Shown: positions 1 through 64,000 of the stretch, in pieces | How positions within the stretch are numbered: position 1 is the first letter of the stretch | How the letters are laid out: each line of letters starts with the position of its first letter | Source of the DNA: Podarcis liolepis | Taxonomy: Eukaryota | Strand: one strand, 5' to 3' | DNA length: 64,000 nucleotides | Assembly (NCBI GenBank): GCA_965112155.1 | Contig: OZ218110.1 | Made by a program: the position numbers and the translations under genes | The notes under the pieces: model-generated | Told to the model about the DNA's origin: nothing | Database searches by the model: none | Seen by the model: only the letters and a program-made list of their open reading frames with translations

Positions 1-510
1 CGGGTGGTGGTCGTAGGTCGCCTAGGCTGGTGCTGGGATCGTGTGCATGGGCTGGGCGTGGAAACGGGGGTGCCTGTTAAGCACAGAAACAGGACTGCAT
101 GTTCGCGTGGACAGGGGTGTTGGGAAGAGGACTGTGGCGTAAAGCAGCAGCGAAGAGTCGGGAGGACAAGCATACCTCGGGCCAGGCAGGGCGCTTTGCT
201 GGCAGACGGTCCTGTTGCCCCCCGAGGGCGCGCGATGCATCTAGGCAGGTCGGGACTGGTCAGGCGGAATCCCGTGTCTACTGCCTGCAGCTCCATTATG
301 GGAAGAAGGTGGTATAAGCGGACTGAAAGAAATAGGCAGATCAAGCTGTAAGGATCTTGAGGGTAGCGGGGCTAGGAAACGCATCTGTTTTAGATCATGG
401 ACGATTGCCGCCAGTCGGGATACTTGAATGCTTGAATTAAGCACCTGGTAAATTTCCGATGTAAGCTTAAGAGGGCTGGAGATCTTGGGCCGTGCTCAGC
501 GGCTACCCGT
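1..510. promoter_or_regulatory. Edge of a CpG-rich island, probably the SNX11 promoter/first-intron region
   Basis: GC-rich with many CpGs, unlike the CpG-depleted sequence after ~520; lies upstream of the SNX11 exons on the + strand. Confidence 0.55.
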
Positions 511-2880
511 TGAAACTTAAGTTAGTTATGTCTATTACTTATTTCATAAAACTTATGAAATAATTTTTCATACCCCCACTAGCCTCGAAGTGGCTTACAA
601 AGAGGGGAAAAAGAACTAATATAAAAATAGAAACAGTAATAAACTAAATACCGCTCAAAGCACTCACAAACATAGTGGAACACAAGAGCCTGCCTGATGC
701 CACTAGGTAGAGAGTTCAAAAGTGTAGCATTGGTTTCCATGGGCCTTGAGTAAGGTTAGCATTGGACACCACCCCCTCGAGTTATTTCCTGAGACACCCG
801 TCCCTCCCCTGTTACTGTTATAAGTCTGTTGGCATTTCATAACTTCTGCATAGTTTCCCCTTGCCTGTCTGTAAACTAGCAAAGTGCTTGTGTTACTTAC
901 ACACAAACACACACACACACCCTTCTCCTAAGCACGGTGTGCAAACCAGATGCACTGAAACACACTGGAACATACTAGACCTGCCCCCTCACCACTTCCC
1001 CTGTGCCCTTCCTCCTCCTGCCTGCTTGTGGTGTAGGGTCTGAGAAGACCTATTATTGGAGGAAGCAGGAGGAAAGTGCTTCTTGGGTCAAGTCTGTGGG
1101 AGAAGTGGCACGGGGATGCAACATTTTCTCCCCAGAAAATATTGATCCTGCTCATTTATTTTTAAAGCTAACACTACTAATGGTAAGAGATTCTGAGTAG
1201 CTACTAACTTGAGACAACTGAAGTGAGGATTTTGACACCCAGCAGAAAAGCAGGCAGGGTTTATATCTCTACGTGGACTAGGCAGCAGGCACCAGGCTCA
1301 AATAGGCTCTTCTTTTATCTTCTAGTAGCTGAGGATTGCAGCATGGGATAACACTAATGTTTGGTACTTATGTAGTGCATCCAGGATGCAGAGCACCTGC
1401 AGCATTAAGGGGTTGTTATAAGGGTTAGTGATGAAGCTGAGTCAGTGCTGTTAATCCCCATGTTACTGACTGCCTGTGGGAGGTCTGGTATTGCCTTGAT
1501 GGCACCTGCTTTCTCTAGTGGTAACCAAATCACAAAGTTGGAAAGTCACCTCAAAGGTCATCTAGTCCAACCGACACATCCCCCCCCCCCCGATGCAGGA
1601 AACCCACTACCAGACATTCCTGATAGGAATAAATTGGGATTATGTATGACTTGTCTACCTGTTAAAGGTCAAAGATGTATGGGCCAGGAACAGAGGGGAG
1701 TGTTTGGGCTGTAGCCTATTTGAAAATCACGATCCCTGACCTGGAATCATACACATGCCAGAATTCTTGCATGTTTCCGCAAGACTGGGAATGGAATCTG
1801 AGGCTAAGCCCTTGTAAAGGGAAGGGCTGCTAAGGCAGGTCCTGAATAATAATTTTAAAAGGTTATTTGCATACTGAGCTTTTGTTTCCAAGATACTGGA
1901 GTGAGCAAAAACACATATAAACAGATTTGGGGACTTATATTGGCACTTAGACACCCTGGGCTTACTGTTCAAAAAGAGGAAGAAGTATATGCATGTGTAT
2001 GCATTTTTTTTGAGCAGTAAAATGGAAGTGCATTGCCTAAGCTCGGTTCCCATCTCAGACTGTCCCATACAGTGCTGGGATAGTGTTATCAGAAGGTTCA
2101 GGGGTGGCTGCCATAGCCCCAAACACTGCTGTGTCTGTGTGTGTGTGGTTTCTCAATTGTTTACCCTTTCCTGCTGATGATAGTCATAGGTGACATTGAC
2201 ACTTGAGGGCTTGTGCTTTCCTTCCCTTGGTCTTTCCATTTTTGGACTTTCTCTCTCTCCCTATTTTTTGCATACTTGCCGTGTCCCTACTCTGTTCTTC
2301 CCTCTATGTGGCCCTGCTTTCACTGCCATACAAGTTGGCACTTCACTGGGTAGTAGGCCCAAACCACCAACAGCCAGACACACTGGCCCATTGTACCACA
2401 GGAGGCCAGGGAATAATAACTGTGGATCTCAAAAGGCAGAGTCTCCTGAGCAAGGATATATTTGATACAGGATAGAAGTGGGGTTTAAGGACATAAAAAC
2501 CTTAGGTGTTGTTGTTACAAGTTTTCTGATTGAGCTGGGTGTTTTGAACTTCCTAGCAAATAAGGAACCAACAACTAGTTAATCAACTGTGCCGCACCAC
2601 ATCAGCCTCCTGCTGATAATATCCTTCTTTAATGACATTTTCCTTACAGAGGAAGCTTTCTGTTTATTTAAAGGTAGGGAAGGTGTCTGTCATTTTGAGC
2701 CCTAGGCTTGGCAGTGACAGTGGCTAGTCAGAGGTGGCGGTGGAAACATTCTGCATGTGCTCAGACACACTATTGCCCAGGTTCCAGGATTGAATCTTTT
2801 TGAGTCATAGCTGAATTGAGACCTAAATCATACTCATTTTTCCTGTGATCCCCAGAGCTCCTTTTGTTTCGATTTTGTAG

Positions 2881-3005
2881 GTTTTTCAAATCCAGCCCAG
2901 TGAATACTTCTAGTTCCTCAGCTTTGGTTGCAGATCCGTTCCTAAATTCTGGAGGACTTGGAACCTGTTCAGTGGAAAGGGGGTGAATGTGTTTGCCACC
3001 CTGAG
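2881..3005 (+). other. SNX11: Possible SNX11 5'UTR exon
   Basis: Acceptor-like 'ttcgattttgtag' ending at 2880 and donor-like 'GAG|gtaaaa' after 3005; no homology support. Confidence 0.2.
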
Positions 3006-4381
3006 GTAAAACAATTTTCAGATAGCCTCTTGCAGCAAAAAAATACAAATGAGTTTCCTAGTATGTACTTTAAAGACTTGAAACATTCTGTATACTTGAC
3101 ATTCATGTCCATCACAATATCCCTCCTAATGGCATTTTAAAGAGCAGATTGGGGAATCTTTGGAGATGGAGATGGAATCAATGCTGCCCAACTTGACAAG
3201 GCTGTTGTGAGAATCAGATAAGGGTTGTAGAGTGTTTTGCAAGTCAATGAAAGTGCTACAGAAACCATAGCAAGCCAGATTAGCCTAACTGATACTGGTG
3301 GTTTGCTTAAATTACCCACTCTTGCCCAATAGAAAGGGAGAAGCTACCCTTTAGCAAGTCTTTCCAGCTCCCCATCCCACATGTAAATATAATGCAGTAT
3401 TTCCCCTCTCGGTTGCCAAAGTCCTGCATTACTTTGGTTACTGAAAATTGTGTCTATGTAGGGCCAGTATTTAAGGTTGGTAATTTCAGGCATTTGCTGA
3501 GATCCATGCCTCAACCAAGGGTCACTACCAACCCCTCTGCTATCTCGGCCTTTTCACTGTAAGCAACTGAGCTGCAAAAGCAGTAGCAGCACTACCCTCC
3601 TCTGCTCCTCTTGCCATCTCCTTCTGGGAAGCTGTATGGATTGGGTCCAGAGGGAGAGAGCTAGCAAATGGGCAGTGGTCACAGCAGCGAGGAGGAAGGG
3701 GGTTTGCCAAGGGCATCTTGCCCGCCATTTCCCAAGTCAGTACCTCCACAGAGCCTAATAGAATTGGCATTTATCATGTTATCTTCCCACAAGGAAGGTG
3801 ATTCCAGGTGATGCTACTGCTATGTGAAAGACTAGCCATGGTTTTACCAGCAATGGAATGCTGAATACGGTTGTGCTTTGGAGTAGTAAAGTGTTTCCAA
3901 TACTTTGATTGTTACTCTCTCAAAAACCCTGTAAAATACGTCACTGGGCAGAACTGAGGGCAGGGGTAACCTCCTGTATGTGCTTAATGGATTTAGGAAT
4001 GAGGTACTTAAAAACAGTATTTCGACATACAATAACCTGGCTAGGGGACAGCACGGAGATAGTGACTTATTTAAGGGCACCCAGTGAGTCAGTGATTCAA
4101 GTGGGACTTAATCCTTGGAATCCCAGGACAACCTTCATATTGCTCTTGGATAATATCTGCTGGCTCTTAGTTCTCTAGCTTGTGGCAGAGGTCAGAATGT
4201 TCTTCCTCTTACTTCTGTACTTCTGCAGTATAGCAACAAGGACTGGAAGCATTGTTCTATTTTTAAAAAAATATGAAAGGTTCAGGAAACGAAGCTGACT
4301 TATGCACCAAATACTCCATTTCCTTCCCAGTGAGTGTTATAGCAGGCTCTGATATTTGTTTAATAATTTGGTTGATGGAGT

Positions 4382-4581
4382 NNNNNNNNNNNNNNNNNNN
4401 NNNNNNNNNNNNNNNNNNNNNNNNNNNNNNNNNNNNNNNNNNNNNNNNNNNNNNNNNNNNNNNNNNNNNNNNNNNNNNNNNNNNNNNNNNNNNNNNNNNN
4501 NNNNNNNNNNNNNNNNNNNNNNNNNNNNNNNNNNNNNNNNNNNNNNNNNNNNNNNNNNNNNNNNNNNNNNNNNNNNNNNNN
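4382..4581. other. Assembly gap (200 N)
   Basis: Run of exactly 200 n, a fixed-size scaffolding gap; the true length is unknown. Confidence 0.99.
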
Positions 4582-4861
4582 GACAGAGGACAGGTCTTTT
4601 AACATCTATTAGCCTTCATCCACATCACCTGGTACTTGAAGGTATCCTTACCTCCATGTTCCAAGACAATATCAGTTGCGGGCAACAAAGAAAGGAATGT
4701 GGTTGCTTCCATCCTGTGCTTTTCAACTTCCTGGGTGCCTCTGGTTGGCCATCATTGAAAAAAGGTGCTGAAGTAGATGTACTTTTGGTGTGATCTAGCA
4801 AGGCTTCTTTTTCTATCTGCTTAAACAGTTTTCTATCTGCTTAAACAGTTTCTGTTTGTAG

Positions 4862-4900
4862 ATGATGTTCTTCAGGCTAGGAGTCATTATTCCTCTTAAG
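4862..4900 (+). CDS. SNX11: Candidate SNX11 start-codon exon (MMFFRLGVIIPLK)
   Basis: Acceptor 'tctgtttgtag' at 4861, 39 nt starting with ATG, donor 'AAG|gtatgg' at 4901; joins the 4986 exon in phase 0. Weak similarity to the mammalian N-terminus, so the real start exon could be elsewhere or in the gap. Confidence 0.4.
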
Positions 4901-4985
4901 GTATGGGATGGGAGGCCGTGGGGAGGAGTATTGGGACTGGAGACTTTTGAATGTGTTTCCACACCCCCTCTATCCTCTTGCCCAG

Positions 4986-5072
4986 GAGCTGACCACTGTG
5001 CGTGTCCAAGATCCTCGTGTCCAGAACGAGGGCTCCTGGAACTCTTATGTGGACTACAAAATATTCCTCCAT
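4986..5072 (+). CDS. SNX11: Sorting nexin 11 exon, start of PX domain (ELTTVRVQDPRVQNEGSWNSYVDYKIFLH)
   Basis: cccag acceptor and gtaagt donor; peptide essentially identical to vertebrate SNX11. Confidence 0.97.
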
Positions 5073-5589
5073 GTAAGTATGGCAAAGCTGGAGCTGGAAG
5101 GGGTCCAAAGAGCAACAGCTAAAGTGACTGGAAATATGGCTTGTCACCTCATGTAGAAAACATTTGTAAAACAAATTCTTCTTCTAACAAAGCCATCTTC
5201 GCCTGGTGCTGAAATGGCCATCTCTGCTACTTCTTCAAACTGCTGTGTAAGTGAGAGTAAACTGCCTGTATTCCAGTCCCTCTGGCAACTGCACAGAATT
5301 TGGAAGAGAAGTCAACTTTGCATCACGGGCAGGCAGAAGGCAAGAGACAGCAGGAATTCTCCTGCTATTTGTTTCTTACCTTTTCCAAAGCTCTGCACAA
5401 GTGAGACAAGACTCCAAGAGAGCTCATTAGCAGGCACAGAGGGAAGAAAGATACATTTTCTCTTGCTTGTGATGGAGTTCAGAGAATGAAAGAAACAGCA
5501 GGAGAAAATCTTGCTGCTTCTTACCTTCTCCAGGCTGCAGTGTGAAGAAGTCTGAAAGAGACTTCTAGGAGTCATGGGTACTTTCCATT

Positions 5590-5757
5590 GGCACCTTATA
5601 TTGGTCCACACAGCTCACTATTGTCTCCATTGGCATGCAGCAGAAGCCTTCCGAGGTTTCAGACAGGGTTCTCCCTGCCTCTGCTTGGAGATGCCTTGGA
5701 TTGAATCTCAAACCTTCTATGTAGAAAGCAGATGTTCTGCCATTAAGATACAACCCT
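5590..5757 (-). mobile_element. tRNA-derived squamate SINE (Squam2-like), degenerate
   Basis: Reverse complement gives 'ggcagaacatctgctttctacatagaaggtttgagattcaatcc...catctcca', matching copies at 8622 and 6765. Confidence 0.6.
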
Positions 5758-6074
5758 AATCCAGGGATTGTGCTAGTCTTGAGGCTATAACAGAGTGACC
5801 TCTGAGAAAACAGAAGCTAGCCATCTCTGGATTAGAGGATTATGTGGAGGATGGCTGGGAGTCAACTACCTTGGGGACCTTACCTGCTGGTTTAGAGGCT
5901 GGACCACCAGATCATGTAGATAAATAAGGGATGGCTAGCACAATGCACCCTTCATGTTACCTTTTCCTGCAGCATCTGACTGACAACTGCTAGGCTAGAT
6001 GAATCTTTGGTCTGATTTCCCCTAAGGCAATTTTTATTTGGGCTCTCATCCCACTGCCTGCCTTGGCTGATCAA

Positions 6075-6075
<1 letters not shown>

Positions 6076-6112
<37 letters not shown>
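6076..6112. repeat. (TAA)n microsatellite
   Basis: Direct reading; source of the poly-Y ORF. Confidence 0.95.
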
Positions 6113-6113
<1 letters not shown>

Positions 6114-6506
6114 GTCACATTTCCGAGGGCTCAGTTGTAGGTACCTCTCTGAGAGGCAGAAGGAAATGTAAGACAAACAAATCTGTTGCTAATAGTTAAA
6201 GGACATTATAGAGAAAAAGGCCATTCTTTTAATACCAAAAAAATCAAATGGCAAGCATGCTCTTTGCTGACACAGCCTCACCTGTTGGTCAATTAAATCT
6301 TTAGTTCAGCCATCATAATGATTAAAAGTTTGCATTTCCAGTTTTCATGGCACAAAGTGTCTACAGTATAATGCTAGTGCTGCTTTAACAAAATGGCCAG
6401 CAGAGGGAGACAGCTTGGAAAAAGAGCCTGAGATAAGAAAATGAAAGTGGGGGCGGGAGGGCGGTCAGGAAATCTCAGAGCAACACTCTCTCTTCTCATC
6501 ATGCAG

Positions 6507-6607
6507 ACCAACAGCAAAGCCTTTACAGCCAAGACATCCTGTGTACGCAGACGATACCGTGAGTTCGTGTGGCTGAAGAAACGGCTGCAGAAAAACGCCG
6601 GCTTGGT
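6507..6607 (+). CDS. SNX11: SNX11 exon ([34 protein letters not shown])
   Basis: atgcag acceptor, gtaagt donor, 101 nt; contains the PX RRY motif. Confidence 0.97.
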
Positions 6608-6764
6608 GTAAGTGTGAAATGGCAATCTTTTCAAAGCCTGCTGTACCCACAAAACATCACCAGGATAGGCAGGGCCTATGCCCCAATATAGCTCTGTTGA
6701 AAATAAAACTAGCTGAGGGTTCTAAATGCATTTGTTTGAATGGAAGCCTTTAAAATGTGCCTAA

Positions 6765-6965
6765 CAAAGAGTGGCTCATTGGGAGAGCACATGCTTTGCA
6801 TGCAGAGGATCCCATGTTCATTCCCTGACGTCTTAAGTTAAAAGTGATCTGAGTAACAGTACTGGGAAAAGGATCCCCTGCCTGACACCTTTGGAGAGCT
6901 GCTGCCAGTCAGAGATGTTACTGGCAAGAAGGAGCAATAGCTACCTTCTGAATAAGGCTGCTTTA
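6765..6965 (+). mobile_element. tRNA-derived SINE (Squam2-like)
   Basis: 'ggctcattgggagagcacatgctttgcatgcagaggatcccatgttca...ggagagctgctgccagtcag...aataaggctgc'. Confidence 0.6.
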
Positions 6966-7424
6966 TATGTCAATTTCTTTTGTTAGAACTTAGAAGAGGC
7001 TTGCAATTTACCTTTTGCAAAGTTCATGTTACATCTACTCACTTGCAAGTGAGCCCAGCTCTGATACTGATCTAGCATCTGCTCTGATACTGATCTAGCA
7101 TCCTGGAACCTACATAACTTTTCTGTAAACCCAGCTTGATAATTTAGTGCTGAGGACCATTCAAAGACATCAGCTTCACCTTGCAGAAATGCTGAGTTTT
7201 TCGTAAGGGGATCCGTCATGCGCTAACAGCTCCTGTCAGGCTTGTGGAAGATGTGCATTTCACTAATGTGCTTTTGCCAGTTTCATTGCCAAAATCAAAG
7301 GAGTCGTGTGAGAGTTTGCTGGAAGTCATTTTCATTCCTGACAAGAGCAAAATGCAGGAGGTAGCTGGTAGAGCTAGTAGTTTCCAGAGGGATCTCTTTT
7401 CAATAGTGCACAACAAACTCTTGG

Positions 7425-7947
7425 AATATAGTTACAGATAGGTAGCCGTGTTGGTCTGCCATAGTCAAAACAAAAAAATTCCTTCCAGTAGCACCTTAAA
7501 GACCAACTAAGTTAGTTCTTGGTATGAGCTTTCGTGTGCAAGCACACTTCTTCAGATACACTGAAACAGAAGTTGCCAGATCCTTCTATATAGTGAGAAG
7601 GTGGGGAGGGGTATTACTCAGGAGGGTGGTGGGAATGGGTGATTGGCAGATAGCTAAGATGAGCCTGTTGACGACTCTTAACGACTGCAATAGGTCTTAC
7701 AGGAGAAAGCAAGGGGTGAGAAGGTGAGAAATGGCTTTGTCATGTATAATGAGATAAGAATCCAATGTCTTTGTTCAGGCCAGGTCTCTCCATGGTTTTA
7801 AGTTTGGTAATGAGTTGTAATTCAGCAGCTTCTCTTTCCAGTCTATTTCTGAAATTCCTTTGTAGTAAAACAGCTACTTTGAGATCTTGTATAGAATGTC
7901 CTGGGAGATTGAAGTGTTCTCCTACTGGTTTCTCTGTCTTGTGATTC
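7425..7947 (-). mobile_element. Penelope-like retroelement 3' fragment (C-terminal GIY-YIG endonuclease region plus terminal repeat)
   Basis: - strand peptide NHKTEKPVGEHFNLPGHSIQDLKVAVLLQRNFRNRLEREAAELQLITKLKTMERPGLNKDIG, typical of the PLE GIY-YIG C-terminus (HF..H..., R...E...I..L.....GLN); followed by a 3' region containing a hammerhead motif. Confidence 0.9.
7522..7559 (-). ncRNA. Minimal type I hammerhead ribozyme motif of the Penelope element
   Basis: - strand 5'-GUAU CUGAAGA A GUGUG CUUG CACAC GAAA GCUC AUAC-3': core boxes CUGANGA and GAAA, 5-bp stem II, GUAU/AUAC stem I, palindromic AGCU in place of stem III. Confidence 0.8.
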
Positions 7948-7976
7948 GTTCTTACGCCCCCTCCCCAATCTTTCAG

Positions 7977-8075
7977 GCCTGTCCCAGAACTTCCAGGGAA
8001 GTCCACCTTCTTTGCAGGCAGCTCTGATGAATTCATTGAGAAGCGGAGGCAAGGGCTTCAGCAGTTCCTGGAGAA
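7977..8075 (+). CDS. SNX11: SNX11 exon (PVPELPGKSTFFAGSSDEFIEKRRQGLQQFLEK)
   Basis: tttcag acceptor, gtgagt donor, phase 2-2, 99 nt; PX proline loop and IEKRRQGL helix. Confidence 0.97.
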
Positions 8076-8296
8076 GTGAGTAGAAAGTAGGAACGAAGGT
8101 GGGGGAGGGCAGAGTTATGTGCTTGGATGCTGTCATACATTTTGCAGAAATGTGGGTATATGTTGGGCTTCTCCATAAGAAAGAACGTTCCCATGAACAG
8201 TTACATTAATGTGTTCCATTCCCCATAATCTGCCCCTTTCTTTTCCCCTTCTGGCCTGGGATAAGTGCGTTTAGCTTCAGTTGCACTTCTTTTTTA

Positions 8297-8487
8297 ATTC
8301 TTATCCTGTCCTCCTGTTAAGAATCTTTGGGTGTAAGGTGAGGTCACCCTGCTTTATCTTTGAAAGCTTTCTGTAAGGTAGCCTAGGCCAGAGAGAGACG
8401 GGTGCCTTGGCCTAGGGTTACCCAGAGGACTTTACGGTGGAAGGTCTTCTCCTAGTCCAATACATTCACTTTGCTATCCCGGCTCTC
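8297..8487 (-). mobile_element. Degenerate tRNA-SINE (Squam3/MIR-like)
   Basis: Resembles the reverse complement of the SINE at 59559 (...ggctctc end, gccttggcctagggttacccag). Confidence 0.45.
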
Positions 8488-8621
8488 ACTTGTGGAGACT
8501 GACTTAGAAATGTAGTTGGAGTGAGCAGCTGTTAGCCCAGAGTGAGCAGAGGGAGGGCAACACCTCCCTTCCTCCACTTGGCTGATCCCCACTGCAAGGA
8601 AGGTGCTCTATTTTGCTGTCA

Positions 8622-8800
8622 GGGGAAGCGCAATAGCTCAGTGGTTGAGTACATGCTTCACATGCAGCAGGTCTTAGATTCAGATCCTGTTTATTTCCAG
8701 GTCGGCCTGGGAAAGACTCCTACCTGAACGCAGGAGAGCCATTGTCAGTGGACAGTACTGAACCATTGGTCAGACTTGGTATAAGGCAATTTCCTGTATA
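8622..8800 (+). mobile_element. tRNA-derived SINE (Squam2-like)
   Basis: A-box-like 'tagctcagtggttgag', B-box-like 'gattcagatcc', body 'ctgggaaagactcc...ggagagcc', tail 'gtataaggcaatttcct'. Confidence 0.7.
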
Positions 8801-9329
8801 TCTCATGGCCCTTTAAAACTTGGAGACAATACCCAAAGTGACTTCCAACATGTTTTAAAGTAGTAATGGGTATTGTGGCAGGTTTTTTTTAATTGGAAAT
8901 GTAAGGTATAACTATTCTTAAAAAATATAATGTTTCTCAAACTGTTATTTCCAACAAATTGCTTGAGACACCTGGAGAATACTCAGGTTGAATGATTACA
9001 TCTGCACACCATCTTTGTAGAGGCCAGGAGAAACACAACACATAACTGCTATGTTGTATTTTCCACATACTGAAAGACAGCACCACAGAGCTGGCATGTC
9101 TAACTCTCCAAGTAGGGCAGAGGTTTGTGTGCATTTGGCTTATCTCTCACTCACTTAGCTAGCCTGCCGAAAGCTAAGACTTGGCTATGTGGAAGAGAAG
9201 GGCAGGAAGGGCTGCTTGATCTGGGAAGCAGTCCTAGGGAAGGCTCTCTTGTACAGAAAGCATGGTTTACCAGGCACTGTTTGCTGTCCCCTTGGTTTGG
9301 TACTTACCACCTTCCGTTTTCCTTTCAAG

Positions 9330-9542
9330 GGTGGTACAGAATGTTGTGCTCCTTTCGGATAGCCAGCTGCACCTCTTCCTCCAGAGCCAGCTCTCTATAC
9401 CAGAGATTGAAGCTTGCGTTCAGGGTCGGGGCTCTCTGAGCGTCACAGATGCCATTCTCCATTACGCCATGTCGAACTGTGGTTGGGTGCAGGAGGAGGA
9501 CAGCCATTCCGCTCTGCTGGCCAAAGGGGACTTCAGCAGCAG
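9330..9542 (+). CDS. SNX11: SNX11 exon ([57 protein letters not shown]...GDFSS), extended-PX helices
   Basis: tttcaag acceptor, gtaatc donor, 213 nt; strong match to the SNX10/11 PX extension. Confidence 0.96.
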
Positions 9543-10007
9543 GTAATCGGAACTGGGTGTGTTGGTGCAGTTTGTACTAGATGCTGAAAACTCTGAAGTG
9601 AATCCAGAATGAAAACGGTTCCTATCTGGGGGAAAGAGAGCTGGATTGGAGGAGGAGATCAGTATTTGAATGGGAAATCAGCTGTGTATGAGCTCTGCTC
9701 CTGTCTCTTCTCTTTCCCAGAGACAGGGTGGAAAAAGTAGAGGATTGCCAGAGTTTCCATGAACACCATGCTTTGCACCTCCTCCTCAATCAAGTGCCAC
9801 CAGCCTCCTCTTTAATCAAGCGGGCAAGGCTTAGACATCACCAAGCAATTAACCACCACAATACAGGCTTTTTCAATAGTTGGATTTCAACATTTCCTGT
9901 AATCTTAAAAAAATGGTTATGGTTTTGAGCCAAAGGGGAGTGAACTAAATTCTGGTCTTGAAAGCTTTTCCCCCTTTCAGATATAGTTTTGTTGAATTTG
10001 TTATAAT

Positions 10008-10033
10008 ATGTGTGTGTGTGTGTGTGTGTGTGT
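10008..10033. repeat. (TG)n microsatellite
   Basis: Direct reading. Confidence 0.95.
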
Positions 10034-10878
10034 TTAGTGAGGCTTAAGTTACTGAATACAGTATTTTCCACAGTATTTTCCTGCTCATCTACAATTGTAT
10101 GCTGTTCTTCCATCTCCCGCTCTTCCTGAATTCACAGTGGTGCTTTGGTCTTAGACTGGCTATGGTTCTTGACCAGTCAAAACAGCTACACCATACTTCC
10201 CAAGAGATGAACTGCAGCATTCTTCCATATCACACAGAATTCCTGGGTGTGCCATTTGAAAGTGTGGTGCTTTGTCTCTCTAAGCAACTGTGTGCATGGG
10301 GGGAATGGGGCAATCCTAACCATATTTCTCAGAGCAGGGGTGGGCAGAGGTCATGCTTGCAGGATCTGTTTTGGTTTTTACTAGAACCCCAAGATCTACC
10401 AATCAGTCAGGTACAAAAAACCCCCATTGGAATTAAATTAATCTGTCGTCAGAAATTTGTTTTCAGTACCAGAACAGGGGACACGGGGACACACACACAC
10501 ACACACAATTTCTTGTGCCCTCTTTCCAGCTTTCTTAATAACTGGGGTGGTGGATGGGAGTTATCTGGTTGTTGCCATTGTTAAACAATTGGAAGCCAAA
10601 AACGCTTGCTGACCTACTTCAAATCACCTAGAGCTCTCCCAGGAGATCCTGATGTGCCATCTGCCCACCTCTGTCTTAAACGATAGATTGGCAGTGTAGG
10701 TGTAAATGTGTTTGGTCTGATTCCAAACCAAGGAACTCTGGGATGTATAGTTCTGTGAAGGAACCAAAGATTTCCAACAAAGTATTATCTCTCTTCTCTG
10801 CCTTCCCCTTTTTCTTGAAACCCAACCCTCCTTTTCTCTTACCTCCTTGTTTTGAAACCCAACCCTCTTTTCCAAAAG

Positions 10879-11011
10879 CTCTGTGGAATCTCACCCTCAC
10901 TGGTGTGACATCAGCATGGAAGACAGCCAGTTGGAGAGCCCGGATTCTGAGGAAGAGGAGCCACTGCCCGTTGACTCCGTAGCATCAGCTGACCTTGTCA
11001 AGGAACAGTGA
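10879..11011 (+). CDS. SNX11: SNX11 terminal coding exon (SSVESHPHWCDISMEDSQLESPDSEEEEPLPVDSVASADLVKEQ*)
   Basis: Long pyrimidine tract ending tccaaaag; phase 2 matches the previous exon; H..W...LESP pattern resembles the mammalian C-terminal tail; stop TGA at 11009-11011. Confidence 0.7.
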
Positions 11012-12833
11012 GAACAGGAAGGAAAAGGGCTCTGTCCAGGATGTGCTTGGAGCTCATCTCTAGCCCTTTCCTGGAACTTGCATTGCCTGTCAAAACTCCA
11101 GGGTCCAACTCCTATGCTGTAACTGGTGACCTGAGTGGGCGACCAGCCTGGACCAAGGCCCGAGAAGCTGAAGCTCACGCCTAGGAATACTGCAGTAGCT
11201 GTAAATTATATGATGTAGCTCCTGTTTTTGCAGCCTGATCCTGCCTTGTAGAAAATGAGCTGGCTTCCAGCAAGGGCATGTCAGCCTATCACTTCTTATC
11301 CCACCTTCTGTAGATTTTGGCAAACAATCCTACGCAGGAAGCTGCTCGGATTTGTTTTGGCTGCGTTCCCTTTCTCTCCCTCCTCCTCTCCATCGCTGAT
11401 AGTGTTTCTCGCAGAGGCCCAGCTGTCTTTGGTTACCCTGTAGGCGTGTCAAAAACAGTTCGCCTGGGGTTGGACTTTCCTTTGTTACAGAGAGCCAGAG
11501 AGCCCACCTGCTGGCTGTGGATGCCAAGCCCACATCTGGGTTTCCCTGGTGGAGCTGCATGCAGCTGGGATGAGTGGCTGGGCACCCTTGCCAGCTCATT
11601 AGCACCAGAGCTGATTCTTCTGGTTAGAGGGTGCGAGCATTAAGAACATAGAGGGGGAAATGAGGAAGTTATTCTGTAATGCTCTTGTGTGTTTGATGCA
11701 TGCAACCCATCATCTGCTCTAGAAATAAGATGACCCCTCCATAGCCCCACCACTGTGTATCTTTGTGAGGGTATTAGATAATTTCCTTCCAATTGTCTTT
11801 GCACAGACAGTGGACCAGAGATCTTATAGAGATCCCCTGACTTGCCCATTCTTCTTTGGGTAGAAGATAATGCAGAGCTAAAAGAAATGGGCTTAAATAG
11901 GCTGGGAGGCCCGCGTGAAACATTTCTTACTTTTTCTTTTTTGCTGTTTCTTCTCCTCTGTCTCCATTACCTCCCAAAGTTTGGTGTACCATGAAATTAG
12001 GCTTCTGGTGATACCCATACACTTCCCCGAAAACCCTTTTTAATGAAAGTTAGGAAGTTTCTTGCCCTCCAACATCAACTCTGGTGTCTGGGTGCTTTCT
12101 GCTGTAACTTGCAGATTCAGTCTGTGGGCTTTGAGTTTTGAAATGGCAGAGAAACTCCTCAGTTAAATTGCTTTGACCTTTTTTTTCAGACCTCTTTCTC
12201 TCCAAATAACTCAGTAAAACAAACATGCAAGTAGAACTGCTATCACCTGAAAAGCTCTGGTCATGCGTTGCTTTTAATCGTTCATTCTCCCACTCCCCAG
12301 TCTGCCACCCAGTTATGACATATTTTCTTTTTAGATGTGGAACTGAGGAGGGTGCAGAAGAGCAAAAGAAGCAAGTGTCCTCTCTTTCAAGTTCTGGTGG
12401 TGTATATAGAATGGTGTGTATAGAAAGTAATAATGGAATATCCTATTACATCCATCAACAGACAGGCCAAGTTCAGATATACATCTCTCCGGTTGTTGAC
12501 TTTCTAGTCATTTTGACCTTAGGATGTAAACTGCAAGGCCCTCTTCACAAGTGGTGGTAGAAGGGCACGTCCTCTTGCAGGATCTTATAGCACAGAGATC
12601 ATGGGAGCATCCATGTGAGGGTGGTCCGTGGCATCTGTCTGTCCCATTTTATCAGAGTCTGCTCCCTTGAGTACTGATGAAGCAGGAAGGGATTTTGTTT
12701 CATTCATGCACACTCTCCAACAGCCACAGATTGCAGTACAGAGAAGGAGATCCCTTGCTGCAACAGGTGCACAGAGAGAACATCCTCTAAGATACTGTAT
12801 ATGTGAATTTTCAGAAATGTGTATACTTGCAAA

Positions 12834-12839
12834 AATAAA
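12834..12839 (+). terminator. Putative SNX11 polyadenylation signal (3'UTR ~1.8 kb)
   Basis: AATAAA followed by GU/U-rich sequence (gtgctttgcttttt); the intervening sequence is repeat-poor and UTR-like. Confidence 0.5.
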
Positions 12840-13649
12840 AAAGGATAACATTTCCAGGCGATGTCCATTAACAGTGCTTTGCTTTTTACCCAACCTGAGA
12901 ATGTTTGATTTAACATTTTCTCTTACAAGCAGGGCTTTAATCTGAGGCAAAGGTAAAACATTGTGCAAAATGCAGTTCCCTCGTGAATAACCTCTGCTAA
13001 CCTCATCCCACACTCGTAGCACCTATCATATTATGCATGGATTGCCAGTGGATAGTTCAGGTGCTTGGCTAGGGGCATGTTATAATAGGAGGAGTTAGAG
13101 CCAATCCAGGTTAAATATTATTATTATTTAGGAGACATGGGAGATTCCAGTGTCCCTGGTAAGGTTTTGGTTAACCTTTCACTAAAGGCATAAAAAATGG
13201 GCAGCCCTGAATACAAAAACAGGGAAGGTCTGTTATGATATCGGGGCAAACAGGAGAGTGTTTTGGTGATGGGGTGATCTGTCAATTAGTTTTCACTTGG
13301 CATGGATATGTTTCCTCGGTTGAAAGACTGATATGTCTGGAGGTAGGAAAAGGTTTTACTGGCAAGTGGGATAGGTCATGAATCTGGGATTTTTAAAAAT
13401 CTTGTAGCAGCTTTCGGGGATCTGTGGCTGTCCAGATGTTGTTGAATTCCAATTCCCATCAGCCCCAACCAACCATAATTTGCTTAGTAAGCTGTTTTCT
13501 GTCACAGCCTTGGCCTCTGCTTGTGGCACGTGATATTTTGGATTATGTTGGTGTTGGTGTTTGGGCTGTTGCTGGATACATGACTTTGTTTTGTAGGGAT
13601 TTACACCCAAATGGACTTCTAGTCTATTTCAACTTGAGGATTCATAGCT

Positions 13650-13850
13650 GCACAGCATAGTAGTTAAGAGACAGAAGTCCCCCAGTTCAAATTTCAGCTT
13701 GGTCAAGAACTCACAGAGTAGATTTAAGAGATGGTATTATTCACTGGCCTTGCCTCTCTGCCTGTAACATAGGGATAATAATGCTGGTCTTCCTTACTAG
13801 GGATGCTAAGGATTAATGAGATCATGTACATGAAGTGCTTTGAGCATTTA
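13650..13850 (+). mobile_element. MIR/CORE-SINE remnant
   Basis: 'ctgtaacatagggataataatg...agggatgctaaggattaatgagatcatgtacatgaagtgctttg' is typical of the MIR core and 3' end. Confidence 0.65.
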
Positions 13851-13949
13851 GGTACAGTGATATGTATCTATTTAAGTTCCTCTATATTATTTCAGCTTCA
13901 TAGTTGCTGCTGCAGCATGGCTCCTTTTTATGTACTATGTATCTATTTA

Positions 13950-14192
13950 CAGTGGTACCTCAGGTTAAGTACTTAATTCGTTCCGGAGGTCCGTTCTTAA
14001 CCTGAAACTGTTCTTGAAACTGAAGCACCACTTTAGCTAATGGGGCCTCCTGCTGCCACCGCGCCACCAGAGCACAATTTCTGTTCTCATCCTGAAGCAA
14101 AGTTCTTAACCCGAGGTACTATTTCTGGGTTAGCGGAGTCTGTAACCTGAAGCGTACGTAACCTGAAGCGTATGTAATCCAAGGTGCCACTG
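13950..14192. mobile_element. Tc1/mariner (Tigger-like) MITE, 243 bp
   Basis: TA target-site duplication, TIRs CAGTGGTACCT / AGGTGCCACTG; near-identical copy at 29811. Confidence 0.92.
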
Positions 14193-16049
14193 TAAGTCCC
14201 TCTACGTTATTTCAACTGCATAGTTGCTGCTGCAGCATGGCTCCTTTTCATGCCCTTCTGGTGCCAAAAGAACCCAAGGTCATGTGCAAGGGGGTTGCTG
14301 GTGTGCTACTTCTGACACAAGTACTTCTGACACAAGTCTTGCTGTCTTCTGTTAGAGTCTTAAGTTAGTGGAGCACTGTAGGAAGTAGTCATGCAGCTGA
14401 GGCTATATCAGACTAGGCACTCATTATTACTTTAAAAAATTGAGATGCGATACCTCTGGAGGCCCTTCACCACCGCCCCCAAATTTCACATCTCCTCTGC
14501 CTCTCCTTAGTTATGGCTTTACATTGCAGGGGGCTTTTGGGCCTGGTGCGCCGCAAAAGGGATCAAGCCAAATGCGCAGGTGGAGGGTGGGCAAAGAGGA
14601 CTTTGAAACCTACAGAGGAAAATTCTCAAAATGTCAAAAGAAGTTCACTTCAAAAAACAAAAACAGAATAAACCTCTCCTCACTAGCCAGATGCTCACTA
14701 ATGACAGCTACTCTCCTGATTGGCCGGGCTGCCTCATGAATATTGATGAGAGCGCATGATCCAAATGGCGCAGCTGTGCAACCACCTGCCCTTGCCAGCT
14801 CAGCTTTCGAAGCTTCCAGACAGTCATTCGGAGCTGTTCGGAGATTTGATTTCCCACCCTCCTGAAAACTCAACACAAGTCTTCCCTCCCCTTTCCGCAT
14901 GGTGCTCTCTCTCTTCTCGAGTGTATTTGGAGAGAGATGATGAGACAACCAGTAGGGAACCAGTGCAAGTTAGGCAGGGCTTCATTTTATGCCCAGGTTC
15001 AGGCCAAAGACACTTTCAGTATCTATATTGCCCTACAGATTCAGGACAAACAAAAGTTTGTGCAATCAGTAGCGGACATGTTGTAGAATGTGTTGATGGC
15101 TTTTTGGCTTCCAGGCACATAGCAGAATGAGGTGGCAGAGTCTAGAGATGCACTTCAGTTTATAGGTGCTGATGATGCTCATTTCCCATTGTTTCTCCAT
15201 GCAAAAACAACCAACGCAACTCCTTGGAAGAAGAACAGAAACACTGCCAGGAGAGGCCTGCACTTAAGTTATTGACATGCTAGCTTTCTCCATGCAGGAA
15301 GTCTTAATTTCTAAGTGGGGGAGTATTTTTCCCCCAGCCCCCTCCACCTGCAGTCTGAAGTAGTACAGTTCAGAACTCTTACCACCTCATTCTGTGCAGT
15401 TGAATGGCTCCTATCCTGAGTTGGGGCGGGTGTTACCTACTTGGCATAGGAAACAAGGTGCTCACAGCATGAAGAGGGAACCCACATGTGTTCAAAATGG
15501 GAGTATACTAATTTATGTGTGTATAGCTATGAGCTGTGATTGCTGAATGGCACCTCTCATGTTCAGGGTCAGCATATCTGACTACCAGCTGCTGAGGGCA
15601 AGTGAGGAATGGTGATCTCTTCTGCATCCTGCTTGAGAGTTTCCAAAGTCAGCTGGCTAGCCACTGTTTAGAGACAGACAGCTAGGCTAGGTAGATCTTG
15701 ATTTGATCTACCAATGTAACATTTATCTTAGCATTCACTAGATTCTCATTCTCTGATACTTTCACTCTACAACTGTGAGCTGGCTAGAGAGTCCTGGGTA
15801 TGTAGAACACCTTTTCCTTCCCCATGGTGAAATGGCAGCCAGTCCCTAACAAACCTTAGACAAGGTAAAAGTGAGCCCTGGTGCCTGTTGCTTCACAAAC
15901 CAAGAATTTAAATGAGACCTTGAGGGGAGATTCAGCAGCGCTGAGCCTCTGGCATGTTTGCAACAGGAGGACCAAAGCTAGGAATGTAATGCTAAAACAT
16001 TGAACAAGAAACCCTCTGAGCATACTGAGTGCCTTTTAAGTCTGCGTAG

Positions 16050-16150
16050 TAGGTGTGGGGAACCTGTGGTACTCCAACTGTTTGACTACAACTCCCATCA
16101 TCCCTGATCACTGGCCATGCTGGCTGGGGCTGATGAGAGTTGGGATGAAT
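16050..16150. mobile_element. Short palindromic hAT-type MITE remnant
   Basis: 'gactacaactcccatcatccctga...ggctggggctgatgagagttg'; related copies at ~13405, ~17507, ~22170 and 29165. Confidence 0.6.
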
Positions 16151-17506
16151 TCCATTTAATGTGTCTAGTCTCAATACAGCCAGGATTAAAAGGCAGGGAT
16201 TGTAGTAATAAGTGCAGCCGCCCTTTGCCTTTAGAAATGGTGTAGTACAAATGTGCAGGGTTGAATGTGTTAAAGGAAATGGTTCTCTGCAGGAGTGCCA
16301 GAGCAATATCAACATCTGCAGGCTTTATTTTTAGGTTAAAGCTGGTTTAGCCTCCCTGCTGTGCAGAGATCCATTTAGTTCCTGTAAGGGACTAACTTGG
16401 CCTGGAGGTTCCTTGATTCTTAACAAGATCTTAGCTCAAGTGCTGGCTTTTCCTTCTCCTTCTCAAGGCTCCCTGGATCACTTCAGCACAGATTGTGCCT
16501 ATCGCACTTTCGACGTGGGCTTACTCCAAATCCAACCATGCTGGTTGGCAATTTAGGGAGGCAAAAAAATATATCCTGCACATACTCAAAACTATTCTCT
16601 CTCAATTCAGTGGGGTTTGCACTGGAGAAGTTGCTGGCCAGACTGCTCTACCTTCCACCTTTAACGGGAGCCCCAAAATTTGCCCCCAGAGGAGAGTGCC
16701 TCCCTCTGTTTTGTTGCAGGGTTGTCTCTTGCTTTCTGGCTCCTCCAAACTCTTGCTCTTTCCTCTGCTGAGAGACTGGGGAGTGGGGATTAACACCCTT
16801 GGAGCTGCAAGCTGTTAGCCGGGTCAAGGCTTGGAGTTGCAAACATCTCTCTTGGCTTGTTTCTTTTCTTTCTTTCCCTGCTGCCGGCAGGATTTCTGGC
16901 GGAGCATCATTAAGGCTCCCCAAGTCTCCCTGCCTTCTGCTCCATTCCGAGTTTCTCTTGGCAGGCGCCTGGCCTTTTTTTTTTTTTTAAATGGAGGAAG
17001 TAATTTTTGCTGTGCCTGCCAGCAGCCTGGAATTTCAGGGTGGTGATTAGGGGGAAAGGGAAAAAAAGGGGGGGAGAGAGGTTGAGTGCTGTGCCTACTG
17101 CAGGCTCATTAAGCTCAGGGTTGCGGGGCGGCAGCTGCGGATCGAGATGTGGGCAGCCATCTGAGACGCGGGAGAGATGCTTCTTCCTATCAAGGCCTGG
17201 ACACGAATCCTGCACCCCTATTCTCCACGCGCCACCTCTTGCCAAAAGTAAAAACGGCAAGAAAAAACAACAAGCTCTATTTGAACTGTTCTGACTGCAG
17301 ATCGTCCTTTCAGCACTGGATTTGCAGCCGCACAAGCATGTGAATTAGAATATGCAGGGGACCCCTGCTACTATTACCCCTCCCCATCAAGTCACTGCAA
17401 TTTGGGTCCAATATTCTAAAATAAAGGGGAAGTTCAAGATGACCTTGAAGCAGAGCTTTATTTGAGACAGTTTTGAATAGGAATCTTGACCCTGCAACAT
17501 ATGAGT

Positions 17507-17640
17507 CAGGGATAGCCAACACGCAGCCCTCCAGATGTTGAACTATAACTCCCATCGTTCCTGACCATTAGCCATGCTGGCTGGGGCAGATGGAAGTTGG
17601 AGTTTAGCATCAGTTGGATAGCACTACATTGGCCATCCAT
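17507..17640. mobile_element. Palindromic hAT-type MITE
   Basis: 'cagggatagccaac...ccctccagatgttgaactataactcccatc...ctggggcagatggaagttgg...ttggccatcc'. Confidence 0.6.
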
Positions 17641-18171
17641 GATACAAATTAATAATGAAGATGAATGCCACTCTGCATATGCTTCAAGCGCCTTTTCTTC
17701 ACAACCAAGAACCTACAGTCTGCTCCTTCTAATCTTGGTATTAGAAGGGAAGGCTTCCAGGCCAATGAACATAGAAACATGGAACTGTAGAGTTGGAAGG
17801 GACCCCAAGGGTTATCTACTCCAACATTAATTTGAGCCTTAGCCCACCCTTTTTAAAACAACAAAACAAAAAAGAAGAAGAAGTGCTACCTTGGTTTTAC
17901 TGCTTGGGATACTAGCTATAGATAGATGGGGACCTCCTTGGGCCCAGGGCTTGGTTCCTAAAAGGGAGATGAAGGATTCAGACCTTACTGGAATTTATCT
18001 CCTGTGATCTGCTTACAAATGTGCAGGAGGGAGCTGGCTGACTTTACTCATTCGAGCCACAGTGCCTTGCTAATTGCTACAATGCTGTGGGAACACCAAG
18101 AGACGCCTAGTTCCAAAATGAGAAATTCACATTTATGATTTCAAAGTTAATTAACTAGCTATGGGCAACCC

Positions 18172-18712
18172 TCTGCATTAGCTGCACTGGCTCCCGGTGG
18201 TGTACAGGGTCAGATTTAAGGTGCTGCTTTTGACCTTTAAAGCCCTTCATGGCCTAGGACCCTCGTACCTACGGGACCGCCTCGCCTGGTATGCCCCACA
18301 GAGAGCCTCAAGGTCCATAAATAACAACACCCTAGTGGTCCCAAGCCCTAAGGAAGTTAGATTGGCTTCAACCAGAGCCAGGGCCTTTTCAGCACTGGCC
18401 CCAACTTGGTGGAACGCTCTGTCTCATGAGACCAGGGCCCTGCAGGATCTGATTTCTTTCCGCAGGGCCTGTAAGACAGAGTTGTTCCGCCTGGCCTTTG
18501 GATTGGAGCCAATTTGATTCCCTCCCCCCCTTTTTCTTTTTTCTTTTCCTTCTCCTGCAATGAGGCTTCATTTTAATATTTTAATGTTCCATTATTTTAA
18601 TGTTGTATTTTATTTTTGTTTTTAAGTTGTAATCACTCATCTTGTTTTTATTATTGCTTGTAAGCCGCTCTGAGCCCGGCCTTGGCTGGGGAGGGCGGGG
18701 TATAAATAAAAA

Positions 18713-18745
<33 letters not shown>
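18172..18745 (+). mobile_element. L2 LINE 3' fragment with (TTA)n tail
   Basis: Peptide LHWLPVVYRVRFKVLLLTFKALHGLGPSYL...RAFSALAPTWWNAL...FRRACKTELFRLAF is the canonical L2 ORF2 C-terminus; 3' UTR ends 'gtaagccgctctgag...gggcggggtataaataaa' plus microsatellite tail. Confidence 0.93.
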
Positions 18746-20004
18746 GGACTAACAGCACTGACCAGTCTTACTAGGGTGTTGCAAGGATTACTGAGCTCAT
18801 ACACATGAGGTCCTTGAAACACTCTATAGACGTGAAGTTGTGTTACTGAGATGAGAAGAGACCCACATTGGAGTCAGCTTGCCAGTTTGGTACAGCTAAT
18901 CATTTTATATGGTGCCATAGGAGCCAACTCCTAGGGGCTGTAGGGGCTTCAGACCCCACAATAAAACATTTGAGGGGTCTGGGGCCTCTCAAGTTGGCAC
19001 TCCTGCATGTTGCCATTCCACATGCAAAGTACTTTGTCAACTATACGGTATTGCTGTTCTTTTAGGATTTTTTTGAGTAAGGTCAACATGAGTCTTATAT
19101 TACAGAGCAGAAATCTGGGCTTTGCTGAAGCTCACACCATAGCTTTGGTGCAGAGGATACAATATATGCATGAAGAACAGCAGACCCCACATTGCAAAGG
19201 GATAAGGCATGCAGAACTCCCTGGCTCAGCTCTTTGAGATGTCCATGTAATGGGGGCTGGCAGGGCAAAAGACAAGGGAGATCAGAGGCAGGCGGAGCCA
19301 AAGTGAGTGACAAGTGTATCTATTCTGTTTGTTAGTAAGAAGGCAGGCAGGTGGGGGCTGGCTAATGATAGACTGGAGGTTAGTGGAGCAGTGCTCTGTT
19401 TGCCCTTATGGTCCAGCCTCCACTGTGCCCATATATGCTAAGCTTGTGTCCAAAGTGTGAAGTAGCCTAGGCACACAGCCTTCTCTAGAGTCAGATGACT
19501 GGGTGCAGGACATGATCTGTTCCCATGAGATGATAGGAAAGTTTTAATAAAAGATTCTTACAATTCCTATGGATGGTGGGAGGCAGTACTGCTCAAGTCA
19601 GTGGATCTATAGAGCAGGGGTGGCTAATCCCCAGTTTGGGGTGTGTGATCTGGCCTCGTAAAAAAAATAAAATCATTTCACTCTCTAAGAACCAACCAAG
19701 TTTAGGAGCAGTGGCAAAAAGGGAAACAAAAATAAGCAGAAACAATGTTGTGCAGGGCACAGTGCCTACGTAATCATATCAGCCATTTCATGAGGGAGAG
19801 GGGGTGATTACCCTTCTCAGCTGATCTGCGCTGGCCAAGTGTAAATGTGACCCATGCCAAAAAGTTTAGTTACACTCACTATAAAGATTTCCTATGTAGT
19901 AGATTTTTAATTTTATTTTTATTTTTAACAAGGTGGAAAACTAACAGCTTCTGTCCAAAAAGCTCCGGGATTATTATCTGTCCTCCCCTATTCACATTAT
20001 CACT

Positions 20005-20200
20005 AGGAGCTACTGTAGCAAAGTGCCTTAGAGACTTGAGTCGCAAAGTAGGAAGACCTTAGTTTAAATTTCACTGCAGCGATAAACTCTGTGGAAACAC
20101 AATCTCAGCTCCCCACACCTGAACTATGGGGATTAATAGTACTAACCTACCTAACAAGGCTGATTCATGTGGACACAAAAGTGCTGTGTGCATGCTAAAT
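20005..20200 (+). mobile_element. MIR-like SINE remnant
   Basis: 'ctgaactatggggattaatagtactaacctacctaacaaggctg...aaagtgct' resembles a degenerate MIR. Confidence 0.45.
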
Positions 20201-21321
20201 ATTGTTGAGAGCTAGTAAGCCTTGATGGGCAGAGGGAGGAGACGGATGCCAGTCATTTTGCCAATTCCCTGCCTTAGCCACTGCTGATGCTGCAGCCCTC
20301 AATGGGAACCACAGAGAATAAAGACAGCCCTGTGTTCTGAGTCTTGGTCATGCTAGAATATGACAGCATGTTGGGAGTGTGAGATGGAATACTGGGAGCT
20401 GATTTACAAGAAGATCAGACTGGACACAATCCACACTGAACTGACCCAGATGTGCTCCCATTTATTTCAATAGAGCTTTTGCGGGAGAACTTCTCGGCGA
20501 ATCGTGCCCTTTATTTTTCCTCTGCTGGGCAACACAGTTGTGGAGAAGAGCAAACAATTTGCGGTAGGCAGCGATCCCTGCCTCCTGTGAGTTGAGAGGT
20601 TCAAATATGTCTTCCCAATTAAAGCACAGCTGTTCAGAAAGAAATGGAGAGGGAGAGGGCTGGTGGTGGTGGAGCTGCTGTCTCTTTAAAGAGCCCTTCT
20701 AGTGACTGATGAGGGTTGGAGAGACAGAGCCAGGCAGGCCCTGATGAAACACTCATCGCACAGCTAGAAAATGACTGTAATTATGAACCAGTCCCTGCAG
20801 AAGGATGAACTCCAAGTTTGCTAATAACCCCGCCAGGTGCCTCTCTCATCTCTCTCCATGCCCAAGTGGTCTCTGTGGCAGCAAAGTTGGACTTACAGAA
20901 ACTGTAGGCAAATATTTCCTAATGAGAGGTAAATTCCTTCCTTCCTGCAACTGGACCATCCTTGTCAGCAGGATTGTGTCTGTTTATGTCCTGCACCAAA
21001 GTAAGAACTGAATTGTTATCTTAAAATGTCAGACCACAAGGACCATCAAGCCTAGCACTGCCTTCAAATAACAGGCAGCCAGATGCCTTGGGGAAGCTCA
21101 CACACTGAGTATGCTGAAGAAGACAGGCTCCCCCCTGACTTGCTTTTTGCCACAGGATCTGATAATTAAAAGTACAAGTGGGACATGCCAAAGCTCAGGA
21201 TTCCAACCAGCCATGCCCTTGTCAAGGATACTTCATTCCATTCCTCCTCCAACAGTGGTCAGTCAACATCCTAAAGATGGTGTGTGCTTCTGCCAGCCTT
21301 TGGATTTCTCCGAGTGTGTAG

Positions 21322-21490
21322 ATAAGAACATAGGAAGAGCTTGCTGGATCAGGCCAATGGCCCATCTGGTCTAGCCAACCAGATGCCTTTGGGAAACCCC
21401 ACAAGCTGGATTTGAGCACAAGAGCACTCGTCCCTCCTGTGGTTTCCAGAAACTGGGATTCCAAAGCATTGCTGCCTCCAAATTCTGCTG
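21322..21490 (-). mobile_element. CR1-type 3'-end repeat fragment
   Basis: 'taagaacataggaagagcttgctggatcaggccaatggcccatct...gagcacaagagcact...ggtttccagaaactgg'; related copies near 4620, 15540, 29650, 36600, 46830 and 47610. Confidence 0.6.
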
Positions 21491-22762
21491 TTCTGACTAC
21501 ATCAGTGTTTGCTGTCAAGTGTATGTAGTAGGGGTGGGGGACCTCTCTATCTGGTTCTCAGGAACACCCTCCAAGCCATAACCCCTGTCCCCAAGCTACA
21601 CCCTGCTTCTGTCCTACTTCATACCCTCCTTGAGTGTCATTGCCTGGCTGGTATGTGCTCTATGTTGAAGCTGTAACAGTTACTCAAGTCTGAAATAACT
21701 TTTTTTGTAAATGTGGAGTTGTGGACACAGCTTATTACCACAGTAAAGCTAAGGATAACAGCAAATCAGAACACGTCCTGGCACAGTGCAATGTTTACTG
21801 GAGTATTAAACATAAACACTAAACATCTGCTTGGACTCTAAAAATGAATTCAGTACATAACAAAATAGATGAAATGGGAAACAATTGACCTTTTATATTG
21901 AATCACTCATAACCCTTTATTGAAATACTGAAAAAAAGGAAATTTGTTAATGAATTTTTGTTCATTGTTACTTATTCTCTCTCTCTAATTGCTGTCTGAA
22001 ATAGTTGCATTCACAATGTAGCTAGCCTGAGTTCAGAAGATGTAATGTTCAAATAGGTTGAACATTCTGCACATTCTGGTTTCTGAATGTTCCCATTCTT
22101 AATGCCCAATCTGTATCCATGTTATGGAAACCCTCTAAAAGCTTGACTATATTTCAATTTAAATCAATTGTTACAATTTCCCTCTCTCAAGGAACTCTGG
22201 GAAATGTAGTTCTGGGAGATCGTAAGGCTCTAAAACAGAATTATCAGTATCTTTCCAAAGTAAATTTCCCAGGCTATGTTGGCTAAGATCTTATAAGCCA
22301 TTTAGTCCCCCTGCTTGATGCAAATAATCTAAAGCATTGCCAAGAGAGTGCTTGTGTTTATGTGAAATAAACGTACATTAAATTTCATATGTTGCAGTAT
22401 ACATGCCATCTTTGATGTGGATGTTATTGCACATCATATGAAGAGACTTTAAAGTCTGGGTAAGAAGAGGAATCTGTTTTCATGAACAGGATAGTGGGTT
22501 ATTTTATGCATGTTTCAGCACCGTGGAGAGTTCCTGTTTCCTCCAGTTTCTCTACCAAACACTTGTCAAGAAGACCATGCCATAATAACAACATGTAGCC
22601 CAGCCAAGGGCCCATGTAATCTAGCATTCTGTCTGCAAAGTGGACAAGTAGATGTCTCAGGGAAATTAAATGGGACATGATGGCAAAATGCACCACTTGT
22701 TTGTCCAAAGCAAGTTGTAATCAATGGTATACTATCAGGAGAAAGGTGGGATATAAATGCAA

Positions 22763-22797
22763 TAAACAAACAAACAAACAAACAAACAAACAAACAA
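22763..22797. repeat. (AAAC)n microsatellite, likely the tail of an old LINE/SINE
   Basis: Preceded by 'gaaaggtgggatataaatgcaataaa', an L2-like tail. Confidence 0.85.
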
Positions 22798-23060
22798 ATC
22801 TGTGAACATGGAACTTCAATCTACATCACTCACCGTTCCATCATCCTGTGGACAGCATCTCATTTCTGCCTCCAAATGTGCAAAGAGTATTGGGTAGGAA
22901 ACCATAACCACTGGGGTCCTAGTTAGTAGGATAGAAGTTCTTTCCCCCATTTTGCTAATTTCAGCCCCACACATCCTACAGCTAGAATCCTGAGACTTAA
23001 ACATAAACACTAGAAAGGATGATGGCATGAAGAAGTTACTTTATATAAGATTTCTAGTAG

Positions 23061-23283
23061 ATTCATTCATTCATTCATTCATTTAATATCCCATCTTTCC
23101 TCCAAGGAGCTCAAGGTGGTGTACAGCTTTCCTGCACCTCATTTTATCCTCACAACAACCCTGTGAGGTAGGCTAGACTAGCACTGGCCCAAGGATACCT
23201 GGTGAGCTCCATGGCTGAGTGGGGATTTGAACCCAGACCTCCCAGGTCCTAGAGCAACACACTAACCACTACACCACACTGAC
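23061..23283 (-). mobile_element. tRNA-derived SINE with L2-like tail and (GAAT)n (Squam3/MIR-like)
   Basis: Reverse complement begins 'gtcagtgtggtgtagtggttag', has B box 'gggttcaaatccc' and 'cctacctcacagggttgttgtgagg'. Confidence 0.8.
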
Positions 23284-25344
23284 ATGTAGGTAGTCTAGTT
23301 CACATTACTCAATGAATTGCATTCTGCATTTTCTAAAACTGAAATTTGGTAAAATGTCAGAATTTCTGAAAACTTGCAATTTTGGTTTCAAATATGACTT
23401 AGAAGGATTATTTTAAAATCTTAAACCTCACGTCCCATTGGTAGATTCTGGGAGAAATGTGAAGCTTGCCAGATTTATACCAAGGCAATCTGATGAATGG
23501 TAGCTCTGTGTGTGCATCTCATATCCCTATCTCCCTTTCCCTTATGCTACTAGCAAGTTACCCAGGCAGAATTGGAGGACTGAATGGGAATGTGGGAAGT
23601 GCACTCAGCACACCTATTTTGTGCCATGTCACTTCCACACATGTCCACTCTTGTTCAGACAATGATACAGGTGAAAAGGAATCCAAGCTCCTTTTAGCCC
23701 TATGTGTGTTGGCCATGATCAAATGGGACTAGATTGCTCTCCTTGTTTCTTCCTCAGCCCACGAAAGCCAAGTGAAATTCAGTAACAGCGAATGTTGAAA
23801 CAAAATCATTTGCAAAGTCCTACATGCAAATTCAAGTTAGAGGAATTTGCTTAAGGCGTTCCTCTTCCCCAGTTAGTTTCAGTTGAGCCATTTTGAAACC
23901 AAATGTAAGGCTGCAATTTTGCACACAGTTGGCCTACCGAGAATCTTTATTTATTTCAGTGGATTTTAAGTAAGCTGTGTGCAGGTCACAGCATAGGTTT
24001 TCATCCATGAAGCAGGTCCACTGGATTTGTCAACATGAAAGACTAAAACACTATCTTTTCCCATGTCATCCCTGGGGAGTGTGGGAGGGGAAGAACTCCA
24101 GGTTTGCTACCACTGAGAATTTAGATGTACCAGGTGAGCAGTTAACTACCGCCATCTTGTGGCTTCAATGACCTCTACACCTGAAATATGAAGAGAAACA
24201 GCTTTCCACTGGCTGGCATCATGGTGTGGCAGATGCTTTGCAGTCTCATAGCTCAGCTATGTCACACCCTTGAGGTGTAGTTTAATAAAACTCACACAAC
24301 TAGATCCATTGTGTCAGATAGTGAGGGCTCTGCCACCTTTATCCCAGAGATCCAGGTGTAGGCAGGCGACCTTCCATGCACTTGTCCTGGGTGTGTTAGT
24401 TGCAACATTTATTCTGAGCCAGCAGCTCTCAAGGGTTTCAGATTGAGGTGTCTCCCAGCCCTAACAAGGGATGCCAGGAATTGACCCTGGAACCTTCAGC
24501 ATGCAAAGCAGCACAAAGAATTCTTCTTTTCCACTAAGATCTGCAAGACACTCTCCATCCATAAGCAAAGGGCTCCCGTGCAAATCAAGTTTGAAGTCCA
24601 ACACTTATCACTTTAGAAAATAGGAATCGCCTGCAGTGGCATTTTACATTGCATTATTAAAGCTGAAGCAGATCAGTTTTGGGTTTCATCAGATTTTGGA
24701 GCAAAAAGCTAGATCTTGAACAAGATGGGGGCTAGGAGTTTGGTCTAAATACCTACCCATGAGTTGTAAGTCAGATGGATTTTTTCCCCTTTATATAGTA
24801 TTGCTATATTTATAGCTAGCCTGTCCAACTTGTGACCTATCCAGGTAGACAGCGAGCAGCCATGTATGACAGCCAAACAGGGGCTCAATAAACCTTTTGT
24901 CTTTGCTGCCTGCCTGGGATTTGAAGAAAACAGGTCAGTCAAGCAGCTTGCTGACAACGCTGTGAGGTGTGTTCAGCTGGAATATACCAGCCTGTTCTAT
25001 AGGACTATGGGTGAGTGTGTGTCTGCCAGATTTCTTATTAAAACACATTCCCACCTCTGATGCTGCAATAAATGAATAGCAACAAAAATGAAGCATTTAT
25101 TTCTTTTTTACCCAGTTGTCTTTCAATCTTTATGTTTCTCTTAATGTAAGTAGTAAGTATTTATTATAAGCATACTTAATATTTTAAGCATTAATAAAAT
25201 CCAAATTACTCTGTTCTGAATGGAATCTCTTCTGCCTCCCTCATAACTTTTATCTGGGATTTGGGAGTTTTATTCTAATTATACTGTATTCTGTACTGCA
25301 TGTTTTGGCCTTTGGCTAAAGCAATAAAACTTGACTAGCTGATA

Positions 25345-25354
25345 AACACACACA

Positions 25355-25410
<56 letters not shown>
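25345..25410. repeat. Compound (CA)n(GA)n microsatellite
   Basis: Direct reading. Confidence 0.95.
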
Positions 25411-25414
<4 letters not shown>

Positions 25415-27139
25415 TCAGCACAATAAACACTTTCTAATCAGCAAATGACAGAAGTATTTATTCCGAAATATTGTCAACATATTTCCCCATTGAGTGTTCT
25501 GCAAAAGCAAGTACTGCCCCCACCATCATGTATGTGGAATGTCTGGCCACCTTCTGCAGAACAAGAGCATGTGCCAAGTGGGGGAAAAGTACTAGAGCAA
25601 AAGTCTCTAGAGTGTGAAGAACTCTATCTCAGAATGGAAAAGGCTGAAGGAACAACAGGAGAGGAGACTGTGCTTCTGCAGCAGATTTAATGTGGGTTGA
25701 GGACATCTCGTGTGCACATATTTTTCTTAGGAATAGCAAAGAGGGGTTCTAGGAAGTGTTTCTGTTGCATCAGCAATGCAAGGGACGGGAAGAGATGAGA
25801 CCCAGGTTATCTAGGAGGGAACATAAAATAAATGTGAAGATGGTCATTTGGGAGGAAAAACTATGAAAATAGAATGATCAATAAGGTGGCCAACCCACAG
25901 CCCACATTCAGCCCAGGTTTTTTGTTGCTCCGCAAGACCCTCCCACTCCATTTTTTTTTAAATTGACAATATTTCATCAGTCTTGATGTGGACCCCTCCG
26001 TTTGTGATGTCTGGCGACTGCTGTGCTCATTGTAAATTACTCAATCTCCACACAAAAGGTCCTGGACTTGCTGTTATGTGTGTCTGAAACACAAACTTCA
26101 AAAATGGGTTTTCGCTCTAGGTAACTAACCCACTACATCCAGCCTTAGGGTGCTGGATGCCCCTCTTGGTTCACAAAATAAGCCCTGCTTGGAAATTTCA
26201 AGTTCTACGAAGAAAGCCTCCAATTTCCTTCTGGAATGAAAAACCTACAGTGAATACAGGCAATTGCTTGCCACAAGGCACCAGCACAAGGAACGCTGAG
26301 CAGTTTGCCCAGGGCTCATAAACGTTTAAAGGGCCTATGTAGCTTAGTCCCAGACCTGGCATAATTTCCAACTCACCACTCTTGGCTGTTGGGAAACCAG
26401 CAGGGAGGGTAAATTAAGGAGTGTGCAAGTGACCTGAGTGGATCTGGCACAAAGCCTGCTCACCTGCTTGCTGTAATCTCAGGATTCTGGATATCAGAGG
26501 AAAGTGTTACAGGTTTGAAGGTGCTAGAGTTTAAGGCTTGCAGTATTAAAAACAGGAAACAGCCAGACTCATGCACATTTAAGACAGATCCATGTGTGCA
26601 TTTGAGCTGTGTACTAGGCACTTCAAATCCTTTAATTAGCATGTGCGGGAGTTAACTTCCTAAACTGTGTATTAGACACCTCGTGAGTTGAAATTAACAT
26701 GTGTTAGAAAATAATTGAGTCAGGCTAATTTCCCTTTGAGGTGTTTGCCTAGGGTAATGAGTCATTCACACAACAAGAGGATCAAAGGCAGTGGGACTTC
26801 TGCCTGTATTAAAAGAGATCAGTGTGAAGCTGGGGTGTGACTTGAGGGAGCAAGGCAAGCTGCAGGGCAAGGATGCTGATGTGCCTATGGAGGAAGCAGG
26901 ACTCACTTGTATATATGTTGTATATAAACCATGTATCATAAACCATATGCCATAAAAGCAAAACGCAGACTCAGTAAAGAGCATCAGGAGCTACCTGGAA
27001 TCTCACACTGGCGTAGAGATTGGGGGTGGCATGTAACACTAGATCAAGGATCCAGCTTGTGACAGAGTAGTGGGCTTTTGCTTGAGCAAATCTGGTACCC
27101 AGGTCCAAGCAAACATGGAGCTAGCCTTGCAGTTAATTA

Positions 27140-27657
27140 AACAGTGGTGGCTAATTTATTGGACTAGGGCACCCAAGCAAAGTTCAAAGTATTTCATAAT
27201 TCCACTGCAGCATACACTGCACCCCATTCACATGCCTTGAGGTGGCCTTGCCTCTAAGTGTGGGGGGCAGGCAGGAAATCAGACCTGACTCCATGCTACA
27301 GTCAGGCCAATGAGACTCTACTGCCTGTGCCACTTGTGGCACCCACGCTACAGATTGGTCACTAATTCAGTAAAATTTAAAATTGTATTTTGATACAGTT
27401 TGTTCTTCTACCTTGACTCCTACATCTTTTTAGCACCTTTGTCTAACCAGCTATTCCTCCCCTAGACTTGCCTTGTATAAATGTGCTCCCTGCCAACACA
27501 GTATGACCTTATTGAATTCCACTTCACTCTTAACTCAAAATTCACCTAATGACTCTTAATGCTTTCTCCTAATGTGGAGACTTCCTGGCTTGCTCCAGCA
27601 GAAAGGAGAGGCCAGAAGATGGAGCCAGAGACAATATTCCTCCAGGTTTAATCCAGG
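27140..27657 (-). other. SKAP1: Candidate non-coding terminal (3'UTR) exon of SKAP1
   Basis: The donor after the SKAP1 stop needs a downstream acceptor; - strand 'ttcttgattgtctttttacataag' ends at 27658 and - strand AATAAA is at 27155-27160; the position is a guess. Confidence 0.3.
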
Positions 27658-29164
27658 CTTATGTAAAAAGACAATCAAGAAACATTGCGTGCAGTGCCTT
27701 TTTAACAAACTCTCTGTTAATGTTTCAGATACCCAGCCTGCTCTTGGGCTGGAGAATATCATCTACAATAATGAAAGGATATGGATCTCCCCACTCACTG
27801 TTCAATTTAAGCTCATCATAACACAGCCTCAGAATTTGTTTTTGCCAGGGTTCAGAGACCTGGAATGTGTCACATATAATAGAGACAGGAGTGTCTCTGG
27901 GCATGGTTGAGATTTCTTTCCTTTGCTATCTGATATCGGGGGCTGTGGTTCCAGATCAGTGGGCAGCACTGCCAGACAGGGGCAACCCTCAACAACCAAC
28001 AACTGCATGATCATTCTTGTAGTCCCATCCTAAAAACAACTGTCCCAAGACAAACCAGTGGTTCACAGAGCCACTTTCCCATTAGTAAACAGCAGATAAG
28101 ACCTGAGTCATTACCAAGGTTTAGCAAACATGGAAAGTAGTTTATATATTATGACAATTATATTGGGCCAGCTTATATGGCTGTGAGAATATGCTATCTT
28201 TTGGAGTTGCTCAATAGTTTTCATCAGGCAGAACAGAAAGGTGGCTGATTCTCAGTTAATTACCCAACAGTTCATCTCTGCCTAGACAAAACAATTATTT
28301 GCAAAGGGAAGTAAAATTGCTTTCTCTCTATAGTTGAGAATACACCATATAATACCTCCGCCTCTCATCAATGACTAGATCTTTAGGGATCTTCAGAACC
28401 AGATAAGTTATAGAATACAAATGAGCAATTGCTGAGCTTCCCTCCATTTTCTCTTTGCCAACTGTCCACCATTTTGAAGCGTCCCTTCTTTCACCTTTCC
28501 CCCCCAGCTGGTGCATTCCTTTCAACACATGTAACAGCACCACCTCCTGGTGGCTGATTAAAATCACACTATGTGTTTCAATTATCTTAAGTGCAGTTCA
28601 GTTAACTCCAAGGCACCTCTGAGGGAAGACTTATCAGCCGATGAAACATTCAAGCAAGCAGCTTTGAATGAAACATTGAAACATTGTTTGGCAAGCAGCT
28701 GAGGAATGCAAAAGGAAAGTTTCTTCAAAGTTTTTGACTTGCCATGAGAAAAGTCAGCCACTTCAGGTGATGAATTTCAGGTGCCATTAAGAGCAACGGA
28801 GTGAGGGCCAAACTACATGCTAAGTGCATATTTGAATTTGTCAGTGTCTTTAAGTAGCAGCTGCAGGTTCCCCTAATCTCAGTACTATAGCAGGAGTGAT
28901 AGGTATTTAGTGGGGCGGCGGGGACAGCATTTTTCTTTTTGGAACAAAAAGTAGTTTGTGAGGTGGGAAGAATTTTAACTGGAACTGCACTGCAGTGGAA
29001 AGGGTTAATCCACTCCTCAGCCTGTGCTGAGGCCCCAATTCAAATTGATCGAGGATGGGGGCTTAGCTGCTATTTAAAAACACATGCCACACATTTATTA
29101 TAATGTGTAGCTTGGTTCTGAGAGACAGACGTATCTGAGAACAGCTCTCTGGCAAGTTCTAGTG

Positions 29165-29300
29165 GAGGCATAGGCAAACTTAGCCCTCCAGATATTTTGG
29201 GATTACAATTCCCATGATCCCTAGCTAACAGGACCAGTGGTCAGGGATGATGGGAACTGTAGTCCCAAAACATCTGGAGGGCCAGGTTTGGCCATGCCTG
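29165..29300. mobile_element. hAT-type palindromic MITE, 136 bp
   Basis: Inverted ends (aggcataggcaaact / ggtttggccatgcctg) and 8-bp TSD ttctagtg/ttctagta. Confidence 0.85.
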
Positions 29301-29459
29301 TTCTAGTACATCAGCCCCACTGAAGTGAGTAGCAATTATTCAAGAGCATCATATGGTGACTGTAAAGCAGATCTGTCCCATAGCAGGCGATTAAACCTGA
29401 AGGAGATCCGCCACAATTGTTGCCCAATGACACGAACTCAGCCTTGTCTTACCTGCCAT

Positions 29460-29558
29460 TCATCTTTCCACATCGTAGGCGGGCATAAGATACTCCTTTG
29501 GCACAATCCCCACCATGCTGTTCAGCTCTCCGACCCACCAGCCATACATGTTGTACTC
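29460..29558 (-). CDS. SKAP1: SKAP1 (Src kinase-associated phosphoprotein 1) last coding exon, SH3 C-terminal half ([32 protein letters not shown])
   Basis: - strand acceptor 'caattccag', SH3 WW..G.VP..Y motif; peptide matches SKAP1 rather than SKAP2; exon continues 7 nt past TGA to a CAG|gtaaga donor at 29453; synteny with SNX11. Confidence 0.95.
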
Positions 29559-29810
29559 CTGGAATTGAAGTAAGAACAGCGTTAAGAGAAATAGCTGGAT
29601 GAAGGGCCTTGATGTCATGGGCTTAGACTCCTGCCTCTGCCACAGAACTCGTAAGAACGTAAGGGCCTCCTGGGTCAGCCCAATGGCCCATCTAATCCAA
29701 CATGGGAGCCACAAACACAAGCAGCCTGAAAGGTTACAGCAAGACTGCACTGATTGTAAAACATACACATGCTCATCATTCTGGGTAGTGGTGGGATAAA
29801 TTGCAACATA

Positions 29811-30052
29811 CAGTGGTACCTCGGGTTAAGTACTTAATTCGTTCCGGAGGTCCGTTCTGAACCTGAAACTGTTCTTAACCTGAAGCACCACTTTAGCTAA
29901 TGGGGCCTCCTGCTGCTGCCGCTCCACCGGAGACCAATTTCTGTTCTTATCCTGAAGCAAAGTTCTTAACCTGAAGCACTATTTCTGGGTTAGCGGAGTG
30001 TGTAACCTGAAACATATGTAACCTGAAGTGTATGTAACCCGAGGTACCACTG
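29811..30052. mobile_element. Tc1/mariner MITE, same family as 13950
   Basis: TA TSD, perfect TIR CAGTGGTACCTCGGGTTA / TAACCCGAGGTACCACTG. Confidence 0.93.
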
Positions 30053-30127
30053 TACTCAGCATTAAGTGTCACTTGGTGTTGATAGAAAAGTTAAAGGGCT
30101 TAATGGATTGTGTCCAATGAGCACAGG

Positions 30128-30400
30128 ATCACAGAATTGTAGAGTTGGAAGAGGGTCATCTGGTTTCCTCTTTACCAGGTTAGACATACCCAATTCCCTC
30201 AACCCTTCCTCATAAGGCTTGGTTTCCAGACCCCTGATAATCTTGGCTGCCTTCCTCTGCACACATTGTAGCTTGTTAATATCTTTCTTAAATTGTGGTG
30301 CCCACAACTGGGCGCAGTACTCCAGGTGTGGTCTGAAAAGAGCAGGACTATTCCTTCCCATGATTGGGACACTATACTTCCGTACATGCATTTAAAATAG
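30128..30400 (-). mobile_element. CR1 LINE ORF2 C-terminal fragment plus 3' tail
   Basis: RPHLEYCAQLWAPQFKKDINKLQCVQRKAAKIIRGLETKPYEEGLRELG peptide; tail 'ttccaactctacaattctgtgat'. Confidence 0.9.
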
Positions 30401-33400
30401 TAATATGAATTATTATTTCTCATTTAATATTTTTTTGAACTTTTAATTTGATGTAATTTTGGTTAGCTGCCTTGGACATTGTAGAAAGACAGGATATAAT
30501 CAATTGCATTAAAACAATAAAAATACAACTGTCAAGGGTCTAACATATAAAATAAACCTGTTGGAATAAAGCAGCATTAAAGCAAGAGTCCCAAATGCTT
30601 TGTATTTCTCCCTTCACAAATGCTGCACCAAATAAAACTACTTTTAACTTACCATAACACTTAAGAATACAATATTAATGTTCATAGATAAGATTCTCTG
30701 TACATATAAAGGTTTGGACTAGGCTTCTGCCTGATGCACCAGTTTTCTAATGGGAAAGGGTTGTGTTTGTTTTTGCATATTCTTCAAACTGTATCCTTCC
30801 GCCTGCAGCTTGAAGTGGAAGAGTTCAGAAAAATATCTACCACTTAACCCTGTTGATTGTGCAAACTTGTCCTTACAGAGCCTTCTGCTACAGCACCCAG
30901 AAGAACTGCAAGTTCTGGCAGAAGTTCTGTTTTGGCTGTGGAGAACCCGGGACTGTCAGCTCTCTGGCCAGTGAGTGGGGCCATAGAGTCTTTGCCCTTC
31001 CCTTAGTGGTGGAAAACATGATTCTAGCAGCTGTTGGCCCACCGGACAATGGGTGAGGCAGAATGTCCTACATTTTGCTCCTTAAATAGCTGCAGGGATA
31101 TGTGAAGCAAAAGTAAAGAAGAGTTCATCTGAGCACATTCAGAGTGCTTTATTCTCTAGAATAACCTCTCTCATGGACACGTTAGGAGCAAGACGCTGCA
31201 AGCTGAAGGGTTTCCAGACAAGTGTCGCAGCATTCAGTATAAAGGCTATGGGTTGTTTCACACAAGTATGTTAATCACTTGTTGACTACGCAGCATCTAA
31301 TGGCGACATGCATGGCGAATGAGCCATTATAGATTAATCACCGCAAACATCTTTCATATCACCTGATGTCAGTTCATGCACAATGCTTTTCAGCCCAGAG
31401 TCAGTTCACACATTCTGCTAAAATAGCCAAGAACAGAGTAATGAAGTGATGTAGATGTGTGTGTGTGAACAAGCCCAAGGCACCAGGAAAAAACGGAGAA
31501 AGGGAGACTGTGCCAGATGGATGTAAAAGGCGAAGACTGAGACCGGACCCACCTTCTTCCAAGCACTGCCTTGGCCTGAGCACTGTGAGGTATTTTAAAA
31601 CAATTTCGGCTTTGATGGATTGCTGGGGAGCCAGCGATTGTTCATAATCAAAAAAGGAAGAATGGAATGCAAATGAGCACAAGCCGAGAACCATCGGCGC
31701 CGGGCGCTTTATTTCCCTGTGCTGTGCCAAAAAGAATTAAAACAACATTAAACTCCCAGCAATAATGTTTAAGCTCTCGTTTCCGAGTGCCAAATTGCAC
31801 CGCTCTGGATCATACAGATGTTCGTTAATTATGCTAATTTTTATTAAACTATTAAAATGGAGGAAGTTGCACTGGCAGAGCCCCGGCCCGAGGTGAACCC
31901 TGCCTTGCGTCTGGAGGTGCTAATTTGCCAGCTTCCCTCCATAAGCTGCTGATGCCGGAGGTTTGGGCTTTGCTTAGCGAGGGGGAATTTTTTTGTATGG
32001 GGTGATGGAGAGGATGACTTCTTCAGCAGAAAATGTTGAAACAAATTCCAGTGGGTGCTAGACGCTAGACCCTCTGGACCTGCACACATCCATTGAGCCA
32101 GAGCAGGCTTGACCATGAGGACAGAGGAGGTAGCTGTCTGAGGTGGCTCAGTTCAAGAGAGGCTCCTCATGCCACACCAGCAATCCTGAGTCCAGGCTCT
32201 TAACCCTCCTTTTGTGGTAGCTGGCTCCCCATGCAGAGTTGCTCCAGGACCTGTGCACTGTAGCTTAGAGTTAGCAGGGGACACCCCTGACTCATGCCAA
32301 CAAGGGCAGCAAGAATGCTGAGTTTGTCCTACAGCAATCCAGCATTAATAGGGGCTTTTTAAAAATTATTTTGCAGGCATGTTTCAGCACTGTGACATGT
32401 CTAAGCACTGTAACTTTGAGGTCAGCATCCCAAGCAGAGTTCAGTTTCAAAAATGATAGTGGATTTTGGAGTTCATTCCCAGCCCCTCTCCTGGGCCCAG
32501 GGTAAAAGGCCTCAACAAAAGGATATCCCGACTAAAACGTTATGTGCTTCAGGTTTCCTGCACCCCCTGATTCATAGGAGTACTGGTATGAAAGACAGGT
32601 ACATTGAAGACTGCCTAAAATTGGTGTGCTGAGTAGTGAAATCAAATGGAGGCGTGTAGTATCAAAAATTAGGAAAATCTGTAATGTTCTTGGCTTGAAG
32701 TCTGAACTGTGGCCTAGGGAATGGGATCACAGGATTTCACCTTACCTGTGCTGACTGCATGAACTGAAAGAGGTGTGTGTGTTATCCAAGATGTGTAAAA
32801 GGACCTCAAGAACAGAACATAAGCTTAGCGCAGGGGTGGCACCCCTGCCGATTAAAAAAGATGAAGCAAAAATATGCAAAGGAAGTAAAAATGAAATGCA
32901 AAATTTCTCTCCCCATCCCTTGGCTCCCAAATTTCTTGTCAGCAGCAAAGCTGAAACAGCTGCATGCGGATCAATCTTTCCTGGGCGTGGGGGTCCATGG
33001 AGGGATTGCACATGCACAGACATAGAAGAATTTATGTTGCTGATGTACACCAACTAATGGGAAAACAATATCTAAACCTATGGGAAAGGACATATAAACC
33101 AAAATAGGATGCCGACAAGCAACAAGGGGGACATTTCTTGGCTACTCTCAGCCTTCTCATGCGGCTGCTTTACTGCTTTCCGACAGCGTCACGGGTGTCC
33201 TTTGCATGCCTCCTGTCTCGATGTCTGGACTCTCTCTACCGTGCCACAAGAAAATGCCTTAGCAAGCAGGTAGCGGCAGGGGGTAGGGGGAGTAAAACTG
33301 GGAGGAAACAGCAGGCAGCTCTCGTAAGCCGGAAAAGAGAATGAAGACCCCTGCTACAGAGCCGCTCGCTTTTAATTTCCATCTGCCCCCATCCCCACTG

Positions 33401-33639
33401 TTTCCCTATTTGTAGAGCGTTCTGCATGACAGCTCAGCAACTACCCAAGATGACCACTGATACGTCTTTGAGGGGCAAGGCAGAAACAGCCTCAGGGCTG
33501 CAGCGCTCTTTCGCTTTCTGTATAAAATATGTGTGCATGTATATTACTGGGGTGCAAATCTAATGGGAAGTTATCACCCACTGAGTTCTTTCTCGGTAAG
33601 CCCAGATGCAGCGGCTGGTTGCAGTTACTCAGTGGTCAT

Positions 33640-33840
33640 AGGAATATAATGAATGTGCTTTATACTAAATCAGACCTTTGGTCTATTAAACCCAGTGCAA
33701 TGTACTCTGACTGGTGACGGCTCTCTAGCAAAGGTCCTTCCCAGTCCTACTCTGGGAGGTTTTGTAACTGGAGATGCCTATGCCTTGGAACAAACTTGTT
33801 ACTTTCTGCATGCACACGACATGTTCACCTGCTGAGCTAA
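33640..33840 (-). mobile_element. Degenerate Squam2-like SINE
   Basis: 'ttatactaaatcagacctttggtc...tactctgactggtgacggctctc...ggagatgcc...ttctgcatgca'. Confidence 0.5.
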
Positions 33841-35093
33841 ACCAAGGTAAGACCTGCTGCTTGTTAAAAGCTAGTTTTAGATGTTATATATACCCCACAT
33901 GCAGACAAGGAGAAGCCCCTTTATGTGTCGCAAATGCTTTATGCAGGAAGAGTGATGTTTAAAAGATCCTTACCAAATGTGTATCCCTAACCACAAATAG
34001 CAGGAGCATGCTTCTGATTCTGGCAGCAGCTTTCACAACTGCTACTCATGATGGGTGAAGTGCATTTAGTGAGTATTTTTAAATATTACTGTTCAGGATC
34101 TCATGTGCATTACATGTGCAGCATCTCTGTAAGTAAGCATTTCCTGCAGGCTGCTTGTCAGCGAGGCAACACTGAAACAGGCTGTCATTTGCAAATAATT
34201 AAGAGCAAAAATGAATTTGACTCAGTGTGTTGTGTGTGTGTGTGTTTGCTCTAGCAAGTTCTCCTTGCTACAATTTATTTCCAAAAATGTGAATCTATAT
34301 TCTCCTAATTATGGTTGCTCTGGGATTTAGAGCTAAGCTCTTGCAAAATTCATCCCACTTGCATGAGCTGCCAACAGCACTGACAGTGGAATAAGTGAGA
34401 CAATTTGCAGAACTCTAAACTAAGCTGTTGACGGGAACAGCAAACTACAATATGGCCACAGATAAGATTGACAGCGAGGAGGAAGGCTGGGCTGAATTCC
34501 TAGTCAATCACCAAAGAGGTTGGTTAATTTTTAGACGCAAGAGGTGTCTGGAATAAACACTCAAAGGAATTCCTTCCTTCGGTCCCAGAAGTGTATGCAT
34601 TGGATATTCTGTGGTTACTCAAAGTATACAGTAACTACATGTTGCTATCCAAGATGGGGTTGCTATCCAAAATAGCAATCTGGTTTTGAGTTCTCCCCTT
34701 CCTCCTCCATAACTTGTAGTAAAACTAACAGATGCAACATCATCATCTTGCATTTTTCCTTGGCACTGACAACCAGTGATTTATCTCTATTGATTTATTG
34801 CAATTATTTATATCCTGCCTTCCAGGATGTGGCAAATCCTTCCATGATGTGAGGAATTTTATGTGAAGCAATGACGAGGAAACACGCAGCACGACATCAA
34901 GAAATTGGCTACATTTTACTACACGTTACGGAGCCGGGAGAACTCAATACAGAACTTCTGCTTTTGCTGGTAGCCCCGTATTTCTCATCATGTACAGCTC
35001 TGCCCTCACTATGAATGGAAAGAATCACTACACATGCTCAGAGGCACTCTTTTTTTCATGTACTTAGTTTTCTCCAGAGCAGAGCCCTGGCAC

Positions 35094-35276
35094 CAGGGCC
35101 GGCCCACACATGAGGCAAGGTGCAGTGACGGCCCACTGGCAGCAGATCCCAATGTTGATCTCCCCCTCACACCTTTGTTCCTGATGTAGATCTTCCCTCA
35201 TCCCTTCTTCCCTAGTGGGAAAGGGGTGCTATTTTGGGGTCTGCCTCAGGTGCCAAAATGTCATGGGCTGGCCCTG
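35094..35276. mobile_element. hAT-type MITE, 183 bp
   Basis: TIR CAGGGCCGGCCCA / TGGGCTGGCCCTG; 8-bp TSD cctggcac/cttggcac. Confidence 0.85.
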
Positions 35277-36269
35277 CTTGGCACGGAAAACAGATTTTGG
35301 CTCCTGACTAAGCCTCAGGGTTTGGAGGCAAACTCTTTTCTCTATAGTGAGACATTACCTGTTCTAAAACAAAAGGCTGGCTCCACACCCCACCTTGCCA
35401 ACGCTGATCTAGCAATATTTACTCCTCAACCCCAACTTAGCTCTAGTTACAGTCCAAGCACCTCGTAAACAACCCCGATCCTACTTTGGCGATGTAGTTA
35501 ATCAGCCCCAGTCGCTCACAGAAGATCAATGGCGGGATGATGGATGCCCGAGGAGAAAAGCCAAAATCAATCACAGGCTTATCGGTATATGATTGCTTGG
35601 CCCCATTATTAGTGCCGGAGCATCATACATTATTGTTAGTAAAATGGAGGCCTCTAATTCATAGGTGAGCTGTGTCACGCATTATTGGAGGGTCGCTTGA
35701 CATGGGAGCGTTTTATATTGGGTCGCTGCAGACATCTGTTTACCTCAAAAACTGGCCCAGGGCTGAAAGCTGGCTCAGAACAAAATTTAGGGCTTAACAC
35801 TGGAAAGGAAGAAACCTGAGCACAGTGGCCAGTTTTTGAGAATGAAAGAGAGGTGCTAGGGTCTGAATGTCCCCCAGGAAATACAGTGACAGCCCAAGAT
35901 GTTTCTCCTGTGCTCATGTGCAGCTCCCGCCCCGCCCCCCGTCATTTCAAAGGGGCTTGCATAGAGAAACTTCCCTGTAGGTAGTGCTCTATGAATGAGA
36001 CCTCTTTGTCTCTTTAGTGCCCAAAACCTATTTTCTGAGATGACAGCCTACGTTGCCTCATGGTCAGGCAGAAAGTCATGACGTGGCCTCTGCCATGGAA
36101 GGCTAGCCTTCTTAATCCTAGATATCTCTTCATAGGAGCTTGTACTTTTCTTCCATTTCCTCCAGGATATCAGGAACTCCTGCAACTAGGGAAGGAGTTG
36201 CTTTTGTCTACTCCCAAGATGAGAAGAGTGTGGAACCTCACAGTGTGGAGATGGGGTGCGGGAGGGAGA

Positions 36270-36575
36270 GAGAAGATCTGGGAAATTACAGAGTGGCCAA
36301 TCTGACTCTGATACCTTGGAACACACTAGAACAGAGGAAAAAGGAGTCAGTTGATAATCATCTGTGTAACAATGTAGTGATAAGTGACTTTGATTGGGTT
36401 ATAAGCTTAGTAGATTGTGGGAATGTAGTGGACATAATTTATCTTTATTTCAGCATAGCATTTGATAAAGTTCCCCATGATATTTGGTTAGCAAACTGGT
36501 TAAATGCAGGGTATACAATAATCCCATCAGGTGGATCCAGAGCAGGAAAAATCGAGCATGTTCATCAATGGTTTC
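36270..36575 (+). mobile_element. CR1 LINE reverse-transcriptase fragment (degenerate)
   Basis: EDLGNYRVANLT...VDCGNVVDIIYLYFSIAFDKVPHD resembles CR1 GNYRPVSLT...YLDFSKAFDKVPH. Confidence 0.85.
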
Positions 36576-36729
36576 TCATCAACCTGGGTCATGTTTTTGA
36601 GCATGGTACCACAAGGATCTGAGCACAAGCACACTATTCCTTCCTGTGGTTTCCAGCAACTGATATTCAGAAGCATTGCTGCCTCTGACTGTGAAGGCAG
36701 AACATAGCCATTGGGGCTAGTAATCACCT

Positions 36730-37068
36730 TTACAGAATAACTGGGCACAGTACTGCAGATAAGGTCTGACCAGTGCAGGATAAAATGATTTTTAAAAAGA
36801 CTTGGAAACTATGGTGCTACTAATGCAGCCTAAAATTGTATTATCTTTTTTTTTTGGCAGCTCCACACTGCTGATCCATGTTCAGCTTGTGATTGATTAT
36901 AATTCTGAGATCTAATCAATTCTTTATTACTATGGTCAATGACCAGATCCTGAGATCCTTTTTGTATGCTGCCAAGCCAGATGTCCCCCATACTATCCTT
37001 GTGCATTTGATTTTTTAAAAATTCGTCTATATTGAATTTCCTTTTGTTAGTTTCAGCCCAGTTTTCCA
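36730..37068 (-). mobile_element. CR1 LINE fragment
   Basis: - strand ENWAETNKRKFN...MHKDSMGDIWLGS; typical CR1 ORF2 post-RT region. Confidence 0.75.
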
Positions 37069-37350
37069 TTGGCACCACACTTTTAAAAAGGATGCAGACA
37101 AACTTGAATAGGTTCAGAAGAGGGCAAAAATTGTACAATGAAAGGTTGAGGGAACTGGGTGTGATTAGCCAGGTGAAGAGAAGACTGAAGGCAGATATGA
37201 GAATAAACTTCAAATCTCTGAAGGGCTCTCTTATAGAACAGGGTACTTATTTTCCGCTGCCCCAGTGGGCAGGACTAGTTCTAATGGGCTTAAATTACAG
37301 ATGGTAGATTTCAGTTAAACATTAGGAGAAACCTCTCAACAATAAGCACT
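37069..37350 (+). mobile_element. CR1 LINE ORF2 C-terminal fragment
   Basis: YNERLRELG...KRRLKADM...FKSLKG peptide and 'cagttaaacattaggagaaacct'. Confidence 0.8.
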
Positions 37351-38289
37351 GATAAATGAAGACTGGGAATCCAAGGGACCTAATGAGACCCTCAAGACTT
37401 TTCTATCTGTTCCTTGGGACTTTTCCTAGGTCACACCTCTTAAAGGCTCTGCTCTGCTGGAGTGTGTTTTCCCTTCAGACCAGTGTGCCTGATAGACTAC
37501 AATATGGATATGCAACAGCTCTGAGAGCTTTAAAGGAGGCAGAGGGACATGATTGGTTTTCTGGCATTACCTGATTCCATGGACCAGGAATGTGTTATTT
37601 GCATCTTGTGTGGAATTGTCTGAAGTTCCTCCCTCTGAACAGCTGTATGGGTGATGCATTCCTGTTCTAATTGGTGCTTGAACGAGTGCTTAATTTCTGA
37701 CTATATGTGATTATTTCTCACAAACACCTGTGAGAAATTCAGGTGAATTCAGTTGTTTTAACTTCTAAGTGCTGAAGACCAGTTGTGAAGTGCTGGCGGA
37801 CAAAACACGTTCTATAAACTAACACTGGACATATCTGGAGAGTGCTTAGTTCAATATGGGCACTTCACATCAGAGTTGTGATTAGACAGTTGGCAGGCAC
37901 AAGTGTCACTGATCATACCTTTTCCTATGGATACAAAAACAATTCAATGGCACATAGATTCCCCCAAGGATTCATACCATGAATGTTATATCTAGTCATA
38001 ACATTAATGTCATAACAGGAGTGTATGGAGTGTTAGGGGAGGGTACTGCTTCTGGTGGGGGACATGTTGTGCTCCTTCTGGGGTAATTTATCCACCTTTG
38101 GTCCCCACCTTGCACTCAGCTCCCACCTGTGGCTCCTAGAAGCTGTCAGCATGTGACAGAGCCAGGGAATGGCTTTGACTAGCCAGCTAAACCAGGTGAG
38201 GGTAGCTGAAGGGACTCAAACCCTCAGTGGTTAGGGACTTTCCCTGCATGCAAAGCCAGGCTCTGGGGAATTGAGTGGATAAGCTGTTA

Positions 38290-39795
38290 CTAGATTTATC
38301 TGCCAGGAGAAGAAACAAGAATAAAGTATAAATTACTGACAAATGCCAAGGAAAGAGGTGGATTCCCCCTACCAGATCTGAGATTATATTATGAGGCGTC
38401 TTATCTTTCCTGGTTAAAGGAATGGATATCGCTGAAAAACAGTTCCATATTAGATCTTGAAAGTCATGATAACAGATTTGGCTGGCATGCCTATTTGTGG
38501 CATGACATAAAGCTTTTCTGAATCACGTTATAAGGAAACCGGTGTATGAAGTATGGGACAAATATAAAAAATTATTGGAACACAAAACACCATGGTGGCT
38601 CTCCCCACTTGAAACAATATTGGTGAAAAAAAGGAACATGAGAAATGATTGGGCAACATATAAAGAATTATTAATAGAAGTAGATCAATATTTAAAATTA
38701 AGGAGGTTCAAAGATATAAGAGAATTAGAAACCGACTGGTTGCAATCAGTGGTGTAGCTAGCTGCTCGGGTGCCTGGTGTGTGTGTGTGGGGGTGTGTGT
38801 CCTGCAGCCAGGGACAACACGATCTGCACCGATGGGGGCAGTGTGACCCACGCCGATGGGGGTGGGGCCAGCCTCTCCGATGCTTGGAGCCTCTCTGCCG
38901 CCTCCCCCTCAGCTGTAGGGCAGCTGAGGGAGAGGCAGTAGGCAGATGCAAGTCCCACGTTGCCGTTTCAGGCAGTGCAGAACCTGCAGGCACCTAAGTC
39001 ACCACGTCACTCCTAAAAAGTTTTGTGAGCCCATTTTTTAAAAAAAACCCTCATTTTGTCAAACCCCCCCCCCAGTGATGACACCCAGGGAGGACCGCAC
39101 CCCCTTCCTCCACCACTGGTTGCAATATCACCAGCTTAATGAAGTGTTTAAGTTGGACAAAAAGAAGGGTTTTCTAAATATACATATATATATATCACAT
39201 GTGGTGGTCATGTAAGATGATAAAAGACTTCTGGGAAATGATATGTAATGAATTGGGGGGGAAATGTTGAAAATAACTTATCCTAAGAAACCAGAAGCTT
39301 TTCTCTTAGGTATTATAGGTCCAGAGATTCCGAAGGACCAGATGAAACTATTCATGTACGTGGCTACAGCTGCCTGGACTCTGTTAGCCCAGAAATGGAA
39401 AGATGGTACAATTCTGACCAAGGAAGTGGCAGATAAAACTGATGAACTATGCTGAGATGGCAAAACTTACAGGAATAATTAGAAACCAGGAAGAGGCGGA
39501 CTTTAATTAAGGATGGGGAAAGTCTACAATCTACTTGAAAAACGATTGTAACACTTTGGTAGGAATTGACACGATTGACACACTTTGGTAGGAATGACAG
39601 AAAACTTGTGGTAAAAATCTGAACTATGGAATGATAGAGGATTTATAAGAATGGATTTATCAAAGAGATGCAGAGGGGGAAATCACAATATTAAGATCGA
39701 CAATGGGGCAGGGAGGGAAGTCAAAGGGGATTTCATGTTTATCTTCTTATTTTGCTTGTATATGTAAAATAGAAAATGCAAAATCTAAATAAATA
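38290..39795 (+). mobile_element. L1-clade LINE 3' fragment, interrupted by a DNA element
   Basis: Peptides KERGGFPLPDLRLYYEAS, GWHAYLW, KTPWWLSPLE, HMWWSC, PEAFLLGI, LAQKWK; ends in an A-rich tail. Confidence 0.85.
38747..39118. mobile_element. Non-autonomous hAT-type element nested in L1, 372 bp
   Basis: TIR CAGTGGTG / CACCACTG; perfect 8-bp TSD GTTGCAAT at 38739-38746 and 39119-39126. Confidence 0.9.
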
Positions 39796-40443
39796 AGAAA
39801 GTAAGTTCAGGCGAGTAGCCTTTTCTCTCTTGGTAAAGGTGGCATACTTCAATTGCCTTTCATAAATCCTCTGCCCACACCTTTAACCACATTCCGGTTT
39901 GCTGCCTTTCTTTCTTTCCATGTGCTTACATTCACTCCTCCTCCTCCTAGGCTGGTTCTTTACGTATTCAAACGCTTCTTCCCATAAATCACAATTAGTA
40001 TGAATTATTAAATCTACACAACATGCACAACCATCCCATATTACTCCTTTGCTATTAATATAATCAGAACGCTGCAAAACTCCCACAAGGAACTTCATGG
40101 GATAGAGGCAAAAAAAGTGTGCAGTTAATTTCCAGGAGGAGGCAGGACAATTTGGGGATGAACACTGGAAGCAGAGATATCTTGTAATAAGGTAAGCCTT
40201 CCTCAGATGCCTGGTTTTGGCAGCTCCCATTCATTTCAATCAGGCATGTACAGGACAGCTTCCCAACGGGTTATGCCCTTGTTTATTATGAGTGCAAGGG
40301 CATGCCAGTTAGATTTTCCACATCAGGCATCAAAAGATGGTGGACTCACTCATGGAAGGAAGAGAAAGAGTGCACAATAATGTCTGACTTTGATTGTTTT
40401 CTTAAGTTATCAAAAGCTCCCCCTCTCTTTAGGTACCTAAATA

Positions 40444-40613
40444 AAAGTAAAAGGACCCCTGACCGTTAGGTCCAGTCGCGGACGACTCTGGGGTTGCGGT
40501 GCTCATCTCGCTTTACTGGTACAGCTTCTGGGTCATGTGGCCAGCATGACTAAGCCGCTTCTGGCGAACCAGAGCAGCGCACAGAAATGCCGTTTACGCC
40601 ACCCATGTCCCTA
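40444..40613 (-). mobile_element. Sauria SINE 3' fragment (lacertid-like)
   Basis: 'ggacccctgaccgttaggtccagtcgcggacgactctggggttgcggtgctcatctcgc...gtcatgtggccagcatgactaagccgcttctggcgaaccagagcagcgc'; 11-bp TSD gtacctaaata. Confidence 0.88.
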
Positions 40614-41890
40614 GTACCTAAATACGGGTACCCTAATGCCTCAATATGCTCTTGATAGGGGCTTGTGGCACTTAGTTGTAATCTCAGAGGTGAGAGAGGT
40701 GAGATACACCAATGCAAGAGGAATTGTATTTCGTAGGGAATGCATCCTAATGTTGAGGGGGAAATTTAACATAATAAAATTTAAGACTTAAATCTTGATG
40801 TGATGGCCTGGGATTCCGATTCTGAGAGTGAACCGGAGTTCATCAAGCACACTTGATGAACTTTAAGGTAAAAAAGTTTGGTATCAACTTGTCAATTTTA
40901 CCACTTTTTTACCAACTTGTTCGGCTTTTCACAAAATTCCTTAAAGCCAACAGCATCAACAAATAAAATAAAAATTAAAAAAATCATTTGTTTTTGTAAC
41001 GATGCTTCAATTAAGAGAATTCTGCTCCCCTACCAAAGTGTAAAAGTGCTAGTATATTTGCCTTTGTTTCCTGCAGACAAGTGCATTATTTAAAAACAAG
41101 GCGGTCCCCCTGCCCTTTTTCCATTTCCTTGAACTTCTATTTGGAGGAAGAATCTTGTGCAACTGAAATAAAGTTGTATGCTGAATTGCGATCGGTGGTT
41201 TGTCCTAGCACTTTGTATTATTTTACTTACCTTGGGAATTTAAAAAAAATAACAATGGGTGTCCAGCTTAGATGCCCCCTTGTTTTTTATTATGTTGAAG
41301 ACAGTGTGCACCCCCATATCTAAGCTGGCGGGGTTGGGGTGCTCCTGATATAAGATCTCCCCCCCTTGCTTTGGGAGAGTGACAGACTTGATGACCTTCT
41401 GGTCCTTCCCAGTTAAACGAATTCCATGATTACATATTAGTTCTTCTTATGTTTGCAAAGTGCTTTACAATCCTAATACCATTTATCCTCCACCCACCCC
41501 ATTAAAAAAAAAGAAAAGGAAAGCATCCAAGTTCAGAGACAATAGCTTGGTTACAGCATTTCTCACCCTCTTCCTCCCCCTTCCACAATCACCCCAAGCC
41601 AATGGGATCGCAAAAATCACGTGGTGCTGCCATATTAATATTTATTCCATAAAAGCGTGGCGGCTCCTTACCACTCCGCTGCGCCGCTCTGACCGCAGTG
41701 CCAACCCTCAGGCACCGCAACACAATTTGGAAACAATGTGACGGAAATGTTTAATCTGTGCAGCCCATCTGTGCTGCGTATTTCTCCACATCTCCCCGAG
41801 AGAGGCGCCTTTGAATCTCCACACTGCCTTTAATATTCTCCTAAATCATTCCCCCCACTGCACTTCAAGGGCCATTGCTACAGTTTCACA

Positions 41891-41907
41891 GGTTCATCGA
41901 AAGTGCA
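41891..41907 (+). promoter_or_regulatory. DR5 retinoic-acid response element-like site GGTTCA tcgaa AGTGCA
   Basis: 15/17 identical to the RARb2/Hoxa1-3' DR5 GGTTCAccgaaAGTTCA; sits at the end of a repeat-free CNE-like block. Confidence 0.55.
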
Positions 41908-42498
41908 CCAGGGAGGGAGGGGGGATGTTCCAGGGGGTGTGTGTGGAGGGAAGGGGGGGGGAGAAGCAGGGGTAACAGGGCATTTGTTACTTGAGATTTT
42001 TTTATTTCATTTTATACTAATTTCCAGGGATTACTCTTGCTCGTGCCCTTTGCAAAGAGGCAGGGGGTGGGGGGAAACACACCCCAAATAAAGACATCAG
42101 GCAGCTGGCATGAGTAAGGTTGCTTTTAAAGAAAGCTGGTTGAGACAGAGGGAAACATTATTCCCTAAGAGTCCAGCTCTAATCAGCTTTCCAATTTCAG
42201 GCCATGGGGCAACTGTCTGTCCTATGAGCTTCAATGGGGATGCCTATGATGAACTGATTTGGCAGGTCCCATTAAGTATATGAAGAAAATCACTTTGTTT
42301 GTCATTCTGAGATTTGGAGATCCGTGGCCCCATAGCTGTCTAGGGCAGCCACTACTGGAGTAACTTGCTCATGTAAGCCACCAGACCAATACAAGCCTCA
42401 TAGGCGCCCATGTGCCAAACCAGCACAGAGGTCTGCTACACTGGGTATGCATAGGCCGATTGTTTAGGACACAACAGCATTTGTCCAGCAGCACAGTA

Positions 42499-42734
42499 CA
42501 GTGGCACCTTGGTTTACGAACTTACGGTAATCCGTTCCAGAAGTCTGTTCTTAAGCCAAAGTGTTCTTAAACAGGCGTGCTTTCCCATAGCAGCGGGGGA
42601 CTCAACTTACAAATGGAACACACTCAACAGGAAATGAAACATGTTCTTATTCCAAGGCAAAGTTCACAAACCAAAACACCTACTTCTGGGTTTGCAGCGT
42701 TCTTAATCCAAGTTCTTAAACCAAGGTACCACTG
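42499..42734. mobile_element. Tc1/mariner MITE, related subfamily, 236 bp
   Basis: TA TSD, TIR CAGTGGCACCTTGGTTTA / TAAACCAAGGTACCACTG. Confidence 0.88.
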
Positions 42735-45511
42735 TAATGCATGTGTGATCTCCTGCATCATTTTACAGTGAGGCTCAGAGCTTGCACACTGTCTACTTTT
42801 CAACCTCAGATCCAGTAGAACATCCACAGTCACCTGCTATTCCATACTTCCATGAACTGGGTTACTAAAGTACAAAAGCAGCTGGTTGGTGTGTCACCTT
42901 AGATCTGCTGCGCATGCCACTTAGATGGTCCTGGTTGCTGCCACCTCTGTGGTTGCTCCCATGCCACATCAGGAGTATTTAGAGCTTCTCATCTGATTAG
43001 GATTTCTTTGTGTGTTTATACAACACACCAGATAGGAGTGCTCTCCAGAATAAAACACAGATCAAAATGCAGCTATTATTCAGTTTTGGCACTTCTCTGA
43101 ATTTTGTAAGGTAGTTTTTGGCTCAAAAAACCCCCTAACACAATGCATATAGAAAAATGCATATTGCAGTTAAAAGTCTGTACAAAAATGCATGTGTTAG
43201 GGTGGAATTCACACAATAATATACATTATGCAGTAAAATGCATATAAAAATGTGTTTAAAATAATGCAAATTTTCATGCATTTAAAAAAACACCAGCTGA
43301 TTGATGCAGAATAGTTATGTATTGACATACTAAATTGATATGGACTGGAAATATGCTGAACGGCATTTCCTACAACCCAGTAACAAACTTCAGTAAAAAG
43401 ATGGATTTCCTCCACCTTTCAGAGACATGAGTATGGTCATGGAAAAAAGCAGAGAACATGTATGTACAATGTGGGCACTTCCTGTGTATCTCTTTGGCAT
43501 ATGCAGGAAAAAATCAAGATGACTTTCAGAAATCATGCTGAAATTCACAGACTAGACAGAACAATCTTTTAGGGTGCAGGCCAGTATATTTTTAGTCCAT
43601 TGCGAGGATGTGAACTCTTGAGTGGGAATTTTTAATGGACCAATCTTGTGGAAGTTATCCAGTCTCCTAACAAGAGTGGAAAAGCAGTAAGTTTTATTTG
43701 TCTTGCTTTCAGTGGATGCATATTTATTTCTAGACCAAGGGAATGGTCAAATCCAATAAAGCCCCAACTCTCAAGCCACATGGATCTGGGCCTGGGCAGT
43801 AACTAGGTGGAAGACCGTGCGGGATTCCTTCCTACGCTACTCTGAACTCCTTGGAGGAAATGTGGACCCCAAGTGATAATAAAAATAATAAATTTCTATA
43901 TATAACTGCCCTCACCTAACCTTTAGAAGCAGAGAATATTGCAACATATAAAGTGTAGACATAATAATATTATATTAAATTATAGCTTTGGAAGTAGTAT
44001 TGTATAATATATCTATAAAAGCACACCTTTGAAATGTACTGCTAAAATAAACCTTACTAATTTTTTGCCCAACTTTCATTACTGTCAGAGGTTGCACAGG
44101 CTTTGGTGAATTTGGTGTAGTATTTAGCTGAAAGTTTTACTGATGGGAATGAATGTATATATAGAGAGAGCGCTAGTCCAAATTTCAGCTTCCCAGATTA
44201 TAAAATTTGGATTTGCATTTTTGCTTCTGTGGTGAGACGCTAAATAGTTTTGACATCCTGAAATCCAGATTTCATCCACGAGATGCTGTCTGCTGTCTTT
44301 ATAAGTCTTGCTTGGTTGGAATCAATTTTTCTAAGCTCAAGTTCAAATTGGACAGTTTCTCATTGCTTGAAGTTGTCTGCACTTTCAGTTTCTACCAATA
44401 TCTGTGTCAGAGCTGATCAAAAAGTATGTGCGCAGCAACCCAGAATTAGACAAAATATGAATCTATGAGCAGCCATGCACCTCAAAACTCCTGTGGTGTC
44501 CAGGATGCCCTTGATTTGAACATAAAATTTAGCTTGTCCTTTGCAATCTTCCTATTTTTACTAGGTGCTCACTTTCAGCTGGATTTTGCCCACACCTATA
44601 TCTGATGGCTGCTGAGAAACACTGTAGAAACTATTAAACACTGCAAGACGTGGCTACCCTCTTCTTTTAGGGAAGTGCACATTTGTTAGGAAGTACTCAT
44701 TTCCCTGGAACATTCCTGCTGTATAGCGTGACCATCCTGAGGTTCTCAACGCCCGATAGAATAGACACTCCTACAAACTCCAAACATTAGGACTCCCCAA
44801 TCCCACACCAAGACCCACAACGTCCCACAAAACCACTGCTAATTTATGTCACATTGTCTGTGTAATGCATTGTATTCCTTATTTAACAATCTGTACTTGA
44901 CATGGAGGATCAGATGCACCCATTTCCTTGTTGAATTTATGTGTTTCTCTCTTTCTCATTCATACACATACATCCATACACTTAACCATCCCTGCCTTGC
45001 CATTCATGGGCCATTCAGGTGGAGAATTGTGGAGGTACTATGAGCAATATAGCTTTTATTAACGGCAGTGCTGCTCCCAGGTTTGTGTGGGCATGAGGCT
45101 TTCCTCACCTTGAGCTAAAGCTTTCTGCACCTATCCCTCCCTCCTGCAAGCTTTAATCCAGTCCCCACTGCCCTCCTGCACACCAGCAGGGCAGCAAGGA
45201 TTCGGATTCAGAATTGTGCCCTGCCCGAGTCTCTTCTTGAAGATACGTTCAAATATCCATGAGAATCCCAGGCAGCTGCCTGATCTCGGTAGATACTGGT
45301 ACAGGCTAAGACAACTTGCTTTCCTGCTTTTGGGGTGGTGGTGAGGTCCCGGGGGCGGGAGGGGGGGAGCATGCTGGGGTAAATGTACTTTGAGAGCTTT
45401 GATCCCTCATTTCGAAATCCAATGGGGTCAAAAAAGGTACATTGTATACCTTCAAAAGGAACGAATGAATCATGGTAAGAGCTGTGATTGTTTCAGCAAA
45501 CCCTGTTCATG

Positions 45512-45543
<32 letters not shown>

Positions 45544-45730
45544 TTGAGGGAAGGAGGAGGGGAGCTGGACGCATTCTGGTTTGCCAAGATTTTCAGGCCG
45601 GTGCTGTTCGTTACATCATCTGTTCAACAGAGGTGTTGCTATAGCAGCTGCTTATAGCTTCATTTCCTGGATACCCCCCCAGGGGGGTGTCACAGCCGGA
45701 TCCACCTGCTCTTTTACCCTACCCTCGGCG

Positions 45731-45747
45731 GGGTCATCTTAAGGTCG
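45731..45747 (+). promoter_or_regulatory. DR5 RARE-like site GGGTCA tctta AGGTCG
   Basis: One mismatch from RGKTCA-N5-RGKTCA, at the start of a CpG-retaining CNE-like block. Confidence 0.4.
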
Positions 45748-48700
45748 CCAAAATAAATGAACGCCGTTGCTAATGATCTGTTTGCTGGCTGTTTATGCTC
45801 CGCGAGTGTCAGGGGCGCTCACATTTAGTAAACTCATTATGGGTCCAATTAGACTTCACCATTGCTAGATATTTAACTCTTTTTTTCCTTTTAAATTAGC
45901 ATTTTAATAACATTCTATCCAGCAAGGATTGGGGTGGGGGGTGGGGATGGAGAACAAAATGACCATTTTTCACGGACAAAAACTTCTTTAGCCGTAGGTG
46001 GAACTTTAATAGCAGATCTGTGAGGGCGGCAAAAGGGAGCAGGTCCACCTTCCATTCACCCCCACCCCCATGCCAGAGAGGAAACGATAGAAGGGGAAAG
46101 GGGGGTGGGGGAGATAAAGGAAACATTTCTATTTGCTTTATCACACACTCAATTTCCTAAATTTGTTCAGCAGCCAATTATTTTCAGCGTTAACGTCTTG
46201 AGCCGCTCGCATCTGATGAAAATGAGCAGCCATCAGAGTTAAACTTTGGAAGTGACCTGTGAAGGGGTTTGGAATAATTACGTAAAGGAGTCAATTTATT
46301 TCAGATTCCCCTGGCTGGAAGAACAATCCAGAGGAAAGAGGAAAAGTAAGAAGGGGGGGGGGGGGGAGAGAGAGATTAAAAGAAACAAGTGCTGATTAGA
46401 TGATTAGAATTATCAAAATATCTCTTGACTGGAACCCCCCTGGAGGGCCACTTCTCTTAAAAAGGTCACTCCAATTATTCTAGTGGTTTTTTCCCATTCC
46501 GTTAGATGACTGTGCGGAGAAATTCTTCCGCCCTCCCCGCCCTCAGCAACCTGTAATGACCAATTCTGCAATAGAAAGGGTGATGGAAAGCGGAAAACGA
46601 GTCATCGCATGCACTAGTTTTTACCAAGGAGCAGTGGCTGGTTTAAAGAAATAAGAATGGCTTTACTTTGGTCCATTTGCAGCACAGCCTTGCTTGTTGT
46701 CAATGGAGTTTACTCACATCCTAGGTAAGTATTCATAGGATTGCAGCCTTAGTCCAGCACCCTCTCTAAAAGTTGCGTTAGAGGCCCCTGAAAAATCCCC
46801 AAGCAGGGCACAATGGAGAGAGCCGTTCTGTTTGGCCCTGGCATCTGGTAGACAGTGATATAGCATCTTTGAACAAGGAGGCTCTCTTTCAAGCTATCAC
46901 AGCTACTAGCCATTGTTAGATCTTCTCATAGGCATCTGGCTGGCCACTGTGGGAACAGCAAGCTGGACTTTGAGCTGATTCATCTTATCTGTTTACTAAG
47001 AATGTGTTCTGATTATTTTAAAAGGCCATTTACTTTCCATGAAATCAAGCGGTTCATGATTTTGTGAGCTTATGTCATGCCCTCCCTCCCCTGTTCTTCG
47101 CATGCTTAAAGGCCCCAATTATTTAAGCTTTTCTTCATGAGTGGGTGGGCTGATACACCACTCTTCATCAACCCAGATTCTCTGCCACACTTGCTCATAT
47201 CCATATTAAGGTCAGGCATGCATCTTAAAAATGTCATCTGCACCAGCCTTACGAATATTAACTTTGGGACTGTGAATGAAGCCTGTTCTCAAGATCCAAA
47301 TCCATTCTGGCACCTGCAGTAAATGCTGAATCCCAGGCTAGTTAGAAGTGTCGTGTGTGGAGCCTGCTTTGTGATGGCTAAGGTCACTTGCAGAGATCTG
47401 CACGCACCAGGTTTTTGCACCCTGCTTCAAACAGCTGAAGAAGCATGCCCCAAAGCGGGTATGCATAATAAAAACAAAACAGTGCATTTCTATAGGTGCT
47501 TTCCCTGACTATTCAAAGCACATTGTGTACTGCACATGATCTCAGTCCTGGTCTACACATGCAACAGAATGAGATGGTATATGTCATCTGTAAATGTGCT
47601 ACTGCACTCATGTCCTCCTGGTGGGCTTCTCATAGGCATCTATGGGAACAAAATGCTGGGCAAGATGGCCCTTTATCCTGATCCAGCAGGGCTCTTCATA
47701 AATTCTTATTGAATGTTTGCTCCCAAAGGAGAAAGATTCTCGCCTCAGCCACCTGCTAAACTCTTTTCCTACTTGTAGTGTGTTGTGTGTATATATATAT
47801 GTATACGCTTGTGTATGCATGTGTTTGGAGGGGAATATTAAAAAATGCTCCCCATTTCATTCTGTTGCCATGTCTAGAACTGGTCTCGGTTATCCTGACA
47901 ACAGTCCCATCACCTAGGTTCAGTATTATTTCCATATTATAGATAAGAGATTGTTGTCAATATGGTGTGAGAACTGCTAAGGAATAGCTTCCAGGTGGTC
48001 AAGCTTTATATCACATGAGAAGCTCCAAAAGTATGGAAGGCCCAGATCCTGTGGTCATGTCTCGTCCCTGCACTGCACTATCCTCGGAGCCACTGACACT
48101 GGCATAGGAAGTCACCATGAGACCTGGCAGGTCCATGCAATTGGAGTTTCTGTACATTACTAATTTAGCATGAAATGTGACTAACCACTGGGAAGCATTT
48201 TCTTTGAGATGACCATGCTGCATCAGCATCTAGCTGGGTAGCTACGCTAGTAGGTTGTAGCGAAAATGAATACAGTGGCACAAGCCTCTTTGGAACAGTA
48301 CTAAGTTCATTCAGTAACATATAAATACATACTGAAAAAGAATGTGCTGCTAAAGGCTACTAGGGCTTCCAGTTTGCAACTCACACACTTAAGACACTAC
48401 ACTTAGCAGCCTACCCGAATTACAAACACGTTGACAAGCTTCACATAACTGCTCCACCATGTAAGCTCTGTGTTTAGAAGCTTATGCTTTCAGCAGCTAG
48501 CATGACCCAAGTCCAACACAAGTCCTGGGATGGTGAAAAATAATATCAGAATCCACAATGAAATTCAAACCCATACTTCACCCAAGTATTTTACTGCTTT
48601 CTGTAATTCTACATTGGCTGGAATCTATAACTGCATTATCTTCTACATTTAGAAATGGTCTTCCTATGGAAGAAGAAGATAGATTTGTAGGGCAATGGAG

Positions 48701-48937
48701 TTTGGAAACATCCTCATTTTGTTCAGTACAAATATATCTCCAAGGTTGAGCTTGTGGGGCTGGGGGAGGTCTGCTTGCAGAAAAAGGCATGAATGAATGG
48801 TGTAAATTGGGTAATGCCTGCAATGTCACCAATACATCTTTTGTGAGGAAAATAAATATATATGTGCTTTATAAAACTAAAGCAGTAAGCCCACCTGAAG
48901 TATGAGAGAAAGGTGAAAAATAGGTAGGTGACCCAAG

Positions 48938-49050
48938 GCGGGATTCAACTAAGTTTTACTCAGAGTAGAAACATTGTAATTAATGGACCCGACTTGTCCC
49001 ATTGAGTTTAGTGGGTCTGTTCTGAGTAAAATATAGTTGAATGCCACCCC
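48938..49050. mobile_element. Short hairpin-forming (MITE-like) repeat
   Basis: Arms 'gattcaactaagttttactcagagtaga' and 'tctgttctgagtaaaatatagttgaat' are imperfect inverted repeats. Confidence 0.6.
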
Positions 49051-49839
49051 TAGTGTTTTATCTTGTTGGACAGTACATTTGTCATTGAAAGCTTGGCTCA
49101 CACTGCTGGTGAATATTTCACTGTGTCTTTCATTTCAAAAACTAGTTGAACTAGGGGATAGTTGAATGCTAGTGAGGGCAAGTAAATACATCTACTCCAT
49201 GAGCCACAATATATAAAGGGAAGCTGTCCTGTGCTGCTCTTTCACTGTTCCCATCCATTTCAATGGGGCTAGTGCTGGAGAACTCCATTTCAATGGGGCT
49301 TGTGCTCCATGTCAATGTGTGCTGAGTAGGGGTACCAACTGAGTTTTCCATGCAGGCATCCAACTGACTCTACCCAGTCCTGCCTGCACCCAATCTCATA
49401 TTAATAATCATCACCTCTGACAAATGCTGCTCAAAAGGCTCAAACTCTCGAAGGTGAAAACGTTCAGAACGAATGCAAAGAACGCTTCTCTTCTGGAACT
49501 TCATAATGTTTTGCCAGTACACTTCCACACTTCCCTGTTCCTACCGCTGTGTATATTGCAACCTGTAACAATCTTGAAATTTTCTGAGAAGAAGTTTCAG
49601 CTGTGACATGCGGGCGATGGATTCAGGCAATAGTCATCTAAAAGCTTGCTATGTGGGCCCGACTGAATTTACTCATTTAGTTTGTAAGCCTTGAGGGAAG
49701 GGGCTTTGTCTCATCTTTTTGGTAGATATGAGCTGCTTTTGAAGAAGATCTCTTTGAAAAATGGTATAAAAATATACCAACAAATAAAAATAAATACACA
49801 TACAGAAGCCCGAGGTGGTTAAGTCCTGGAATATAAAGA

Positions 49840-49990
49840 TGTAGGAAATAGGAAGCTGCCTTACACTAAAACATCCTTTCCAGGGTTTTAGACAGAGGAC
49901 TCTTTCAGCCCTACTCAGAGATGCTGTAGGTTAAACCGGGGACCTTCTGAATGCAAAAACCATGCTCTGCCACTAAGTTGCAAGCCTTCT
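49840..49990 (-). mobile_element. Squam2-like SINE with internal deletion
   Basis: 'aggaaataggaagctgcctta...tccagggttttagacag...ggggaccttctgaatgcaaa...tgctctgccactaag'. Confidence 0.65.
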
Positions 49991-52900
49991 GCCTTTTTTC
50001 AAATATTTCAGCACATTAAAAACAATGGCACAAGTAGAAAACTAGCATATCGGAGACATTGTTTGGAGGTATTTTGTAGTTTTTGTTTTACATAGGGGAG
50101 CATTCAAATTCCCCCCCCCCATGAAGTCTGAAATGGTACAGTCCATTCTTTCAGTTCAGATCTCAACAATCTTCATTCTGTTGCATCTACAGCTCCAGCT
50201 ATGGAGAAATCACCATGCACTGCTATCACCATAATCCAGTCAAGGTGTGAGAAATCTGGAAAACCGAGCTGGGATAATGCTGGGCTTTTAACAGCAAGGT
50301 TGGAGGTGACCGTCTTCCTTCTCACAATGTTGTTAAAGTCACCACGGAGTAGGATTCTAAGTTATTTCTGTGTTTGTTCCTAAATATCTGAATGTCAACA
50401 TGATTACCTGAATACCTCAATATCAACATGGCAAGATGCAATCTGAATTATCAATGAATGCAGAGACCATACCAAACTCGTACGGAACTCAGCTTGTGGT
50501 AGCCACTATATAGAAAACAGTGTGAATTGATATTTACTCTGTAGTAAGTTGGCGGGGGGAACTTGGGCTCTCCCACCAAGACAAGTAGTAATAAAGGTAT
50601 CAGAGCTGGTAGGAGGGGAGGAGAAGGAAGAGCCATGGCTCCATATCCTTCAATATTTTCTATTTTATATGCTTGTATCAGCCTGATTTTCATACCAATG
50701 GTTATTGCCCATGTTCTCCTTTCCCTGCTTATTATTACACATTAATGCTCTTTTCTGCCATTGTTACGCTGCATTCAATTACTCTGCAATAGTCTGCTGT
50801 CCACCATTTCAAAAGCCAGCATGATGCCTGTTTAGGTTAAGAAGGCTGAGAAGCAAAAAGGTGCTTCCAGATTGGCAGCCTCTATCACTACCCAATCACT
50901 GCTTTTTCACTGTAGAATTGCAGTGGACTTTCCACACTTGTGGGGTGAGAGTAGCCCTTTTGTGTGCATACATCACACTATCTTCCATCCACACTAGTGG
51001 ATAACAACTGGGGCAGAAAAGAAGCCATTCATATGAGTATGTAATTTCATTAATAATTTCCCCCCTATTGTTTCTAATTTGCTTTAAAGGACTTTGAAAT
51101 AAAATTTAAAAATCAATAACTTGTTTAAAATACTTGAAAGTGTTTAGGCTAAATTGTAAGAATGGGGGAACAGAGACCACATTGGTAAAATAACAGCAAC
51201 TGAAAAGACCAGGATAGATAGTGTGACGATTTTCCACAGCAAAATTTTAATTGTGCTAAACCCCCCTTTTTATTTAAGTGCTATTGTACAAATATTTCAG
51301 CATTTGGTTATTTATTTATATGTAGGCAAAAAGGCATTTTATTGCAATTTAAGAGCTCAGTTAAAGAAACCAAACACATGCTGATAAAATGGTGCTGCCA
51401 GAAAAGATAATAGATAAATTGTACGGAAATTGATGTGTGGCAGTAGGCTCTCCCACTCAGCATGTCACTGCCCACGTTAAAACAGCACCTCTTAAAAAGA
51501 TGGAAGAGTAAGAGCTAAGGCGATCTACACCTGGAGACTGCGTTACTGTTGCATTCTTTTTCTTTTCAAGTCAAATTTTCTGCAATCTGCAGAAAGAAGC
51601 AGCATGACGAAAACAGAAGAGAACAACAACTGGATGCTGACATTATACTGACACCCCGTACAAAGTGAGTGAACGGAGCATAGCTATTCCATAGCAAGTA
51701 GCTAGTGTGGAAGCACCCTGAAAAAACAGAATTGCCCTACGACAGGTTATCAGTAGCTCAACCCTCACAGCAGCTGCTGCGGCGAGTGTGGCATAGCAAG
51801 ATGTGCACTGCACAGCGGCTTCACATTCATGCATGTGCACCAGAGGCAAAGATGTGTACGCTCCACCCCCATACCTTCAGAGATTTAATTCCAGAGAAAT
51901 GGGTGAGAAGCTGAATTGTGAAGAAGGACAACTCTACCAACTCATAATAACACAATTCAACAAAGCATCCCCCAAGGACAAAAAAAGAACGACAAAAATA
52001 GTGGCAATGATGTAACAGGGGACAGGAACCACATGTGTTCTTACATTTGAGATTCCCCATTACGGAAATAGTTGCTCATCATGCCCCTGTTTTTAGCACA
52101 AGTTCTTGAACAGTAGGGGGGCATCTTTATATCTTAGTGAGCCCTTGACTTTTCCCAGGTGTTGTTGAGTATCCTGCAGAAGAACACAAGAGTGGTGAGG
52201 TCCACTGCCCTGACAGTTTGCAACCCCAGCCCAGGGCAAAGCCATCTATCCCATCTCCAACACCCTAGAGAAGGCACCAATGTCAAAATCTGAGTATCTC
52301 CCTCACTGAACCTTTCTGGTGAGCCTCATACAGATTTCTCCATATTGCGCTAGTGACTTCTACCACAAGTATTCCTCTACAGACGTTATGTTGGACATGA
52401 CCTGAACCTTCCAGGCCAAAATGTAGGTGGGGTGGGTTTGGTTTTTTCTGGCAACAGGAAGTTTGAGCAGAGACACCTGCACTTGGGTACAGAAAGAAAC
52501 AGCTCTAAGAAGCCTGCTTTTCTCTCACTCAGCTACAAATAGAGCCTTAGAGAAATCCAGATGGTCCTAATTTTGGGGAGCAGGTGCAGTGACTCAGTGC
52601 TTTTGATCCCTGAGGCTCAGACATGTGGGATGCTTCCACTGGTGCTTGTCCCCACCAGTCCACACTGATGGGGACCACAGGGACAGTGCCATTCACATGG
52701 CTGGTTCACCATGATGAGTGCAGGGGAAGGTGCGTCTCTGGGAGGACGTTATTTGCCTTTCTCTAGGGCACCTCCTGCCTGTTCAGCTGTGCATGAGATC
52801 CTGTCATTTGGAGGTACCCTGAGATGCTATTTTCTTACGCTTAGGTGTGTGACAAAACTTTCCACAGCAAGAAGGGGTAGCATTACCCCATTTCCCAGGA

Positions 52901-55900
52901 TTCTGTAGGTCAAATGAAGGAAAGAGGAATTCCCCACAGCTTCTCCCTTGTGAAAATCAAGATGCTTCTGCTGCACAAGGGAGAACTGAAGGAGAATTTG
53001 GGAAGTGGAGGGAGGAAACAGAGCAAGGGAAAAAGAAAAGAAAAGCATCACCTTTTCTTTTTGACAGCTATGGTTTAAATGTTTACTTTCTGTATCAGCT
53101 CAGCTGCACCTTCGAAACTGCCGTTTCATAAATACAACCGGGACGGCATAAGCTATAATTTGGAGATAGCAACCGCAGGACATATCTAGATCCGTTTGCG
53201 CTACTTTAATTAAATACTGCATTATGGCTTGTGACAACTTCATCGCTAAAGCGTAAATGAATGTGGAATTAAAGTGTTACTTAGGCTTTCAATATCATCA
53301 TCTTTTGGGGTCTTTTTTTGTTTTGTTTTGTCTGCTCACGTCTTTCTTTCTTTTTCTTTTTGCTCCTCACCCTCCATTTCTCAGTTTAACAAAGAAAAGA
53401 GCCATAAAATCAAGATGCTTGTTCATTTACAGATGGAGCAGGCGTGGAAAAAGAAAAAGAAAAAAGAAAAGGCAAAGAAAGGAAGAAAAGAAAAAGATGG
53501 GCCACGTTACACAAGTCTATAGCACTCCCTCTTCTGAGGTTTCTCTGATAGCAGAAAGAATTCCTTTGATGGGAAATGCTTGAATATTAATTGTGTGTGT
53601 GACTCTTATCTTTCAAACCCGGCTCCTTATGAATGATAGTTCTCATGGCTGTGGGATTTTGCCTCTTTTGTGTTGCATTTAATAGCCTGCTTTTAATTTA
53701 ATTTAAATTTTTTATAAAAAAAACAAAACTGTTGATTCGTTGCTACTCTGGTACAATAGCAGGCTCTGGAAGTTCGTACCATTTCATTTTTGATCTCCAC
53801 AAATGAAGCAAGAGCAGTTTCCCCAGTCTCTGCTGCCCCTTCCAGCCCCCCCCCCCCACATCGGTAAACTTGAAAGGAGTTATGGGGCTAAAGCAAACTT
53901 ATTTTATTCCCAGAAATGTAAGCCCCGATCCCATCAATCTATCTGCTTCTCCTCTAATGAAAAGCCAGACCGTATGTGACATTTCGTGGCACCAACCACT
54001 TTAAATGTTACCAACATCAATCGGGTTTTTAAATGTTACTCACGTCTCGCACGGATTGGGAAATGGTTTTATAATTATCTCCTGCTCTCTAAACGAACTG
54101 AGAGATTTCCACTGTTGTTCTTTCTTTCTTTTTTTAAATTCTTTATCACAGCCAAATTAAATGACAATGCATATTTATATTCCAAAGCTCCAGGAGATAA
54201 AAAATAAAAATAAAAATTTTAAAGCCTAACAAGTTTTGTGCGAATGTGTAGTTGCCTTCTCACCAAGCTCTGGCACAGTAAAGGAAGTTCTAAAGAATTT
54301 GATGGGTTCTTTTTTTCTTTTCTTTTTTACGGACAATAATTGGATTTACAAAAATTCCTTTTCTCCAAATCATTGCAAAGTCGGAAGGAAGGAAGAAGTT
54401 GTGATGTTGTTTGAGCTGAATATTGTGCTGACAAAACCTTTTGCAGTTCCTATTTTTGAACTCTGCAACCTAAACAGAAATGTTTGCCTCCTTTCATCTT
54501 CCTAAGAAATAACCAGCATCCTTCAATAATTAGTAATGTTAAGAGGAAAAGCTTTCCTCTGCCAATTTTAAATAGGGTGCCACATTGAAGCATCGCCCCC
54601 TTTCTCCCCATCACCAACGTGGGCAGATTAGCAAAGTGTTTAGAACTAAATCTTTGTCTAATAAAGGCAGAGTTGGTTTTCACCAAGAGCTGCTTGTTAT
54701 AAACCTGCCTTTGGAAAATGGAAGGAACGTCGCATTTAAAGACACAAATTTCCCCGATAATATATTCGAATGGAAACGCACCGAATCCACTACGACACGG
54801 GCATAACTAATAAATTTGCAATATTTCAGCCTCAACAGCCTACAACGGTTCGTTTTAAAGATTTATGTGGTAAAAAATTACTCGGCGATGAATGGAGTTT
54901 ATTCTGTGCCGGATTGGAAGGTATAAGGAATTAAACTACTGTCTTTAGCAGTGTATTTATTATTACCTCTGTCAAAGAACGAAGACTTTAACAGCATCCA
55001 TGATAAATTTCAGCACAGAATAAACGGGGTGAGGGAACGGCACACATGCAAACACGAGCACATATATATTATATAAAAATATTACACACAACACTCCGGA
55101 AAATCCTGCACATGTCTGCCTAGTTCTTTTTGCGTACTGGATCATTTGCGTTTCCAGACCAAAAGAAAAATAAAATTTGGAACTCGTATAAGGGCCGTTT
55201 ATTATATCATATAAGGGACTGTAATATTCTGGAATACATGATGTCTCTTTAAATCAAATTATGCTTCTAAAAATAACAAGCAGCTCAACGCCCAGAAAAC
55301 ATTCCTATGTGGAAATGTCCACGTGGAAGATAGAGAGGAATGCAAGCTAGCCTTAATGATACCTGTCAAGATAATGGGCACAGTCTTATCCAGGTGAGAT
55401 CAGCTATGGAATGACAATTCTATTTTTCCACTCTGAAGACAAGAGCAAAACTTGAACAGATGTCGCACAGGTTACTTTGCTGAATTCGAATCCTAAATTC
55501 CAGCTCAGCTTTCCCATTTAGGAAGATGAAAACAGGATTGGATCAAGATAGAAAATCCAAATGTCACTTCTTTCCCAACAATTAACCCGGTAAATAATCC
55601 ACTAGGAAGATTCCCTATGCAAGCATCGCTGAAGTGAAGGACTGTGAAGCACAGCTCCTATGCATTTTAGCGGGGCTTGAGCAGCAGAACTTCCCAGTAG
55701 GTCAGATCTGTCCATCGCCAACTCTGCCACTCTTAATGGCAACCCAAACCTGCTACCTGGCTGCCTCATGATTCGGCCATATTCCAAGATAATTGAATGC
55801 AGATTAAATTTAGCAGCATTCAAGTCACAAACAGGGTCCTGAGGGTGGATTCCCTACCCTCCAGCCATTCAATGACTGCTTATGGGTATAGTGGGGATTC

Positions 55901-55978
55901 CAAACTGCATTAGTTGTTGAGTTACAGAACCAGGTGGTGGTAGTTCTTCCACACTGATTAACACAGAGTATAAAAGCG

Positions 55979-55981
<3 letters not shown>

Positions 55982-56015
<34 letters not shown>
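55982..56015. repeat. (TG)n microsatellite
   Basis: Direct reading. Confidence 0.95.
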
Positions 56016-56017
<2 letters not shown>

Positions 56018-57104
56018 CTGAACCTCCTTTGCTCACACTATGAATGCCTGTCAGTTGTACACTCCAAAGCAGTTGAGAATGAGAGATGTTAACATTACCT
56101 ATGGATTAAAGAGCAGAAGCTCTGTGTGACTTGACACCTTTTAAACAACCTGACATATTCACAGTCAAGGGAGTAACAGTGATTTAAAAAAAGGATTTTC
56201 CACCCATCGTTTCCTTCAGTATACACTTATGGGTGACAGGGGAGATCACAGTTCACATCAAAAGGAGTGTGTGGGTATGATGTAAGCAACAGAGACTGTT
56301 TTCGCAGACAGTGGGACAGCCTGAGAATTTGGAAAGGGGAAATGATGGGCAATTGCAAGTTCCGAAAGGAGTTCACGTATTTTAGAAGAGTACCCAACTC
56401 GCCATCACCCAACCTGCCATAGGCAAGGTAGCATTTAGGATGGGAGGGAGAAGAGTGAAAAACACCTGGCATTTATATGATTATAACCAGATTAATTTTA
56501 GAATGGCACAGCTATTGGGCAGCGATAGATTATTCGAGGGGTAGAATCACATGATTCCAGCTCCAGCTCCCACCCTACCCTGCCCTGTAACCTTTCTGTC
56601 TTTTTACAGAACGATGTATAGAAAATTACATGGGAGGAATAAATTGTCCTGGGGTTTGTTTCTGGATGGCTGCTTCTTGTCTGAGGGTGGAGATGGAGGG
56701 GGGTTGTGTTAGGGGAAGCTTTTCGAAGTGGGGATATGAGGTGGGGAAATAGCCTTAAGCCTGAATTTGACCGGTGCATGACCGTTGCCTTCTGGCTGAC
56801 CTCGGATTCTATTCCCAGGCCTTTTCCGATTCTATAGTCTCCTGTCCCCGTGGGGGTTATTAATGGAAGCAAAAATAACCCCCTCCCAGCCACGACTACG
56901 TCTTTCGTCATTGCAATGCAGCTTGTTAAGAATGGCAAGATGCTGGGGGGGAGGGGATGATATGTGGGTTTAAGTGCTACTTGCGAAAATGGTCTTAGTT
57001 GAAATCAAGGTTCATCACAGCGTCATCTGACTGTTCTTACCCCCCCCCCCCATCTTCCAGATCTAACGCCATACTTCTCCCCACCTTGCACTCCCTCAGA
57101 AAGA

Positions 57105-57118
57105 CCACTAGATGTCAC
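57105..57118 (+). promoter_or_regulatory. CTCF-like motif CCACTAGATGTCAC
   Basis: Matches the CCASYAGRKGGCRC core with one substitution; upstream 'ttgcactccc' resembles the CTCF upstream module. Confidence 0.5.
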
Positions 57119-57875
57119 CAGCCTCCTCCTTTCACTCAAGGGTCTGCGGGAATAAAATGACGCTTAAAGCAACAGAGAGAATTAGCAATGCTGGAATTTA
57201 TTTATTTATTTGGTTGCTTGTCATTCACAATGAAAAGGAAATCCTGGTGTATTAAAATCATCATCCAGCTATAGAATGTATATAAGCTACGCTAAGTTGG
57301 GGGCGGGGAGAGAAAAGATGCTCTGTAGTGACTGAACAGTGGGTTTTTTGTAATATTATTCTAGAAACAAATAGTTGAGGAAAGAAGCAAAAGCATAACA
57401 GTGCTCTGGCTGACTGATCTGATCCCAATGAATATTGCTGGACCTGCAGAGAATTGCGCACATATTGCTGCACTCACTGAGAATGAATTTCCAAGATAGA
57501 ATTTTTGGGATTCAGAGAAATCCTGGAGGAATTTGTAGTTCTGTGTAGCCTTGCAGTCTGTCTCCCATGAAACAACATTTGGAGAAAATATAGATTGTGT
57601 TTGCTGAATCAGGATGCTTATGGAAGCTGCTGACTGCATTCTTAAAGTGTTAGGTGGGTTGAGGTAAAGATCCTAGGACTTAAAAAATGAGTGGCATTTG
57701 GAGCCATAGAGTCTCAATCAATGGCCATTCAGTGTGCTCTTAACTGAATCATAGGAAGTGAAGAGAGCTGAAGATCAAGGCCATCTGCTTGCCAAAAAGC
57801 AACATTTCCCATACTTTAGTCCCTATTCCTGCCACAAGTCACCCAACAAAACACATTATTATTATTACTACCTGT

Positions 57876-57915
57876 AATAGTAGTAGTACTAGTACTAGTA
57901 GTAGTAGTAGTAGTA
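57876..57915. repeat. (TAG)n-like microsatellite
   Basis: Direct reading. Confidence 0.85.
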
Positions 57916-59558
57916 TACAACTGTTCATCCATAGATCACAGGGTGGTTCACATCATGCCAGAATTAAAGCAAATGAACAATTAGCCTGCCACACCAAAAA
58001 GCATATGCAGATCAGAAAGCTCTGGATGACTCAAGCGAGCGAACCAAGCACACAACATAGACAGTTCAAAATATAGCCTCTAAAGTCATCGGCTAATCTG
58101 AACTGGGGATAAAAAATTCCTCCCTGGTTGCTAATATGATAATCACACAATTCTGAGCATGGGCAAATCTCATAACAGAAATCTATTCCATACATTACAT
58201 GGCACAAACCAAACTATGTGACTAAGTGTACACTTGGCAAGGGACTACAGACTATTCTGGCTCTCTGAAGAGCACACTTTCATCTTGTATATGCTTCCAA
58301 ACATTTATCTGCTTCGCACGTAACATTTTAGTTGTATTTTAAAAAACAACAACAGGTGTGTATACATGCTTGGAACATGTCAGCCGGTGTCCCCTTCCCT
58401 TCCCCTGCCACATCTCTGGTCTAAAGTATCCGCTGTTTAAAAATGTTGTTGGGGTTTGACTGTACTCATTTTCATGGAATATTTAGTTAGCCTCTTATTT
58501 GTGAGGCTCCTCAGATGACTTCAGACAAGCCATTGTTGTCTGGCCCACAACTTTCATATGGATAATGCTGGTGATGGTTGGGTAGATGGGTTCTTCGTCT
58601 CATTCAGAATCCTTGTTATGAGGCTCTGATATCTAACCCACACCAAAGCACTGTTCGCAAACATACACATGGTTCTATGGAAACGAACACATAAAAGTAA
58701 CATATCCACCAATTCTTCCATAGGAGTGTGGGAGTCTTGCAGAATGCAAGCCCTCTGGGGGCAGAGACAACGTCACACTGGTGCTCTGTACAGCACCATT
58801 TAGCTGGTGCTAAATGTTAAGGGGAAGTTCTTTTTTAAAAAAATAGGGACATCTGGCAACACTAGTGCCAAGCCGGACCGCTAACACTAGTAAGGTTTGC
58901 TACAAGCCCTGAGTGTCGTTTAAAAGCACCTGAGGCTGCAAGTCGGCTAAGGTTGCTGAGCGTAACCACTGGCTGCTCTGTTAATGGTGCTAGTGAGGAG
59001 CTCCAGAACAGCTTTATCAGTTGTGCCAGAGGTGCGTTTCTACCTCAAATTCTCCAGCTTTGCCGTGTTCAAGAAGATTGCCTAGTAAAAAAGATGAACC
59101 AGTTTTTTTTTATATAAAAAAAAGGCTTGAAGCTTACAAAGCACATGACATCCTGTCACAGACCTCATGGCGCCAGTCAAACACCTGCAGGCTACACCTA
59201 TCCTGCGGCTGGCAATGTAAGCCAGGGATCCTGGAGGCTGTGCCAGGCAGTAGTGCCAGAAGTTGAAAGATCAAGGCTGGAATTTTTGAGACATGCTGGT
59301 TATGCACAAATGAGAAACCCACCTTTTCATCTCACACAGACAAGAGGGGTGAGTTAGCAGATGTTAGAAGATTTAATAGACAATGTTTTTATCTAGTGTA
59401 GACAGGGAAAGCAAGCACAATGGTAGGCTTACCTATGTCTGGCCAGGGGTATTGTTAGGAGGTAGCCCATGTGGACCCTGTGTCTTTCATGCCAAGACCA
59501 CCCCCACCCCTTTAAAAAACCTTAGTTTTTAAAACTTTGCTTAGCTGGAGTCTTAATA

Positions 59559-59813
59559 GAGAGCCAGTGTGGTGTAGTGGTTAAGAGTGGTAGTCTTGTA
59601 ATCTTGGGAACTGGGTTCGCATCTCCGCTCCTCCACATGCAGCTGCTGGGTGACCTTGGGCCAGTCACACTTCTCTGAAGTCTCTCAGCCCCACTCACCT
59701 CACAGAGTGTTTGTTGTGGGGGAGGAAGGGAAAGGAGAATGTTAGCCGCTTTGAGACTCCTTAAAGGGAGTGAAAGGTGAGATATCAAATCCAAACTCTT
59801 CTTTTTTTTTTTT
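59559..59813 (+). mobile_element. Full-length tRNA-derived SINE with L2-like tail (Squam3-like)
   Basis: A box 'tggtgtagtggttaag', B box 'gggttcgcatctcc', 3' 'gttagccgctttgagactcc...gaaaggtgagatatcaaatccaaactcttctt'; short ttaata duplication. Confidence 0.85.
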
Positions 59814-60400
59814 AATATGGTCAGAGCCTTTGCTTACAGGGTGGGTGGGGATGATGCAAAATGCAGGGCAGGTGAGACCTCAGCTACATATCTACCTTCT
59901 TAATTTGCCCAGGGGCACTCTATGCATTTATGCTCTGAACCCTTTAATAACCTAGCAATGCCTGTGTGGGGGGCAGAATAAAACAGGTGAGAAATTTGGT
60001 CGCGGGTGCTGAATTCAGCATCCTGGAAATTCCCGTTTTCATTTATTTGTTTTTAATGATTCAGGTTTCTAGCAAAGACTCACTTGAAAGTTATGTGGAA
60101 ATTCTGCCCCTTCCTTTAAATGTAAAAAAAAAAAGTATTAAAAAAACTTTGCTTACGGAGCAGCTTTCCCTCTGAAAGTTAGCCTATAATCTGCATCTGT
60201 AAATTTGTGTATGCAATTTTTATACAAATTTGTGCTGTGGGTCTGTGCCTAAGTCTTTTAGTGACCCACCAATGTACCAGGACAGAGGCTTTCCCCAGTC
60301 CAACAATGCCAGAAACTGAAGCTGGGTCTCTAGAGGTGCAAAATGTGTGCTCCAATTCATGTTCATGGCCATTTGTCCTTGGAGTTCCCTTCCCTACAGT

Positions 60401-60608
60401 CACTGGCGGAGGAAGAGGCGTGCAGGGGAGTGCACCTCCACTGGCAGCACGATCCCGGCGGGGTGCCATTGCGACTGCCCCCCCGCCTGCGCTGTCCCCC
60501 GCCTGCCCCACACTCCTATGGGTGGCACACCACGCCTCGGGACGCGTGCCAGTTCTGCCCCTGCCTGCTCTCCGCCCCCCGGTGCCAGAGCATGAAGCTC
60601 CGCCACTG
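60401..60608. mobile_element. GC-rich hAT-type MITE, 208 bp
   Basis: TIR CACTGGCGGAG / CTCCGCCACTG; perfect 8-bp TSD cctacagt. Confidence 0.9.
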
Positions 60609-60701
60609 CCTACAGTATGTAATTTTGCCTTGTTCCACCTTTTTAAAGGCCAAAGCCTCCTAAAATCTAACTAAAGAACTGAAATATAACAAGTATTAAA
60701 A

Positions 60702-60846
60702 CTGAGCTTAATTGGTTAGAGCGTGGTGCTAATAACACCAAGGTTGCAGGTGTGATCCCAATACAGGACAGCTGCAGATTGCAGGGGGTTGGAATAGATG
60801 ACTCTCTGGGTCCCTAGTCTCCCAACTCTACAGTTCTATGATTCTA
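60702..60846 (+). mobile_element. tRNA(Ile-like)-headed SINE with CR1 3' tail
   Basis: 'ttggttagagcgtggtgctaataacaccaaggttgcagg' head and 'cccaactctacagttctatgattcta' tail. Confidence 0.7.
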
Positions 60847-61086
60847 GCCTGATGGGTCTCTAACAGCCAGCCCAAATGGAAAGGTCATATATGCATATAT
60901 TTATCTATACTGCTTTTGGGAATGTGCTCATTCCCTAGTGGAAGGAGTTTCAAAGTATCGTGAAAAGAATGATCATTTTTAGCAGGACATTATAAGGCTC
61001 CTTGGTTGTTGCCAGACCAAAAGTGAAAGAGAAATCAAATGGGTTTCTATCTAACCTGATGTTCTGATGATAGTTAGATTTTAGTA

Positions 61087-61334
61087 CAGTAGTACCTCTG
61101 GTTGCGAACGGGATCCGTTCTGGAGGCCTGTTCGCAACATGAAAAGAGTGCAACCCACAGCGGCGCGTCTGCGCATGCACAGGTTGCGATTCGCCACTTC
61201 TGCACATGCGAGTGACGTCTGCGCATGCGCGGGCGACGAAATCCGGAAGCAACCCTTTCCAGTACTTCCGGGTCGCCGTGGGACGTAACCTGAAAGAACG
61301 TAACATGAAGCGGACGTAACCAGAGGTACCACTG
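61087..61334. mobile_element. Tc1/mariner MITE, CpG-rich (young), 248 bp
   Basis: TA TSD, TIR CAGTAGTACCTCTGGTT / AACCAGAGGTACCACTG. Confidence 0.92.
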
Positions 61335-64000
61335 TACAATCCAACTTAACACAGCAACAGGACCTAGGAGTAGAAGACAGCCCCACATCTTAAGTTTGTC
61401 AGCCCCAAACTGTTTTGAGATGCCACTCTCTACTCCAGTTCATTACAACTAACCCAGGTGAGTGGAACTACATTTACTTGCTATGATTTCCAGTGTTCTT
61501 TTTCTCTCATCTCTCCACCACATATTTATATTTGTTGCATAGTTTAATGCAAGGGCTCAGGTATGTCACATTCATGTTCTTCTGTGAACTCAGAAAACAT
61601 CTTACATGTGCATCTAAAAATGCAAAGGATGCAGTTGCCCTGAGCAACCCCACCCAAACATCTGACTTCCATAAAGGCTTAAGCCTCAACACTTGTAACT
61701 TCACAAAACAATAGATTGTCTCAGTGTTAAGACTATTCAGCTTTCAAGTACAGGTTCTTGTATTTCACTCTGCTGAACAGTTTAATACTGCCATGCTGGT
61801 AGAAGCTCTGGGGCAGTTTGAATGCTCCCCCCCCCCGCCCCCACTTTTCTCTTACATGACTCTGAGGGCTAGTTCACATAATTCTTTTCCCTAGGTTGAA
61901 ATCAACATGAATGGATTTACAGTTGTTGAACTAGTCTTGTGAATAGCCCAATATGGATGTCTCTGAGCCATGAATCAACACATCCTGATTCATACCACTC
62001 TCTTGAGTTATCAAGATTTAAATGCTGGAACTGCAGAAGCTCACTTTTCATTCCCACAACTTGAATTCCAACACAATATTTAGAAACTATTTCTGGCTCT
62101 AGTGAAGACAAAAACTTGAGACTGAAAAACCACCAAAGTCTAGGGCACATTTACAAATGATGCTTAAATCCCCATATTTGTAGATCAAAGGAAAACTTCT
62201 GGGACCAGAACATACCCTGGAATTAATAAGTATTTTGCTTTCTCACTTTCCTTAATAATATTGGCAAACGGCACATTCCAAATAGAGATGAAACAAAATA
62301 AAATTTGACAAACTTTCAGAATTTGAATATTTGAATCAAATCAAATGTTTTCAAAAACTGACTTTGAGGATATTAAAAAACCCCTCTAAATAATCTGCTG
62401 ATTTATTATTCTGATGATATATTTCAAATAAAAAATGTGAGGTAACTGTTTGCTAAATTCAATTTATACCATCTTTTACACCATTTTATTCTCACAAAAA
62501 TCCTTCATTTGGCATACTGATTTTAGTCCAGTTAGCAGACTTTAAATCACAATTTTATAGTCGAAATAAAAACTTGAGAATTCCCCTATCAAAAAAATAA
62601 AAAATAAAAATCTGACTTGCACTATAGACTTTTAATACTGCTTTGTATACACATTGTTTTTAGGTCACACCCAGAAGTGGCTTGTCATGCGGAGTAAAAA
62701 CTATCTGGCAGGTGAGCAGCTCTTGCTTACTGGGAGGGAGACAAAGAGGGCTGAGATAGAAGGGAGGTCGATGTGGTGCAAACACACCAGTGAAGTAAAT
62801 CTGGCACTCCTGTCAGTGAGTTTGCACCATGCTGACCACCCCAGTACTTTACCCTCCCCCTCCTGGTAAGTAACACACCTGCACAGAAGCCAGTGTTGCA
62901 GTTCCATTCCACCCGGTCAGCTGCTTCTGGCCGCACCTAAAGTGTTTTTAAACATTTTAAAATGTCAATTTATAAATGTGATGAAGACCAAGCTACACAT
63001 TACATGCAAAGTTAGGCCAGAGGCCCCTTTTCAATAGGAAAAGTCAATTGGGGTATGTTTTGGAATGGAGAAGCAGAGGGCATGGAAAAGGTTTAACCCC
63101 TCCAATTGCCCACTCCCCATGTGGTTTTCACGTGTTAGAAGTGGCCACTGGGCTACTAGTGCATGCTTTTGTGTATACTGTTTGGCTCCGAGACTCACTG
63201 TGACCCGTGTTCACTTGGTGGCAAATCTGGATTTTTGGTTGTGTTGTGTGTGATGCAGCCCACTGGGTGTCACTGGTGAAAAGAGCTCATTATGCAAACA
63301 GAATTTAAAAAAAAAAAATCCTACAGATTCTGAGCCTTTACAGGATTTCAGGATGTTTACTGTTGTTTGCACTTGACAACACTGAATGCAGTACTGCATT
63401 TCAGTGCTACTTGAGACCTCGGTTGCATTCCTGAGTGGAACTATCTAAAATGCTGAAGAGGAAAAAACCCCAGCTTCCAGTAAATTAATTTTAGAGAAAA
63501 TGTATGGGGTTCATGCTGTGGGTTCCTCTTGCCCCAGTTGCAAGATCAGATAGATTTTGCCTACTTACTGTTGAATCTCAGCCAACTAACCCCCCAGCCC
63601 CAAAATCACATCTCCCCACGGCTGATGCGCGAAAATGTCAGACAGGACCTTAGCAGCAGACGGCATGCATTCCAAACAACACCAGATGGATTTTTATATT
63701 AGCTACTATTTCATGTTCAAGGCACAGCGACCGCAATGCTTTAAAAGGAAAAAAAAAAGAAAAAAGCCAGCCAGCCTCTGCACTGCTGCCACGCTTGCTT
63801 CGGCGAGATTAATTCTGCAAAATTAATTGGGACAAGATTGAAAAGGAAATTAAAATGCAGCTGAGTGAACAGGCTTTTCAAACACCTTTCCCCCCCCCTC
63901 TCGCTCCCCCTCCCTTGCTCTCTAACTATCCCCACCCCCACACCACCAAGCTTTATTAAGCCTCGGTTTCTCGGATGGCCATAGGTGAGTTCTGTTGTCA

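Follow-up and report, generated by a model that had tools for sequence, protein, structure and literature searches.

A candidate retinoic acid-responsive enhancer with a Hoxa1-type DR5-like motif in intron 11 of lizard SKAP1

The locus described here raises the question of whether a short block of DNA deep inside SKAP1 could be a remote retinoic acid (RA) enhancer of HOXB. The window, that is, the whole stretch of 64,000 nucleotides that was analyzed (G000:C14:33,976,001-34,040,000), comes from a lacertid lizard genome of 1.57 Gb, and the closest named proteins to the locus genes are those of Podarcis (97% for SKAP1 and 100% for CYP26A1). The gene order assumed in a preceding sequence-only reading, SNX11, SKAP1 and HOXB1, is seen in the lizard genome, on strands +, - and - respectively. 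A run of 200 N lies within SNX11 (window positions 4382-4581). In a tblastn search with Podarcis SKAP1, the gene is laid out as four coding pieces, an intron of ~195 kb, seven exons, an intron of 39,106 bp and the last coding exon, the latter marking the 3' end of the 39,106-bp intron (Table 1). Numbering the large intron 4, in line with the mouse and zebrafish annotations, we infer that this is intron 11 of 12; equivalence across species is deduced from exon counting. The block is placed inside this intron, between HOXB1 and SNX11, at 339.6 kb from the HOXB1 homeobox, 279-295 kb from the SKAP1 start and ~42 kb from the CpG-rich start of SNX11.

Table 1 Features of the SKAP1 intron-11 locus and related elements of the lizard genome. 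Plain numbers are window positions.
Feature	Position	Strand	Remarks
SNX11 PX-domain exon	4986..5072	+	neighbor gene; CpG-rich start near window position 1
CTCF-consensus-like site	24149..24162	-	faces SNX11
SKAP1 last coding exon	29453..29558	-	SH3 C-terminal half, stop, 7 nt, GT donor
SKAP1 intron 11	29559..64000	-	39,106 bp, GT...AG; splits SH3; runs 4.7 kb beyond the window
SKAP1 preceding SH3 exon	C14:34,044,665-34,044,774		
Candidate enhancer block	41580..41910	.	SKAP1 intron 11; single-copy; 14 CpG (o/e 0.74)
CCAAT box	41599..41603	+	with E-box and TATA-like site, promoter-like order on + (rival reading)
E-box CACGTG	41618..41623	.	palindromic
TTTATGG, Cdx / posterior-Hox type site	41647..41653	-	overlaps TATA-like CATAAAA on +
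CTTTGAA, TCF/LEF type site	41809..41815	+	common motif, 0.5 expected per 700 bp
One-mismatch DR2	41883..41896	+	overlaps the DR5-like motif; perfect half-site common to both (composite DR2/DR5)
DR5-like RARE	41891..41907	+	GGTTCA (perfect 5' half-site), spacer tcgaa, AGTGCA (3' half-site, one mismatch, T4>G)
G-rich tract, canonical G4 pattern	41948..41980	+	left out of the proposed mechanism
Second motif-rich stretch	45400..46700	.	intron 11; single-copy but for a simple repeat; one-mismatch DR5s at 45425 and 45731
CTCF-consensus-like site	57105..57118	+	faces HOXB; first of 8 same-strand sites along SKAP1
HOXB1 and HOXA1 3' DR5s	G000:C14:34347400-34347416 and G000:C13:36849574-36849590	- and -	
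CYP26A1 / RARB promoter DR5s	G000:C5:40359779 / G000:C13:41835568		

The motif that drew attention to the block, CAGGTTCAtcgaaAGTGCA, is found at positions 41889-41907, where the sequence-only reading had placed it and called it a DR5 RARE. Its half-sites (41891-41896 and 41902-41907) form a direct repeat with five bases between them, so that the DR5 spacing stands, as does a fit with at most one mismatch; strict RGKTCA is not found in both half-sites, the 3' one carrying G at position 4, and the site is therefore not classed as a canonical DR5. The ≤1-mismatch working rule of Berenguer 2020 does accept it, scored here against RGKTCA rather than with their HOMER matrix. In the part of the PMC7259794 table available, a conserved mouse Dhrs3 DR5 likewise has G at position 4 of the 3' half-site; nothing relevant to an AGTGCA half-site emerged among the matches examined in the RARE literature. 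Judged by its letters, the site is likely to resemble a Hoxa1-type DR5 enhancer in its predicted working, yet it is non-canonical as a DR5.

The mouse and human reference DR5 strings were taken from the available parts of PMC8997856 and the PMC7259794 table. The string that had been quoted for both Hoxa1 and RARb2 is correct for mouse and human and also fits lizard HOXA1, but not the lizard RARB promoter, in which the DR5 spacer is tggaa; the statement that four of the five spacer bases of the intron-11 site are identical to those of the Hoxa1 3'/RARb2 DR5 is correct. We take the gene in question to be RARB from its exon and promoter sequence. The lizard HOXB1 3' DR5 is identical to the HOXA1 3' DR5 over the 17-mer, and a block of 11 bases directly downstream is also common to the two; by this likeness, the pair appears to be a paralogous element retained since the cluster duplication. 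In mouse Hoxb1, the DR5 spacer has diverged. The CYP26A1 promoter DR5 of the lizard has the spacer ccgaa, and so does a further DR5 at G000:C11:49793253-49793269 (-), with the 3' half-site AGTGCA. Descent of the intron-11 site from the HOXA1/HOXB1 3' RARE by duplication was considered and rejected, because the flanks of the block are unrelated to those of HOXA1 and HOXB1; for the same reason, the common cgaa ending of the spacer is likely to reflect a shared binding affinity preference rather than descent.

How far does the motif exceed chance? As a generic one-mismatch DR5, it does not. Six matches to RGKTCA-n5-RGKTCA with at most one mismatch occur in the window, compared with 5.36 ± 2.42 expected (42 of 100 shuffles reach six), and such sites number 7 in intron 11, 43 in 464 kb and 76 in 754 kb; RGKTCA-n5-AGTGCA occurs 870 times genome-wide. 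When 4-kb tiles of the surrounding region are ranked by DR1/DR2/DR5 density, none of the highest lies in intron 11, and the peak is found in intron 4. The more specific claim of a Hoxa1-type likeness is borne out: the site shares 15 of 17 bases with the lizard HOXA1 and HOXB1 3' DR5s, and Markov models of order 1-5 predict only 0.003-0.005 matches to the HOXA1 17-mer with up to two mismatches in intron 11, 0.025-0.046 in the 340-kb span from SKAP1 to HOXB1, and about 120-210 genome-wide. Within the 754 kb scanned, only the intron-11 site, HOXA1 and HOXB1 come within two mismatches. A narrow pattern has three matches in the entire genome (HOXA1, HOXB1 and the intron-11 site), with one for the reversed control and 0.4-0.9 expected; this pattern was derived from the intron-11 site itself, and one match is therefore present by construction. 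The looser RGTTCA-nnGAA-AGTKCA matches 36 sites genome-wide (22 for the control), five of which have an nCGAA spacer: the HOXA1 3' and HOXB1 3' elements, the CYP26A1 promoter, the intron-11 site and one site on C11.

The block that ends with the motif had been described as repeat-free and CpG-retaining, and both properties hold. It has a single match in the 1.57-Gb genome and a local repeat search gave no match inside it; its 14 CpG (o/e 0.74) compare with window medians of 3 and 0.19. The CpG effect is only moderate, because 8.5% reach 14 CpG under a best-window null; at least 14 CpG are present in 1.8% of window tiles and in 4.3% of SKAP1 tiles. By the best-window measure, the HOXA1 and HOXB1 3' DR5s of the lizard score 9 and 11. 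The homeodomain cores that had been singled out are present at unremarkable counts (TAAT/ATTA, 4 vs 2.85 expected; TTTATT, 1 vs 0.25), and the adjoining G-rich tract conforms to the canonical G4 pattern but is one of six in the window; accordingly, both were dropped as evidence, being of ordinary frequency. The block is non-coding, single-copy and outside known RNA families. An Rfam search of the window returned no match and the predicted fold of positions 41770-41980 is ordinary (z -0.14), on which grounds a structured RNA was rejected. Both Cdx- and TCF-type sites lie within 330 bp of three of the 76 one-mismatch DR5s in 754 kb, a combination defined post hoc; the three are the intron-11 site and two in a dense intron-4 cluster.

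This cluster, at G000:C14:34236000-34240000, is CpG-rich and the densest in DR1/DR2/DR5 motifs of the 464 kb (nine in 4 kb), and is likely to be the counterpart of the published intron-4 RAR sites. Within intron 11, the DR5s at 45425 and 45731 are weaker than the site at 41891, and the stretch around them (45400-46700) holds further half-sites; it may add more elements to a cluster of enhancers in intron 11 and could match the multi-peak cluster of zebrafish. Additional CpG-retaining blocks of the intron lie at window positions 31500-31990, 33100-33490, 54560-55090 and 60260-61540.

That introns of SKAP1 house RA enhancers for HOXB is a concept already published. López-Pérez 2021 (PMC8608873), in the text and tables available, describes an RA-dependent, reporter-tested enhancer in intron 4 of zebrafish skap1, whose pattern resembles that of hoxb1b; identity of the lizard block with this HCNE was rejected, since the block lies in intron 11. 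The supplementary tables of the same study contain further data on skap1. RARaa peaks 595, 596 and 597a/b fall at chr12:28,766,787-28,768,828 (Table S4), and peak 595, with a -log10 q of 246, is the strongest among the skap1 peaks 590-597 (136 for the published intron-4 peak 594; for peak 591 the score is 1573, equivalent to about 157). Peaks 595, 596 and 597b are overlapped by three ATAC peaks induced by RA, which Table S8 places in 'skap1 intron 11 of 12', with FDR values of 2e-4, 9e-5 and 7e-7. The nearest-TSS rule attributed these intron-11 peaks to psme3. In the lists available, psme3 is missing from the RA- and BMS-regulated genes, which include hoxb1b, b5b, b6b, b8b and skap1. The available text of PMC8608873 does not discuss the intron-11 peaks, which the 'red box' sites of its Fig. 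4 may mark, and peaks 595 and 596 appear by name in none of the other tables available, that of CNEs included; in the latter, both mouse Skap1 rows lie ~90 kb from the TSS, one being labelled intron 4, and according to the Fig. 4 legend the intron-4 sites are the only ones to align between fish and human. These points count against our reading of intron 11. The strong zebrafish RAR peaks attributed to psme3 by nearest-gene assignment, and the intron-11 RAR cluster that they form, are a useful lead.

Independent studies, as far as their available parts go, connect SKAP1 introns with HOXB. Deletion of a SKAP1-intron enhancer lowers HOXB7 and HOXB8, and its activation raises both genes, not SKAP1 (PMC8017555). 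In E9.5 embryos, Hoxb1 contacts move into Skap1 (PMC9286507), and in ES cells Snx11 and Hoxb1 do not pair (10.1101/111773). A Skap1 RARE has no entry in the available table of PMC7259794 (Berenguer 2020) or in its four text supplements. The literature searched, mostly open-access text without figures, yielded no account of a RARE in intron 11, and neither the 17-mer nor its reverse complement was found in any paper.

Conservation was approached in two further ways. Near-identical DNA of the block is present in 23 of the 24 runs listed (word share 0.71-1.00; 8 studies, one possibly the source), which we do not count as conservation because it concerns near-identical DNA only, with no flank control. 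A metagenome scan gave 0 of 32 matches with related flanks and is uninformative, because the HOXA1-like flank serving as positive control did not appear either. The CNE-like character that the sequence-only reading ascribed to the block is putative. The comparison with SKAP2 introns, which the sequence-only reading had recommended, found no counterpart: the matching SKAP2 intron scores 34 against a null mean of 31.1 and maximum of 40, and contains no one-mismatch DR5. A SKAP2 paralogue of the block was thus rejected, the similarity being within the null range. Elsewhere in the window, 46 bp (46922-46967) match the same SKAP2 intron at 85% (G000:C13:36645029-36645074); this is probably a repeat fragment, because two more spots of the window match the same C13 stretch.

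Taken together, we give about even chances to the block being an RA-responsive enhancer of SKAP1 intron 11, with its DR5 predicted to be bound by RXR/RAR, that loops over ~340 kb onto HOXB. On a DR5, RXR occupies the 5' half-site and RAR the 3' half-site. Here the perfect 5' half-site would be taken by RXR and AGTGCA by RAR; RA would cause the exchange of co-repressor for co-activator at the DR5, and the nearby Cdx- and TCF-type sites would contribute posterior and Wnt signals. As an enhancer, the block would be of composite DR2/DR5 type and somewhat sub-optimal, and it would have several companions in intron 11. Lying where the regulatory landscape of SKAP1 has its far edge, it would bind its receptors, respond to RA and loop to HOXB. 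SKAP1 is probably co-activated in passing. The label of bystander once attached to SKAP1 is too strong, because the gene is itself strongly RA-induced.

A more ambitious version, which we put forward only tentatively and consider doubtful, holds that the strongest RAR-bound site of zebrafish skap1 has its tetrapod counterpart in the block, and that the block belongs to a second, undescribed intron-11 cluster; this cluster would extend the HOXB RA landscape across all of SKAP1 to a boundary 340 kb away, and the block would join RAR, Cdx and Wnt/TCF input in ~330 bp. If real, the intron-11 enhancer would mean that HOXB activation along the anterior-posterior axis receives RA input from a far-distal site, which can be tested, and would explain why SKAP1 has remained linked to HOXB over its entire length. 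The model of HOXB regulation is unchanged, RA enhancers for HOXB in SKAP1 introns being already in print.

An alternative that we consider unlikely is that the RARE is real but mainly serves SKAP1 itself, or SNX11/CBX1, rather than HOXB. SKAP1 comes into question as a target because it is RA-induced: in the endoderm of zebrafish, RA increases skap1 about 12- to 15-fold (PMC8608873), and SKAP1 heads a multi-species RA meta-analysis (PMC7923837). Its start is nearly as distant from the block as HOXB1, however, and the enhancer activation experiment cited above raised HOXB7/8 and not SKAP1. SNX11 is far closer than HOXB1 (~42 vs 340 kb), and both SNX11 and HOXB2 have an eQTL in a SNP at this locus (PMC6826789); yet intron-11 peaks exist in zebrafish, where the neighbor is psme3, a gene other than snx11 and absent from the RA lists available. 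The arrangement of CTCF-like sites also bears on the choice of target. A motif scan with the CTCF consensus found 11 sites, compared with a column-shuffled mean of 3.2 (one of 40 shuffled patterns reached 11). All eight sites from 57105 to C14:34,260,621 face HOXB, two near HOXB1, up to G000:C14:34351609, are reversed, the one at 24149 points away from HOXB, and a further one lies on the + strand beyond SNX11. By this motif scan, the block is flanked by sites of divergent orientation (24149 and 57105), and just a weak + site (40132) lies to its left. Such polarity suggests a domain edge in or near intron 11, and the block may lie at or beyond the edge of the HOXB domain, a possible position that weakens its assignment to HOXB.

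It is clearly improbable, in our estimate, that the block is a genuine enhancer run by Cdx, Wnt and bHLH factors or by another nuclear receptor of COUP-TF type, the DR5 remaining unused by RAR. The off-consensus 3' half-site, the location of the DR5 at the block edge and the Cdx-, TCF- and E-box sites would agree with such an enhancer, but the likeness to RAR-target DR5s extends to the spacer, and in zebrafish the matching intron has RAR binding (PMC8608873). More improbable still would be a neutral intron sequence, with a chance look-alike noticed owing to the nearby HOXB. The generic DR5 count and the abundance of RGKTCA-n5-AGTGCA would be consistent with this, as would the 36 CpG-rich blocks that SKAP1 holds; against it, few such close matches are expected over the SKAP1-HOXB1 span, and the site is found in a single-copy, CpG-retaining block of an intron that has RAR peaks in fish. 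Least probable of all is that the block drives a + strand transcript running antisense to SKAP1, as its promoter and with the DR5 as downstream RA input, likened to the RA-induced non-coding RNAs beside Hox clusters and compatible with enhancer function: CCAAT (41599), CACGTG (41618) and CATAAAA (41648) follow in promoter order and spacing, an order seen once in 754 kb with a pattern set post hoc, and the block retains CpG, but CATAAAA can just as well be read as the Cdx-type site on the opposite strand, and the absence of Rfam matches in the window and the ordinary fold speak against such an RNA.

The preferred reading, an RA-responsive intron-11 enhancer of HOXB, can be set beside several known systems. 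With the Hoxa1 3' and RARb2 DR5s, the site has 15 of 17 bases in common, but it differs in its AGTGCA half-site and unrelated flanks, and whereas those elements lie a few kb from their gene or at its promoter, the block is ~340 kb from HOXB1. The shadow enhancers with RAREs in the HoxB 3' flank, reportedly described by Nolte et al. 2013 as acting at long range from 3' of Hoxb1, would likewise be long-range RA-responsive modules on that side of the cluster, although they are said to be located between Hoxb1 and Skap1, much nearer than the lizard block. These HoxB enhancers are cited in the available parts of PMC10233718 and PMC8788451. The human enhancer at rs9303542, as presented in the part available of PMC8017555, is also SKAP1-intronic and acts on HOXB7/HOXB8 by deletion and CRISPRa; it differs in having been studied in cancer cell lines, and the available text draws no link to RA. 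The zebrafish skap1 intron-4 element (RARaa peak 594) resembles the lizard site in being DR5-like, SKAP1-intronic and far 3' of HOXB, and in being read as a hoxb RA enhancer; it was reporter-tested (PMC8608873), whereas the lizard block is a candidate located in intron 11, ~340 kb from HOXB1. Finally, the zebrafish intron-11 peaks, equivalent to the lizard block by position rather than by sequence comparison, lie in the same numbered intron and, in the tables available, form a multi-element cluster that is bound by RAR and opened by RA.
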